Below, piece after piece: positions 1 to 64,000 of a DNA stretch of 64,000 bases (positions are counted from its first letter, which is position 1; each line of letters begins with the position of its first letter). The position numbers and the translations under genes are program-made. This DNA comes from Dictyostelium discoideum. Its lineage: Eukaryota. The stretch is from NCBI GenBank assembly GCA_000004695.1, contig CM000152.2, positions 3,584,001 to 3,648,000 on the forward strand, written 5' to 3'. The notes beneath the pieces were generated by a model, which saw only the letters and a program-made list of their open reading frames with translations, made no database searches and was not told where the DNA came from.

Positions 1-1096
1 ATATTTTAACATGTGATATCCAATAAAAATATAATAAATAAACTTGATCATCCAAACAATCTCTATTTTTTCAGTTAGATTTGTATATTCTATTGTAATT
101 TTACATTTAACACATTTCAAATTATATAATCTCATCATCAATTATTTTCTGAATAATAAAAATTTAAATTACTAATATTTTACTATTTTTGATGGTAGTT
201 ATATTTTTTTTTTTCATTTTATGAACAACTTTATATAAAAATTTTGACGATATGAAATAATCATTCAAAATCTTTAAAGTGTTTACTATTAGTGGTAATA
301 ATTGTAAAAAAAAAAAATGTTTATATTTTTGCGAATGAAAATAATAAAAATATACAATCATACCACACTCAACAAATATACCATAGTACAATAATTTTGG
401 GGATCAAATTTATTTTTTTTTAAAAAAAAAAAAATAATAGTGATAATAGGTAATGGGTGGAGTGGGTTCGAATTTAAAAAAATTATTAATATTATTTATT
501 ATTATTTTTATTATCAACAAAATAAAAAAAATTTCAAGCTCACGCTAACACTACAAATTTATTTAAATATTTAATTTTTTTTTTTTATAATTATATAATC
601 AAAAAAAAAAAAAAAAAAAAACTTAAAATTTTATATGTAATAATGAATTTAAATAAAGATAAAAAAATAATTTATTAAATGAATTAATATTAATATTTTT
701 TAAAAATTTGTTATTTGATATTTGTGAAATTTAAATTTTACCTTTGACAATTTAAATAAAATAAAAAATGAATAATTCAAATTGAGAAATAAAAAAAACA
801 ATAATAAAAAAATTAACACTTTAAGTAAAGAATTAAAAAATAAAAAAAATAAAAAATAATAATAATAATTACAGAAAATCAGAAACAATCGTGTAAAAAA
901 AAAATGATTTTGAAGATATTTTTTATTTTCAAACAATTTGGTTGAGATATTTTTTTTTTTCAGACAATTGGAATTCAGAAAAAACTATTTTTTTAATTTT
1001 TTTTTTTAAATGATTGAAATTGTGTTTCTTTTTTTTTAATGTTCTAAGAAGACCAACACTTTAATTATAACAAATAAAAAATTAGGTTTTAAAAAT

Positions 1097-1127
<31 letters not shown>

Positions 1128-1216
1128 TGCAAAGATTGATCCTATTTAAAAGTTATTTTTTTTTTTTTTAATCATTAAATAAAAAATATAAAAATAAATA
1201 TATAAAATAGTAAATA

Positions 1217-1538
1217 ATGGTTCAATTGAAGAATTATCAGATTTAAAAGTTAGAAAGATATATGATCTAAATGTATTTGGTGTTTTAAATTTATTAAAAA
1301 ATTCAAAATTAATTGATGAATATTCAACTCAATCATTCATCGAAATGTTTAATAAATATTCACCACATTCCAAAAGTGATCCTGAAAAAGTTGCTGAACT
1401 CTTAATTAAATTACCAACAATTACCAAATAATTTATTCATTGGATCTGATTCATTATCAACTGCTAAACAACAATTACAATCACATTTATTGGAAGCTGA
1501 AAAATGGTCTGACCTTTCAATTTCAACAGACTACTAAA
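1217..1538 (+). pseudogene. Orphan coding remnant (two short in-frame blocks, separated by a stop and frameshift) in an otherwise non-coding AT-rich region. Not identified.
   Basis: Coding-like composition. Translation NGSIEELSDLKVRKIYDLNVFGVLNLLKNSKLIDEYSTQSFIEMFNKYSPHSKSDPEKVAELLIKLPTITK* is followed by FIGSDSLSTAKQQLQSHLLEAEKWSDLSISTDY*. No start codon or upstream exons are visible in the window. Confidence 0.25.
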
Positions 1539-1760
1539 AATATTGGAAAAAAAAAAAATTAAATAAACCTTTTTGTAAATAATAAACCTTTCAATTTCAA
1601 CTGGTCTTTGAAAAAAAAAATATATATTTTTTTCATTTCTTTTTTTTTCATTTAATATTAATCATTTTTTAAAAAATCTAATATTTCAATTCTTTATTTT
1701 TTCTTTTTTTAAATTTAATTATTCATTTTTTTTTTATTTTAATATAACCTCCAATATGAT

Positions 1761-1811
<51 letters not shown>

Positions 1812-2247
1812 CATTTAATTGGGAAAAAAAATAATAAAAAATAAAAATTATTAAAATAGAACACCAATAAGAAGATCTTAAAATTCTAATCAAAAAACAA
1901 ATGGAAATATTTTCTTTTTTATTTCTATTTTTTTTCAAATCTAAAAATAACTTTCTTAAAAAAAAAAAAAAAAAAAAGACGTGGTTTAATATTTAAATTT
2001 TTATTTTTTAATTTCATTTTTTGTGTGGCTTTTTTATTTTTTATATGCATTCACCACATGCACAACTATACAGTCAACGCTTTCATTTAATTTCCCCATT
2101 TTCTCACCAACAACAAAATACTATAAAATGAAAAAAGAAAATATTCATTTATTAAATAACAAAATAAAAAACAAATAAAACAAATAAAACAAATTTATAA
2201 ATAAATTCATTTAATAAATAATATAAAATAAAATAAAATAAAATAAA

Positions 2248-2814
2248 ATGTTATCAGAATTTTTCAACAGTTTAGCATCATTTTTTAGTAATATATTCTC
2301 ATTATTTGAAGGTAAAAAAGATACAAGAATATTAATGATTGGACTTGATGGTGCAGGTAAATCAACACTTTTATTTAAATTAAAATTGGGTGATGTAGTT
2401 TTAACCATTCCAACCATTGGATTCAATGTCGAAACTATTGTATATAAAAATTTATCAATGACAGTTTGGGATGTAGGTGGTCAACATAAAATTCGTGCAT
2501 TATGGAAACACTATTATCATGGTACAAATGCAATCATCTTTGTAGTTGACAGTACTGATCGTGAAAGAATGGATGAAGTTAAAGAGGAAATTGATAATCT
2601 TTTAATCCAAGATGAATTAAAAGGTATACAAATATTAGTACTTGCAAATAAACAAGATATGAATAATGCAATGAATACCGCAGAAATTGTAAACTCTTTA
2701 AATTTAAATTCAATTAAAGATAGAAAATGGTATGTCCAACCATGTAGTGCCATTAGATCAGATGGTATATATGAAGGATTTGATTGGGTAGCAAATTCAC
2801 TCAATAATAAATAA
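2248..2814 (+). CDS. ARF-family small GTPase (Arf/Arl-like), intact single-exon 188-aa protein
   Basis: The ORF carries a G1 P-loop [10 protein letters not shown]3 WDVGGQ, G4 NKQD and G5 CSA. Four decayed paralogues in the window align to it. Confidence 0.9.
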
Positions 2815-3079
2815 ATAAATAATCAAATAAAAGCCTTATATGTTAGTCAGTAAAAATACAAGGCTTTACTGACTAATATACAGTAAAAATAAATAAAGAT
2901 TAATAATTTTTTTTTTTTTTTAATAAACACTTATTTATTGATTTATTTTTTATTTTTTATTTGTTTTTTTTTATTATTTTTTTATTTTTTTTGTTTTTTT
3001 GGTTTATTTATTAATTTATTCGTTGTATTTTTTTTTTTTTTTTTGATTGTTTAATTAAACTACACAACTGACAGATGAT

Positions 3080-5805
3080 TTACTGGTTGATGGTGAAGGA
3101 TGAGAGCACCAACAGTATCACCAACACAAACAATTGAAATACCTGCAATTGCCCACCTGATAGTTTGGATGATCTACCGTTTGATGATGGAGGAGATAAT
3201 GGTAATTGAATTTCTTCAATTTTAACATCATAATGGAATGATGTTGAGCTAAATTGGAGATATAATACTCCTGATGTTTCATTAACAAATGAATTTGAAT
3301 GGCATGACAAACAATCGGTACTATTTGTAATATCAGTTTCATTTGAACTTAGTTTTGGGTTACTATCATACAATGTCTCATTTGGTGATAAACTGCATTG
3401 CAAATTACATGAAAGAGATACATTTGTTGATGAAACTACCAAACTTGCATAAATAATACCTGATAAACTAACACCACCAACTGATATTGAAATACCATCT
3501 TTATTATTTTTAATGGTTGGAATAACTGTAATCATTGGTTTTAAATATGTTAATATTGCATTTGGTCCCAAATCTTCTCCAATATATGTTGAAACAGAGA
3601 GTTGACTCTCTTTACAATCAGCTCTAACTATTAAAATCTTTTCATTTTGAACAATTATTGTAGTGTTTTTATAATTTGCTAATACTTTAACTTTGAATTC
3701 ATCTCCATTTGACAATAAATTCTTACCAGAAACTGTGATAAAACCTCCACAAGCAATTGTTTTATTATCCTTATTAATTATACCATAAATAACAGGTGGA
3801 AATTTTAAATTAAATAATGATTCCATTTTAATTCCATCCACTGTAATATTAATTGGACCATTTTCATAGGAGTTCAATGTTTTAATAGTTAATTGATTAT
3901 TTGTTAATGTTAGAATTTCTGATGAAATATCATTACCATTGAAATAAACTTTAATATATGATATTGAGTTACCGAAATTATTTCCATAAAATGTAATATT
4001 ATATTGACCTTTAGAAAATTTACGATTCTCAATATTTGGTGGAGCATACGAATATTCATCACTAATTGTATCTGAATTTAATTGAAAAATGAATTGTTTA
4101 TTGATACCAGTGCCATATGGTGTTGAGCATGTTGTTACATAGAAACTAGAATTTGAATATTGTAATGATGGTGTTGAACATTGAGTAGATGATGATGAAT
4201 TACCAACTGTAATACTTGGTTGTGATGATGAACTAATTGGACAATCCATATAATATATTTCAATATTTAATGAACCGTTTGAAAGATTTGGTCTATTGAT
4301 TACATTTATTAATAGTGATGATGCTGAGATTGAAATTGTATTTGAGGTCATATTAGAACCAACCAATTTCACTCGAGTGAAATTAATATTAAATGTACTA
4401 CATCTTAAAAGAGGTAATTTAAATGTCAAATTCTTTTCATCAGACGATACATTTAATTGGTCAATTTTAATATTATCATTAATTCCATTACCATATAATT
4501 GAACGAATGATTCTTCATTTTTACCAAAATGTGTACCAATTAATGTAACAAAACCATTTGAATATGATCCACTTGATAACGTTGGAGTATTATATGTTAA
4601 TGTTACACTATGAGGATTTATTGAATTACAACCACCGAAATTAACGTTAACTGGTAAATTTTTACCACCATTTTGATTTGGATCTAATTTACATTTTAAT
4701 TCATTTGTATTTGATTTAATATATGTACATTGTTTATTACCAATTGTAATTGATGGAGTAAATGATGAATTTAAAGTAGAAAATAATTTGTCTCCTTGAA
4801 TTGTTACAATACCATCGGAATAATTTGATACTGATGATACTGATATAATTAATGGTGGGAAACAATGAGTATAATTCTTTTCAGCCGGGATTTCATTTAC
4901 CTTAACACTAATTGAAATTGGGCCTAGATCAGGTCTATTAACGTTATTCACTTGAATTTGTGTATGATTTACTGAAATAATAAAATTTGTTTGCTTAATA
5001 TCATCAAAATAAACCTCTACCAAGCTTTTATCTGTAAAGAAGTTATCACCATTAATTGATAATATTAGGTACCCTCCGTCAAAAAAAGTACTTGATATTT
5101 TAGGTGATTCGTATGAAAATGGAAAAAGATTATCCCCAGTTTCATCAAAGGCAAATTCAAAATATCCAGAGCCTGGTGGAACTACTACAGTAATATTATT
5201 ACAGTCAAAAGATGGATCAGAGAAATTACCTTTAACAACAAAAGATGTCATATAATCAAATGTAGTTAGAATGTGATTTGGACCACCCCTAGATCTTAAA
5301 TAATTACCAGTAATTACTATATCACCTCCAGATGTTTTTGGTTTATTACTATATTTCAAATTAGTTACAAATGGATAATCTAAAGATGAAAGATCAAATG
5401 AACACTCTTCAACTGGACTTGATACTTCTCTTGCACATACCTTACTTTCTATACTACCCCATAATCTTGAAAATGGCTCATCTGAATGGAATGAACAATG
5501 TCTCCTATTACCAATAACTAGACTACAATTAAAATAATTTGGTGCCATTTCATATCTTGGTGTTGTTTCGTTTTGATACAAAATTAAACGGGTTGGGTAT
5601 GATCGAAAACTTTCAAAAGTTATTGAAAATGATTTTTCATCAAATATTACATCTTTGAAAAATAAATTAATTGAATAAATAACATAAACAAATTATTTAT
5701 TAAAATATTATGATACTTACCTACTGACATTGGACGACCAACTGAATGTCCTGATTTAAAAATTGAGAATAAAAATAAAATCAGTAATATTATTTTCTTT
5801 TCCAT
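3080..5805 (-). CDS. Tgr-family, tgrC-like type I membrane glycoprotein with IPT/TIG repeats, 885 aa. Structure is join(5721..5805,3080..5652), with a GTAAGT intron at 5653..5720.
   Basis: Exon 1 encodes the signal peptide [29 protein letters not shown] (phase 1). Exon 2 is an 833-aa open frame with repeated CGG...ITI/TG.NF IPT-like motifs and many N-glycosylation sequons. A C-terminal TM helix ([13 protein letters not shown]) is followed by a short tail. The gene is paralogous (about 60-70% identity) to 46672..49406. Confidence 0.8.
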
Positions 5806-5909
5806 TTTTATTTATTTTTATTTTATTGAATTTGGCTTTAAAAATAATATCGATTTAAAAAAGAGAAATTTTATTATTAATCGAGAAAATAATTTTTAAT
5901 TAAATAATG

Positions 5910-5940
<31 letters not shown>

Positions 5941-6682
5941 AAAATAGTAAGAATAATAAAAAAAAAAAAAAAAAATAATTAAAATAAAAACCAGCATTAA
6001 CTTCCAAAAATAGATATTGATTGGTATCATTTCATACATCAACCAAAAAAAAGATGTATAAATCTATTAAATTCACAAACAAACAAAATCCAAAAAAAAA
6101 TTTCTTTTTTAATTATCTTTTTGGTTTGAAAATTAATTTTTATTTGATTTTCCTAAATTTTTAATAACATTCAATCATCAATTCAAAATAATATTTATGT
6201 TAAATCTTTTTTTTTATAAAAAAAAAAAAAAAAAATAAAAATAAATTTAATTGACCGATTTTAAACATTTTTTATTTAAAAATTATAAACATTTGAAATT
6301 AAAAATAAAATACAAATTTTTTAATTTTGTATTTTATTACAATCTCTTAATTTCAAATGTTACGAATTAATAATAAAACACAAATTAATTTGTTTATTTT
6401 CTTTTAAAGAATTAATTGTAAATAATAAAAATTAATTAAAACAATTAAGAATTGGATGTATGTGAATTAACTGATAATAAAAGGGTAATAATTAACCATC
6501 TTGTGTATGTGTGAGAGTATTTTTTTTTTTTTTTAAAATTTTAAACCATGGAAATAAAAAAAATAAAAAAAATAAAAAAAAAAAAAAAAAATAAAAAAAA
6601 AAAAAAAAAATGAAAATATGTTTTTTTTTTTTTTTTTTTTTTTATTATTTTTTTTAGTATACTAAAACAACAGTACTCGAAA

Positions 6683-7824
6683 TTGATGGATGATAATCAT
6701 GTAAAAATTAAAAACTCTCTAATTGGAATTGATCCAAAAGTAATTGATAAAAATAAAATAAACACTTATAATAATAAAAGTAGTAGTAACAATATTCAAA
6801 ATAGTAATAATGCAAAAAACACAATCACTACCACCATTTCACCAATAATAATTCATGTCCAAAAAGAGAAGACTATCAATAATAGTAATAATAATGAAGA
6901 TGATGATGAAGAAGAAGATGAAGAAGAAGAAGAAGAAGAAGAAGAAGAAGAAGAAGAAGAAGAAGAAGAAGAAGAAGAAGAAGAAGAAGAAGAAGAAGAA
7001 GAAGAAGAAGATGAAGAAGAAGGAGAAGATGAAGATGAAGATGAAGAAGAAGGAGATGAAGATGATAATAATAAACATAAAAATAATAATGTCAGTGGGA
7101 AAAAAAGACCAAATTTAGACTCTGATTCAGAACCAATGATAGAATTTATTGAAATTGTTGAAGTAGATTCTGAAAGCAATAAAAGAAGGAAAATTGATTC
7201 TAACAAACCATGGTTTGATCCAATTAAAATGGAGCAGTCTATACTAACTCAGGTAATATTTATATTATATATTATATTATTATCATTTTCTTTAAATATA
7301 AAAAAATAATAAAAAAAAAAAAAAAAAAATAAAAAAAATAATAATAATAAAAGTAACTAACTTATTTATTTATATTTTAGTTCAATTTTTTTGAAATTAT
7401 ATATAGAATGAAAATCGAGTCATTTGGTTTGAGATTAGTAAAAGAGTAAGTTTAATTTATTAGTTCATAAATCAACAACATAATATTAACCTTTTTTTTT
7501 TTAAAAAAAAGGTTTGTTAGATTTATGATTATAAAATGTTTAGAAAAAGATAGAAGCCTTGGTGAAACTCCAACTAAATTACAAGCATCACCACTTATTG
7601 AATCATTTTGGCATTCATTAATTGTTGATATGGAGAAATATAAAATTTTTCAAAAATTATTACCAAAAAGATTTCAATGCAATCCATCAATTACATTAGA
7701 TCCAATAGAAGTTCAAATGGAAAGATTTCAAAAAACTTTACAACTTTATGATAAATATTTTCCAAATTATAAAAGAGATGATGAAATGTGGGATTTTAAA
7801 AAAAAGAAATTAATTTTAATTTAA
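6683..7824 (+). CDS. Acidic poly-Glu protein, 3 exons: join(6683..7252,7381..7445,7512..7824). Function unknown.
   Basis: The ATG ORF contains an (E)n tract of about 60 residues from a perfect (GAA)n run. A GTAATA donor sits at 7253 and a TTTTAG acceptor ends at 7380. A GTAAGT donor sits at 7446 and an AG acceptor at 7510-7511. Frames are conserved across both introns into the 99-aa ORF 7525..7824. The alternative acceptor at 7519-7520 is also in frame. Confidence 0.45.
6895..7075. repeat. (GAA)n microsatellite of about 60 units, coding poly-Glu
   Basis: A direct, near-perfect GAA run. The antisense ORFs in the track (6839..7078, 6853..7206, 6855..7118) are artefacts of it. Confidence 0.95.
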
Positions 7825-7953
7825 TAAACTATAAAACTATAAAAAATTGTAAATTTAAATATATGTAAATAATAATTTTTTTTTTTTTTTCTTTTATTTT
7901 TTTTTATTTATTTTATTTTTTTATTTATGTTATTCATTTTACACCACCACATT

Positions 7954-9099
<1,146 letters not shown>

Positions 9100-9899
9100 C
9101 TTTTTTTAAGACAATCAAAAAGATGTTGCATCCGATTCTAAAGAAACACCACCAACTCCGCCACCAATTGGTGACGTAGAAGAGGAAGAAGAAAAAGAAG
9201 AAAAAGTTGTTAGTCAAGTTAAAGAAGAAATCAATGAAACTAAATTTGAATCATCGTCATCGTTTGATGAACCAACAACAATAACAAGAACAAATAAAAA
9301 TATTAAACAAAAGAGTATTTCCTTTTTTTTTTTTATTTGTAATGAATTTATAGTGTTGAAGAATTATTATTATCATTTGGAATAGTGATTTCCTATCGAA
9401 AATATTCTCCAAAGTAATTGATTTCCATTTGGACATTTCATCTTGATCAATTTCCATTTCGTCTTCTTTGAGTTTGATTATAGTTACTTCAATTTGTTTT
9501 GACGATTCATAAAGATTGATGAATTGTCTTTTTAAAATCATTTCTATCCTTTTCATCAATCTCTATAAACAATACTTTTAAAATAGTATATTAAATTATA
9601 AATACAATAATCTACCGCTAACTTCTTTTAATTGTTTAGATTTTCTTTGTAATAGCATCCTAATAATATTTTAATTATTAAAAAAAAAAAAAAAAAATTG
9701 GTTAGTTTATATTTTTTAAATTTTTTAAAAAAAAAATTTACTTACAATGAGTCATTGACACGAGATTTTCATAACACCCACTACCTGCATCACCCATTGA
9801 TCTATATGGATTTGGATCAAATTGTTTTCTTTGAGAAGGTGGATTGCTAGTGGTCCACAATAATGACCAGCATCGTGACAAGGTGGATGAATGGCATAA

Positions 9900-10194
9900 A
9901 AGCACGAGTATACCCAGAATCAACGGCGGCACAAACGCTTGTTCTTAATGCTTCTACAACTCTCACTCTTAATGCTTGAGATTTATATGGTGGAATTAAG
10001 CATAGTCTTACTATTTAATGGTCTATCTGCTTTAGACAACGTACACCACCAGCTGGTGATCAGTGAGCTTGTATGAGCAGACCATAGAGCAAACATCTAG
10101 TGGACACTGACCCATTATTGGCAAACAGTTGTCTGACACCAGCATCTTTTAATTCAAGACAAACATTCTTTTTTTAAATTATTAAAAAAAAAAA

Positions 10195-10233
<39 letters not shown>

Positions 10234-10360
10234 TTAATTAAATTTTCTAAAAATACATTTTATACAGTTTTATTTACCTTTAATATTTATTAAATTGAAT
10301 TTATTAATTTTTAATAAATAAATAGCTTTTATTTTGTTAATTATTATTTTTTTTTAGTTA
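9900..10360. mobile_element. Interspersed repeat fragments: a GC-richer module Y (about 10020..10150) followed by an A-tract and a terminal module Z (10230..10360). Unclassified transposable-element remnants.
   Basis: Y matches 23525..23650 at about 80% identity. Z matches 23760..23900 and 16770..16865. These positions are GC-rich islands in AT-rich DNA. Confidence 0.4.
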
Positions 10361-10964
10361 TTTTATATTATTTTCTTTTTTGGTTGGACATATCTTCTTC
10401 TGAAATTGATGTCATCCATTCAATAAAATTACTTTGTGTGTTATTTAATAAATCTTTATCTCCATTTATCAATGATTAAAATGGTGTTGGTGGTGATGGT
10501 CTAGTTACTGTTGAGGTTGAAAGTAAAAATAATACAAAAAATAAAAATAAAAAGTGGGTTTAAAAAAAAAAAAAAATAAAAAAAAAATGAAAAAATGAAA
10601 AAAAAAAAAAAAAATTAAAAAAAATAATAATTTGATCTTGAAAATAAAAAAAAGATGGATCTATTAAATCAAAAAAAGATCCAAAAAAGTTAAAATTGGG
10701 TAAAATTTTCCAGGACAAAAACAAAAATGGTAAAAAAAAAAATTTAATAACAAATAGATTTCTTTTTATTGATTCAAATTTCGGAAAAATGACTAGATGC
10801 CCTACAAAATATAATTAAATAATATATTTAAAAAAAAAAAATAAAAAAATAAAAAAAAAGGTAAAAAATGAATCGAATTTTTTTTTTTTAAAAAATTTTT
10901 TTTTTTTTTTAAATTTCATCTTTTAATATTCTCCAATTAAAATTCACACACACAAAATATTACA

Positions 10965-11273
10965 ATGGGAAAAAGAAAACCAATACCATCAATCAACATT
11001 GGTAATAACCTAAATAAAAAACTTAAATTTTCAAAACAAGATTCAGATCAACAACAACAACAACAACAAGAACAACAACCACAACAACCACAACAACCAA
11101 TTATAAAATATAAATCCAAAAGAGAAAAAGAAATCCACGAAAAGATTGATAAAATTAAATCTGAAAGAAAGTTTATTTATAAAAATGTAATTATTATTTT
11201 TATTATTATTATTTATTATTTATTATTTATTATATTAATTTATTAATTTATTTTATTTTATTTTATTTTATTT

Positions 11274-11343
<70 letters not shown>

Positions 11344-12077
11344 GAATATTTTAAATATAGGCAGAGAGACATGTTAAATTAAGTTTGGAATATGCTGGGT
11401 TGGCATTGAGTTTACCAGCGGTCTTGAAAGACTTACACAGAGCATTGGAAAAATTTGATGCACTTGAGTCCAGTTTGATAGCTGAGCTAGAGTCTTTAAA
11501 AATACCAGTAAAAAATGCCAGTACCATACCAGTTTTGCATCCTCCAATTAACCATGTTAATACAAGTATTGCTACAACTGCTGCTGCCAGTATCAACAAC
11601 AACAACAACAATGATAACACCATTACCACAACCACCACCACCACTACTATCAGCAATGACAATCTTGCTTCAACTACAAATTCTTTACCAGTTAACTCTG
11701 TACCAAGAACCACTGCCACTTTATCAGATGTTAACAGCCTTATTACTGCAACTCTTGGACCCACTACTGCTCCTACTATTGGTTCTTCTGCAACCACTGG
11801 TGATACTACTGCAATTGATGGTACAAACACCAATGTCACCACTGATACTACCACCATAGAAACAACCATGAAGAAAAAAGGCAGACCACCACTTTTTAAA
11901 GAAATTCCAGAAAATTGTTATGTCTGTGGAGTAACCGAAACTCCATATTGGAGAAGAGGTACAGACGAAGGTGTAATGGTTGACCTCTGTAATGCATGTG
12001 GATTGCGTTACATGAAATTAGAAAAGAAAGAGAGACTTTTAAAACAAAAAAATAGTACCAGTAATGTTTTGAACTAA
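10965..12077 (+). CDS. GATA-type zinc-finger transcription factor, 2 exons: join(10965..11186,11361..12077)
   Basis: Exon 2 encodes a C-terminal CYVCGVTETPYWRRGTDEGVMVDLCNACGLRYMK, a C-X2-C-X17-C-X2-C GATA finger. Exon 1 (MGKRKPIP.., poly-Gln) ends at a GTAATT donor. The intron carries a T65 tract and a TATAG acceptor, and the frame is conserved. Confidence 0.7.
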
Positions 12078-12189
12078 CCTCTTTCTAAATCTTTTTTTTC
12101 GTTAGTAATTTATATCAACTTTTTAATCAAATTCATTTTTATACATATTTTTATTAATTTCTTAAAAAAAAAAACAATTATTGTAATAT

Positions 12190-12245
<56 letters not shown>

Positions 12246-12559
12246 ATTTTTAATCTTTAGCATACAAACAATATTTTAAATATTAAAAAATACTACAATT
12301 TTATATATATAAAAAAATCCTTTTTAAATAATTTATTTTTGTAGTATAAAAAAAAAAATAAAAAAAAAATAAATAAAGAAAATAAATTATTTATTTGTTT
12401 GTTATATCTTTTTTTTTTTTTTCTTTTTTTTTTTTTTTTTGAACACAAATAATCTTTATTTTTTAATAATAAAAATAATAATTTTAAATTTAAATTTAAA
12501 TTTTCACTAAATTGTTTCTTAAAATAGGAATACAATTGATATTCAAAGTTAACTGCATA

Positions 12560-13538
12560 TGTTGTAGTGAAAAAAAAAAAAAAATTTCCCCACATCAACA
12601 ATCGGGAATTTTCACAGTAAAATACAATGTATTAAAAAAATGTCAAGCAAATAATAAAAAAAAAAAAAAAAAAAAAAAAAATTAAATAGAAAAATAAGTT
12701 TAATGTAAAGTGAATGTAAATTTTTAGTGGATTTTATCACTACGTAGCTTGACATTTTTTTTTTTTTAAATTTATTTACTTATTTATTTATTTACTTATT
12801 TATTTATTTTTTTATTTATTTTATTTATTTTAATTTATTTTTTTTTTTTTTTTTTTAATAACTCTTAAATCAAATAACCTTCAAATCGAAAAAAAATTTT
12901 AGTTGGTTATCATAGTTTAGTAAAAAAAAAAAAAAAAAAAAAAAAATTTATATCAAAGTTTATAATTTAAAAAATACAATAATGTATATAGATAATAAAA
13001 AATATACATTCCATACACACCAAATGTGTTGTGTCGTTTCATTTTTGAAAGAAAAAAATGAAAATTCCCACTATTACCACCAAACACATTGGCATTCATT
13101 TTTTTTTTATGTCAATAAATTAAATGAATACAAAAAAAACTCACACTCACCACCACACCCACTTCTATATATCAAATTTGTATTGCATTTTTATTTTGTG
13201 TCTTTTCATAATAATAACAAAACACACCAAATGTGTTGTGTCTTTTCATTTTTTAAAACAAAAAATACTATAATTGTATTTATTCTCTAGTGTCGTTTCA
13301 TTTTTGAAAGAAAAAAAGAAAACTCTCAATATTACCCCAAACAAATTGGCATACATTTTATGTCAATAAATTATATGAATACAAATTAAAAAAACTCACA
13401 CCATCTATACATCTTATTTGTATGACATTTTTATGTTGTGTCTTTTCATTTTCCAAACAAAATTCTACAACTGATTTCATTCTCTTGTATCGTTTCATTT
13501 TTTAAAAAAAATAATACATTCACAATAAATAAATAAAA

Positions 13539-13573
<35 letters not shown>

Positions 13574-13840
13574 GATCACGTTCATGTTTATTTTTGAGTG
13601 TTCTATTTATCTATACTAAATTCATGTTAAAAATAAATAAAATTAAATCGTTAAAAAATAAGAAAATTTGAATTTAATTATTCATTTTTTGTAATTGTTT
13701 TTTATATTATTTTTTCTTGCAAGGTGGAATTCCTTAAAATTGGTAAATTCTTAAAAAATGTCAAATGTAAGTATTAAGTATTTTTACTGTGAAAATTCCC
13801 AAAGTTTGTGGGGAAATTTTTTTTTTCCACTCTCTGTATT
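12560..13840. mobile_element. Non-autonomous element, about 1.28 kb, bounded by roughly 90-bp imperfect terminal inverted repeats. It carries an internal array of hairpin repeats.
   Basis: 12560..12650 is the reverse complement of 13745..13835 at about 85% identity (..aaaaatttccccaca..gggaattttcacagtaaaatac..). This TIR is related to the TIR of element 30791..31718. The interior holds three tandem about-230-bp units containing the palindrome cacaccaaatgtgttgtgtc / gacacaacacatttggtgtg. Confidence 0.5.
13005..13500. repeat. Tandem array of three units of the hairpin-repeat family (minus orientation)
   Basis: The unit is ..ccaatgtgtttggtggtaatagtgag..ttcaaaaatgaaacgacac..aaaaaatgaaaagacacaacacatttggtgtg. 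The same family is at 16495..16660, 19296..19330, 21215..21250 and 28420..29130. Confidence 0.7.
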
Positions 13841-14190
13841 GTTGAGTATTTTAAAAAAAAAAAAAAAAAAAAATTAAATAAATAAAAAAAAAATAAAAAT
13901 AGATTGAGAAAGGGGTTTCTGTGCAACATTATAAAAAAAAAAAAAAATTAAATCAATTTTAAATTGAAATTTCATACAAACAAATAATATAATTGTAAAG
14001 AAAAAAATTATTTAATAACATTGATTTAATTACCGCTTCTATTAACAAAAGAAAATTATTTTTTATTTTTGTTTTAATTTATTTTTATTTTTTTTATTTT
14101 TTTTTATTTTAATTTATTTTCTAAATAGATAATATATATATTATAAAATTAAAAATTGATTTAATTTTATAAACAAAAAATTATTTGTTT

Positions 14191-14223
<33 letters not shown>

Positions 14224-14293
14224 TTTCTTTTCCCCTTTTTTATATTAACCTTTACAATAAAATTATAATTGTTTTTGAAAATTAAAATTCATT

Positions 14294-15733
14294 TTAACTT
14301 GGATTTAAAAATTCTTGATCAATTAAATTTGTCATTTGGTTGGGTTTCAAATTTAAGATATCAAAATGAATATTAACATTTAAATTTTTATCACATGGAA
14401 TGAAATTTGTTCTATCGTGAATATTTTCAAAATATGGACTTTCCAAAATTTCATTGACTGAATATCTATCTCTTGGATCCCAACATAGCATATTTTTTAA
14501 AAGGTCAATTTGAATTTGATTACAGCCTATAAATGTATTATTAAATGTTGGTTGAAAACTATTTTTTCTATTATATTCCATTAGGAAAAACAATAATTCT
14601 CCTTTTACAACATAAGCTCCTTCTGAAGCTTTTGGTGCACCTATTAATTTATAAATTGATTTCAAATGTTCTTTACCTAAAATTATTTTAAAAAAAAAAG
14701 TAAAAAGAAAATAAAAAAAATTAGAAATTTAAATAAATTAATTTATAATTTAAAATAATTAAATAAATAATAAAATAAAATACAAACTGTTGAAAGATCT
14801 AAATAATCTTTTACCTAACAATAGTTCTGCAAATAAAACACCAGCACCCCAAACATCAGTAGCTTCAGTATATAAAGAATCACCCCAAATTGTTTCAGGA
14901 GCACGATAAGAGTAAGTATTAGTAATATACTCCTTATTGAATAAAAAGGTAGGATCAGTATCTAATAGAAAGCAATTATTAAATTCTGTGAATTTAATAT
15001 TAAAATTTTCATCAACGAAAATTGAGTTTTCTGGATCTAAATCTCTATGGATAACTCCGGCAGAATGCATAAACTTTAAACCCATTAAAATTTCATAGAA
15101 CAATTGGCAAATATCATCTTGATCAAGCATGTTATTAGATATTAAATTCAATAATGAATATTGTGGTTGAATTGATTCAAAATAAAAATCTTCATCATCT
15201 TTTTGTTGAATCAATGTTGAATGTTGTTGTGGATTATCATTTGAACTTATAATTGAATTTAGAATAGATGTCAATGGAGGTTGATATGAATCTGAACATT
15301 TTCTTTTAAAAATACTTTGATAGGTTGAAATATGTTTACCACCTTGGAAAAGATTTTGAAAAATTAAATTTCTAATAATTCTATGGCCATTTAATTCATT
15401 ATCAAACATTCTTTTTGATAGTTTTTTTAAAATTACTCTTTTTTGAGTTTCAAAATTAAAAGCAATAAACATGATACCATTGGTGCCACAGTCTACAATT
15501 GTATTTGGATCAATTAGCATCTTTCTTGGAACAGAGATTGAACGACCATCGGTATAATAAGTTATTGTATCATTTTGATTGGATGGTGTTATTAATGTAG
15601 GTGGTGGTAACATTTGACCTTGGCCATTGCATTTTTTATAATTTTTACCAATATCAATAGTATCACTATTATTTTCAAAATCAAAAATATTATTGTCTGA
15701 ATTATCGTGATTTAGAATATAATAAATATCCAT
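14294..15733 (-). CDS. CMGC-group (MAPK/CDK-like) protein kinase, probably a pseudokinase. Two exons: join(14815..15733,14294..14676), 433 aa.
   Basis: Kinase subdomains are present: VILKKL, HRDLDPEN (D replaces the catalytic-loop Lys), TEF in place of DFG, YRAPE, DVWGAGV. A GTAAAAG donor and a TTTTAG acceptor are present with the frame conserved (..AELLLG|KEHLKS..). Confidence 0.75.
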
Positions 15734-16160
15734 TTTTATTATAATTTGAAAAATATTATATTTAAAATTATTAAAAGTAATAGAATAATAATACAAATAA
15801 TTAAATTATTAATAATAAAAAAAATATAAAAAATAAAAAATTAATTGTAATTGTTTTTATTTATTGTAGGATGTGCAATAAAAAAAAAAAAAATAAAAAA
15901 AATTAAAATTAAATTAAATTAAATTAAATTAAATTAAATTAAATTAAATTAAATTAAATAAATACAATTTAATTGTAATTAAATAATTATAAATAATATG
16001 TGAGACAGCTACAAAAAAAATTAAAAAGAAAGTGGTTAATCAACAAAGTAACCACAATCACACTCACCACCACCACTCAAAAATTACATAGCGATGTTTT
16101 TTTTTTTTTTTTTTTGGTGCATATTTTTTGAATTTTGCTTTTGGGAATGCAAATTTCAAC

Positions 16161-16211
<51 letters not shown>

Positions 16212-16494
16212 AATAGTGCGATATATTATTACTTGGTTTATTGCACTAAATTTTATTATGACAACACTATGACCACAAAAGTTTGTATAACTTAATTTTT
16301 TAATTTTCCATTGTTTTTTTTTTTTTTTTTAAAATTGATGTTTTTATCCTATCAGAGAAAAAATATTTTTTTAATATAAATTAGTATATAAAAATTGAAC
16401 ATTCAAAAATACACAATATGATAAAGAAAATAATTTATCCGTTCTTTTTTTTGAATTTTTTTTTTTTTTTTTGATCTAGATTTACAAATAAAAA

Positions 16495-16660
16495 ATTATC
16501 ATTAAAAAACAAAATATGCCAATGTGTTTGGTGGTAATAATGAGATTTTTCTTTTTTTTTCTTTCAAAAATGAACCGACACGATAGAATGAATTCAATTT
16601 TAGTATTTTTTTCCTTCAAAATTGAAAAGACACAACACATTTGGTGTGTTTTTTATTTTT
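16495..16660. repeat. Solo copy of the hairpin-repeat unit
   Basis: About 85% identical to the units at 28425..28600. Confidence 0.6.
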
Positions 16661-17582
16661 TTTATAATTTTTTTTTTTATTAAATTAAGAGAGTTGTTAA
16701 ATAATAATTATAATAATAAAAATAATTTTCAAAACAATTAAAATAAAGAATATATTACATCATCCAACAGAAAATACATTTTATACAATTTAATTTACCT
16801 TTAATATTTATTAAATTGAATTTATAAATTTTAAATAAATAAATAACTTTTATTTTTGTTAATTATTTTTTTTTTTTTTATAAAAGGTTGTTATTAAAAA
16901 ATTTTTTGTTTGGTTTTTTTTTTTTTTTTTAAATTTAAAAAAAGAATGTTAACTTATAGATCACTTTGCTAATGCCAGATAGTAATGAAATTAAACCATA
17001 GAAACTATTAAAATATTTTAGTGGTGAATTTTTTTATATTGCCTTGAATCAAGAGATTCTTGCTGCCTATGGCTGTTTGCCTATTTTTTCGTGTGCGACC
17101 ATTTGGTAAACTTGACATTTTAGGCTGCACCATGGTGATCGGCGACCACCACATACAAAGACTTAATTGAAAAAAAAAATTAAAATTTTATTTTTTAAAT
17201 TAGGCTCGTGACCAAATAAAAAACGCTTCAAACATACAACGAAATAAAATAAAATAAAATAAAATAAATAAAAAAATTATTTGTAATAATATTTTAAAAA
17301 ATAAATATTAATTTTAAAATTAATCAATTATTCTTAAACTATTATTTTATATAAATAAATCATTATTACCTTATTTAATTAAATAATATAAACAATTATT
17401 TTATTATTTTAATTTTCTATTAAATAAATTTGTTTTTTTATTTTTGTTTTATTTTTTCTTCATCTACAAGAATCATATTCTATATGTTAATGATTATTGA
17501 CTGTATTGTTGCGCATATGGTGATTTTTTTTATCTTTTTTTTTTTTTCTTTTTAAATAATAATTTAATACAACTTTGTATTC

Positions 17583-18075
17583 ACCTAAAAAAGATTTTGA
17601 ACAAGTCTATCACTGGATTTCTAGTTTCTCTGTAATACCAATAATAACAAGACGAATAGTTACACTAGCATCGTAGCAAAACCTTTGATTACCATAGAAT
17701 CAGAGATTAAAAATGGGTCAATATTCTCTTGTACTTGACCTTTCTTAATTGGGTCATATTCAGCAGTGATTGATGATTCATCATAAGTCATGTTGATAAT
17801 CAGCGTTAGCATGTAAAGCAACTTCAATTGATCTAATAGAATAAAGCATTTCTAGTGGTACAACATTCTTTGCTAATTAAACCATCACAAGCGGTTTCAT
17901 GATTTTCAAATACCACAGCGATAGATCTTTTCAATGATACATTTCGACAGAATTGGTTATCATATTTCAAGAGGGCACACTCTTCCAAAGGTTTCAATAC
18001 TTTTCAAACACCGATTGTGATGATTATAATTTTCTCTTTATTAAATTGGATAACTCTTCAATCATCATTCTCCAA
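17583..18075. mobile_element. Interspersed repeat X, about 0.5 kb, GC-richer, no long ORF. Unclassified.
   Basis: Matches the reverse complement of 22829..23455 (which has an extra internal segment) and the internally deleted copy at 42285..42345. Confidence 0.45.
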
Positions 18076-19666
18076 TTTTTGAAAATAAAAAAACAAAATT
18101 AGTAAAAATAATTAATTTATTTGTTCATTCATTTATTTTATTTATTTATTAATTTAATTTTTTTTTTTTTTTTTATTTTTATTTTTTTTTAAAAAAAAAA
18201 AAACAACCTACATTCATATGATATGGTGAACTTTTTACTTGTTTTACTATTTTGGTTGACCATATCCCCTGAATTATTTTGATTGGACTAAAAAAAAAAA
18301 ATAAAAAAAAAAAATAAAAAATTGTGAATGATAAATATTAAATATATTATTTTTTTTTTTTTTTTTTTTTAAATAAATAATAATTTAATACAATGTGGTA
18401 ACAATTGTGAATAAAAAAATAATAATTAATTCATTTTATGGTCAAACATCAAAAAATAAAAAATAAAAAAAGATCTGGCCAATTTTTTTTTTTTTTAACG
18501 TTGCGATAACTTTTTTTTTTTTTGATTTTTTTTTTTTTTTTTTTTTTTGATTTTTTTTTTTTTGATTTTTTTTTTTGCTTTTTATAAACTTTTTTTTTTT
18601 TCTCAACGTTTTCTGTATAAATTTTTTAAAAAATTGTTGGTGCAGTTAATTAATAAATAAAAAAATATAAAAAAAAAAAATTTTAGATTATTAATTGTTT
18701 TCTTTTTTTATTTTTATTTATTTTTTTTTTTAAAAAGCTCATTATTTTCTTTAAAAGGATTATAATGAGAATTGGATGGGTGGGAGGGGGTTATATTACC
18801 TATTTTTTAAGAAGATTTACTTTGTTATACCTTTTCTTTCAATGGTAACTATTGATAAAAAAATAAAATTATAATAATAAAATTAAAATTCAAATATTAA
18901 TTTTTTTTTTTTTTTTAATTTTAAAGATTAGTTTATGGTAGAGAAAACTTCCTAAAGAGCAACAAAGGTTCTGATTGGATAAACTTCAATTTACGGCAAT
19001 GGTACTTTAAAGTTTCCAAAAAGATTGTCCCAAAAGGTACGGCAATGGTGCTATTGGAACAAAAATATAACCAGCAACAATAAAAAAAAAATAAAAAATA
19101 AAAAAAAAAATAAAAAAAACTATTTCTTCTTGTGTTTGTTTTATTTATTCCTTTATTACTATACATTTTTTTTATATACCTCTTTGTTTTATTATCTTTT
19201 TTATCATTAAATTAGTGATATAAATCAAATAATAGTTTTATTTTTTTTTTTTTTTTGTTTTTTTTTTTATTATTTTTTTTTTTTTTTTATTACTATACAC
19301 ACCAAATGTGTTGTGTCTTTTCATTTTTCAAACCAACAAATACTGCATTTGCAATAATCTTTTTAATTATGTTGTGTTTATTTTTTTACATTACCAAAAA
19401 TTACTATTTCACCCAAACAGTGGTTGGTAGTGTTGTTATTTTTTTTACTTATATTTTTTTATTTTTTTATTTTTTTAATTTTTTTTTTTATGTGAGAATT
19501 AAATTAAAATACAAAAAAAAAATAAGAATAAAACCATTTTTTGTATATTTTTTCTATTTTCCCACGAAATCACAGAATTGTTGACCCCCAATGAGTGGTT
19601 TTTGTTTTTATAATTTTTTATTTTTTTTTATTTTTTTCAATTCATACACACAAAATAAAATCATAA

Positions 19667-19704
<38 letters not shown>

Positions 19705-20055
19705 CCACTCTTAAAAACAAAATAAATATTTTTAAATTAAAATAAAAATAACAAAAATCTATTTTAAGAAAAAAAAAAAAAAAAAAAAAAATAAAAAATT
19801 ATAAAAAAATTCTCGGCATCTCTGAAAAAATTATTCCCAAATTTTTTGGAAAAAAAAAAAAAGAAAATAAAAAAATTTAATTTGATCATCCAAAACATAA
19901 AAAAAATTAAAACAAATTAAAAAAAAAATATACATTAATTTTTTTTTTTCTTTTCAATTATTTTATTTTTATTTTCACACAACCAATTAATTTATATTCA
20001 TATATTAAATAATAATAAAAAAAAAAAAAAAAAAAAAATTATATAAATTTTTGAA

Positions 20056-20451
20056 ATGGTAAAAAATAGTGAACATCTACCATGGTATTTAGGCAGTGAC
20101 TCTGCAACCGCTGCTTCCACAGCAACTGATGCCACCTCTGCAGATGGTGCCGCCTCTGAAACTGATGCCGCCTCTGCAACTGATACCACCTCTGCAACTG
20201 ATCCCACCTCTGCAACTGATCCCATTGCCACTACCAATACCACCGGCATTACATCCAGTGGTCCTACTACCAACGGTAGAAGAGGTAGACCATATATATC
20301 AACACCACCAAATCGTTGCTATGATTGTGGAAGAACCAGATCTCCATATTGGAGAAAAGGAACCTACAACGGCCAAGTTGTACATCTTTGCAACGCTTGT
20401 GGTTTAAATCATATCAAAATCGCAAAAAAATCATCAGCAATATTTTTGTAA
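20056..20451 (+). CDS. GATA-type zinc-finger protein, single exon, 131 aa
   Basis: Contains CYDCGRTRSPYWRKGTYNGQVVHLCNACGL, a C-X2-C-X17-C-X2-C finger. The N-terminus is built from an imperfect 18-bp (SATDxT)n repeat. Confidence 0.75.
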   Translation: MVKNSEHLPWYLGSDSATAASTATDATSADGAASETDAASATDTTSATDPTSATDPIATTNTTGITSSGPTTNGRRGRPYISTPPNRCYDCGRTRSPYWRKGTYNGQVVHLCNACGLNHIKIAKKSSAIFL

Positions 20452-21401
20452 TTTAAAATCAAAACAATTTTATTTAATTTTACTTTTCAAAAAAAAAAAA
20501 AAAATAATAATAATAATTTGTATTAACAAATAAATAAATAAATAAAAATATAGCAATAAAGATTAAAAATTAAAAACACATAAATTATTTATTTTTTAAT
20601 ATTTCTTTTTTTTATTTATTTATTTTTAATAATTTAAAAATTAATTTTGGATATAATCCACACTTGATCCTGTTGATGTTGCAGTTTTTGCTAAAATGTT
20701 TGTCAATTGTTTTTTTATTTTTTATTTTGTAAATGAGTTATAAAAGCATTTAGAGGTAAATCAATTGTTTTTTTATTTTTTATTTTGTTTTTTTTAAGTT
20801 TTATAAATTTCTATGGGGAGTCGCACAGAAAATAAAATAATAAAAGAAAAATAAAAAAATAAAAAAAAACAAACCCACAAAATTACTTTTCACCACCTTT
20901 AATGCTGAAATTTTTACGTCAGACCCCTTATAAATTTCTTTATTTCTTTATTTATTTTATTTTTTTTAAATATTCATATTAAAAATAAATAAAATTAAAT
21001 CGTTAAAAAATTAAAATAAAAAATTTTGATAAATAATTATTTATCATTCATTTTTTGTAATTGTTTTTTTATTTTGAAGACAACAAAATGGAAGATTTTT
21101 TAAAAAAAAAAAAAAAAAAACCAAAAAAAATTGATTTATTTGGAATATTTTTTTATTTTATTTATGTTTTTTTTATGGAATGTGGGTTTTTTTATTATCT
21201 GTATTTTTTTTCTCTCAAAAAAGAAACGACACTACACATTTGTTGTATGAATTTATAAAACCTTAAAATTAAATATAAAAAAAAAAATAAAAATAAAAAA
21301 AATAAAAATAAAAATTCCCTTTCTAAAGAGTGAAACATTATGTGTCTTTTTTTGTTATTCATCAAATTTTATTTATTTTTTTTTCTATTTTTTTATAATT
21401 A

Positions 21402-21492
<91 letters not shown>

Positions 21493-21550
21493 TAAATAAA
21501 TAATACAGAAATTAAGTAAATAAAATTCGGATGGAACCTACATAAATTTA

Positions 21551-22033
21551 TTATTGTCCTTGATTTGGTTGGTTTGGTTGGTTTGCTGCTGCTGCTGCTG
21601 CTGCATCATCCTCAGCGAATAACTGGGCGATGAGATTCATGTCAACTAAATCGTGAGTATTAACTGGTGTTAAAACTGCATAGTTAATATCAATATGGGG
21701 ATATTGTTTTTGTGTATATAATATGGCCTCGTCAACTTCAGCTCTGATATCCCAACCTGCTTGATCAGATCTTGCGAAAAAAATAGCAGCGGTGTCACCC
21801 ATTTTTGGGTACCATATTGGGTTTCTATTGAGTCTTGCTTTAAATCTTTTTCTGGCATTTGTTATGTAATTAGGTGAGGCGTAATCATAATTGGCACCGT
21901 TATTGGTAGCAGCCAAGGCAAGTACAGTTTGTGGTATTTGATCTAAATCTCTAATTTTTATTGCTTTTGTGACAATTACTTTTGAACAATACACACCATT
22001 GTCATTATATAAACTTGGGTTGATTGACGACAT
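21551..22033 (-). CDS. Hypothetical 160-aa protein, copy 1 of a duplicated gene
   Basis: Intact ATG-to-stop ORF with coding-like composition. It is nearly identical to 30124..30606 (2 aa differences) and ends in poly-Ala and NQP repeats. Confidence 0.65.
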   Translation of the reverse strand: MSSINPSLYNDNGVYCSKVIVTKAIKIRDLDQIPQTVLALAATNNGANYDYASPNYITNARKRFKARLNRNPIWYPKMGDTAAIFFARSDQAGWDIRAEVDEAILYTQKQYPHIDINYAVLTPVNTHDLVDMNLIAQLFAEDDAAAAAAANQPNQPNQGQ

Positions 22034-22608
22034 TCTTGAAAAAATAAAAAAATTAAAAAAAAAAAATTTTTTTTGAAATGATTTTTATCTAAAATATTTC
22101 GAGATTTTATAAAAAAAATTAAACTTTTTTTGATTTTGCAGCGTCACCACTACTATGTAAAATATTTACAATGCATTTACAATGCAATTACATTGTGATT
22201 TGTCTTTAAGTAAATTAACGTATCCCATATTAATTTTATCTATAATCAGAGAGATATAAAACTAATTTTTTTTTTTTTTTATATCTAAAAACTAGGAAAA
22301 AATATTAAAAAATAAAAATAAAAAAATCTTTTTAATTAAAAATATTTATTCGGTCATTCATTTTTCTTTTTTTTTTTTAAAAAAAAAACAATAAATAAAT
22401 AAAGGAAAAAAAGAAATTTATGAAACTTAAAAAAAAAAAGTAAAAAAGTTTTTTTTGGAATTTATTTTTTTTTTTTTTTTATATTTATAATTCAACAATA
22501 AACAAAATCAACAACATAATGTCTAAATGATCAAATAATTCTCTGGGTGAAGATATGGTCAACCAAAATATAAAACAAGTAAAAAAAGTTCAATATAGAT
22601 GTAAGTTG

Positions 22609-22639
<31 letters not shown>

Positions 22640-22828
22640 GAAAAAATAAAAACAAATAAAAAATAAATAAAAATAAAAAATAAATAAAATAAAAAAAAAA
22701 AAAATAAATAAATAAAATAAATAAATAAATAAATAAATAAATAAATTAAAAAATTAATGTATGAATTAGTAAATAAATAAATTAATATTTTTACTAATTT
22801 TTTTTTATTTATTTTCAAATTAGAGAAT

Positions 22829-23455
22829 GATCATTGAAGAGTTATCCAATTTAATAAAGAGAAATTTATTATGGTCACAATCGGTGTTTGAAATGTATTG
22901 AAACCATAGAAAGGGTGTACCCGCTTGAAATATGACAACTAATACTCGAAATGTACCATTGAAAAGAGCTATCGCTATTGTATTTGAAAATCGTGAAACC
23001 ACTGGCGATGATTTAATTGGCAAAGAATGTGTACCACTAGAAATGGTTTAATCTATTCGATCAATAGAAATTGCTTTACATGTTCTCGCTGATTATAAAC
23101 ATGACCTATGATGAATAATCGATCACTGCTGAATGTGACCCAATTAAGAAAAGTCAAGCATAAGAGAATATGACCCATTCTTAATCTCTGGTTCTATGGT
23201 AATCAAAGGTTTTGGTACTATGTTAGTCACAGCCGTTGGTGAAATTATAATAATTTCATTCAATAGTAAACAAGTTAGCCAAAATCAACAAAAATGTTAA
23301 ATTATGTTACACTTTGAATTATACAAATTCATTATTAGTTTTAGCAAGTGAAAACTCCATTCGAGACAAAACAAGATAATATTGGTGTTGTTATTATTGG
23401 TATTACAGAGAAACTAGAAATCCAGCGATAGACTTGTTCAAAATCTTTTTTAAGC
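22829..23455. mobile_element. Repeat X copy (reverse orientation relative to 17583..18075), inserted in the ARF upstream region
   Basis: This segment is absent from the paralogous sequence at 42285, which retains only the two X termini. Confidence 0.5.
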
Positions 23456-23524
23456 CAATACAACGCTCAATTAAATTATTATTTTTTAAAATCACATATT
23501 CACAACTATACAGTCAATAATCAA

Positions 23525-23900
23525 ATGGTCGTACACCACCAGCTGGTGGTCAGTGACCTAATATGAGAAGACCGCAGTCTACAAATATCTAGCGAACACT
23601 GACCCATTATTGTCAAACGGCCGTCGGACACCAGCCTTTTAATTCATTACCACCTGGCATTGGCAAAAGTGATCTATAAGTTAAAAATTTTTAACTTATA
23701 GATCTATAAGTTAAAAATTTTTTTTAAATTGTTTAAAAAAAAAATAAAAAAAAAAATTAATTAAATTTTCTAAAATACATTTTATACAGTTTTATTTACT
23801 GTTGTAGGGAATTTTTTTTGAAATTTCGCTTTCTAAACGGCAGTGAATTTTTACACTAAAATACACTGTTTATACCTTTATTTATTAAATTGAATTAATA
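23525..23900. mobile_element. Repeat modules Y and Z carrying a solo 78-bp TIR (23789..23866) of the TTAA-type element. A 34-bp perfect palindrome lies at 23659..23692.
   Basis: Y matches 10020..10150 and Z matches 10230..10360. The solo TIR is identical in sequence to 30791..30866. Confidence 0.45.
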
Positions 23901-24518
23901 AATGTATAACTTTTTTTTATTTTTTTTAATAAATTTTTTTTTTTTTTTTTTTTTTTTATATGGATTGATGTATAAACAAAATAATTCAAAATTGTAAAAT
24001 TAATTATTAAAATTAAAAATAAAAATAATAAAAAATAATAAAAATTAATAATTAAAATTAAAAATAAAAATAATAAAAATATGAATTTTATTACTAAATC
24101 TTTTTTTTTTTTTTTTTTTAATTTTTATTCCCATTTTTCCTTTTTTTTTTTTTTTTTTTAGATTTACTGTACTTTACTTTATATTTGTCGTCAATGCATC
24201 ACTTTGAAAATTTAAAATACATAACAAAAAAAAAAAAAAAATTAAACAGTGCAGGAATTGATTTTTCAATTAAAAAAAAAGAAAAATCTCACTATTTCCA
24301 TGATTATTGTTTCTATTAATACTATAACCCCATTATTATTACCATTTATATTAATATTATTATAAATTGTTTTTTTTTTTTTTGTTCACCCCCAATAAAT
24401 TTATCACAAAATATGTCCTCATTCATTAGTTATTAAAGAAACTAAAAATAAAATAAAACAATAAATATAATTAAAATAACAAAATAAAATAAAATAAAAT
24501 AAAATAAAATAAAATAAA

Positions 24519-24614
24519 ATGTTATTAGAAATTCTCAACAGTTTAGCATCATTTTTTAGTAAGATATTCTCATTATTTGAAGGTAAAAAAGATATAAGAA
24601 AATTATTGATTGGA
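24519..24614 (+). pseudogene. ARF 5' fragment (first about 30 codons), fused to the antisense 3' part of a tgrC-like pseudogene
   Basis: [32 protein letters not shown] matches the ARF N-terminus, including the conserved (aaaat)n leader. The junction falls at a shared TTGGA. Confidence 0.7.
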
Positions 24615-26770
24615 ATTTCTGAAATCATTGGTTTTATACGTCAATGTTGTACTTGGTCCCTGGACGAACTCCTGTAGTATTTTTATTATTTGATTTTACA
24701 TTAACTTTGAATTCTTTGTCACTTGTCAATAAATTCTTACCAGAAACTGTGATATGACCTCCACAAGTAAGTGTTTTATTATCTTTATTTGTTATATGAT
24801 AAATGACAGGAGGTAATGTTAAATAAAAGAATGAATCCATATAATTACCATCTACAGTAATATTAATTGGGCCATTTTTATATGAATCCAATATTTTAAT
24901 AGTTAATTGATGATCTTTTAATTCTAGAATTTCTGATGAAATATCACTACCATTTAAATAAACTTTAATTAATGATGTTGAATTACCAAAATTATTACCA
25001 TGTAATTCAATATTAGTTCCATCATCTGAAATTGTACGATTCTCAACTTCAGGTGGTGCATATGAGAATTGATCACTGACTGTCTCTGAGTTTAATTTGA
25101 ATATAAATTGTTTATTAATACCAGTGCCATATGGTGTTGGACATGTTGTTTTATAGTAACTAGAATTTGATGATGGTATTGAACATAGTGAGGCTGATGA
25201 TGAATCACCAACAGTAATACTTGGTGCTGGTGAACTAATTGTACAATCCATATAAAATATTTCAATATTTAATATTCCATTTGATACTGTTGGTCTATTG
25301 GTTACATTTACTGATAATGATGCAGAAATTGAAAGTGTGTTTGCGGTAATATTAGAACGAGTGAAATTACTATTAAATGATCTACATCTTAAATGAGGTA
25401 ATTCAAATGTTAAACTCTTTTCATCAGATGATACATTAAATTTGCTAATGTTTGTATTATTAATTCCATCACCTATAATTGAATGGATGATTCGTTATTT
25501 GTACCAAGATTTGTACCAATTAATGTAACGATACCATTTGAATATGACCCACTTGATAATGTTGGAATATTATATGTAAATAATACACCATTAGGACTTG
25601 TTGAATCACAACCACCGAAATTAACTTTAACCGGTAAGTTTTTACCACCCAGTTCATTTTTTTCTTATTTACATTCCAATTCAGTTGGTGTTGATATAAT
25701 AAATGTACATTGTTTATCACCAATTATAATTGATGGTGTCAAAGATGAATTTAAAGTCGAAGATAGTTTTTCACCTTTAATTGTTACAATACCATCTAAA
25801 CGATTTGATAATGATGATATTGATGTTATAATTGCTGGGAAACAATGATTATAATTCTTTTCAATTGAGACACCATTTACGGTAATACTAACAGACATTG
25901 GGCCAGGCGCAACTCTATTAATGTTACTCACTTGAATTTGTGTATGATTTACTGAAATAATAAAATTTAGTTGAGTAATACCATCAAAATAAACCGTAAC
26001 CAACTTTTTATTTGTAAAGAAGTTATCACCATTAATTGTTATTATTTGTTTCAATGAGTCAAAAACGGTACTTGATATTTTAGGTGATACGTATGAAAAT
26101 GGTACTTTAAATACACCAGTTTCATCATAGTACAACCTAAAAGTTCCAGATCCTGGTGGAAATATTACAGTAATATTATTTAGAGTAGATCCATCAGAGA
26201 AATTACCTTTAACAACCAAAGGTTTAGAAGTATCAATGGAATTTAGAAGGAAATTAGGACCACCAAATAATCTTAAATATGAGCCAGTAATGACCCTATC
26301 TTCACCAGATGTTTTGGTTTTTTACTATATTTCAAATTGGATGCTTTTGGATAATATATTAAAGGCGAAACATCAAATGTACAATCCTCAACAGTATTTG
26401 ATATATCTCTAGCACATATCTTACTGTCTATACTACCCCATAATCTTGAGAATGGTTCATCTTAATGGAATAAACAATGCTCTCTCCATCAACTAGGGTA
26501 CAATTGAAATAATTTGGTGCCATTTCAGTTCTGGGTTCTTTTTCGTTTTTATACAAAATTAAACGGGTAGAATATGGGAGATTACTATTAAAAATAAATG
26601 TAAATGATTTATCATCATATATTACATCTAATAAAAAAAATTAATTACATAAACAAATTATTATAAATAATTAAAAATTTAATGATAATACCTATTGGTG
26701 ATGGACGATACATTGAATATCCTGATTTAAAGAACAAAAATAAAATCAGTAATATTATTTTCTGTTCCAT
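24615..26770 (-). pseudogene. tgrC-like pseudogene: 3' truncated with multiple frameshifts. The exon-1 signal peptide and intron are retained.
   Basis: Fragments 24634..25251 and 25665..26219 align to the intact paralogue 46672..49406. Exon 1 ([27 protein letters not shown] plus gtaagtat) lies at about 26696..26770. Confidence 0.8.
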
Positions 26771-26926
26771 TTTTATCAATAATTTTTTTTATTTTGAACT
26801 TGGCTTTGTCAATAATTTTTATAAAAGAAAATTAAAAAAGAGAAATTTAATTATTTTAGGAAATTTTAATTTTAATTAAATAAATAGATAAAAAAAGATA
26901 AAAAAAAATTAATAAATGTAGAAAAA

Positions 26927-26961
<35 letters not shown>

Positions 26962-27194
26962 ATAAATATATAAATTAAAAAAACAAAATAAAATAAAAAA
27001 ATAAATAATAATAATGAAAAAAAACCATAAAATTCTAAAAAGAGGCTATCTGGTGAATGAGTTTGAGTGTGGTGTTTCATTTATATGAAAAGGGAGTGGT
27101 TTTTTTTGTTGAATGGGGTATTTTTTTTTATGTTAAACCCCTTTTTCTAAAAATAAAAAATGTTTTTTTATGTAAATTTTTTATTAGGAAGTGT

Positions 27195-28120
27195 GAATTA
27201 TATAATGAAACAGTTGTCAATGTAAAAATGGATACGGTTGGAAGAAAATATTATTTAAATCCACTCGAGTTTCCTTACAAGAATCTGCTATGCGATTTAA
27301 ATATTTTATTTAAATTCACACCAGAAATCCCATAATTCTCAAATATACCCACTACAGGTGGAGAATTCGGGTTCACCTTCAACTTTCCTTGCAACTATAA
27401 GCGAACCGCCAAATCAATATATAAAACAATATATAAAGAAACATCTATTTTAAATCTCAGTTTCGATACAAGCAAAAATCAGTTCGTTACTTACTTGGAT
27501 CCAGGGTGTGGTCCTTTATATTTAATTAGTGATAATATCACCATTTTCAGTACAACAATTGAAAGTGGTGCCATACCCAATGTACCAATTCTCGATGATG
27601 ATAAAGGTATTTTAACTATTCAAGGTAGTAATCTCTACAACACGTCAATTAAAATTTATTTCAACTAACATTGTGAAAGACACCAACCCTATTGGTACAA
27701 TAGATGCTTCCCATTCTTCTGTCACATTCTCAGTTGAAGAATTTTTAACTCCAAATAATTGGACAATTGAAGTCTCAATATGTGGCTCATTTTATAAAAG
27801 CTATTCCTACCCATATGGATTACCGGTTCTCACTAAAATGGAAGGGGGTACTTAATGATAATGGTGGTAATATGGTATTTACTGGAAAGCATTTAAGACC
27901 AAAACCAATATTGACAAAAAGAAAACTGCAACATTGGAAGAACCTGGATTTTTTATTGAAAATAATAATACCATTTTTATATTCCTACCAAATAATACTC
28001 AACCTGGTTTTATGAACCTTGTTGTTGGTGACGGTGGTCGTGAAATATTTACATCTCCATGATATAATTATCGCTCCAACTATTACTGCTGGCCAAACCT
28101 TCAAATCAAGTGGTAATAAA
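27195..28120 (+). pseudogene. tgrB-like pseudogene: signal peptide lost, frameshifts and stops, internal deletion
   Basis: Aligns to exon 1 and exon 2 of 49930..52846 (..VVNVKMDTVGRKYYLNPLEFPYKNLLCDLNI..). It is divergent from the tgrC-like pseudogene, with the conserved promoter motif between them. Confidence 0.7.
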
Positions 28121-28419
28121 TGGTTAAATAAATAATAAAAAAAAAAAAAAAAATATAATCCAGGTTTAATTAATTTTAAAACAAATTATTTATTCCATCC
28201 ATTTTTTTTATTATTTTATTAGTATAGATAAATAGAACACTCAAAAAATTAACAAAATGATATAAAAAATAAAAAGAAATGAAGGTGACCACTTTATTTT
28301 TAAATTTTTAAATTTTTTTTTTATTTTTTTTTTTTTATATATATTTAATTATATTTCTATAAATATATATATGAAAAATATAAATAAAATGATTTTATTT
28401 ATTTATTGAAGTATAAAAA

Positions 28420-29130
28420 AATATATGAGAATGTGTTTGGTGGTAATAGTGAGGGTTTTCTTTTTTTTTCTTTCAAAAATAAAACGACACTAGAGAATGA
28501 ATACAATTTTAGTATTTTTTGTTTTAAAAAATGAAAAGACACAGCACATTTGGTGTGTATTGGGTGTGTGTTTTTGTTATTGTTATGAAAAGACAAACAT
28601 AAAAATGCCATACAAATTTGTTTTTAGAAGTGGGTGTGGTGGTAAGTGGGTTTTTTATATGTATTTATATTCATATAATTTATTGATTATAAAAAAAATA
28701 TTCCAATGTGTTTAGTGGTAATAGTGGGAGTTTTCTTTTTTTTCTTTCAAAAATGAAACGACACAAGAGAGTGGGTTTAGTTGTGCAATTTTGTTTAAAA
28801 AATGAAAAGACAAAAAATAAAAATTACATACAAATTAGATGTATAGAAGTGGGTGTGGCGGTAAGTGTGAGTTTTTTATTTGTATTTATAATTTATTGAT
28901 ATAAAAAAAATATATGATTATTTGTTTGGTGGTAATAGTGAGGATTTTCTTTTTTTTTGTTACAAAAATGAAACGACACTAGAGAATGAATACAATTTTA
29001 GTATTTATTATTTTAAAAAATGAAAAGACACAACACATTTAGTGTTTGTGGAATGTGGGTTTTTTTATTATCTGTATTTTTTTTCTTTCAAAAAAGAAAC
29101 GACACTACACATTTGTTGTATGTATTTTAT
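28420..29130. repeat. Tandem array of about 3.5 units, period about 250 bp, of the hairpin-repeat family (plus orientation)
   Basis: The motif ..gtgtttggtggtaatagtgag..caaaaatgaaacgacac..aaaaaatgaaaagacacaacacatttggtgtg recurs at about 28425, 28705 and 28925. A partial unit lies at 29090..29130. Confidence 0.65.
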
Positions 29131-29814
29131 TATCTAGATAATATTTATTTTATATTATAAATCTAAAGAAATGAACTCTAAATAAAAATTAATAGAGTAT
29201 ATGTGTTTGGGGTGAATAATATAATTGTTTTTTATTTTATTTGAATGGGTACTTGTGTTGTTTTTTATTTTTTTATTGATAAAAATAGATACTATGAGAT
29301 TAATTTTATTTATTTTTTTTTTTTAATTTTTTTTTTTTATTTTTTTTATATATTAATAAAATTATCTAACTATTTATTTATTATTTTTTATTTTGGACTA
29401 TAGATTTTTTTTTTTTTGGGAAAAATAAGAATTTAAAAAAAAGAAAAAAAGAAAACAAAATAAATTAATAAAATGAAAAAAATAAATAATAACTAAAACA
29501 GCTAAAACTAAATTAAATAATATATTATATAAATAATAATTATAAATAACAACCCAACTAAATCTAGTTAGATTTATTTTTGATTGTTTTTTTTTTTAGG
29601 GGTTTATTGCCATTCTTTAAAATTTCTATTTATTTTTTAAAAAATTAAAATAAAAAAAAAATATCTTGGGACGAGCAACACTGGTATTAGCATGGTAAAC
29701 CTAATGTATTTTCAAACTCTCATATTTTTGTTCTATAACAATGGAAACATAGAAATATTTTTATGTAGGTTCCATCCGAATTTTATTTACTTAATTTCTG
29801 TATTATTTATTTAT

Positions 29815-29875
<61 letters not shown>

Positions 29876-30123
29876 TAATGTAAATTTTATTTATTTTTTT
29901 TCTATTTTTTTATAATTATTTTAGTAATTGTTTATTTTAATAGTAATATTCAAATTTGATGAATAACAAAAAAAGACACATAATGTTTTACTCTTTAGAA
30001 AGGGAATTTTTATTTTTATTTTTTTTATTTTTATTTTTTTTTTATATTTAATTTTAAGGTTTTATAAATTCACAATGAGACCTAGTATTATTATATAAGA
30101 GTTAAATTAAATAAACTAATTTA

Positions 30124-30606
30124 TTATTGTCCTTGATTTGGTTGGTTTGGTTGGTTTGCTGCTGCTGCTGCTGCTGCATCATCCTCAGCGAATAACTGGG
30201 CGATGAGATTCATGTCAACTAAATCGTGAGTATTAACTGGTGTTAAAACTGCATAGTTAATATCAATATGGGGATATTGTTTTTGTGTATATAATATGGC
30301 CTCGTCAACTTCAGCTCTGATATCCCAACCTGCTTGATCAGATCTTGCGAAAAAAATAGCAGCGGTGTCACCCATTTTTGGGTACCATATTGGGTTTCTA
30401 TTGAGTCTTGCTTTAAATCTTTTTCTGGCATTTGTTATGTAATTAGGTGAGGCGTAATCATAATTGGCACCGTTATTGGTAGCAGCCAAGGCAAGTATAG
30501 TTTGTGGTATTTGATCTAAATCTCTAATTTTTATTGCTTTTGTGACAATTACTTTTGAACAATACTCACCATTGTCATTATATAAACTTGGGTTGATTGA
30601 CGACAT
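30124..30606 (-). CDS. Hypothetical 160-aa protein, copy 2 of the duplicated gene
   Basis: Identical to 21551..22033 except V14E and V36I. The 3' flank carries a small inversion relative to copy 1. Confidence 0.65.
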   Translation of the reverse strand: MSSINPSLYNDNGEYCSKVIVTKAIKIRDLDQIPQTILALAATNNGANYDYASPNYITNARKRFKARLNRNPIWYPKMGDTAAIFFARSDQAGWDIRAEVDEAILYTQKQYPHIDINYAVLTPVNTHDLVDMNLIAQLFAEDDAAAAAAANQPNQPNQGQ

Positions 30607-30790
30607 TCTTGAAAAAATAAAAAAATTAAAAAAAAAAATTTTTTTTGAAATGATTTTTATCTAAAATATCTCGAGATTTTATAAAAAAAATTAAACTTTT
30701 TTTGATTTTGCAGCGTCACCACTACTATGTAAAATATTTACAATGCATTTACAATGCAATTACATTGTGATTTGTCTTTAAGTAAATTAA

Positions 30791-31009
30791 TGTTGTAGGG
30801 AATTTTTTTTGAAATTTCGCTTTCTAAACGGCAGTGAATTTTTACACTAAAATACACTGTTTATACGTAGTGTAAAAATTCACTAAAATTTTTTTTTTTT
30901 TTTTATAAATTAAAAACAATTTATTTAATCAAAATAATAAAAAAACTAATTTTAAACAATTATTTGTTGTTTAAGAATTAAATAACAATTTAAATTGTTA
31001 GATTTGAGC

Positions 31010-31047
<38 letters not shown>

Positions 31048-31334
31048 TTTTTTTTTTATTTTTTATTTTTCTTTTTTTTTTATTTTTCATTTTTTTTTTA
31101 TTTTTTATTTTTTTTTTTTATTTTTTTTTTTTCATTTTTTTTTTTATGTAACGAAGACACAAAAATAAGTTAATATTAAATAAGTGAACAAAGACACTAA
31201 TTATAGTTGACCCGCATTTAAATAATAATAATAATAATAATAATTCTATTAACTCGAGTTTATAATTATAAATAATATAAATACTAAAAATAATTATATA
31301 AACAATAATGAATACCATAATTAAAATATAAACC

Positions 31335-31379
<45 letters not shown>

Positions 31380-31470
31380 ATTTTTTTCAATTTTTTTTTA
31401 TCGAACAATTTTATTTTATTCCCCAAAAATGAAAACAATCGATAAAAAAAAAAATTGAAAAAAATAATTG

Positions 31471-31502
<32 letters not shown>

Positions 31503-31718
31503 GCAAACTAAATTTTTTTGTTATAAAAAATAAATAACAAGCAAATAACTGAATAAAATTGGTTTTTTATTTTTCTGATTAAATAAATTGTTTTTTAATT
31601 TAATTATAAAAAAAAAAAAAATTTAGTGAATTTTTACACCATGCATAAACAGCGTATTTTAGTGTAAAAATTCACTGCCGTTTAGAAAGCGAAATTTCAA
31701 AAAAAATTCCCCACAACA
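30791..31718. mobile_element. Non-autonomous DNA-transposon-like element, 928 bp, with 76-bp terminal inverted repeats and a TTAA target-site duplication. No ORF.
   Basis: TIR-L 30791..30866 is tgttgtagggaatttttttt..aatacactgtttatac and TIR-R 31643..31718 is its reverse complement (2 mismatches). Flanking TTAA lies at 30787..30790 and 31719..31722. The uninterrupted paralogous site taaatTAACgtatccc is at 22209..22222. Confidence 0.75.
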
Positions 31719-31901
31719 TTAACGTATCCCATATTAATTTTATCTATAATCAGAGAGATATAAAACTATATTTCCCTAATTATAGATCAAACAAATAAGA
31801 ATCAATAATCTAATTCACAAATTCAATTTTAAAAAAAGGATAAAAAAATCAGGCAATAATAATTATGGGATGTGTAAAACATTCACAACAATTATATTTA
31901 T

Positions 31902-32102
31902 TTATTCATCGTTATGTTGACATGAATTTTGAACATCTTTAATAAGAAGAAATTGTTTTATATAGTCTGACATTAACAAACTAAACGATTCGGTGCATTG
32001 CTTTATTACTTCTGGTGTACTTGAATAATTCGATTTATTACATAGCGATTCCATCATACGAATACATAGAGAGTCTATTTGTTTAATTCCTTCTAAATCC
32101 AT
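31902..32102 (-). CDS. Island ORF, 66 aa, hypothetical
   Basis: ATG ORF in the compositionally atypical island, 37 bp from the next ORF. Confidence 0.3.
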   Translation of the reverse strand: MDLEGIKQIDSLCIRMMESLCNKSNYSSTPEVIKQCTESFSLLMSDYIKQFLLIKDVQNSCQHNDE

Positions 32103-32138
32103 CTTGAATGTTTTGTAATAATGATTGGTTTTTTTATT

Positions 32139-32378
32139 TTATAAATTGTTTGTGATATGTTTATATAACCGGAATAATTCTTTGTCTTCTTCACGAAATA
32201 GTTCTTCGGAATCTTTATAGTGCAGTCTAAAAAAGCCAGTAAATTTACCTGTTTCGTCATCAAGTATTGGTACGTGTTTTATATTCGATTTCAAATATTG
32301 AATTTTTAAAATGAAATTATTTATAGTTGCTACAACTTGTCTATGTGATAAATATATCTCGTCTTCTTCTCCTTGCAT
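32139..32378 (-). CDS. Island ORF, 79 aa, hypothetical. Possibly a HicB-like partner of the adjacent HicA-like ORF, but this is speculative.
   Basis: Divergent from the HicA-like ORF with a 75-bp spacer. The segment HVPILDDETGKFTGFFRLHY weakly resembles the HicB N-terminal beta-strands. Confidence 0.3.
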   Translation of the reverse strand: MQGEEDEIYLSHRQVVATINNFILKIQYLKSNIKHVPILDDETGKFTGFFRLHYKDSEELFREEDKELFRLYKHITNNL

Positions 32379-32453
32379 GTTTTAAAATGATTTATTTGAA
32401 TAATAAAATTGATTTAAAGAAATAAAATATATAGAAATGTATATAAAAAAGAA

Positions 32454-32642
32454 ATGAAATATTCAAGAGTTGAAAAAACCCTCAAAGAAAATGGTTGGGT
32501 AATGGAACGTATGAAAGGGGGTCACGCACAATTTAGGAATGATAGTGGTGGATCGACTACTGTTCCGTATAATGGTAATAAAGATATACCAATTGGTACA
32601 TTAAAAGCCATCGAAAAACAAACTGGTGTGAGTATTATATAG
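32454..32642 (+). CDS. HicA/YcfA-family toxin-domain protein, 62 aa
   Basis: MKYSRVEKTLKENGWVMERMKGGHAQFRNDSGGSTTVPYNGNKDIPIGTLKAIEKQTGV fits the HicA consensus (..L.k.GW..vr.kGSHh.F.h......tvP.H..kdl..GTl.sIlKQaGl) along its whole length. It uses codons rare in the host (ggg, cac, gca, tcg, ccg). Confidence 0.6.
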   Translation: MKYSRVEKTLKENGWVMERMKGGHAQFRNDSGGSTTVPYNGNKDIPIGTLKAIEKQTGVSII

Positions 32643-32659
32643 TTTATTTATTTATTTAT

Positions 32660-32944
32660 TTAAAAACCAATTATTGTGTTGTATACATCACGGATATTAT
32701 GATGTTTATGATTAAAGAACATGGGATTTATGGGACCATGTGAAAATATTTCCTCACGTGTTGGCATTGGTCTCATTTCTGGTTCTGTGATAATGTTGTA
32801 GTATTGTTTGAGAATACTATATTCTTTATATGTTTTTACTTCATTTGTTTTTAACATTTGAGCTAGTATCATTTGTGTTTGGAGCGCAGATTTTATTTGA
32901 TTATGTGTATCCATTTCGTTGTTATATGTGTATGTTAAAAACAA
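32660..32944 (-). CDS. Island ORF, 94 aa, hypothetical
   Basis: ATG ORF 18 bp downstream of the HicA-like ORF, on the opposite strand. Confidence 0.35.
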   Translation of the reverse strand: MFLTYTYNNEMDTHNQIKSALQTQMILAQMLKTNEVKTYKEYSILKQYYNIITEPEMRPMPTREEIFSHGPINPMFFNHKHHNIRDVYNTIIGF

Positions 32945-33046
32945 TAATGATTATGATTTTATATTTTTTTCTTTTTGACTTTTAAACTGTTGTATCAGTG
33001 TAGTATTGTGCTGGTTGAACAGCAACCGTTAATTGTTCTGTTGATG

Positions 33047-33481
33047 TCATACCAGCTGGAGGAAGCGAATATAGACGTAAATTAAGTGGTGTCGCTGAGC
33101 CAAGGGAAAGCACTTTGCAATAGCAGATTTACCGGTAGAGTCAACACAAATGAATGAACAATATGCACTGGTAACCCTGGTTGGAATGGTAGTTGATGTC
33201 CAAGTGAACCCGAGCATCTTATCTGCGTATCCACCGGTGTTTGCTGGTAATGTGAGTGTGGAGAAATATATTGTGACTTGACCTTTCGATCTATTGTACG
33301 CGAAAATGGCACTTAAACCTGGAATTGTTGCGATTGGGGTTGTGTTGTTAATTGATGATATCACATGTACAGTCAAAGATATTTGATGGTATGAGAAGTT
33401 ATCGGAACCAAAAACCTTCCCCGATCGATTTATGATTCTTCCATTGTCTTGTAAAATTAAATCTCCAAATATAGATGTCAT
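33047..33481 (-). CDS. Island paralogue family member P1, 144 aa
   Basis: The N-terminus MTSIFGDLILQDNGRIINRSGK is shared with 34324..34740 and 34907..35353. The protein is beta-rich and has no signal peptide. Confidence 0.5.
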   Translation of the reverse strand: MTSIFGDLILQDNGRIINRSGKVFGSDNFSYHQISLTVHVISSINNTTPIATIPGLSAIFAYNRSKGQVTIYFSTLTLPANTGGYADKMLGFTWTSTTIPTRVTSAYCSFICVDSTGKSAIAKCFPLAQRHHLIYVYIRFLQLV

Positions 33482-33622
33482 TCTTTTGTTGTGGTAATAT
33501 GTTGTGTTGTTTTATGTGTAATACGTTTTTCCATTTTAGATTTATTTATTTGTGATTAGTAACTTTCTTTTTGTGTTGGAAGACGATTTTACCCTCGGCT
33601 ATGTATTTGTGTTTTTCAGCTA

Positions 33623-34225
33623 CTATTTTTGATCTCTGATACATTTATCGGGCATCATTTTCAACCAATCATACCATTCTAAATCAAACATTGGTCTAAT
33701 GTTGTCATTAATCATAGCACGAACCACTAACCAATTCAGTGTTGACGAACTATATCCTGGATGGCCGTAACGGCTGTTCGTTATGTGGTTGAATTGGAAG
33801 TCAGAGTATGTTCTGTTGTATAGAATTCCATACAAGAATTTCAACCCTTTCGAACGCTTCGATGTATAGTGTCTTTTATTTCTGAACTTTCCAGTTTCAA
33901 TAAATTTCCATATATCTGGTTTGGTGAATTTTTCCAAAACAGATTTAATATGGTCGTAATTTGGGTGATTGTATATTAATAGTACCCTTGTCTTTAAAAC
34001 ATGTGGGGGATGTCTTGATGTTTTACTGCATGTTTTTAAATGATTAATTACACCTTTATCATCTGGTGGTGCAAGAAACACTAGAATCACTCGCTTTGTC
34101 ACTACACTCCTCCAAACTTTCCAAAATAATACTTCTGATGGTGATGAGACTGGTTTTTTATTTGATGTAAAAGATTCCTCTATCTCTCTCTTTCTTTTAT
34201 TTGTGTCTTTGATTGGTTCGTTCAT
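33623..34225 (-). CDS. Island ORF, 200 aa, hypothetical basic protein
   Basis: Intact ORF with N-terminal KRKRE. No recognised domain. Confidence 0.4.
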   Translation of the reverse strand: MNEPIKDTNKRKREIEESFTSNKKPVSSPSEVLFWKVWRSVVTKRVILVFLAPPDDKGVINHLKTCSKTSRHPPHVLKTRVLLIYNHPNYDHIKSVLEKFTKPDIWKFIETGKFRNKRHYTSKRSKGLKFLYGILYNRTYSDFQFNHITNSRYGHPGYSSSTLNWLVVRAMINDNIRPMFDLEWYDWLKMMPDKCIRDQK

Positions 34226-34323
34226 TTGGTAATATAATAATAAATGTAAAGAATCGCAATTGTTTGATTAAATAAATCTAAATTTGATATCGAAAACAAA
34301 CAACACATTATCACATTCAAATT

Positions 34324-34740
34324 ATGACATCTATACATTGTAATTTAGTTTTGCAAGACGGTGGTAGGATCATTAGTAAAGACGGCAGTGCGCAAGCACA
34401 GGGGATCGGCAACAGCGAAATCATCCCATTCACAACAGACGCATTCATAACGTCAACTTTTCCTGACAACCCACCAGTTGGAAGTCCAAAGAGAAAGACA
34501 ATTCAGTGTATCGCTTACAAATACAGAAAAGGACCATCGTCATACACTATTAGGGTCTCAATCCCATCTATTTCTTTTCCAATGGGAGACTATGATGGAC
34601 ACTGTTTGGGTTTTATCCAGCCATCGGCATCATTGGGGATCAAAGTGCGTATTACATACTTTGGGTTCTTTCAATTTACAACTGATACTGGCACAGTAAA
34701 AACAACTAAAAACAGTTCAATTATGAACTATGGGGGATGA
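34324..34740 (+). CDS. Island paralogue family member P2, 138 aa
   Basis: Starts MTSIHCNLVLQDGGRIISKDGS. About 42% GC, with runs such as gcgcaagcacaggggatcggcaacagcg. Confidence 0.5.
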   Translation: MTSIHCNLVLQDGGRIISKDGSAQAQGIGNSEIIPFTTDAFITSTFPDNPPVGSPKRKTIQCIAYKYRKGPSSYTIRVSIPSISFPMGDYDGHCLGFIQPSASLGIKVRITYFGFFQFTTDTGTVKTTKNSSIMNYGG

Positions 34741-34906
34741 TAACATTCCGTATTTCCAATCATCTCTACCGATAACATCATCGGTGCCCGTATCATTCGT
34801 GACAAGTAATTCTGATGGTGTTTTTCCATACACTGGAATATAATGGCCCTTTTTCTAAATAAACAAATAAACACTATATTTTATTACCAAGAACCACAAC
34901 AAAAGA

Positions 34907-35353
34907 ATGACATCTATATTTGGAGATTTAATTTTACAAGATGGAGCTAAAATAATTCGTAGGGACGGTTCATCTTTAATTCCATCTAGAACCATCAGAA
35001 ATGCCACCATTAATATTGGAACCATGACCAATACCTCAACACCTGGTAGTTTGATAACTATACAGGCTGAAGCAACATTTATCATAGACGACGATAAGTA
35101 CGTCGAAATGCTCATAGGTATGAAATTTATACCAACTTCAACACACAATGGGAGAGTCATGGTAATCTCTGGCCTTCCATTAGATTTGGTATCAACAAAA
35201 CCACCAAACGGATCATGTATGGTTACAGGTGACGATAACTATGCAATTATTACAATGGCACATTTCGATAGATGGGTAACTGGTGTACCACAAGCACAGT
35301 TAGCATCAACAATTCCATTATCCGGGTTACCTACAACAACCCATCTTCTTTAA
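34907..35353 (+). CDS. Island paralogue family member P3, 148 aa
   Basis: Starts MTSIFGDLILQDGAKIIRRDGS. It shares the internal motif MLIGMKFIPTST with P1 (MLGFTWTSTT). Confidence 0.5.
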   Translation: MTSIFGDLILQDGAKIIRRDGSSLIPSRTIRNATINIGTMTNTSTPGSLITIQAEATFIIDDDKYVEMLIGMKFIPTSTHNGRVMVISGLPLDLVSTKPPNGSCMVTGDDNYAIITMAHFDRWVTGVPQAQLASTIPLSGLPTTTHLL

Positions 35354-35483
35354 TACAAAAACTTCAGGGTCTTTTATAAATTATAAATAAAAACTATAAT
35401 CATTATTTTTTAAAAAAATAAGAACCATTATGTGATAAAGCGTTATTAAATATATGTTATTATTTATTTTTTTTATTGTATTT

Positions 35484-35738
35484 TTATTTTTGAAAGTAAC
35501 CACCACATAATGTAATTTGTGGTGTGATATCTTTTGACGGTGGTGAACCATCTTCTGGCCATATATTTAATATTGATCTGTAAATGGCCGATGTTTGTAG
35601 ATATGATTCTTGCTTTGCGATATAGTATAAATGTTTAATCCTTAAATTATCTTCTTCATCAGAGGCATTGTTTTCAGAAGCGATGCAAATTCTTATTAGT
35701 TGTCTTTCTATTTTTAATTCCATTCTATCTGATAGCAT
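35484..35738 (-). CDS. Island ORF, 84 aa, hypothetical
   Basis: Intact ATG ORF. Confidence 0.3.
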   Translation of the reverse strand: MLSDRMELKIERQLIRICIASENNASDEEDNLRIKHLYYIAKQESYLQTSAIYRSILNIWPEDGSPPSKDITPQITLCGGYFQK

Positions 35739-35875
35739 TCTGTCGCTATCAATAGCCTGTTGATCATTGATTTATTTATATGTATTTGTGTTATTTCATC
35801 TGGTGTGTCTATGTTCATTGTTTGTATTTGTTTGATGTTTTCGATAATAAAAAATTTATTTTATTTATTGGTTTT

Positions 35876-36241
35876 TTATTTTTCGACATTTTCGCAATCA
35901 CTGTCTGAATATTCGTATTCTTCGAACCTTGATTCTTCGCCAATATCAGAATCATCACTATCAGGATCGTAAATATAAGAATGTTCTTCGCAAAGTGGAT
36001 CGTTCTTTTTGTTTGAACACCAATTACCATAAAGATCGGCGATATCCACACCTTTTTTTGATTCTTCTTTGAAACTATCATGTATATACTCCAAACACCC
36101 ACTTACACAACACCTCAAAATGTGGTAGTCACAGTTTGAACATTTGAGTGAATATCTTTCCAACGGATGGTCTGATTGTGTGTGGTGTATAAATATCTGT
36201 TGATTTCTACAGTTTTCGCAATAGGTTTTGAAACAGTGCAT
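35876..36241 (-). CDS. Island ORF, 121 aa, Cys-rich (possible zinc-binding) acidic protein
   Basis: CxxC..CSNC..C..CxxGC..CEEH spacing, plus an acidic D/E/S tail. Confidence 0.4.
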   Translation of the reverse strand: MHCFKTYCENCRNQQIFIHHTQSDHPLERYSLKCSNCDYHILRCCVSGCLEYIHDSFKEESKKGVDIADLYGNWCSNKKNDPLCEEHSYIYDPDSDDSDIGEESRFEEYEYSDSDCENVEK

Positions 36242-36538
36242 TTTGAATAATGAATAAAGAAATTACAAATAATTTAAATAAACAAATAAAGATGCACGTC
36301 GAATGGTTGGGTGAAACAAAGAGTGATGAAATATTCAATAAAAGAATGGAAATTATCGAAAAACTCCAGCAGTTACTTTTAACTCAAATCGAAATTGGTT
36401 TGAATATCTAAGAAAACGTAGACCTGCTTTGACCTGTACCATCACTATACTATCACTATATTCTCACTGTAGCGATACTGATCTAGTACAGTAAAAAAAC
36501 TGTGGTTTTTATTTATCAATTTTATAAAAATAAAAAGT

Positions 36539-36787
36539 TTATTTATTATTTATTTTTGTTTGTTTTTTTGGTTGAATTATTGGTTGTTTCTTACCACTTC
36601 TTTCAAGTTTTAATGGTTGTGTATTATCTTTTTTTGAAACACGCTTTCTTTTAGTGTAAATTGTTGGTGGAACACCCTTTGGTAATGTTACTTCTTTGTT
36701 TTCAACACCTTCTTCTTCAACCTGTTTATTGTTTTCCATTTGTTGTTTTACATATTTAAAAAAAAACAATAATATATATTTAAACAT
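36539..36787 (-). CDS. Island ORF, 82 aa, lysine-rich basic protein
   Basis: High K/R/Q content, which could indicate nucleic-acid binding. Confidence 0.3.
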   Translation of the reverse strand: MFKYILLFFFKYVKQQMENNKQVEEEGVENKEVTLPKGVPPTIYTKRKRVSKKDNTQPLKLERSGKKQPIIQPKKQTKINNK

Positions 36788-36959
36788 TGTGTATAATTCG
36801 ATTATAATAATAACAATTGTTATTAGAAAATTTAAATAATTTAATGATTTTGATTATTTTTTATTTTTATTTTACTAAAAAACATGATCCAAATAACACA
36901 GCGTTTGTACAGTACCAGCAATGTATTAATACAGTGATAGTACAGTGTTTGTATAGTGT

Positions 36960-37457
36960 TTATAAGGTTGACACAACGCTATCTTCTATCACTTCTTTAA
37001 CAACGGATTTCACTGTGGATGGTAATGTAATAACAGCGGATGATGGCCAGTATCTGTAAATTACGTAACCCAATGCTGAAATTGCGAGAATACCACCAAC
37101 GATTTGAAGATCACCACGTTTATAAAATGGTACTTCACTAACTAAATTTGCTAGTGGTTGTGATGGCGCTATTATCTCTTTGTTTTCTATTTCACCACCA
37201 TCGATTATCACAACCACTGGCTCTTGTTTTACTTGTGGAAGAGTGTCAAGGTCTATTAAATCGATTACTTCGCCGTCACCAGAAACACCTAATAAATCGA
37301 ATGTTGGTGATAATGATTCGGGTATCGGAATGTTAATTTGTTTTTTCGAAAGATTGGATTTTTTCTCTTTTTTATTTGTGATTGTCTTTGCTACCTTGAT
37401 TCTTGTCTTTACCTCTTTTACATTTATATTTTCTGGGTTGATAATAAGTTTTGACAT
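36960..37457 (-). CDS. Island ORF, 165 aa, with a predicted single TM helix near the C-terminus
   Basis: The GGILAISALGYVIY hydrophobic segment is preceded by a lysine-rich N-terminus. Confidence 0.35.
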   Translation of the reverse strand: MSKLIINPENINVKEVKTRIKVAKTITNKKEKKSNLSKKQINIPIPESLSPTFDLLGVSGDGEVIDLIDLDTLPQVKQEPVVVIIDGGEIENKEIIAPSQPLANLVSEVPFYKRGDLQIVGGILAISALGYVIYRYWPSSAVITLPSTVKSVVKEVIEDSVVSTL

Positions 37458-37518
37458 TTTTATTTAAATGATTATACTCATTTTATTTATTTGTTTACAA
37501 GTTTGTATTTTGAGATTT

Positions 37519-37755
37519 TTATTTATATTTTTTATCAATAAGTTCTTTGATGGAAAGTGACTCAGAATCATTGATTTCTGGTATTGTGAAATCATAACGA
37601 TTATACTTGAATGCAATGAACTCTTCTTGACTCTTGAATATTACTTTACCACGACTTGCTCTAGAGAATGTTAGATATCTTAACCAACTAACTGGTGCGT
37701 TGTTTTTTGCCAACCAACAATGAAAGTATCGTGTAGATGATAAATAAACCTCCAA
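37519..37755 (-). CDS. Island ORF, 78 aa, hypothetical
   Basis: Intact ATG ORF, 62 bp from its neighbour. Confidence 0.3.
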   Translation of the reverse strand: MEVYLSSTRYFHCWLAKNNAPVSWLRYLTFSRASRGKVIFKSQEEFIAFKYNRYDFTIPEINDSESLSIKELIDKKYK

Positions 37756-37808
37756 AAGAAATGATTCAACACCATCATCGGTACGAGGAAAGAGAACATT
37801 GAACGATC

Positions 37809-38468
37809 TTAAATTAATAGCAGATCGAGTTTATTTGGGTCATGATAAATTGGTTTTGAAAGCGAGAACACTCTAGCATTAATACCACCAAGATTTGTTA
37901 CATTTTCGGCAGAGTTTTTCGAAACACTAGTTGGTAATGGATCAAAAGCATGTTCCCATATTTCTTCTATTTCAGATTCTCCTTCTGGTTCGGAAATTTG
38001 TAGTGTATCGTTATTATGTTGAGAGTTATCGATTTCATCATCTTCCTCATTGGATTTTATAGGTGATTGGATCGTTGCTGCGCTGGTAGATGTGGCTGTA
38101 GTTGTAGTGGTTTTGGTTGGTGACCGGTAATCGTCGTGTTTCTGTTCGTCTTCTTCTTTATCTTTTGATTGTTGTTGTAAGAGTTCTTTTAGCTGTTGTT
38201 GTTTAAGTTGACGTAGTTGGTTTTGTTGATGATAGTGTTGTTCCATTTCAAGTTGTTTTGATATGTGGTGTTGTTGATTTGGTGGTGGTGAAAGGAATGA
38301 AATTGGTGATGAATAATGTTGGTGTGTTGGAGTCATTATCTCCATTGGTTGGTATGATTTATCTCTATTGTCTATTATTTCTTTGTAGATTCTATTTTCA
38401 ATTTTAGCTACATTATACTTTTTCTTTAAAACACATCGTGTTTTATTTTTTTTTTTTTCAAATACCAA
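37809..38468 (-). CDS. Island ORF, 219 aa, Gln-rich then acidic protein
   Basis: Contains HYHQQNQLRQLKQQQLKELLQQQ, a Thr/Ser tract and an acidic tail. It is the last ORF before the AT-rich host flank. Confidence 0.35.
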   Translation of the reverse strand: MVFEKKKNKTRCVLKKKYNVAKIENRIYKEIIDNRDKSYQPMEIMTPTHQHYSSPISFLSPPPNQQHHISKQLEMEQHYHQQNQLRQLKQQQLKELLQQQSKDKEEDEQKHDDYRSPTKTTTTTATSTSAATIQSPIKSNEEDDEIDNSQHNNDTLQISEPEGESEIEEIWEHAFDPLPTSVSKNSAENVTNLGGINARVFSLSKPIYHDPNKLDLLLI

Positions 38469-38538
38469 TTTAATTCTAACTTTAAATATAAAAAAACAAT
38501 GATGTTCCTATATTAAGAAACAATGTTATTTATTATTT

Positions 38539-38576
<38 letters not shown>

Positions 38577-38777
38577 AGTGTGTCTTGCATGTTTATATAC
38601 AACATTTTTTTTATTATTTTATTTTAAAAAAAAAAGCGGAACTGAAATATTTGGAAATGGTTTTTCTAAAAATAGAATTTTTTGATCGGCCAAAAATGAA
38701 AAATAATTACATCATTACAATAAAATGGGAAAATAATGAGAAAACAATAGAGATTTGTAAAAATTAATACTAAAATT

Positions 38778-38818
<41 letters not shown>

Positions 38819-39223
38819 TAATCCAAGTGTGGGAAGTTTTATATTATTAAATTTACAGATAATGCAATACCACTCTTTTTTTTTTTTTATTTGGGTGTGA
38901 TAAATAAAAAACAAAAATAAAAATAAAAAAAAAACAAATGGTGGTGATTGATTGTGTGCTGTTTTCTTAAAAAATAAATAAATAAAAAAAAAAATTTAAA
39001 AATAAAAATATACTTTTTGAAATTACATATTGACACAATGATATAAATAATTTTTTTTTTTTCATTATTATTTTTATTTTTTTGTTCACTCAAAAACATC
39101 TCTATTTTATTTTATAAAAGCTACACATTGTAAATCCAAATTTTTATTACCTTTCAAGTAAATATTATTTTTTATTTTAGTTTTAAAAATATATTTTATT
39201 AACCTTTTTTTATCTTTTTTTTC

Positions 39224-39256
<33 letters not shown>

Positions 39257-39267
39257 TCTTATAAAGA

Positions 39268-39624
39268 ATGGAAAACCCATTCAATTCCAATACCCATAAT
39301 AATTATAATTATAATAATTATAATAATAATAATTATAATAATAATAATAATTATTATAATAATAATTATAATAATAATTCAAATAATAATAGAATCTCAA
39401 TTAATGACATTTTAAATGAAGGCACTGCGCCAACAACTAAATCAATTTGCCAAAACCAAATCCATGGTCCTCCATCTAAAATTATTACAAAAGTTTTGGA
39501 TTCTAAACCACCAAGGGAAGTTGTTTCACATGATAATCATTTTAATCAACCAAATAATTTAGATAACTGTTCTTTCCAAATTACAAAAGAGGTAATTAAA
39601 ATATTTAAATCAATAATTAAATAA
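39268..39624 (+). CDS. Possible small Asn/Tyr-rich protein gene, 118 aa
   Basis: The ORF runs from ATG to stop with a poly-N/Y repeat. Its 3' half is unique sequence. No further support. Confidence 0.25.
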   Translation: MENPFNSNTHNNYNYNNYNNNNYNNNNNYYNNNYNNNSNNNRISINDILNEGTAPTTKSICQNQIHGPPSKIITKVLDSKPPREVVSHDNHFNQPNNLDNCSFQITKEVIKIFKSIIK

Positions 39625-39704
39625 AAAAAAAAAAAAAAAAAACCTTAAATATAATACTAATTTTGGGTGAATATAACATGATAAAGTCCTATAATAATAA
39701 TTAA

Positions 39705-39739
<35 letters not shown>

Positions 39740-40019
39740 TATTTATATTGATAATGATAATAGTAATAATAATAATTTTAATTGTTATAATTCAATATAT
39801 TTTGAAATCGATAATGATACAACAAATAAAACTGAAATCTGTAATAATTATTATTGAATAAATAATAATTGTGACTTGTGTGTTGGTAGTAAATACTTGC
39901 AAAGATTGTGTTACAAGAAATTAAACATTCCTGTTTCCTAACTGCAAGAAAAAAAAACTCTATTTTTACCTGGACTGCTTGGTGAAATTTTTCACTTCCC
40001 ACTTGGCAAAAAAAAAAAT

Positions 40020-40078
40020 CCAAATCAAATCAAATCAAATAAAATCAAATCAAATCAAATCAAATAAAATAAAATTAA
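40020..40078. repeat. (CAAAT)n pentanucleotide microsatellite
   Basis: Direct repeat. Confidence 0.9.
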
Positions 40079-40289
40079 ATCAAATCATTCATTATTAAAT
40101 AAAGTAATAATAAAAATAAAAATAAATAAAAATAAATAAAATATTAATTTACCACAAACAAAATCTTTTTTTTTTTTTTTTTTTATTATTTGTTTGTGTA
40201 TTTGTGAAAAAAAACCAAAGAAGTATAATAAAATCATTTTTTACAACATCATTGATTATTTTATGTATACCAAACAATAACACTATGGG

Positions 40290-40480
40290 ATTTTTAACAC
40301 TTATTTATAAAAACAAATTCGCAGTGAGTTTTCACTCTAAAATGCACTGTTTAAATACCCTAGATTTTTTTTTTTTATTTTTTATAATTATAAAACAATC
40401 TATTTAACCAAAAAAAAACTAATTTTAAATAGTCAAAATTAAATAATAATTTTCTTTTAAGTTTGGCGCCAAATTTTTTT
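40290..40480. mobile_element. Diverged left-end fragment of the TTAA/TIR element family
   Basis: ..ttcgcagtgagttttcactctaaaatgcactgtttaaatac.. plus internal sequence match 30830..31010. Confidence 0.4.
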
Positions 40481-40483
40481 TTT

Positions 40484-40735
40484 TTACATGGTACAGTGTG
40501 ATACACCATCACCTGAATCCATAACGATACCAGTGGTACGACCAGATTCATATAATGATAATACATCTTGAATGGCGACATACATAGCTCGAGTGGTGAA
40601 AGTTTCAAACATAATTTGGGTCATCTTTTCTCTATTTGCTTTTGGATTTAATGGTGCTTCAGTTAAGAGAACTGGACGCTCTTCTGGTACAACACGTAAT
40701 TCGTTGTAGAAAGTATGATTTAATAACAATAACAA
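40484..40735 (-). pseudogene. Actin gene fragment (residues about 88-170 only)
   Basis: [75 protein letters not shown] is nearly identical to conserved actin. There is no start codon and no remainder of the gene. Confidence 0.85.
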
Positions 40736-40831
40736 TAATAATTATCTACATTTTTAAATCTTCACAAACTATGAACTCATTTCTTTTAATTATTGTTTTT
40801 TTTTTTTTTTTAATTATTGTTTTTGCTAAAA

Positions 40832-40905
40832 TACCAATTACTATTATTATTACTATTACTATTACTATTACTATTACTATTACTATTACTATTACTATTA
40901 CAATT
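40832..40905. repeat. (TATTAC)n hexanucleotide microsatellite
   Basis: Direct repeat. Confidence 0.9.
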
Positions 40906-42047
40906 CGATTGGTGTTATAATCTGAAGTTTATTAAATTTCTATTTGAATCCATAACCTATTCTTATTTTGTAACTGATTCAGGTTTGGAACATTATTAAA
41001 ATAGAGTTTGTGAAGTTAAATAATTTATCGCTGAAGTTGTAGTTCAAATCTGACAACCAAAATTTATATTTTTTTTTAATTTTTTATTAGTTTTTTAACA
41101 TCGATTTAATTTTATTTATTTTTAATATGAATTTAATATAGATAAATAGACCATGATTAGATTGATTCGTTTTATGGTTGTCAAATTTTTTTATTTTGTT
41201 AACGTTGTGATACTTTTTTTTTTTTTTTTTAGGTTTCTTGTTCTTTTTATAAATTTTTTTTTATTTATTTCAATTTCCAGAATTTTATTTTTTCAACAAA
41301 AATAGGATTCACTCCAATAAAATATATTTTTTAAAAATATATATTTCTTAATTCTTACAATTAATAAGTTGAAAAAAAAATTAAAAATTAAAAATTAAAT
41401 CCAAATAAAAACTATTTTTAGAAATAAAAAAAATAAAAATAAAAATTAAATAATTAAGATTAAAAATTAAAAACACAAAAAAAATTTATACTTTTTTTAA
41501 TTTTTCTTTTTTTAATTATTTTAAATAATTTAAAAAATAATTTTGAATGTGACCAACACTTGGTCCCGTTGATGTTGCTGTTTTTGCTATTAATTTTGAT
41601 TTATTTTTTTTATTTTTTTTAAAGTTTATTTAAAATTTCCTCATTTATGTTTATCACTTTTATTTTTTTTTTTTACATATAATTTTTTTTTTCAAGAGAA
41701 GTAATTTATTTTTTTTTTTATATCTAAAAACTAGGAAAAAATATTAAAAAATAAAAATAAAAAAATCTTTTTAATTAAAAATATTTATTCGGTCATTCAT
41801 TTTTCTTTTTTTTTTTTAAAAAAAAAACAATAAATAAATAAAGGAAAAAAAGAAATTTATAAAACTTAAAAAAAAAAAGTAAAAAAGTTTTTTTTGGAAT
41901 TTATTTTTTTTTTTTTATATTTATAATTCAACAACAATAATCAAAATCAACAACATAATGTCTAAATGATCAAATAATTCTCTGGGTGAAGATATGGTCA
42001 ACCAAAATATAAAACAAGTAAAAAAAGTTCAATATAGATGTAAGTTG

Positions 42048-42078
<31 letters not shown>

Positions 42079-42749
42079 GAAAAAATAAAAACAAATAAAA
42101 AATAAATAAAAATAAAAAATAAATAAAATAAAAAAAAAATAAATAAATAAATAAAATAAATAAATAAATAAATAAATAAATAAATTAAAAAATTAATGTA
42201 TGAATTAGTAAATAAATAAATTAATATTTTTACTAATTTTTTTTTTTTTTATTTTCAAATTAGAGAATGATCATTTGGTATTACAGAGAAACTAGAAATC
42301 CAGCGATAGACTTGTTCAAAATCTTTTTTAAGCCAATACAACGCTCAATTAAATTATTATTTTTTAAAATCACATATTCACAACTATACAGTGTCAATAA
42401 TCAAAGCGCTTTGAAAATTTAAAGTACATAACAAAAAAAAAAAAAAAAATTAAACAGTGCAGGAATTGATTTTTCAATTAAATGAAATTAAAAAAAGAAA
42501 AATCTCACTATTTCCACGATTATTGTTTCTATTAATACTATAACCTCATTATTATTATTACCATTTATATTAATATTATTATAATTATTTTTATTATTTT
42601 TTTTTTTTTGTTCACCCCCAATAAATTTATCACAAAATATGTCCTCATTCATTAGTTATTAAAGAAACTAAAAATAAAATAAAACAATAAATATAATTAT
42701 AATAACAAAATAAAATAAAATAAAATAAAATAAAATAAAATAAAATAAA

Positions 42750-43245
42750 ATGTTATTAGAAATTCTCAACAGTTTAGTATCATTTTTTAGTAAGATATTC
42801 TCATTATTTGAAGGTAAAAAAGATATAAGAATAATAATGATTGGACTTGACCGTGTAGGTAATCCAATACTTTTATATAAATTAAAAGTAGGAGATGTTG
42901 TTTCAACCATTCCATCCATTGGATTCAATGTTGAACTATTGAATATAAAAATTTAAATGATAGTTTAGGATGTAGGTGGCCAGTATTAAATTGGCACATT
43001 ACAGAAACACTATAATCATGGTTCAAATGAAATCATCTTTGTAGTGGATAGAACTAATTGTGAAAGAATTAATCAAGTTAATGAAGAAGTTGATAATCTT
43101 TAATTCAAGATGAATTAAAAGGTAAATTCTTTAAATTTAAATTCAATTAAAGATAGAAAATGGTATATTCAACCATGTAGTGCCATTAAATCAAATGATA
43201 TATATGAAGGATTTGATTGGATTGCAAATTCACTCAATAATGAAT
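42750..43245 (+). pseudogene. ARF-family GTPase pseudogene (internal stops and an internal deletion)
   Basis: Aligns to 2248..2814. GKST is lost, stop codons follow NIKI, and a central block is deleted. The 5' leader (aaaat)n is conserved. Confidence 0.8.
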
Positions 43246-43559
43246 AAATAAATGAAATAAATTAATAAATAAAAACCTTGTATATTTATATATATATATA
43301 TATATAGTAAAAATAAATAAATAAATAAATAATGTTAAATTAAATTTTTTATTTTATCTTTATTTATTTTATTTTAAGTTTTTTAAGTTTTAATTTTACA
43401 CATATGTGATTTGTGATTTTAAATTCACATTTTCTTTTTATTTTATTTGAAACAGTTTTTTACACCAACTTCTTTTAATTTTTTATGATTTTCTTTTGCA
43501 ATAATCATCCTAACAATATTTTTAAAAAAAAAAAATAAAATAATTGGTTAGTTTATATT

Positions 43560-44700
43560 TTTTTAATAAAAAAAAAAATAATTTCTTACAATGAGTTGAT
43601 TTTAATTTGATTTCAAAAAAGAGAATAGAAATTTGAAAATATGAAGATGGTTCTACTATTGATAAAAGTGATGGTGATGATTGAGTGAAGAAGCAGGACA
43701 ACTGTGATAAGCAGTCATTGATTCTGTATCATCGATTGCCAATAAAACTTGATGTTGTCTTTTGTTTGATTTACATTCTTTACTTCATCACCATCATCTT
43801 GTTCCATTTCTTGATAATCTAAAACTACTTTTTTTTTATCAAGATTTGTGAGATTTTCTAATTATTCCTTTGTGAATAGTTCTTTTTGATTTAAATCATT
43901 CAATTTATCATCTTCGCCATCTTGTTGTTGATCTTTTTCAAGTTTTCTTTTTCTTTTTCTTTTTCTTTTTCTTTTTCTTTTTCTTTTTCTTTTTCTTTTT
44001 GTTTTTGTTTAAATCGATCTTGTTTAAATTTTGATGTTGATATCTTTTTATTTTCGGTTGTTGTTAAGAAGAACGGTTCTTCCACTCATTACTTGAATCA
44101 CCCATTGATATATATTGATATGGATCAACTTGTTTTTGTTTCTTTGGTGGTCGTTGTGCGCTTGATTGTGGTGGTGGTAGTGGTTGAAATTTAAGAATTT
44201 TTAAGGGAACCTGTTTGTATCATTTTCAGATGGAATTGACTGGGCCATAAAACTATTGTTATCAGCATTATCTAGATTATATTAATCTTTCATGTATTCA
44301 TAAGTGTTGAAAATTTTGATTTACTAGCAGGTGTTTTATCTTTTAACGCCTAATGATTGCCCTGAATCTTTTGGTGTTCATCTTGTTCATTGTAGTTAGT
44401 GATGTTTGATCTTCTTCTGGTTGTTCTTTCTCTGGTTAATCAACTTCTAAATTGACTGAATCAATTTTTGTTGTGGATTTGATCAATTGGTACATTCTTT
44501 GGTGCTTGTAAACTACACCATCAGCTTTTAAGGCTGGTTGATAAGAGATAACCCATTTCCTCAACTCTTGGGATTAATCCATTTACAAAATTACTAATGT
44601 TATAATTCTTCTGAATGATTCAACATTTATTCTTCTGTTAAATCATTCATAATATCAAAATCTTTACGCATCTATTTATATATTTATAGAAAAAAAAAAA
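43560..44700 (-). pseudogene. Degenerate pseudogene or repeat remnant, many stops
   Basis: 43480..43600 is similar to 9640..9760 (..attggttagtttatatttttt..cttacaatgag). 43900..44700 is similar to the reverse complement of 62300..63100. It contains a (TTTTTC)n run at 43935..43990. Confidence 0.35.
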
Positions 44701-45525
44701 TTTATAATTATTAATGTTATATTTGAAAAAAAAAAAAAATTATTAAAAAAATAAAAAAAAACTTACTTTATCATTTAAACCAGTTCTGGAATTGAACAAA
44801 TTGTTTGTTTTACACTTCTCATTTTAACTTCAGATTTAAGTAATGGTTGAGTTAAATCGGCGATTTTGTATATTGGATATTTCTTTTGGTAGTATTCCAA
44901 AAATATAGTTGTACCCTCAATAATATCGGTTACTTTTGAATTTGGACCTTTACATAATATAACGAGTTACAACAACTGGTGTTTAATAAGTTTTACCCAT
45001 TAATGAATATTCCATTGATCTCATAAACTATTTTGATTTTTAAAAAGTATTAAAAAAAAATAAAATAAAATAAAAAGATGAATATGGTTATACAAAAATT
45101 AAAAACTTACAGATTTAATTAAAATATAAAAGAGTTGAAATTATTGATTTATCATTGACTTGTATCATTTATCTCTTGCTATTTACGCTGGTGAGAAATT
45201 GGTTGATTTTGGTTTCTGGAACAGTTGCAATATCTTGGATATCATCATTATCATCTCCAACTAAATCTTTTCTTGAAATTCTTACATCTTGTGGAGCAGC
45301 CGAGGTCTAAACATAAACTGTAAAAAAAAAAAATTGAAATAATAAAAATGAAAATATATATAAACAAATTCTCAATAATAAATAAATAAATAAATAAAAG
45401 CCTTGTATATAGTAAAAAAAAAAAATGAAAAAAAAAAAAAAAAAAAAAAAAAATTTTTTATTTATATAAAAAAAAAACCATATATTTTCACATTTTAAAA
45501 TTTTTTTTGGCGCTTTTTTTTTTCA

Positions 45526-45561
<36 letters not shown>

Positions 45562-45990
45562 AGGTTAATGAAATTTCATGTTCAACACTTTTTAATATAC
45601 CACTAGATAACCAATATAAAATTGAATTAACAATAATAAATCAACGACTGAAAAAAAAAAAATGCAAATGCACTTATACGTTTTAGGTTGTAGTTTGCTT
45701 ATATGCAAAGTCAGTAAAATTTATCAGTGTTCTTTATTTAGTATAAAAGTTGTAATTAATAATTAATAATTAATAATTAATAATATATATATATATATTA
45801 TAATATATTAATCAATTTCATTCAACCAAACCAAAACAATCGCCCAAAGAGGTGGTAATGGTCCTCATTCATTAGTTATTAAAGAAATAAAAAATAAAAT
45901 AATAAAATAAAACAAATAAATATAATTAAAATAATAACAAAATAATAAAATAAAAAGCAATAAAATAAAATAAAATAAATTAAAAATAAA

Positions 45991-46492
45991 ATTTTATCAG
46001 AATTTTCAACAGTTTAGCATCATTTTTCTGTAAGATATTCTCATTAGTTGAAGGTAAACCAATACTTTTATATAAATACAAAATAGGTGATGTTGTTTCA
46101 ACCATTCCAACCATTGGATTCAATGTTGAACTATTGAATATTAAAATTTATCGATGACAGTTTGGGATGTAGGTAGTGAGTATTAAATTGACACATTATA
46201 GAAACACTATTACCATGGTTCAAATGCAATCATCTTTGTAGTGGATAGTACTGATCGTGAAAGAATTAGCCAAGTTAAAGAAGAAATTGATAATCTTTTA
46301 ACTCAAGATGAAATAAAAGGTATACAAATATTAATATTTGCAAATAAACAAGATATGGATAATGCAATGAATACTGCAGAAATGTGAACTCTGTAAATTT
46401 AAATTCAATTAAGGATAGGGATCAACCATGCAGTGCCATTAAATCACCACACGGTATATATGAAGGATTTGATTGGGTACCCAATAATTAAT
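45991..46492 (+). pseudogene. ARF-family GTPase pseudogene (ATG lost, deletion of the P-loop region, stops)
   Basis: Aligns to 2248..2814. The start ATG is mutated to ATT and GLDGAGKST is deleted. Confidence 0.8.
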
Positions 46493-46671
46493 AAATAAAT
46501 GAAATAAACAAAATAAATAAATAAAAGCCTTGTATATATAGTAAAAATAAAATAAAGATATAATAAAAAATTTTAATTTAACATTTATTTATTTATTTAT
46601 TTATTTTATTTTTAGTTAAGTTTTAATTTTACACATATGTGATTTGTGATTTTAAATTTACATTTTTTTTT

Positions 46672-49406
46672 TTAAAATTTTTTACCTATAAATTTTTTCA
46701 CACGAAAAGGTATTTTAAAGTAATAGGCAAGAGCACCGATAGCAAGAGCACCACCAACACTACCAATTGTAGAACCTATTATTAAACCATTTGATGGTTT
46801 GGATGATTTAGTTTCAACATCTCTTTGACTAACGTTTGGTGATGGAGATAATTTAATTTCTTCAATTGTGACATTATATTGAAATGATGTTGAGTTAAAT
46901 AGGAGATATAATACTCCTGATGTATTTTTCACACTTGAACCGGAATGGCATGATAAACAATCAGTATTACTATTTGTAATATTAGTTTCACTTGAATCAC
47001 TATCATCAAGTATTTCATTTGGTGATAAACTACATTCTAAATTACATGAAAGAGGAACAGTTTCTGATGAAACTGTTAAGCTTGCATTGAGAATATCTGT
47101 AAAACTATAACCACGAATTATTGCTAAAATACCTTTTTCAATTTTATTTTCAATGGTTGGAATTTCTGAAATCATTGGTTTTATATAGGTCAATGTTGTA
47201 CTTGGTCCTGAACGAACTCCAATGAATGTTGTAACAAAGAGTGAACTCTCTCTACTTTCATCTCTAACTATTAATATCTTTTCATCTTGAGCAAATACTG
47301 TGGTATTTTTATTATTTGATTTTACATTAACTTTGAATTCTTTGTCACTTGTCAATAAATTCTTACCAGAAACTGTGATAAGACCTCCACAAGCAAGTGT
47401 TTTATTATCTTTATTTGTTATACGATAAATGACAGGAGGTAATGTTAAATAAAATAATGAATCCATATAATTACCATCTACAGTAATATTAATTGGGCCA
47501 TTTTCATATGAATCCAATATTTTAATAGTTAATTGATGATCTTCTAATTCTTGAATTTCTGATGAAATGTCACTACCATTTAAATAAACTTTAATTAATG
47601 ATGTTGAATTACCAAAATTATTACCGTGTAATTCAATATTAGTTCCATCATCAGAAATTGTACGATTCTCAACTTCTGGTGGTGCATATGAGAATTGATC
47701 ACTGACTGTCTCTGAGTTTAATTTGAATATAAATTGTTTATTAATACCAGTACCGTATGGTGTTGGACATGTTGTTTCATAGTAACTAGAATTTGATGAT
47801 GGTATTGAACATGGTGAGGCTGATGATGAATCACCAACAGTAATACTTGGTGCTGATGAACTAATTGTACAATCCATATAATATATTTCAATATTTAATA
47901 TTCCATTTGATACTGTTGGTCTATTAATTACATTTACTGATAATGATGCTGAAATTGAAAGTGTTTTTGCGGTAATACCAGAACGAGTGAAATTAATATT
48001 AAATGATCTACATCTTAAATGAGGTAATTCAAATGTTACACTCTTTTCATCAGATGATGATACATTAAATTGGCTAATGTTTGTATTTTTAATTCCATCA
48101 CCATATAATTGAATGGATGATTCGTTATTTGTACCAAGATTTGTACCAATTAATGTAACGATACCATTAGAATATGATCCACTTGATAATGTCGGAATAT
48201 TATATGTAAATGATACACCATTAGGACTTGTTGAATCACAACCACCGAAATTAACGTTAACTGGTAAGTTTTTACCACCCAATTCATTTGCATCCAATTT
48301 ACATTCCAATTCAGTTGTTGTTGATTTAATAAATTTACATACTTTATCACCAATTGTAATTGATGGTGTCAATGATGAATTTAAAGTTGAAGATAATTTT
48401 TCACCTTTAATTGTAACAATACCATCTAAATGATTTGATACTGATGATATTGATGTTATTATTGCTGGGAAACAATGAATATAATTCTTTTCTATTGAGA
48501 CCTCATCTACGGTAATATTAACAGACATTGGACCGGGATCAACTCTATTATAGTTATTCACTTGAATTTGTTTATGATTTACTGAAATGATAAAATTGGG
48601 TTGGTCAATACCATCAAAAGAAACCTTAACCAAGTCTTTATCTGTAAAGAAGTTATCACCATTAATTGTTATTATTTGTTTTGATGAGTCTGAGACAGAG
48701 CTTGATATTATAGGCGATTCGTATGAAAATGGTACAGGATTATCCCCAGTTTCATCATAGTACAACCTAAATTTTCCGGATCCTGGTGGAAATGTTACAG
48801 TAATATTATTACAGTCAAAAGATGGATCAGAGAAATTACCTTTAACAACAAAAGGTTTATTTACATCAATGGAATTAATAAGGAAATTAGGACCACCAAA
48901 TAATCTTAAATATGAGCCAGTAATGACTATATCTTCACCAGATGTTTTTGGTTTTTTACTATATTTCAAATTGTATACTTTTGGATAATATACTAAACCC
49001 GAAGCATCAAATGTACAATCCTCAACAGTATTTGATTTATCTCTAACACATACCTTACTGTCTATACTACCCCATAATCTTGAGAATGGTTCATCTGAAT
49101 GGAATAAACAATGTCTCTCTCCATCAACTAGAGAACAATTGAAATAATTTGGTGCCATTTCAGTTCTGGGTTCTTTTTCGTTTTTATACAAAATTAAACG
49201 GGTAGAATATGGGAGATTACTATTAAAAATTAATGTAAATGATTTATCATCATATATTGCATCTAATAAAAAAAATTAATTACATAAACAAATTATTATA
49301 AAGAATTAAAAATTTAATGATACTTACCTATTGGTGTTGGAGGATTCATTGAATATCCTGATATAAAGAACAAAAATAAAATCAGTAATATTATTTTCTT
49401 TTCCAT
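46672..49406 (-). CDS. tgrC1: Tgr-family, tgrC-like type I membrane glycoprotein, 889 aa. Structure is join(49328..49406,46672..49262). It is the partner of the divergent tgrB-like gene.
   Basis: Exon 1 encodes [27 protein letters not shown] (GTAAGT donor). Exon 2 is an 839-aa open frame with IPT/TIG-like repeats, the [15 protein letters not shown], and the 14-aa tail [14 protein letters not shown]. The symbol is tentative. It is chosen because this is the only intact divergent B/C pair in the window, and that architecture is known for D. discoideum tgrB1/tgrC1. Confidence 0.75.
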
Positions 49407-49597
49407 TTTTATCAATGATTTTTTTTATTTTGAATTTGGCTTTTTAATAATTTTTATAAAAGAAAATTAAAAAAGAGAAATTTAATTATTTTAGGAAAAT
49501 TTAATTTTTATTAAATAGATAAAAAAAGATTAAAAAAAAAATTAATTTATAATAAATGTAGAAAAAAAAAATAAAAAAATAAAAAAATAAAAAAATA

Positions 49598-49628
<31 letters not shown>

Positions 49629-49929
49629 TAAATAAATATATAAATTAAAAAAACAAAATAAAATAAAAAAATAAATAATAATAATGAAAAAAAACCATAA
49701 AATTCTAAAAATAGAGGCTATCTGGTGAATGAGCTTGAGTGTGGTATTTCATTTATTTGAAAAGGGGTATTTTTTTTTTTGTTAAACCCCTTTTTCTAAA
49801 AATAAAAAAAAAATTTTATTTGGTAGGGGCAAATCATTTTTTTTTTTTATTATTAATAAAAATAAATTTTTTTTTATTTTTTTTATTTTTATTATTGTTT
49901 AAATTTATAATGCTACAAGTTTTACAAAA
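49407..49929. promoter_or_regulatory. Bidirectional intergenic promoter region shared by the divergent tgrC-like and tgrB-like genes. It contains a conserved GC-richer motif at 49688..49800.
   Basis: There are 523 bp between the two start codons. The motif attctaaaaatagaggctatctggtgaatgagcttgagtgtggt..gttaaacccctttttctaaaaata is conserved at 27019..27155 and 56750..56850 upstream of the other tgrB-like copies. Confidence 0.5.
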
Positions 49930-52441
49930 ATGAAAGTAATATATATTTATTTGTTATTATTATTAGTTTGTAAATTTTTATTTGTTAAATCAAGTTGCTC
50001 TTTAAAAGTTGGAAAAATAGAATGTACAAAAGAATTAGAAACGTTTTTATTATATAATGAAACAGTTGTCAATGTAAAAATGGATACAAATGGAGTAAAA
50101 TATTATTTTAATGCACTCGAGTTTCCTTACAAGAATCTGTTATGCGATTTAAATATTGATATTAAATTCACACCAGAAATCCCATCATTCCCAAATATAC
50201 CTACAACAGGTGGAGACTTCGGGTTCACCTTCAACTTTCCTTGCGACTATAGGCGAAGAGTCAAACGAATAGAAATAGAAAGAACTATATTATCTCTCAG
50301 TTTTGATACAAGCAAAAATCAGTTCGTTACTTACTTGAATCCAGGGTGTGGTCCTTTCAATATTAGTAGTAGTGGGATTCAGATTTTGAGTACAACTTAT
50401 GAAACTGGTGCCATACCCAATGTACCAATTCTCGATGATGATAAAGGTATTTTAACTATTCAAGGTAGTAATCTCTACAATACATCAATTAAAATTTATT
50501 CAAATAACATTCTTAAAGACACCAACCCTAGTGGTGCACTAGATGCTTCCCATTCTTCTGTCACATTCTCCGCTGAAGAATTTTTAACCCCAAATAATTG
50601 GACAATTGAAGTCTCAATATGTGGCTCATTTTATAAGAGCTATTCCTTCCCATATTTTCCAAAGCTCGATAAAATGGAGGGGGTACTTAATGATAATGGT
50701 GGTAATATGGTATTTACTGGAAAGCATTTAAGACCAAAACACAATGTTACTGGTACTTTTGGTAATAAAACTATTGAGTGTCTCACATCCAATTCTTCAA
50801 AAAGCATAACATGTACCATTCCAAGTCGTAAAAACTATGGTTTTCTTGGTTATGATATTCCTGTAACAATTACTGTAAGTAGGATACAATATATATATTA
50901 TAAATACATATTGTTATCATATAACATTACTAATTATTTTTTAAATAATATTTTATTAATAGATTGACGGTGAATATAAATCAAATACAATTAAAATATC
51001 TTATGATCTTCCATTGATTCAAAGTGTTTCACAAAGGGGTAATTCACAGATTTTCGATGTGACCGGTGTGTATTTTTCTGGTGTTAAGAATATGACTGTA
51101 ATTACTGGTAAAAACATGAAAACTGATATTATCCAAAAGAAAACTGCAACATTGGAAGAACCTGGATTTTTTATTGAAAGTAATTATACCATTTTTATAT
51201 TCCTACCAAATAATACTCAACCTGGTTTTATGAACCTTGTTGTTGGTGACGGTGGTAGTGAAACATTTACATCTCCAAGATATAATTTCAAGATCACTCC
51301 AACTATTACTGCTGGCCAAACCTTCAACTCAACTACAAGTGGTAATGATTTAGAAATTAAAGGCATCTTTATGAGAACTGTTGATTCTGATGGTAGAGAT
51401 GTTCCACTAACAGTCAATAGTGGGTCTGGTGGTCTTGTTTGCAATCCATTAAAAGATGGTGATGGTTTATTATTCACCTGTGTTCTAGGACCTGGTTTCG
51501 GTTCAAGCCATACAATGAACGTTTACTATAATCTTATACCCATTGGATCATTTACCGTTAGCTACAATCCTCCATACCTTGGCACAAGTGAACAAGAAAA
51601 AGATGGGACCATTAAAATGAATGGTAAGGACTTAGGGGAATCTGTTAAGGATTCAATTATGACCGTTGTTTATTCTGATGGTAATACAGTAAATGGAACC
51701 GTAATTAAAAGTAGTCATACTTCTCTTATATTTAGGTATCCTATAGGCAATAGAAACACTGCAAGCTATATATTCCAACTTGGTGATCAAAAGAGTAATA
51801 AGGCAGGTCCATTCACTTTGAAACCTATTATTGAAAACACTGATCCTGCTGTACCATGTGGCGGTGGAGTGGTTACTATCAATGGTCATTACTTTTTTAA
51901 CTATACCAAAGATACCACAACTATTACCATTGGTAAAGTACCATGTAATATTTCTTCAATTAGTGAAACAACCATTGAATGTGTAATTGTACCAAATCTT
52001 AGATCTCTTTCTCCATACTACACATCTGGCACTAAACCATTAGTAATCAGTAGCTCAAATCCTGGTACTGAAAAGGTCTACCAATTGACACCTGCAGGTC
52101 TAAACTATAAGTTTGCACCACCAACCATTACAAATACATCTGCAATTGATCAAACCGCTTTAATTACTATATATGGTACATCATTTGGTGATGCAAATCT
52201 TGAAATTCTAATCAATGATAAACCATGTACACAACCTGAAATTAACATTCACACCTATTCTAGTTTAACCTGTAATGTAACCAACTATGATGAAATGAAA
52301 ATATATAACTACTCTAATACTAAATTCAATATTAGTATCTCTGTTGATGGTCAGTACTTTATTGCTGATATTTTCCAATTTAAATGTAAGTTACATACAA
52401 TCATATCATTCTCTATCTTATTATTTATTACTATTGCTGTA

Positions 52442-52479
<38 letters not shown>

Positions 52480-52846
52480 TTATTATATTACTGTATATTA
52501 TAAAGATGAATCAGGAATTATTTATAGTGAAAACAAATCAACAGGATTTCCAAATGAGATGTATCTCGGTTTTGTTGTTTTTGTAATATTTATAGCATTA
52601 ATTTCATTTGCCGCTAAAAATCAGATTGAAAAATATTTTGAAGAGAGAAAATCCAGAAAAGCATTTAGATCACTTGATAATTTACGTCTAAAACTTCGTC
52701 AGAAACATGCTACTGAAATCGCCAAACATTACACATTTGGTGAACAAAGTGCTCCAAAGCCAGATAAAAGTACCTTCTATGATATAAGAAAGAAATTATC
52801 TAGACTTCCACTCATCAGACGTTGTTTCAAAGAACATACTGATTAA
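49930..52846 (+). CDS. tgrB1: Tgr-family, tgrB-like type I membrane protein with IPT/TIG repeats, 902 aa, 3 exons: join(49930..50874,50963..52385,52506..52846)
   Basis: The signal peptide MKVIYIYLLLLLVCKFLFVKSSCS is present. GTAAGT donors sit at 50875 and 52386, and AG acceptors at 50961-50962 and 52504-52505, with all phases consistent (0 and 1). Exon 3 encodes the TM LGFVVFVIFIALISFAA and a 75-aa cytoplasmic tail. IPT-like motifs such as VPCGGGVVTINGHYF occur. The symbol is tentative, as for tgrC1. Confidence 0.75.
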
Positions 52847-53020
52847 ATAATAAACCAGCAGTAATAAATAATTTCATCCAAATCCAATAATATCCAATTT
52901 TAATTTAATTCAAAATCAAACCAATATGTAATCTATATCTTCTTTCCATCTCTTTTATACTATTATAATTTTACTTCATTCATAATATATTTAAATAAAT
53001 AAATAAATAAAAAAAAAAAA

Positions 53021-53063
<43 letters not shown>

Positions 53064-53269
53064 AAATAGTTACTTAATTATTTTGTGTTGCATTGTTGAA
53101 AACATTGAAAAAACATTCAATTTCCTCAACTTTCATTCTACAATAGTTTCATACTATTTAATATATAAAATTATTGGGTGCAGGATAAGTTTATCAATTT
53201 ATTTATATATTTGTTCTGTTTTTGGCAGAAATAAAAATAAAAATAATGTGAGCGAAAATATGAAAATTT

Positions 53270-53300
<31 letters not shown>

Positions 53301-53770
53301 ATTTGGCACAGAAAAATAGAAGACTCAAAAATAATAAAAAAAAAATATTCAATATTATAATAAATTTATTTGAATAAAAAAAACGTTATTAATTTTTTTT
53401 TATTATTTTTCATTTATTTTTTTTAATCTTGGTCAAAAAAAAAAAGCATTTGGTGATCCATGGAACAATTTTTGCAAAATCAAAAAAAAAAAAAAATAAA
53501 AATATAAAAAAAGATATTTATTTTAAAAAAAAAATATCCAACAAAAAAACAAAAATTGTAATTTTTTTTTTTATTTTTTTTGATATACTATTGTTATGGG
53601 TAAAAATATTGTGTTTATTTGTTTTTTTTTTTTTTTTTTTTTTTTTTGATATACTATGGGTAAAAATTTGAAAAGGTACACTGTTTTTTACTATGTTTTT
53701 TATAACTTTTTTTTTTTTTCACCCATTTTTTTTTATATGTTATTAATGTTTTTTGACTTTTTTTTTTTTT

Positions 53771-53955
53771 CCCATCACACTGTTTGATAATGTTTGTTTT
53801 ATTTGGTAGTGTTTTTATTTTTTTCACTTAATTTATTTAGTTATGTTTGTAATATTTGTTTTTTCCCATCACACTGTTTGATAATGTTTGTTTTATTTGA
53901 TAGTGTTTTTATTTTTTTCACTTAATTTATTTAGTTATGTTTGTAATATTTGTTT
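53771..53955. repeat. Tandem duplication, 2 x about 92 bp
   Basis: cccatcacactgtttgataatgtttgttttatttg(g/a)tagtgtttttatttttttcacttaatttatttagttatgtttgtaatatttgtttttt occurs twice in tandem. Confidence 0.85.
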
Positions 53956-54435
53956 TTTTTTTTCTCAAACTATTAATAATTATACTAATAACCATTACAA
54001 AATAAACTATGAAAGTTAACAATTTTTTTTTTTTTTATCAATTTGTTCGCTTTCTCAATGCATTTTGAGCTTGCAGAGATATAATTTATGAAAAAAAAAA
54101 AATAGAATTTTCAATGGGCTCAAAAATAATATTTTCCAGTGTGACCAGAACATATATCTTTTTTCTTTTTTTTTTTTTTTTTGTCATCTCATTTTCCAAC
54201 TCACCACTGTTTAATTTAAAAATAAATTTATTTTTAAAAAAAAAAAATAAAAATAAAATAAAAAATAAAAATAAAATAAAAAAATGAATAATTGAAAAAA
54301 AAAAAAAATAAAATGAAAAATGAATAATTGAAAAAAAAAAAAAATAAAAACCCCATTCAATTTTTTTTTTCTCTTTTTATATTTATTATATTACCTCTCT
54401 TTAAATCTATAATTAAATAATAGATTTACAAAAAT

Positions 54436-54828
54436 ATGAATGCAGAATTATTTCAATTTCCAAATAATAAAAAAAATTTAAAAAGAGCTCATGATGACAG
54501 TGATGAAGCCTTTTTCAATAAAAAGAATGATAATAGTTTAAAAGAATTCAGAACTGATGTTGTTTTTCAAGATTTTCAAGTAAACAATTATAATTATAAT
54601 TTTAATCAAACTCAACAAAACTTTTATTCAATGGGTAGCATCCAAAGCCACACACCAAGTATTGTAGTTCCAAATCCATCAATTTCAAAGCCTCCACAAC
54701 TAATAAATCAAAATAATATTAACATTCAATCATCAATTCCAAATATTAATATAACTAGTAATATTAACCAAAACAATTTAAACGTTTTAAATAGAAACCC
54801 AAAAAATTGTTTAAATCATTTTTTTTGA
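54436..54828 (+). CDS. Possible small Asn-rich protein gene, 130 aa
   Basis: ATG ORF with a partly unique N-terminus (MNAELFQFPNNKKNLKRAHDDSDEAFF). Low complexity otherwise. Confidence 0.25.
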   Translation: MNAELFQFPNNKKNLKRAHDDSDEAFFNKKNDNSLKEFRTDVVFQDFQVNNYNYNFNQTQQNFYSMGSIQSHTPSIVVPNPSISKPPQLINQNNINIQSSIPNINITSNINQNNLNVLNRNPKNCLNHFF

Positions 54829-55181
54829 AAATAAAAAAAAATTAAAAAATTAAAAATTAAAAAATAAAATAAAATAAATTTAATTAATAAATCAGAGTCT
54901 AAACATTTTTTTAATTAATTATTTAAAATTAATAAATTAAATGAAGAAAATAAAATAAATTAATTCTATTTTATTTTAATTATTAAAGTAATAATTAATT
55001 AATAATTAAAAATATTATATTACAATTTTTTCAATCTTTTTACAATTTTTAAAATTTTCTTTATTTTTTATTTTTTATATATAATTATAGATGTTATGAA
55101 ACAATAAAATAATTATTTTTATTTTTTTTTATTTTTTTTTTTTAAAAATTAAAATAATTGAATGAATGTGTTTGTGGTAAG

Positions 55182-55214
<33 letters not shown>

Positions 55215-55261
55215 ATAATTTATCAGATATACCTGGGTCAACATTACAACCAACAGTTCTA

Positions 55262-56100
55262 TCAATTAAAAATGCCATGTTGTGTGCAAAAAAAAAAAAA
55301 AAGTATTAATATTAAATATCTATAAATATTATTAAAATTTAAAATGATTATAATAATTAGCAGATTTTTTAAATCGAAATAAAGGTGACCCATTTGGAAA
55401 GTGAAGAATTGAAATAAATCAGCAGCCATTTGATGTTCATCCAATAATACGTGGTAATGAGTTGGATTAATTGAAGCTTTGAAGGCAACTCTGGGAAACC
55501 AAAAAGAAATCATACCAGCGGCATATCTATTGATGTTATTTCCCAAGATTTTCTAATACGGTTTGAGATCTAACTATTTTGGTAGTTGAATCACTTAATA
55601 ACATGGTACCGACTTCTGTTGAGCACTGAAACCTTTCCAAACTTCTAAAAAGTGTTTTGAAATTCTCTTTTACCAACTGGTGTTTAATAATTTTTACCCA
55701 TTAATGAATATCCTATTGATCTCATAAACTATTTTAATTTTTAAAAAATATTATAAAAAAAAGATTAATATGAAAAAAAAAAAAATGGAATAAAATAAAA
55801 TAATATAAAAAAATTAAAAACTTACAGATTTAGTTAAAATATTAACGAGTTGAGAGTTATTTGATTTATCATTAATTTGTATCTTTTATCTCTTGCTACT
55901 TGTGGTGGACCAAAATCAATTCAAAATCAACCAATTTCTTAACAGTGCGAATAAGACAAAAAGTATTTTCCAATACTTTCTCGAACCATGCAATATCTTG
56001 GATATCATCACTGTCATCTCTAAACCTTTTCTTGAAATTCTTAAAGCATCCTGTGATTAAGGTGAAAATAAAAAAAATAAAAAGGAAAAATAAAATTTTT
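55262..56100 (-). pseudogene. Degenerate gene remnant, paralogous to 44700..45310
   Basis: 55640..56060 aligns with 44940..45300 (..ccaactggtgtttaata..tttacccattaatgaatat..cattgatctcataaactatttt..). It has stops in all frames apart from the 94-aa piece at 55262..55546. Confidence 0.3.
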
Positions 56101-56962
56101 TTTTTTTTTTTTTTTTTTCGACAAACGGAGCGCCAAAAATACAAAATGATTTGAAAAATAAAAATGTAATCATTCTAATTATATTTAAAAAAAAAAAAAA
56201 TTGGGTTAAAACAAAGGAACGGAATATATTTCTGATTAATTTTGTTTTAATATTTATAAACTGTTATAAAAAAAAAAATAAAAAAAATAAAAATAAACTT
56301 TTCTTTTTTTTTTCTTGTTATTTTAAAATAAAAGAAATTGCTAGAGTATAAAAATAATAGAAAGGTGTTTTAAATCATTATAAAACAAGAATATATAAAA
56401 ACAAATAAAAATGATAGGACTACAGTCATTCATTAGTTTTATAATTTAATAATAAACAATCATTTATTTATTTGTTTAATAATTTATTTATTTAAATAGT
56501 ACAGCTTATTCACAAATACCCAAACATCGATAATCTTAATCTACAATAATAATTATTAGAATAAAATAATTTAATAAATGATCAAACTGTTAGTCAATTA
56601 CCATCACCACCACCACCACCACCAACTCGTGATTCCAACACTATCTCACCAAACTCAACCATCTATTCTAACTTAACCATAAAACACCAGAAAAAAAAAA
56701 AATTTTAACAAATAAATTGAAAAAAAAAAAAAAAAAAAAATTATAATGAAATTCTAAAAATTGAGGCTATCTGGTGAATTGGCTTGGGTGTGGTGTATAA
56801 TTTATATGAAAGGTGTGTTTTTTTTTGTTGAACCCCTATTTCTAAAATAGAAATGCTTTTTTTTTTGTAAATAATATTTTTTTTTTTTTTTTTTATTTTA
56901 ACCTCAAATTAATTTTTTTTTTTTTATTATCGTTTTTATTTTAATATTATAATTTTAACAAA

Positions 56963-58047
56963 ATGAAAGTTTTATATATTTATATATTGTTATTGGTTTG
57001 TAAATTTTTATTTGTGAAATCAAGTTGCTCTTTAAAATATGAAAAAATAGAATGTACAAATGAATTTGAAACATTTGAATTATATAATGGTACTGTTGTC
57101 AATGTAAAAATGGATACAGTTGGAGGGAGATATTATTTTAATCCACTAAAGTTTCCTTACAAGAATTTGCTATGCGATTTAAATATTTTAATTAAATTCA
57201 CACCAGAAATCCCATCATTCCCAAATATACCCACAACAGGTGGAGAATTCGGGTTCACCTTCAACTTTCCTTGCACCTATAAGCGAACAGTCAAAGAAAT
57301 AGGAACAGAAAGAACTTTATTATCTCTCAGTTTTGATACAAGCAAAAATCAGTTCGTTACTTACTTGGATCCAGGGTGTGGTGCTTTAAATTTGTTTTTT
57401 GAAAATATCCAGATTTTGAATTCAACTTTTGAAACTGGTGCCATACCCAATGTACCAATTCTCGATGATGATAAAGGTATTTTAACTATTCAAGGTCGTA
57501 ATCTCTACAACACTTCAATTAAAATTTATTCAACTAACATTCTGAAAGACACCAACCCTATTGGTGCACTAGATACTTCCCATTCTTCTGTCACATTCTC
57601 CGCTGAAGAATTTTTAACTCCAAATAATTGGACAATTGAAGTCTCAATATGTGGCTCATTTTATAAAAGCTATTCCTACCCATATTTACCGGTGCTCATC
57701 AAAATGGAGGGGGCACTTAATGATAATGGTTGTAATATGGTATTTACTGGAAAGCATTTAAGACCAAAACACAATGTTACTGGTACTTTTGGTAATAAAA
57801 CTATTGAGTGTCTCACAACCAATTCTTCAAAAAGCATAACATGTACCATTCCAAGTCTTAAAAGTTATGGTTCTCTTGGTTATGATATTCCTGTAACAAT
57901 TACTGTAAGTAGGATACAATATATATTATAAATACATATTGTTATCATATAACCAATTACTAATTATTTTTTAAATAATATTTTATTTAGATTGATGGAG
58001 AATACAAATCAAATACAATTAAAATATCATATGATATTCCAAGGTAT
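56963..58047 (+). pseudogene. tgrB-like gene, truncated. Exon 1, intron 1 and the first 19 codons of exon 2 remain, then the match ends in a stop.
   Basis: Exon 1 at 56963..57904 is 314 codons and about 85% identical to 49930..50874. A GTAAGT intron lies at 57905..57990. After ..ISYDIP the alignment ends and a stop follows. Confidence 0.75.
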
Positions 58048-58249
58048 ACTTTTAAAATAAAAAAATAAAGAAATATAATACTCTTTTTTTTTTTTTAATT
58101 ATTACTTTATTTTTAAAATTTCTACTTTTTTTTTTTTTTTTTTTTATTAAAATCTTTACGTTAATAATTTAAAAAAAAAAATTATAAAAAATAAATAAAT
58201 AAATAAATATTATTATTTATTTATTTATTTTTTATAATTTAAATCCGTT

Positions 58250-58450
58250 TGAACATAGGGTCAGCATAAACCCCACTACCACACCCTCACTGCTGGAGAG
58301 GAGATGGTAGGAGGCGTTATGGTCTATATGATTACTCAGTAAAATAAGCAGGTATTCTACGTTTTATGGTGTATAATCGAATAGACTGATGTCGATGATC
58401 AAGTGACCTTGATTATGTTCGAAGCCACGTAACACAATATCATGGTCTGC
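58250..58450. other. About 200-bp GC-richer (about 45% GC) unique fragment of unknown origin, downstream of the truncated tgrB-like copy
   Basis: Sequence gtttgaacatagggtcagcataaaccccactaccacaccctcactgctggagaggagatgg... It resembles neither the rRNA motifs I can recall nor any repeat family in this window. Confidence 0.3.
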
Positions 58451-58829
58451 CACAAAATCAACAAAAACAATAACAAATAATTATAAAATTTGATTTGATT
58501 AATAATAAATTTTAAAAAAAAAAAAAAAAAATTTTTACACTTCAACCAAATCTAATTTTATAAAAAATAAAATAAATTCAATTATTTTTAATAAGAATTT
58601 AGTATAGATAAATATACACAAAATGATATTAAAATTTAAAAAAAAAAAATGAATGTAATCATTCTATTTTTTTATTAATTTTTTTTTTTTTTATTTATAT
58701 CGATATAAACAATTTTGAAAACAAAGGAATGGAATATGGTTCTGATTAATTTTTTTTGTTTTAATATTAATTTTTTATTCATAAAAAAAAAAAAAAATAA
58801 AAAAAAAATAAAGATAAAAATAAACTTTT

Positions 58830-58874
<45 letters not shown>

Positions 58875-59331
58875 GAAAATCTAAAAATATTAAATAAAAT
58901 ATTATTTAATAAATAAAAAATAATAAAATAACAAAATAATAAAAAAATGTAATAATAAATAATAATAAAAAAAAAAATTTTAATATTAATAATAATAAAA
59001 AAATAAATTGATTTGTTTTAACTTTTTTTTTTGGTGGCATTTTTATTTTTTAAGTGCATTCACCACGTGCACAACCAAATAGTCAACAATCACTAACAAT
59101 TTATAACATGTTGGTTCTTGTAGGTGAAAAAAACTGGAAAAAAAAGATACAAAAATGAAGAAAAAAAATAAATTTTAAATCATTCAAAAAATAAAACAAA
59201 TAAATAAATATAAATAAATAAAAATAAATTAAACAAATTTATAAATAAATTCATTTAATAAATATAATTAAAGTAACAAAATAAAATAAAATAAAATAAA
59301 ATAAAATAAAAATAAAATAAAATAAAATAAA

Positions 59332-59893
<562 letters not shown>

Positions 59894-60105
59894 ATAATAA
59901 AAAAAAAGTTCATATATTTTTATTATTATTTTTTATGTGTTTGTTTATTTATTTACTTATTTATTTTATCATTTAATTAATTATTTATTAGTCCGTTTGC
60001 TTATTAGTTTATTTATTTATTTTTTTATTTATTTTTTTATTTATTTATTTTAAAAGTTTTAATTTTATAAAATGTGATTTTAAATTTACATTTTCTTTTA
60101 ATTTT

Positions 60106-60228
60106 TTAAAAGTTTTTTCTTAAATATTTTTTTGCGCGACTTATTATTCTAAAAATAAAGAAACAACCAATGATAGAACAACTAGAAGCAATACCAATAA
60201 ATACAAAAGCTGCAGTTAAACCAGCTGA

Positions 60229-60260
<32 letters not shown>

Positions 60261-61240
60261 CTTCTTCTTCTTCTTCTTCTTCTTCTTCTTCTTCTTCTTC
60301 TTCTTCTTCTTCTTCTTCTTCTTTGCCAATAATATATTGTGTTAATGATATACCCTTAAGACTTATTGAATTACAACCACCGAAATTAACGTCAGGTGAT
60401 ACTATTTCACAAAATTCATTTACATCTAATTGACATTTCAATTGAGTTGTTTTTGAATTTATAAATGTACATTGTCTATCACAAATTGTAATAGATGGGA
60501 TAAATGATGAATTTAAAGTCGAAGATAATCTAGAACCATTAATTGTTATAATACCACCTAAATCATTTGGAAATAATGATACTGAATTTACTATTGCTGG
60601 GAAACAATAGGTATAATTCTTTTCATTTGAGACACCATTTACAGTAATACTAACAGATATTAGACCAGGATCAACTATATCATAGTTATACACTTGAATT
60701 AGTTTATGTTTTACTGAAATAACAAAATCAGGTTGATTAATACCATCAAATAAAACCGTAACCAGCTTTTTATTTGTATGGAAGTTATCACCACTAATTA
60801 CTATATCTTTTGATGGGTGTAAATAAATACTTGATATTTTAGGTGATCCATATTAAAATGGTAAAGGATAATACCCGTCTTGGTAAAGGACTACCCGAAA
60901 TTCTCGAGAATGGTTCATCTGCATAGAATAAACAATATCTCTTATTATATATATAGATGACAATCAAAATAATTTGGTACCATTTCATATCTGGGTGTTG
61001 TTTCGTTTTCATACAAAATGAAACGGGTAAAATATGGGGAATCACCGTTAAAAATTAATATAAATGATGTTATATCATATTCTACTTCTAATATAAAAAA
61101 TTAATTAATTTCATAAACACATTATTTTAATAAATAATTAAAAAATGATACTTACCAATTGGATTTGAAAAATCCATTGAATACCTTGATTTAAAAATTG
61201 AGAATAAAAATAAAATCAGTAATGAAATTTTCTTTTCCAT
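60106..61240 (-). pseudogene. tgrC-like pseudogene. The central roughly 1.5 kb is replaced by (TTC)n, i.e. poly-Glu on the coding strand. The N-terminal region is frameshifted, and the signal-peptide exon and intron are retained.
   Basis: The 195-aa ORF joins an IPT region, E31, the TM FVFIGIASSCSIIGCFFIF, and the tail RIISRAKKYLRKNF. Exon 1 ([29 protein letters not shown] plus gtaagtatc) lies at about 61153..61240. Confidence 0.75.
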
Positions 61241-61979
61241 TTTTATTAATAATTATTAAAAAAAGAAAATTAAATTAGAGAAATAATAATTAATATTGAG
61301 TAATTAATTAATTTTTTTTTTTTTTAAAAAAATAATAACAGCATGGGTTGGTAAAAAACTGTGTGAGATTAGTTGGCATGTGGAAAAAAAAAATATATAA
61401 TAATAAAACACAAAGAATTTCAAAAAAAAAATAAAAATATATAAAAAATAATAAATGTATGAAATAAAAAAAATGTTTTTTTTTTTTTTTTTTTTTAATG
61501 ATTAATTTTTTATTATTAATTTATTTACCTTATATATTTTATTAGTTATAAATACAAAAAGTATTTTTTAAAAATTATAATAATATTCATTTTAATAATA
61601 ACAATTTTTTTTTTTTTTTTTAATTTATTATTATTGTCATTTTCATTTTCTTTATTTTCATTATTATTATGATTTATTATAATAAATCATAGAAATAATG
61701 TAAATAGAGATATTCAAAATGACAACAATAATAAAAACGTTTTTCACACCAAAAAGAATTAAATTTTTTTTTTTTCTTTTTTTTTTTTTCTTTTTTTTTT
61801 TTTCTTTTTTTTTCAAAAACCTTCAAATTTTTTTTTTTTTTTTCATTTTCCATCATCTTTATAATTAATAATAAATGTAATTTTTCTTTAAAAATAATTC
61901 ATTTTTTATTTTTATTTTTTTTATTTTATTTTTTAAACCGTACATTTTATTAACTGTTATTAATTAATTATAAATTACT

Positions 61980-63600
61980 ATCATATGGACAAAGGCCAAC
62001 AACAAAAAGATTAACCACCTTCAAGATGTTGAAAAAGTGAATGAAGAAGAAAATAAAGTTTATAGTATCAGCATCACCAAAATTATATACATCAAAACCC
62101 ATATCACCTACTAGTAGTGGTAAAACTTCAACATGTTGGTAGAATATTTAGCAAGGCACTAAGATAGAGCCAGATCTGGATTATTTCAATTGTTTTATTC
62201 AAGTAGTTATCTTTTTTTTTTTTTTTTTGTGAAAATTTTAAATCAAAGATCAGGTGATATGGAATTCGATCAATTATCATGGTATCAGCATCAAATCCTA
62301 TAGAAACACTATCAATTCGCGTCCACCATCATCTATCGTTTAATGACCTATCCTGCAACTGATCCGGATTGGCAAATATTTTAACTGGTTTAGAATTATT
62401 CTACGTAAATCTTTAGAATGGTAATCACCAAAAGATCCAGAGCAACCATTAGGCGATAAAGACAAAACAATTGGTAGTAAATCAAATGTTTCAAAACTGA
62501 TGAAGAGATGAAAGATGAATCTAAGGTAATGCTGATGACAATAGTGGTATGACTTGGCCAACTCCATCTAAAAATAATACAGACATGTGCTCTTAACATC
62601 TTAAATTTCAACCACTACCACCACCACAATCAAGGGTATAACTCTGACTCTCAGTGGATATTCCACAAAATAAAGCTCAAGATGGTCGAGTAGAACAAGA
62701 AGAGGATCAAATGGATATCGATAATGAAGAAGAAGATGATATGGCTGTTGATCATAAACAAGAAATTAAACATCAAGATGATTCTAAACAACTCAATGAA
62801 AATAAAAAGATATCAATTTAAAACAAGATCAACATAAACAACATAAGGAAAAAGAAAAAGAAAAATTGGAAAAGATCAATAAGATGGTGAAGATGATAAA
62901 TTGGATGGTTTAAATCAAAAAGAACAATTCACAGAGGAACAATTAAAAAATTTCACAAATACTGAAAAGAAGATCTGGACAATTGGGACTTATTCTTGAA
63001 CCAACTTTGGCAACTAAATTACAAGGAGATTATAAACCAAAACCAACCAAGAGACAATATCAAGTTTTATTGACAATCATCGATAATACTTAATCAATGG
63101 CTTCCTATCACTGTGGTTTTGCATTAGAAGCTATGATACTATGATTTCAATGTAGTTGGTCAGTTAGGTATTGTTAGATTTGGAAAGATGATATTCAATT
63201 GGCGTTCATTCGATCAAGTTTTCTGATCAAACGCAGTGTCCTGCCTGAAATCACACAATTTAAACTCCAACAAACTAAAACCAATATGGTTAACTTCCTC
63301 TCCAAAACCCTTCAAGTCATGGATATGAATAAACGATCAAGTTTAGGTGAACTATGCATTGGTTTTCATTGTTTTTGATGGCTGAAGTTTTAGTGATCCA
63401 GAAACTACAAAGAAATATCAAAGATCAGGTTTAAATTTATTACGATCAATCATTCATAATAGATTCAAATCTAAAGGACATGAAAGAGATTAGAGGTTAC
63501 CAATAGTTAGCTTTTTAATTAGAAAAAATTGGGTATTGTATGATCAATTATTGTCAATACTAATCTCATCAATCAACACCTCAACTCATTAAATTCAGAT
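61980..63600 (+). pseudogene. Degenerate pseudogene remnant with coding-like composition and stops in every frame
   Basis: Less AT-rich than intergenic DNA. The region 62300..63100 is homologous to the reverse complement of 43900..44700. Confidence 0.35.
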
Positions 63601-63633
63601 GGTCCAAAGAAGATAGATCTAAAAAAGATAAAG

Positions 63634-63825
63634 CAGCAGGGACTACAACAGCAACAACACCAACACCAACACCAACACCAACAGCGACAACAACACCAAC
63701 ACCAACAGCGACAACAACACCAACACCAACACCAACACCAACACCAACACCAACACCAACACCAACACCAACACCAACACCAACACCAACACCAACACCA
63801 ACACCAACACCAACAGCTGATAAAC
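63634..63825. repeat. (CAACAC)n hexanucleotide microsatellite of about 30 units
   Basis: Direct repeat. The track ORFs 63581..63829 and 63643..63834 are artefacts of it. Confidence 0.9.
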
Positions 63826-64000
63826 CCATTTCATTCTAAAGTTATATGCTAATGGTTATAAAACTATATCCACAATAACAATTATCATCTGAAATACTAG
63901 GAAAATCAAGAATGAACAAAAATTACAACAACCACCATTACAAGAACTAAAAGAATAAACCACAATATTAGTAATAGTTATAGTATTAGTTATAGTATTA

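What the first reader, a model, noticed from the sequence alone, without database searches (positions are those of the whole stretch)
49688..49800. Conserved GC-richer promoter element retained upstream of every tgrB-like copy, including pseudogenes
An element of about 110 bp is conserved at 49688..49800, 27019..27155 and 56750..56850. Its core is attctaaaaa.gaggctatctggtgaat..g.ttg.gtgtggt, followed by gttaaacccctttttctaaaa. It always sits 110-180 bp upstream of the tgrB-like start and is embedded in otherwise unalignable AT-rich spacer. A second conserved block lies next to each tgrC-like exon 1 (gaatttggcttt..aaaaaagagaaatt at 49430..49500, 26795..26880 and 5823..5905). Conservation through pseudogenisation implies purifying selection or recent duplication. 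Together they are candidate cis-elements for the sharply developmentally regulated, coordinately expressed pair.
Basis: seen in the sequence. Interest (0 to 1): 0.5.

Follow-up and report, generated by a model that had tools for sequence, protein, structure and literature searches.

The report
Duplicated tgrB1 proximal promoter block
The 100-bp G+C-richer block is the tgrB-side end of the known shared tgrB1-tgrC1 promoter of Dictyostelium, present three times because the gene unit was recently duplicated; only two short motifs inside it show signs of real long-term conservation.

Summary
A ~100-bp block (49701-49801, 27031-27152, 56750-56847) lies upstream of all three tgrB-like copies, and its 17-mer core occurs 3 times against 0.01 expected. 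The window is the D. discoideum AX4-type tgrBC cluster: A = tgrB1/tgrC1, B = a pseudogene pair, C = tgrB2.

The inference of special conservation does not hold at this depth. Across 11 copies with an exon-1 ORF of at least 150 aa, from three strains and a cryptic species, element divergence (0.097) equals synonymous third-position divergence (0.101). Its G/C columns vary more than its A/T columns. The "island" look comes from slippage-prone A/T tracts around it and from a duplication breakpoint at tgrB2.

The block is still probably functional. It holds 29 of the 62 G/C bases of the 523-bp promoter and always has the same orientation, 101-195 bp before the ATG. Two sub-blocks, TAAAATTCTAAAAATAG (MEF2/MADS-like) and TTTGAAAGGGG, survive at similar spacing (43-56 nt) in a much more diverged paralogue promoter. 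Best reading: a co-duplicated proximal promoter. Transcription-factor assignments are untested.

The parts
49407..49929 (.). tgrB1-tgrC1 divergent intergenic region (523 bp, 11.9% G+C). The tgrC1 ATG is at 49406 on the minus strand and the tgrB1 ATG at 49930 on the plus strand.
   Evidence: Gene identities come and from the tgrB1 primer match.
49701..49801 (+). Copy A of the element: the tgrB1-proximal promoter block, 29/101 G+C.
   Evidence: nhmmer hit; sequence; composition.
49698..49714 (+). Deeply retained left footprint TAAAATTCTAAAAATAG. It contains CTAAAAATAG, which fits the MEF2/MADS-type consensus CTA(A/T)4TAG.
   Evidence: 17/17 identical in the deep paralogue promoters L003 and L012. 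The 14-mer occurs 9 times in 290 kb, always upstream of a tgrB-type gene and in gene orientation.
49714..49746 (+). Conserved among recent copies only.
   Evidence: The centre is only 52-60% identical in the deep paralogue.
49747..49766 (+). TATA-like stretch (TTTCATTTATTTG in A; TATAATTTAT in 9 of 13 copies), followed by the second retained footprint TTTGAAAAGGG.
49770..49801 (+). Oligo(dT) run (9-13 T in the copies that keep it) followed by GTTAAACCCCTTTTTCTAAAA. This is the inferred transcription-initiation region and start of the 5' UTR.
   Evidence: The start site itself is inferred, not shown.
27031..27152 (+). Copy B of the element, in the tgrC/tgrB pseudogene pair. It has a 2-bp deletion inside CTAAAAATAG and a ~23-bp tandem duplication of the GGGGT/T-run/GTTRAA unit.
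56750..56847 (+). Copy C of the element, upstream of tgrB2 (DDB_G0280693, ATG at 56963). The MEF2-like site is changed to CTAAAAATTG, and there are exact G-box heptamers at 56785-56793 and 56812-56818.
56692..56749 (.). Left limit of tgrB1/tgrB2 homology (duplication breakpoint). Further left lies unrelated CCA-repeat-containing sequence next to the neighbouring minus-strand gene.
49432..49500 (-). tgrC1-proximal block (GAATTTGGCTTT ... AAAAAAGAGAAATT), 26-94 bp upstream of the tgrC1 ATG. Other copies are at 26796-26847 and 5828-5870, with a partial one at 61275-61285.
   Evidence: Its identity equals that of the adjacent intron.
24672..27160 (.). Segmental duplicate B of A 47298-49809: tgrC-like pseudogene plus the complete intergenic region, 91% identical. 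The tgrB-like remainder at 27183-28109 lacks the ATG.

Best explanation
The block is the tgrB-proximal end of the bidirectional tgrB1-tgrC1 promoter. It occurs three times in the window because the tgrC/tgrB unit was recently duplicated within the tgrBC cluster. Copy B is a duplicate of the whole head-to-head unit and is now a pseudogene pair. Copy C is tgrB2, a duplicate of the 5' half of tgrB whose left breakpoint falls within about 50 bp of the block. The similarity of the three copies reflects their young age, possibly helped by the interlocus gene conversion reported for this cluster. It does not reflect excess purifying selection. The block stands out only because the surrounding A- and T-tracts mutate fast by slippage and cannot be aligned.

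Functionally (inferred), the block is the proximal promoter module of tgrB-family genes. Read 5' to 3', it has an upstream MEF2/MADS-like site inside TAAAATTCTAAAAATAG, a GATA-type site and GT-rich G-box-like boxes, a TATA-like stretch, TTTGAAAGGGG, an oligo(dT) run, and GTTAAACCCC, where transcription probably starts. Only the first and fifth of these show conservation beyond what copy age explains.
For: Shown:
- Gene identities.
- A vs B is uniformly 90-97% identical across exon, intron, both blocks and the A-rich middle.
- Homology between A and C starts about 40 bp upstream of the block and runs into exon 1.
- There are 13 copies in 3 strains plus a cryptic species, all in gene orientation and 101-195 bp before the ATG, and none elsewhere in 290 kb.
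- Over the 11 copies with an exon-1 ORF of at least 150 aa, mean pairwise divergence is 0.097 for the element, 0.101 for synonymous third positions, 0.130 for 4-fold sites and 0.167 for the CDS.
- G/C columns are more variable than A/T columns, 0.146 against 0.083.
- The block holds 29 of the 62 G/C bases of the intergenic region, and every 6/7 G-box-like site of that region lies at 49736-49828.
- The deep paralogue promoters (L003, L012) keep 17/17 and 9-10/10 bases of the two footprints, 43-55 nt apart against 56 nt in the tgrB1-type copies, while the centre is 52-60% identical with gaps.
- Indels outside the T-run occur only in pseudogene, tgrB2-type and cryptic-species unpaired copies, never in the seven remaining tgrC-paired copies.

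From the literature:
- tgrB1 and tgrC1 share one promoter and peak at about 9 h (10.1101/2025.10.22.684067; PMC12745789).
- lagC/tgrC1 expression depends on GBF, and the GBF site consensus is (T/G)G(T/G)G(T/G)G(T/G) (PMC2257962, citing Iranfar 2006).
- MADS-box motifs become accessible and mef2A/srfA are induced at multicellular stages (PMC8094536).
- tgrB2 is expressed at tgrB1/tgrC1 levels at 9 h in strain QS33.
Against: - No transcription start site, factor-binding or reporter data were available, so the promoter anatomy rests on sequence pattern alone.
- The AX4 tgrB1 copy itself has no exact GBF heptamer (best match 6/7) and has TTTCAT where most copies have TATAAT.
- The GATA-type site is lost in the cryptic-species copies (CCATC).
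- tgrB1 and tgrC1 were not found in the held supplements of the GtaC ChIP-seq paper.
- PMC12745789 states that AX4 tgrB2 has low or no developmental expression. If so, the ~215 bp containing the block would not be sufficient on its own.
- At about 10% silent divergence and 100 sites, the test has little power to exclude moderate constraint on the whole block.
Confidence: 0.72

Rival explanations
1. One reading: the whole ~110-bp element, and the tgrC-side block, are held by purifying selection as shared cis-elements, even next to pseudogenes.
For: The element is retained in all 13 copies, including pseudogene copies. In orthologous tgrB1 alleles it is slightly more similar than silent sites: A vs L005 3/101 against 0.090, Fisher p = 0.07. 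The flanking A-rich DNA cannot be aligned between strains.
Against: Over 55 pairs the element diverges like synonymous sites (0.097 against 0.101), and in 24 of the 55 it diverges as much or more. For A vs C it diverges significantly more (0.143 against 0.055, p = 0.008). G/C columns are the more variable ones. A vs B is equally conserved everywhere, including the intron. The tgrC-side block equals intron identity in A vs D and is largely absent from the intact tgrC1 promoter of another strain, L006. The named core is not kept in the deep paralogue.
Confidence: 0.12
2. The block is a neutral relic with no function: ordinary-complexity DNA that remains alignable in young duplicates while the low-complexity flanks scramble.
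For: It diverges at the silent-site rate and its G/C positions decay faster. Where there is no tgrB gene (copy D), only a decayed trace remains, with GTTAAACCCC changed to GTTAAATCTT.
Against: Two footprints are exactly retained in a paralogue whose promoter is otherwise at random-level identity. The chance expectation for the 14-mer in two 500-bp promoters is about 1e-4 (own calculation from base composition). The block is the only G/C-bearing part of a promoter known to be GBF-dependent and sharply regulated (PMC2257962). Lesions are confined to non-functional or unpaired copies.
Confidence: 0.12
3. The block encodes or forms a structured RNA: a small RNA gene, or a hairpin in the tgrB 5' UTR built from the GAAAAGGGG / CCCCTTTTC inverted repeat.
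For: An inverted repeat brackets the T-run. One predicted pair shows A-U to U-A changes in 3 copies.
Against: The only Rfam match at E<=1 is a chance-level one (E 0.18, 15.8 bits against a gathering score of 87). No tRNA was found. The minimum free energy is -19 kcal/mol against a shuffle mean of -17.0, z = -0.66. The consensus structure energy is -3.0 kcal/mol, and the same pair is broken in 3 other copies. One copy (L002b) has lost the left arm and the T-run entirely.
Confidence: 0.03
4. Similarity among copies is maintained mainly by ongoing interlocus gene conversion, not by duplication age.
For: [quoted passage not shown] The element haplotypes GTATAAT and GTTTCAT are shared across non-orthologous copies.
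Against: This cannot be separated from young age with these data. Conversion does not explain two short exact footprints flanking a scrambled centre in the deep paralogue. It modifies the best explanation; it does not replace it.
Confidence: 0.3

Closest known systems
The shared (bidirectional) tgrB1-tgrC1 promoter of D. discoideum
   Same: Same locus. The genes lie head to head with about 0.5 kb between them and are jointly expressed at about 9 h (10.1101/2025.10.22.684067; PMC12745789). 'Native promoter' constructs are in use (PMC5052037).
   Different: None of the 34 full-text hits for tgrB1, tgrC1 and promoter, nor the papers opened, dissects the promoter or names a motif. The sub-structure described here is new detail on a known promoter.
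sigN group-2 gene family promoters with paired GBF sites (PMC2257962)
   Same: A duplicated Dictyostelium gene family with divergent gene pairs. G-rich boxes conserved among the duplicated promoters were proposed to serve both flanking genes, and expression is GBF-dependent and post-aggregative.
   Different: The sigN boxes match the GBF consensus. In AX4 tgrB1 the best boxes match only 6 of 7 positions. No reporter test exists for the tgr block.
GBF G-box / CA-rich elements of post-aggregative genes
   Same: GT-rich boxes (GTGTGGTG, GGGGTGT in many copies) lie about 25 bp apart upstream of a GBF-dependent gene.
   Different: The strict heptamer is absent from the AX4 tgrB1 copy, the A/G position is polymorphic, and binding is untested.
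MEF2/MADS-box site YTA(A/T)4TAR, and the MADS motif enriched in multicellular-stage open chromatin (PMC8094536)
   Same: CTAAAAATAG fits the MEF2 consensus exactly (consensus from own knowledge). It is intact in 6 of the 8 tgrC-paired tgrB1-type copies and in the deep paralogue.
   Different: The motif reported in Dictyostelium ATAC data is the CArG-like CCATATATGG, not a MEF2-type site. CTAWWWWTAG is not rare in this A/T-rich DNA: 5 in the window against 2.4 expected.
Classical Dictyostelium core promoter: TATA box, oligo(dT) stretch, cap site (Kimmel & Firtel 1983; own knowledge)
   Same: The order TATAAT(TTAT), about 25 bp, T(9-13), then GTTAAACCCC is found in most copies.
   Different: The AX4 tgrB1 copy has TTTCAT instead of TATAAT, and the cap site has not been mapped.

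Membership tests
Segmental duplicate (co-duplicated promoter) | Homology runs continuously from coding sequence through the intergenic DNA at a uniform identity. | tested here: met
   A vs B: exon 90%, intron 97%, tgrC-side block 96%, A-rich middle 91%, element 96%. A vs C is continuous from 49647 to 51013.
Non-coding element under purifying selection | Divergence is clearly lower than at neighbouring neutral sites (synonymous sites or introns). | tested here: not met
   For the whole block: 0.097 against 0.101 (synonymous) and 0.130 (4-fold) over 55 pairs. Block 2 is 77% against intron 76%. The criterion is met only for the two footprints in the deep paralogue comparison.
Bidirectional promoter | Two divergently oriented genes separated by a short intergenic region and co-expressed. 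| tested here: met
   The ATGs are at 49406 (minus) and 49930 (plus), 523 bp apart. Co-expression is from the literature.
GBF-responsive G-box element | Two closely spaced half-sites matching (T/G)G(T/G)G(T/G)G(T/G). | tested here: inconclusive
   There is no exact heptamer in the tgrB1 copy, only 6/7 matches at 49736, 49738, 49764 and 49822 (plus strand) and 49784 (minus strand). Exact heptamers occur in the tgrB2 copy at 56785, 56787 and 56812.
GBF-responsive G-box element | GBF binds the site, and expression is lost in gbfA-null cells. | not testable with these tools
   Literature only: lagC/tgrC1 expression is GBF-dependent (PMC2257962, citing Iranfar 2006). No binding data are available for this site.
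MEF2/MADS-box site | Sequence YTA(A/T)4TAR. | tested here: met
   CTAAAAATAG at 49705-49714. It is intact in A, L005, L006a, L009a, L010, L011, L002a, L003 and L012, and disrupted in B, C, L004, L006b, L009b and L002b.
MEF2/MADS-box site | Bound by a MADS-box factor (Mef2A or SrfA). | not testable with these tools
   No binding data. The background frequency of the pattern is not negligible.
Dictyostelium TATA / oligo(dT) core promoter | A TATA box about 30 bp upstream of an oligo(dT) run that ends at the cap site. | tested here: inconclusive
   An oligo(dT) run of 9-13 is present in 12 of 13 copies. TATAAT is present in 9 of 13 but not in AX4 tgrB1. The cap site is unknown.
Known RNA family or structured RNA | A covariance-model match, or thermodynamic and covariation support for a fold. 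| tested here: not met

The most novel reading that the evidence does not exclude
The two footprints TAAAATTCTAAAAATAG and TTTGAAAGGGG are binding sites of a dedicated regulator pair, for example a MADS-box factor such as Mef2A or SrfA plus a G-box-type factor. This pair would time expression of the allorecognition genes across the tgrB/E/J-type families. The MADS-like site is intact in nearly all tgrC-paired copies and carries different lesions in the tgrB2 orthologues, so it may be what couples the two genes of a pair.
Probability: 0.25. Interest if true: 0.45.

Novelty: new member of a known kind. Interest (0 to 1): 0.3.

Why it matters
tgrB1 and tgrC1 are the matching receptor-ligand pair of Dictyostelium kin recognition, and they must be expressed together and on time. 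How their shared promoter achieves this has not been dissected in any paper I could find. This analysis narrows the 523-bp promoter to one ~100-bp G/C-bearing module, and within it to two short footprints, which gives reporter and binding experiments concrete targets. It also gives a caution for scans of this kind. In a genome with about 10% G+C intergenic DNA and active segmental duplication, an 'island of conservation' between paralogues is the default expectation, not evidence of selection.

Tried and rejected
- Rfam scan of 49300-50000 at E<=1 gave only a chance-level hit (rli117, E 0.18, 15.8 bits against a gathering score of 87).
- ARAGORN found no tRNA in the whole window.
- The RNA fold of the element has z = -0.66, and the consensus fold of 12 copies is -3.0 kcal/mol. 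The RNA reading was rejected.
- The upstream ORF starting at the ATG in GAATGAGC is absent from tgrB2 (ATTGGC). The mini-ORF ATG-T(n)-GTAA after the element changes frame with T-run length and is missing in tgrB1. Both were rejected by inspection.
- For GtaC (GATA factor) targeting, none of DDB_G0280689, DDB_G0280531, DDB_G0280693, tgrB1 or tgrC1 was found in the four held supplements of PMC4506546.
- The metagenome scan with TTCTAAAAATAGN{30,60}TTGAAARGGG gave 41 loci. All are unrelated (mostly one sequence that recurs across low-G+C contigs, apparently bacterial) and none gave an nhmmer hit.
- Two protein searches returned only D. discoideum and 'cf. discoideum' assemblies, so no more distant species could be examined.
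- The AX4-type copy of the deep paralogue (L007) has a rearranged, 240-bp intergenic region without the footprints and is uninformative.
- L008 (P0003) has lost its 5' region and is uninformative.
- A first run of the divergence script timed out and was redone.
- The supplements of PMC12745789 are not held, so the AX4 tgrB2 expression claim could not be checked.

Full report
WHAT THE WINDOW IS

The window has 23% G+C. It contains TIG/Ig_TgrO1-domain genes. The ORF at 56963-57931 is 314/315 identical to D. discoideum AX4 DDB_G0280693, which the literature names tgrB2. DDB_G0280689 is tgrB1 and DDB_G0280531 is tgrC1. A public chromosome-scale contig shows the same layout: a tgrC of 889 aa on the minus strand, a tgrB of 902 aa on the plus strand 523 bp away, and the 339-aa tgrB2 7 kb further on. 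A published tgrB1 primer matches 50077-50094 (compared).

- Copy A is tgrC1 (ATG at 49406, minus strand) and tgrB1 (ATG at 49930, plus strand).
- Copy C is tgrB2.
- Copy B (24672-28109) is a pseudogene pair. Its tgrC part is frame-shifted and its tgrB part has lost its start.
- tblastn finds exactly three tgrB-like and four tgrC-like copies in the window.

CHECK OF THE OBSERVATION

The block is at the stated places. GAGGCTATCTGGTGAAT occurs exactly three times against 0.01 expected. GTTAAACCCCTTTTTCTAAAA occurs three times (up to 2 mismatches) against 0.04 expected. The block is G+C-richer than its surroundings: 29/101 against 33/422 for the rest of the intergenic region.

Two statements are wrong or overstated.

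First, the block is not embedded in unalignable DNA in the A/B comparison. BLAST aligns 24672-27160 with 47298-49809 in a single 2.5-kb piece at 91%. Segment by segment, identity is 90% in tgrC exon 2, 97% in the intron, 96% in the tgrC-side block, 91% in the A-rich middle (with indels), and 96% in the element. For A/B that condition is met.

Second, copy B has no tgrB start. About 200 bp (A 49835-50040) is deleted.

For A/C, homology begins about 40 bp upstream of the block. Further left lies unrelated sequence beside another gene, so this is a duplication breakpoint. Homology then runs into exon 1. The block is 76-88% identical, the T-rich spacer 50-64% with indels, the last 50 bp before the ATG about 80%, and exon 1 84-100%.

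IS IT CONSERVED BEYOND ITS AGE?

I fetched tgrB-type loci from two further D. discoideum strains and two 'cf. discoideum' (cryptic species) assemblies.

A profile of the block finds 13 distinct copies. All are in gene orientation. The block's end lies 101-195 bp before the ATGAAAGT start in the 12 copies that keep one, and there are no hits anywhere else in 290 kb.

Between strains, the A-rich DNA to the left cannot be aligned (pi 0.35, at the level expected for random A-rich sequence), while the sub-blocks of the element have pi 0.08-0.13. The island appearance is therefore real.

The island evolves at the silent rate, however. Over 55 pairs among the 11 copies with an exon-1 ORF of at least 150 aa, mean divergence is 0.097 for the element, 0.101 for third positions of identical codons, 0.130 for 4-fold sites and 0.167 for the whole exon. 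The element is the less diverged of the two in only 31 of 55 comparisons with synonymous sites. Columns whose consensus is G or C are more variable (0.146) than A/T columns (0.083), as expected for unconstrained DNA under A/T-biased mutation.

The tgrC-side block behaves the same way. A vs D gives 77% against 76% for the intron. It is largely missing from the promoter of an intact tgrC1 in strain L006.

The contrast between block and flanks therefore comes from hypermutable homopolymer tracts and from breakpoints, not from extra constraint on the block. Power is limited, with about 100 sites at about 10% divergence.

EVIDENCE THAT PART OF IT IS NEVERTHELESS FUNCTIONAL

(a) A more distant tgrB-like paralogue has the signal peptide MKIKYI... 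and is 52-61% identical in protein. Only part of its exon 1 aligns to tgrB1 at the nucleotide level (76.6% over about 350 bp for L003). It was recovered from both cryptic-species assemblies (L003, L012). Its promoter shares two things with the tgrB1 block: TAAAATTCTAAAAATAG (17/17 identical) and TTTGAAAGGGG (9-10/10 identical). They lie in the same order and orientation. The offset is 55 nt in L003 and 43 nt in L012, against 56 nt in the tgrB1-type copies. The sequence between them is 52-60% identical with many gaps, and the downstream region about 55%. Even between the two orthologues L003 and L012 the centre is only 57% identical, while both footprints are perfect. The 14-mer AATTCTAAAAATAG occurs nine times in 290 kb, each time at this position.

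(b) The block contains every near-match to the GBF consensus in the intergenic region and nearly half of its G/C bases. lagC/tgrC1 is reported to be GBF-dependent (PMC2257962).

(c) Indels outside the T-run are found only in the pseudogene copy B (a 2-bp deletion in CTAAAAATAG and a 23-bp tandem duplication), in tgrB2 orthologues, and in the unpaired cryptic-species copies. They are not found in the seven remaining tgrC-paired copies.

(d) The MEF2-type site CTAAAAATAG is intact in six of the eight tgrC-paired copies and in the deep paralogue. It carries different lesions in the three tgrB2 orthologues. The numbers are small and the copies are not independent, so this is a lead only.

HOW IT MOST LIKELY WORKS

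This section is inference. Reading 5' to 3', the block contains:
- a MADS/MEF2-like site;
- a GATA-type site on the minus strand (CTATCT);
- GT-rich boxes (TGGTG, GTGTGGTG);
- a TATA-like stretch (TATAATTTAT in 9 of 13 copies, TTTCATTTAT in AX4 tgrB1);
- TTTGAAAGGGG;
- a run of 9-13 T;
- GTTAAACCCC.

The last three follow the classical Dictyostelium arrangement of TATA box, oligo(dT) and cap site (own knowledge: Kimmel & Firtel 1983). On that basis I place the tgrB start site at or just after the T-run, which gives a 5' UTR of about 100-200 nt.

The tgrC-side block would be the corresponding proximal region and 5' UTR of tgrC1, and the poly(dA) tracts the spacer between the two.

None of the factor assignments is tested. 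The strict GBF heptamer is absent from AX4 tgrB1. The GATA site is lost in the cryptic species. The held GtaC ChIP supplements do not list these genes.

tgrB2 shares only about 215 bp of upstream sequence with tgrB1, starting at the block. In strain QS33, where tgrB2 is translocated and sits next to a tgrC pseudogene, it is expressed at tgrB1/tgrC1 levels at 9 h. Another paper states that AX4 tgrB2 is weakly expressed or silent. Whether the block is sufficient therefore remains open.

RIVALS

- Whole-block purifying selection is not supported.
- A purely neutral relic is hard to reconcile with the deep-paralogue footprints.
- A structured RNA is rejected.
- Gene conversion, which the preprint infers for this cluster from paralogues that intermingle within clades, probably contributes to the similarity of recent copies. 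It cannot be separated from young age here.

COMPARISON WITH WHAT IS KNOWN, AND VERDICT

The shared tgrB1-tgrC1 promoter is known. I found no dissection of it in the papers I could search and open. The nearest analogue is the sigN family, where GBF-type boxes conserved among duplicated divergent promoters were proposed and tested with reporters (PMC2257962).

The finding is a correct observation of a co-duplicated proximal promoter. The claim of selection is not supported for the block as a whole. A smaller and different pair of motifs does look constrained. Novelty is modest: new detail on a known kind of element. Interest is 0.3.

Noticed in passing
window 361-373 (minus strand): TTGAGTGTGGTAT, an exact 13-mer of the tgrB1 element (49735-49747), lies in another intergenic stretch with no other similarity around it. 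From base composition a chance match in the window is about 4e-4 (own calculation). The gene it precedes lies off the start of the window.
   Followed up: partly
window 5990-6380: The tgrC-like copy D has no tgrB partner but keeps a decayed trace of the tgrB-side promoter. The trace includes ttccaaaaatagatattgattggtatcatttcata and GTTAAATCTT in place of GTTAAACCCC. The local alignment score is 93, against a shuffle mean of 60, sd 8 and maximum 92.
   Followed up: partly
window 27040-27131: The pseudogene copy B of the element has a 2-bp deletion inside CTAAAAATAG and a ~23-bp tandem duplication of the GGGGT / T-run / GTTRAA unit.
   Followed up: yes
window 49759-49795 and the homologous positions in 12 copies: The inverted repeat GAAA(A/T)GGGG ... 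CCCCT(T/A)TTTC brackets the T-run. An A>T change on the left coincides with T>A on the right in 3 copies, but 3 other copies break the pair. This could be a palindromic protein site rather than an RNA stem.
   Followed up: partly
window 11385-12077 and 20056-20451: Two ORFs with GATA zinc-finger domains (E 2.8e-10 and 1.8e-07) lie in the same cluster region. No link to the element is known.
   Followed up: no
window 17664-18190/22696-23227, 21433-22221/30007-30793, 22260-22835/41699-42275, 24202-24617/42409-42848, 13029-13359/28418-28766: There are further recent duplications, 84-98% identical and some inverted, between the tgr copies. This fits the reported high rate of rearrangement at this locus.
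   Followed up: no
window 32000-38500: A stretch of 28-36% G+C carries many 120-220-aa ORFs on both strands. The seven tested have no Pfam match, and its nature was not determined.
   Followed up: partly
L003 9650-9950 and L012 9680-9870: The deep-paralogue promoters contain repeated CACTCTTT(T)AGAAAATTT units and other G/C-bearing blocks that are conserved between the two cryptic-species assemblies. L003 also has a (T8-9 CTC)n microsatellite.
   Followed up: no
protein searches: The full-length tgrB1 proteins that are annotated in the fetched loci (902-907 aa in L001, L006 and L009) did not appear among the hits of either protein search, although shorter paralogues did.
   Followed up: no
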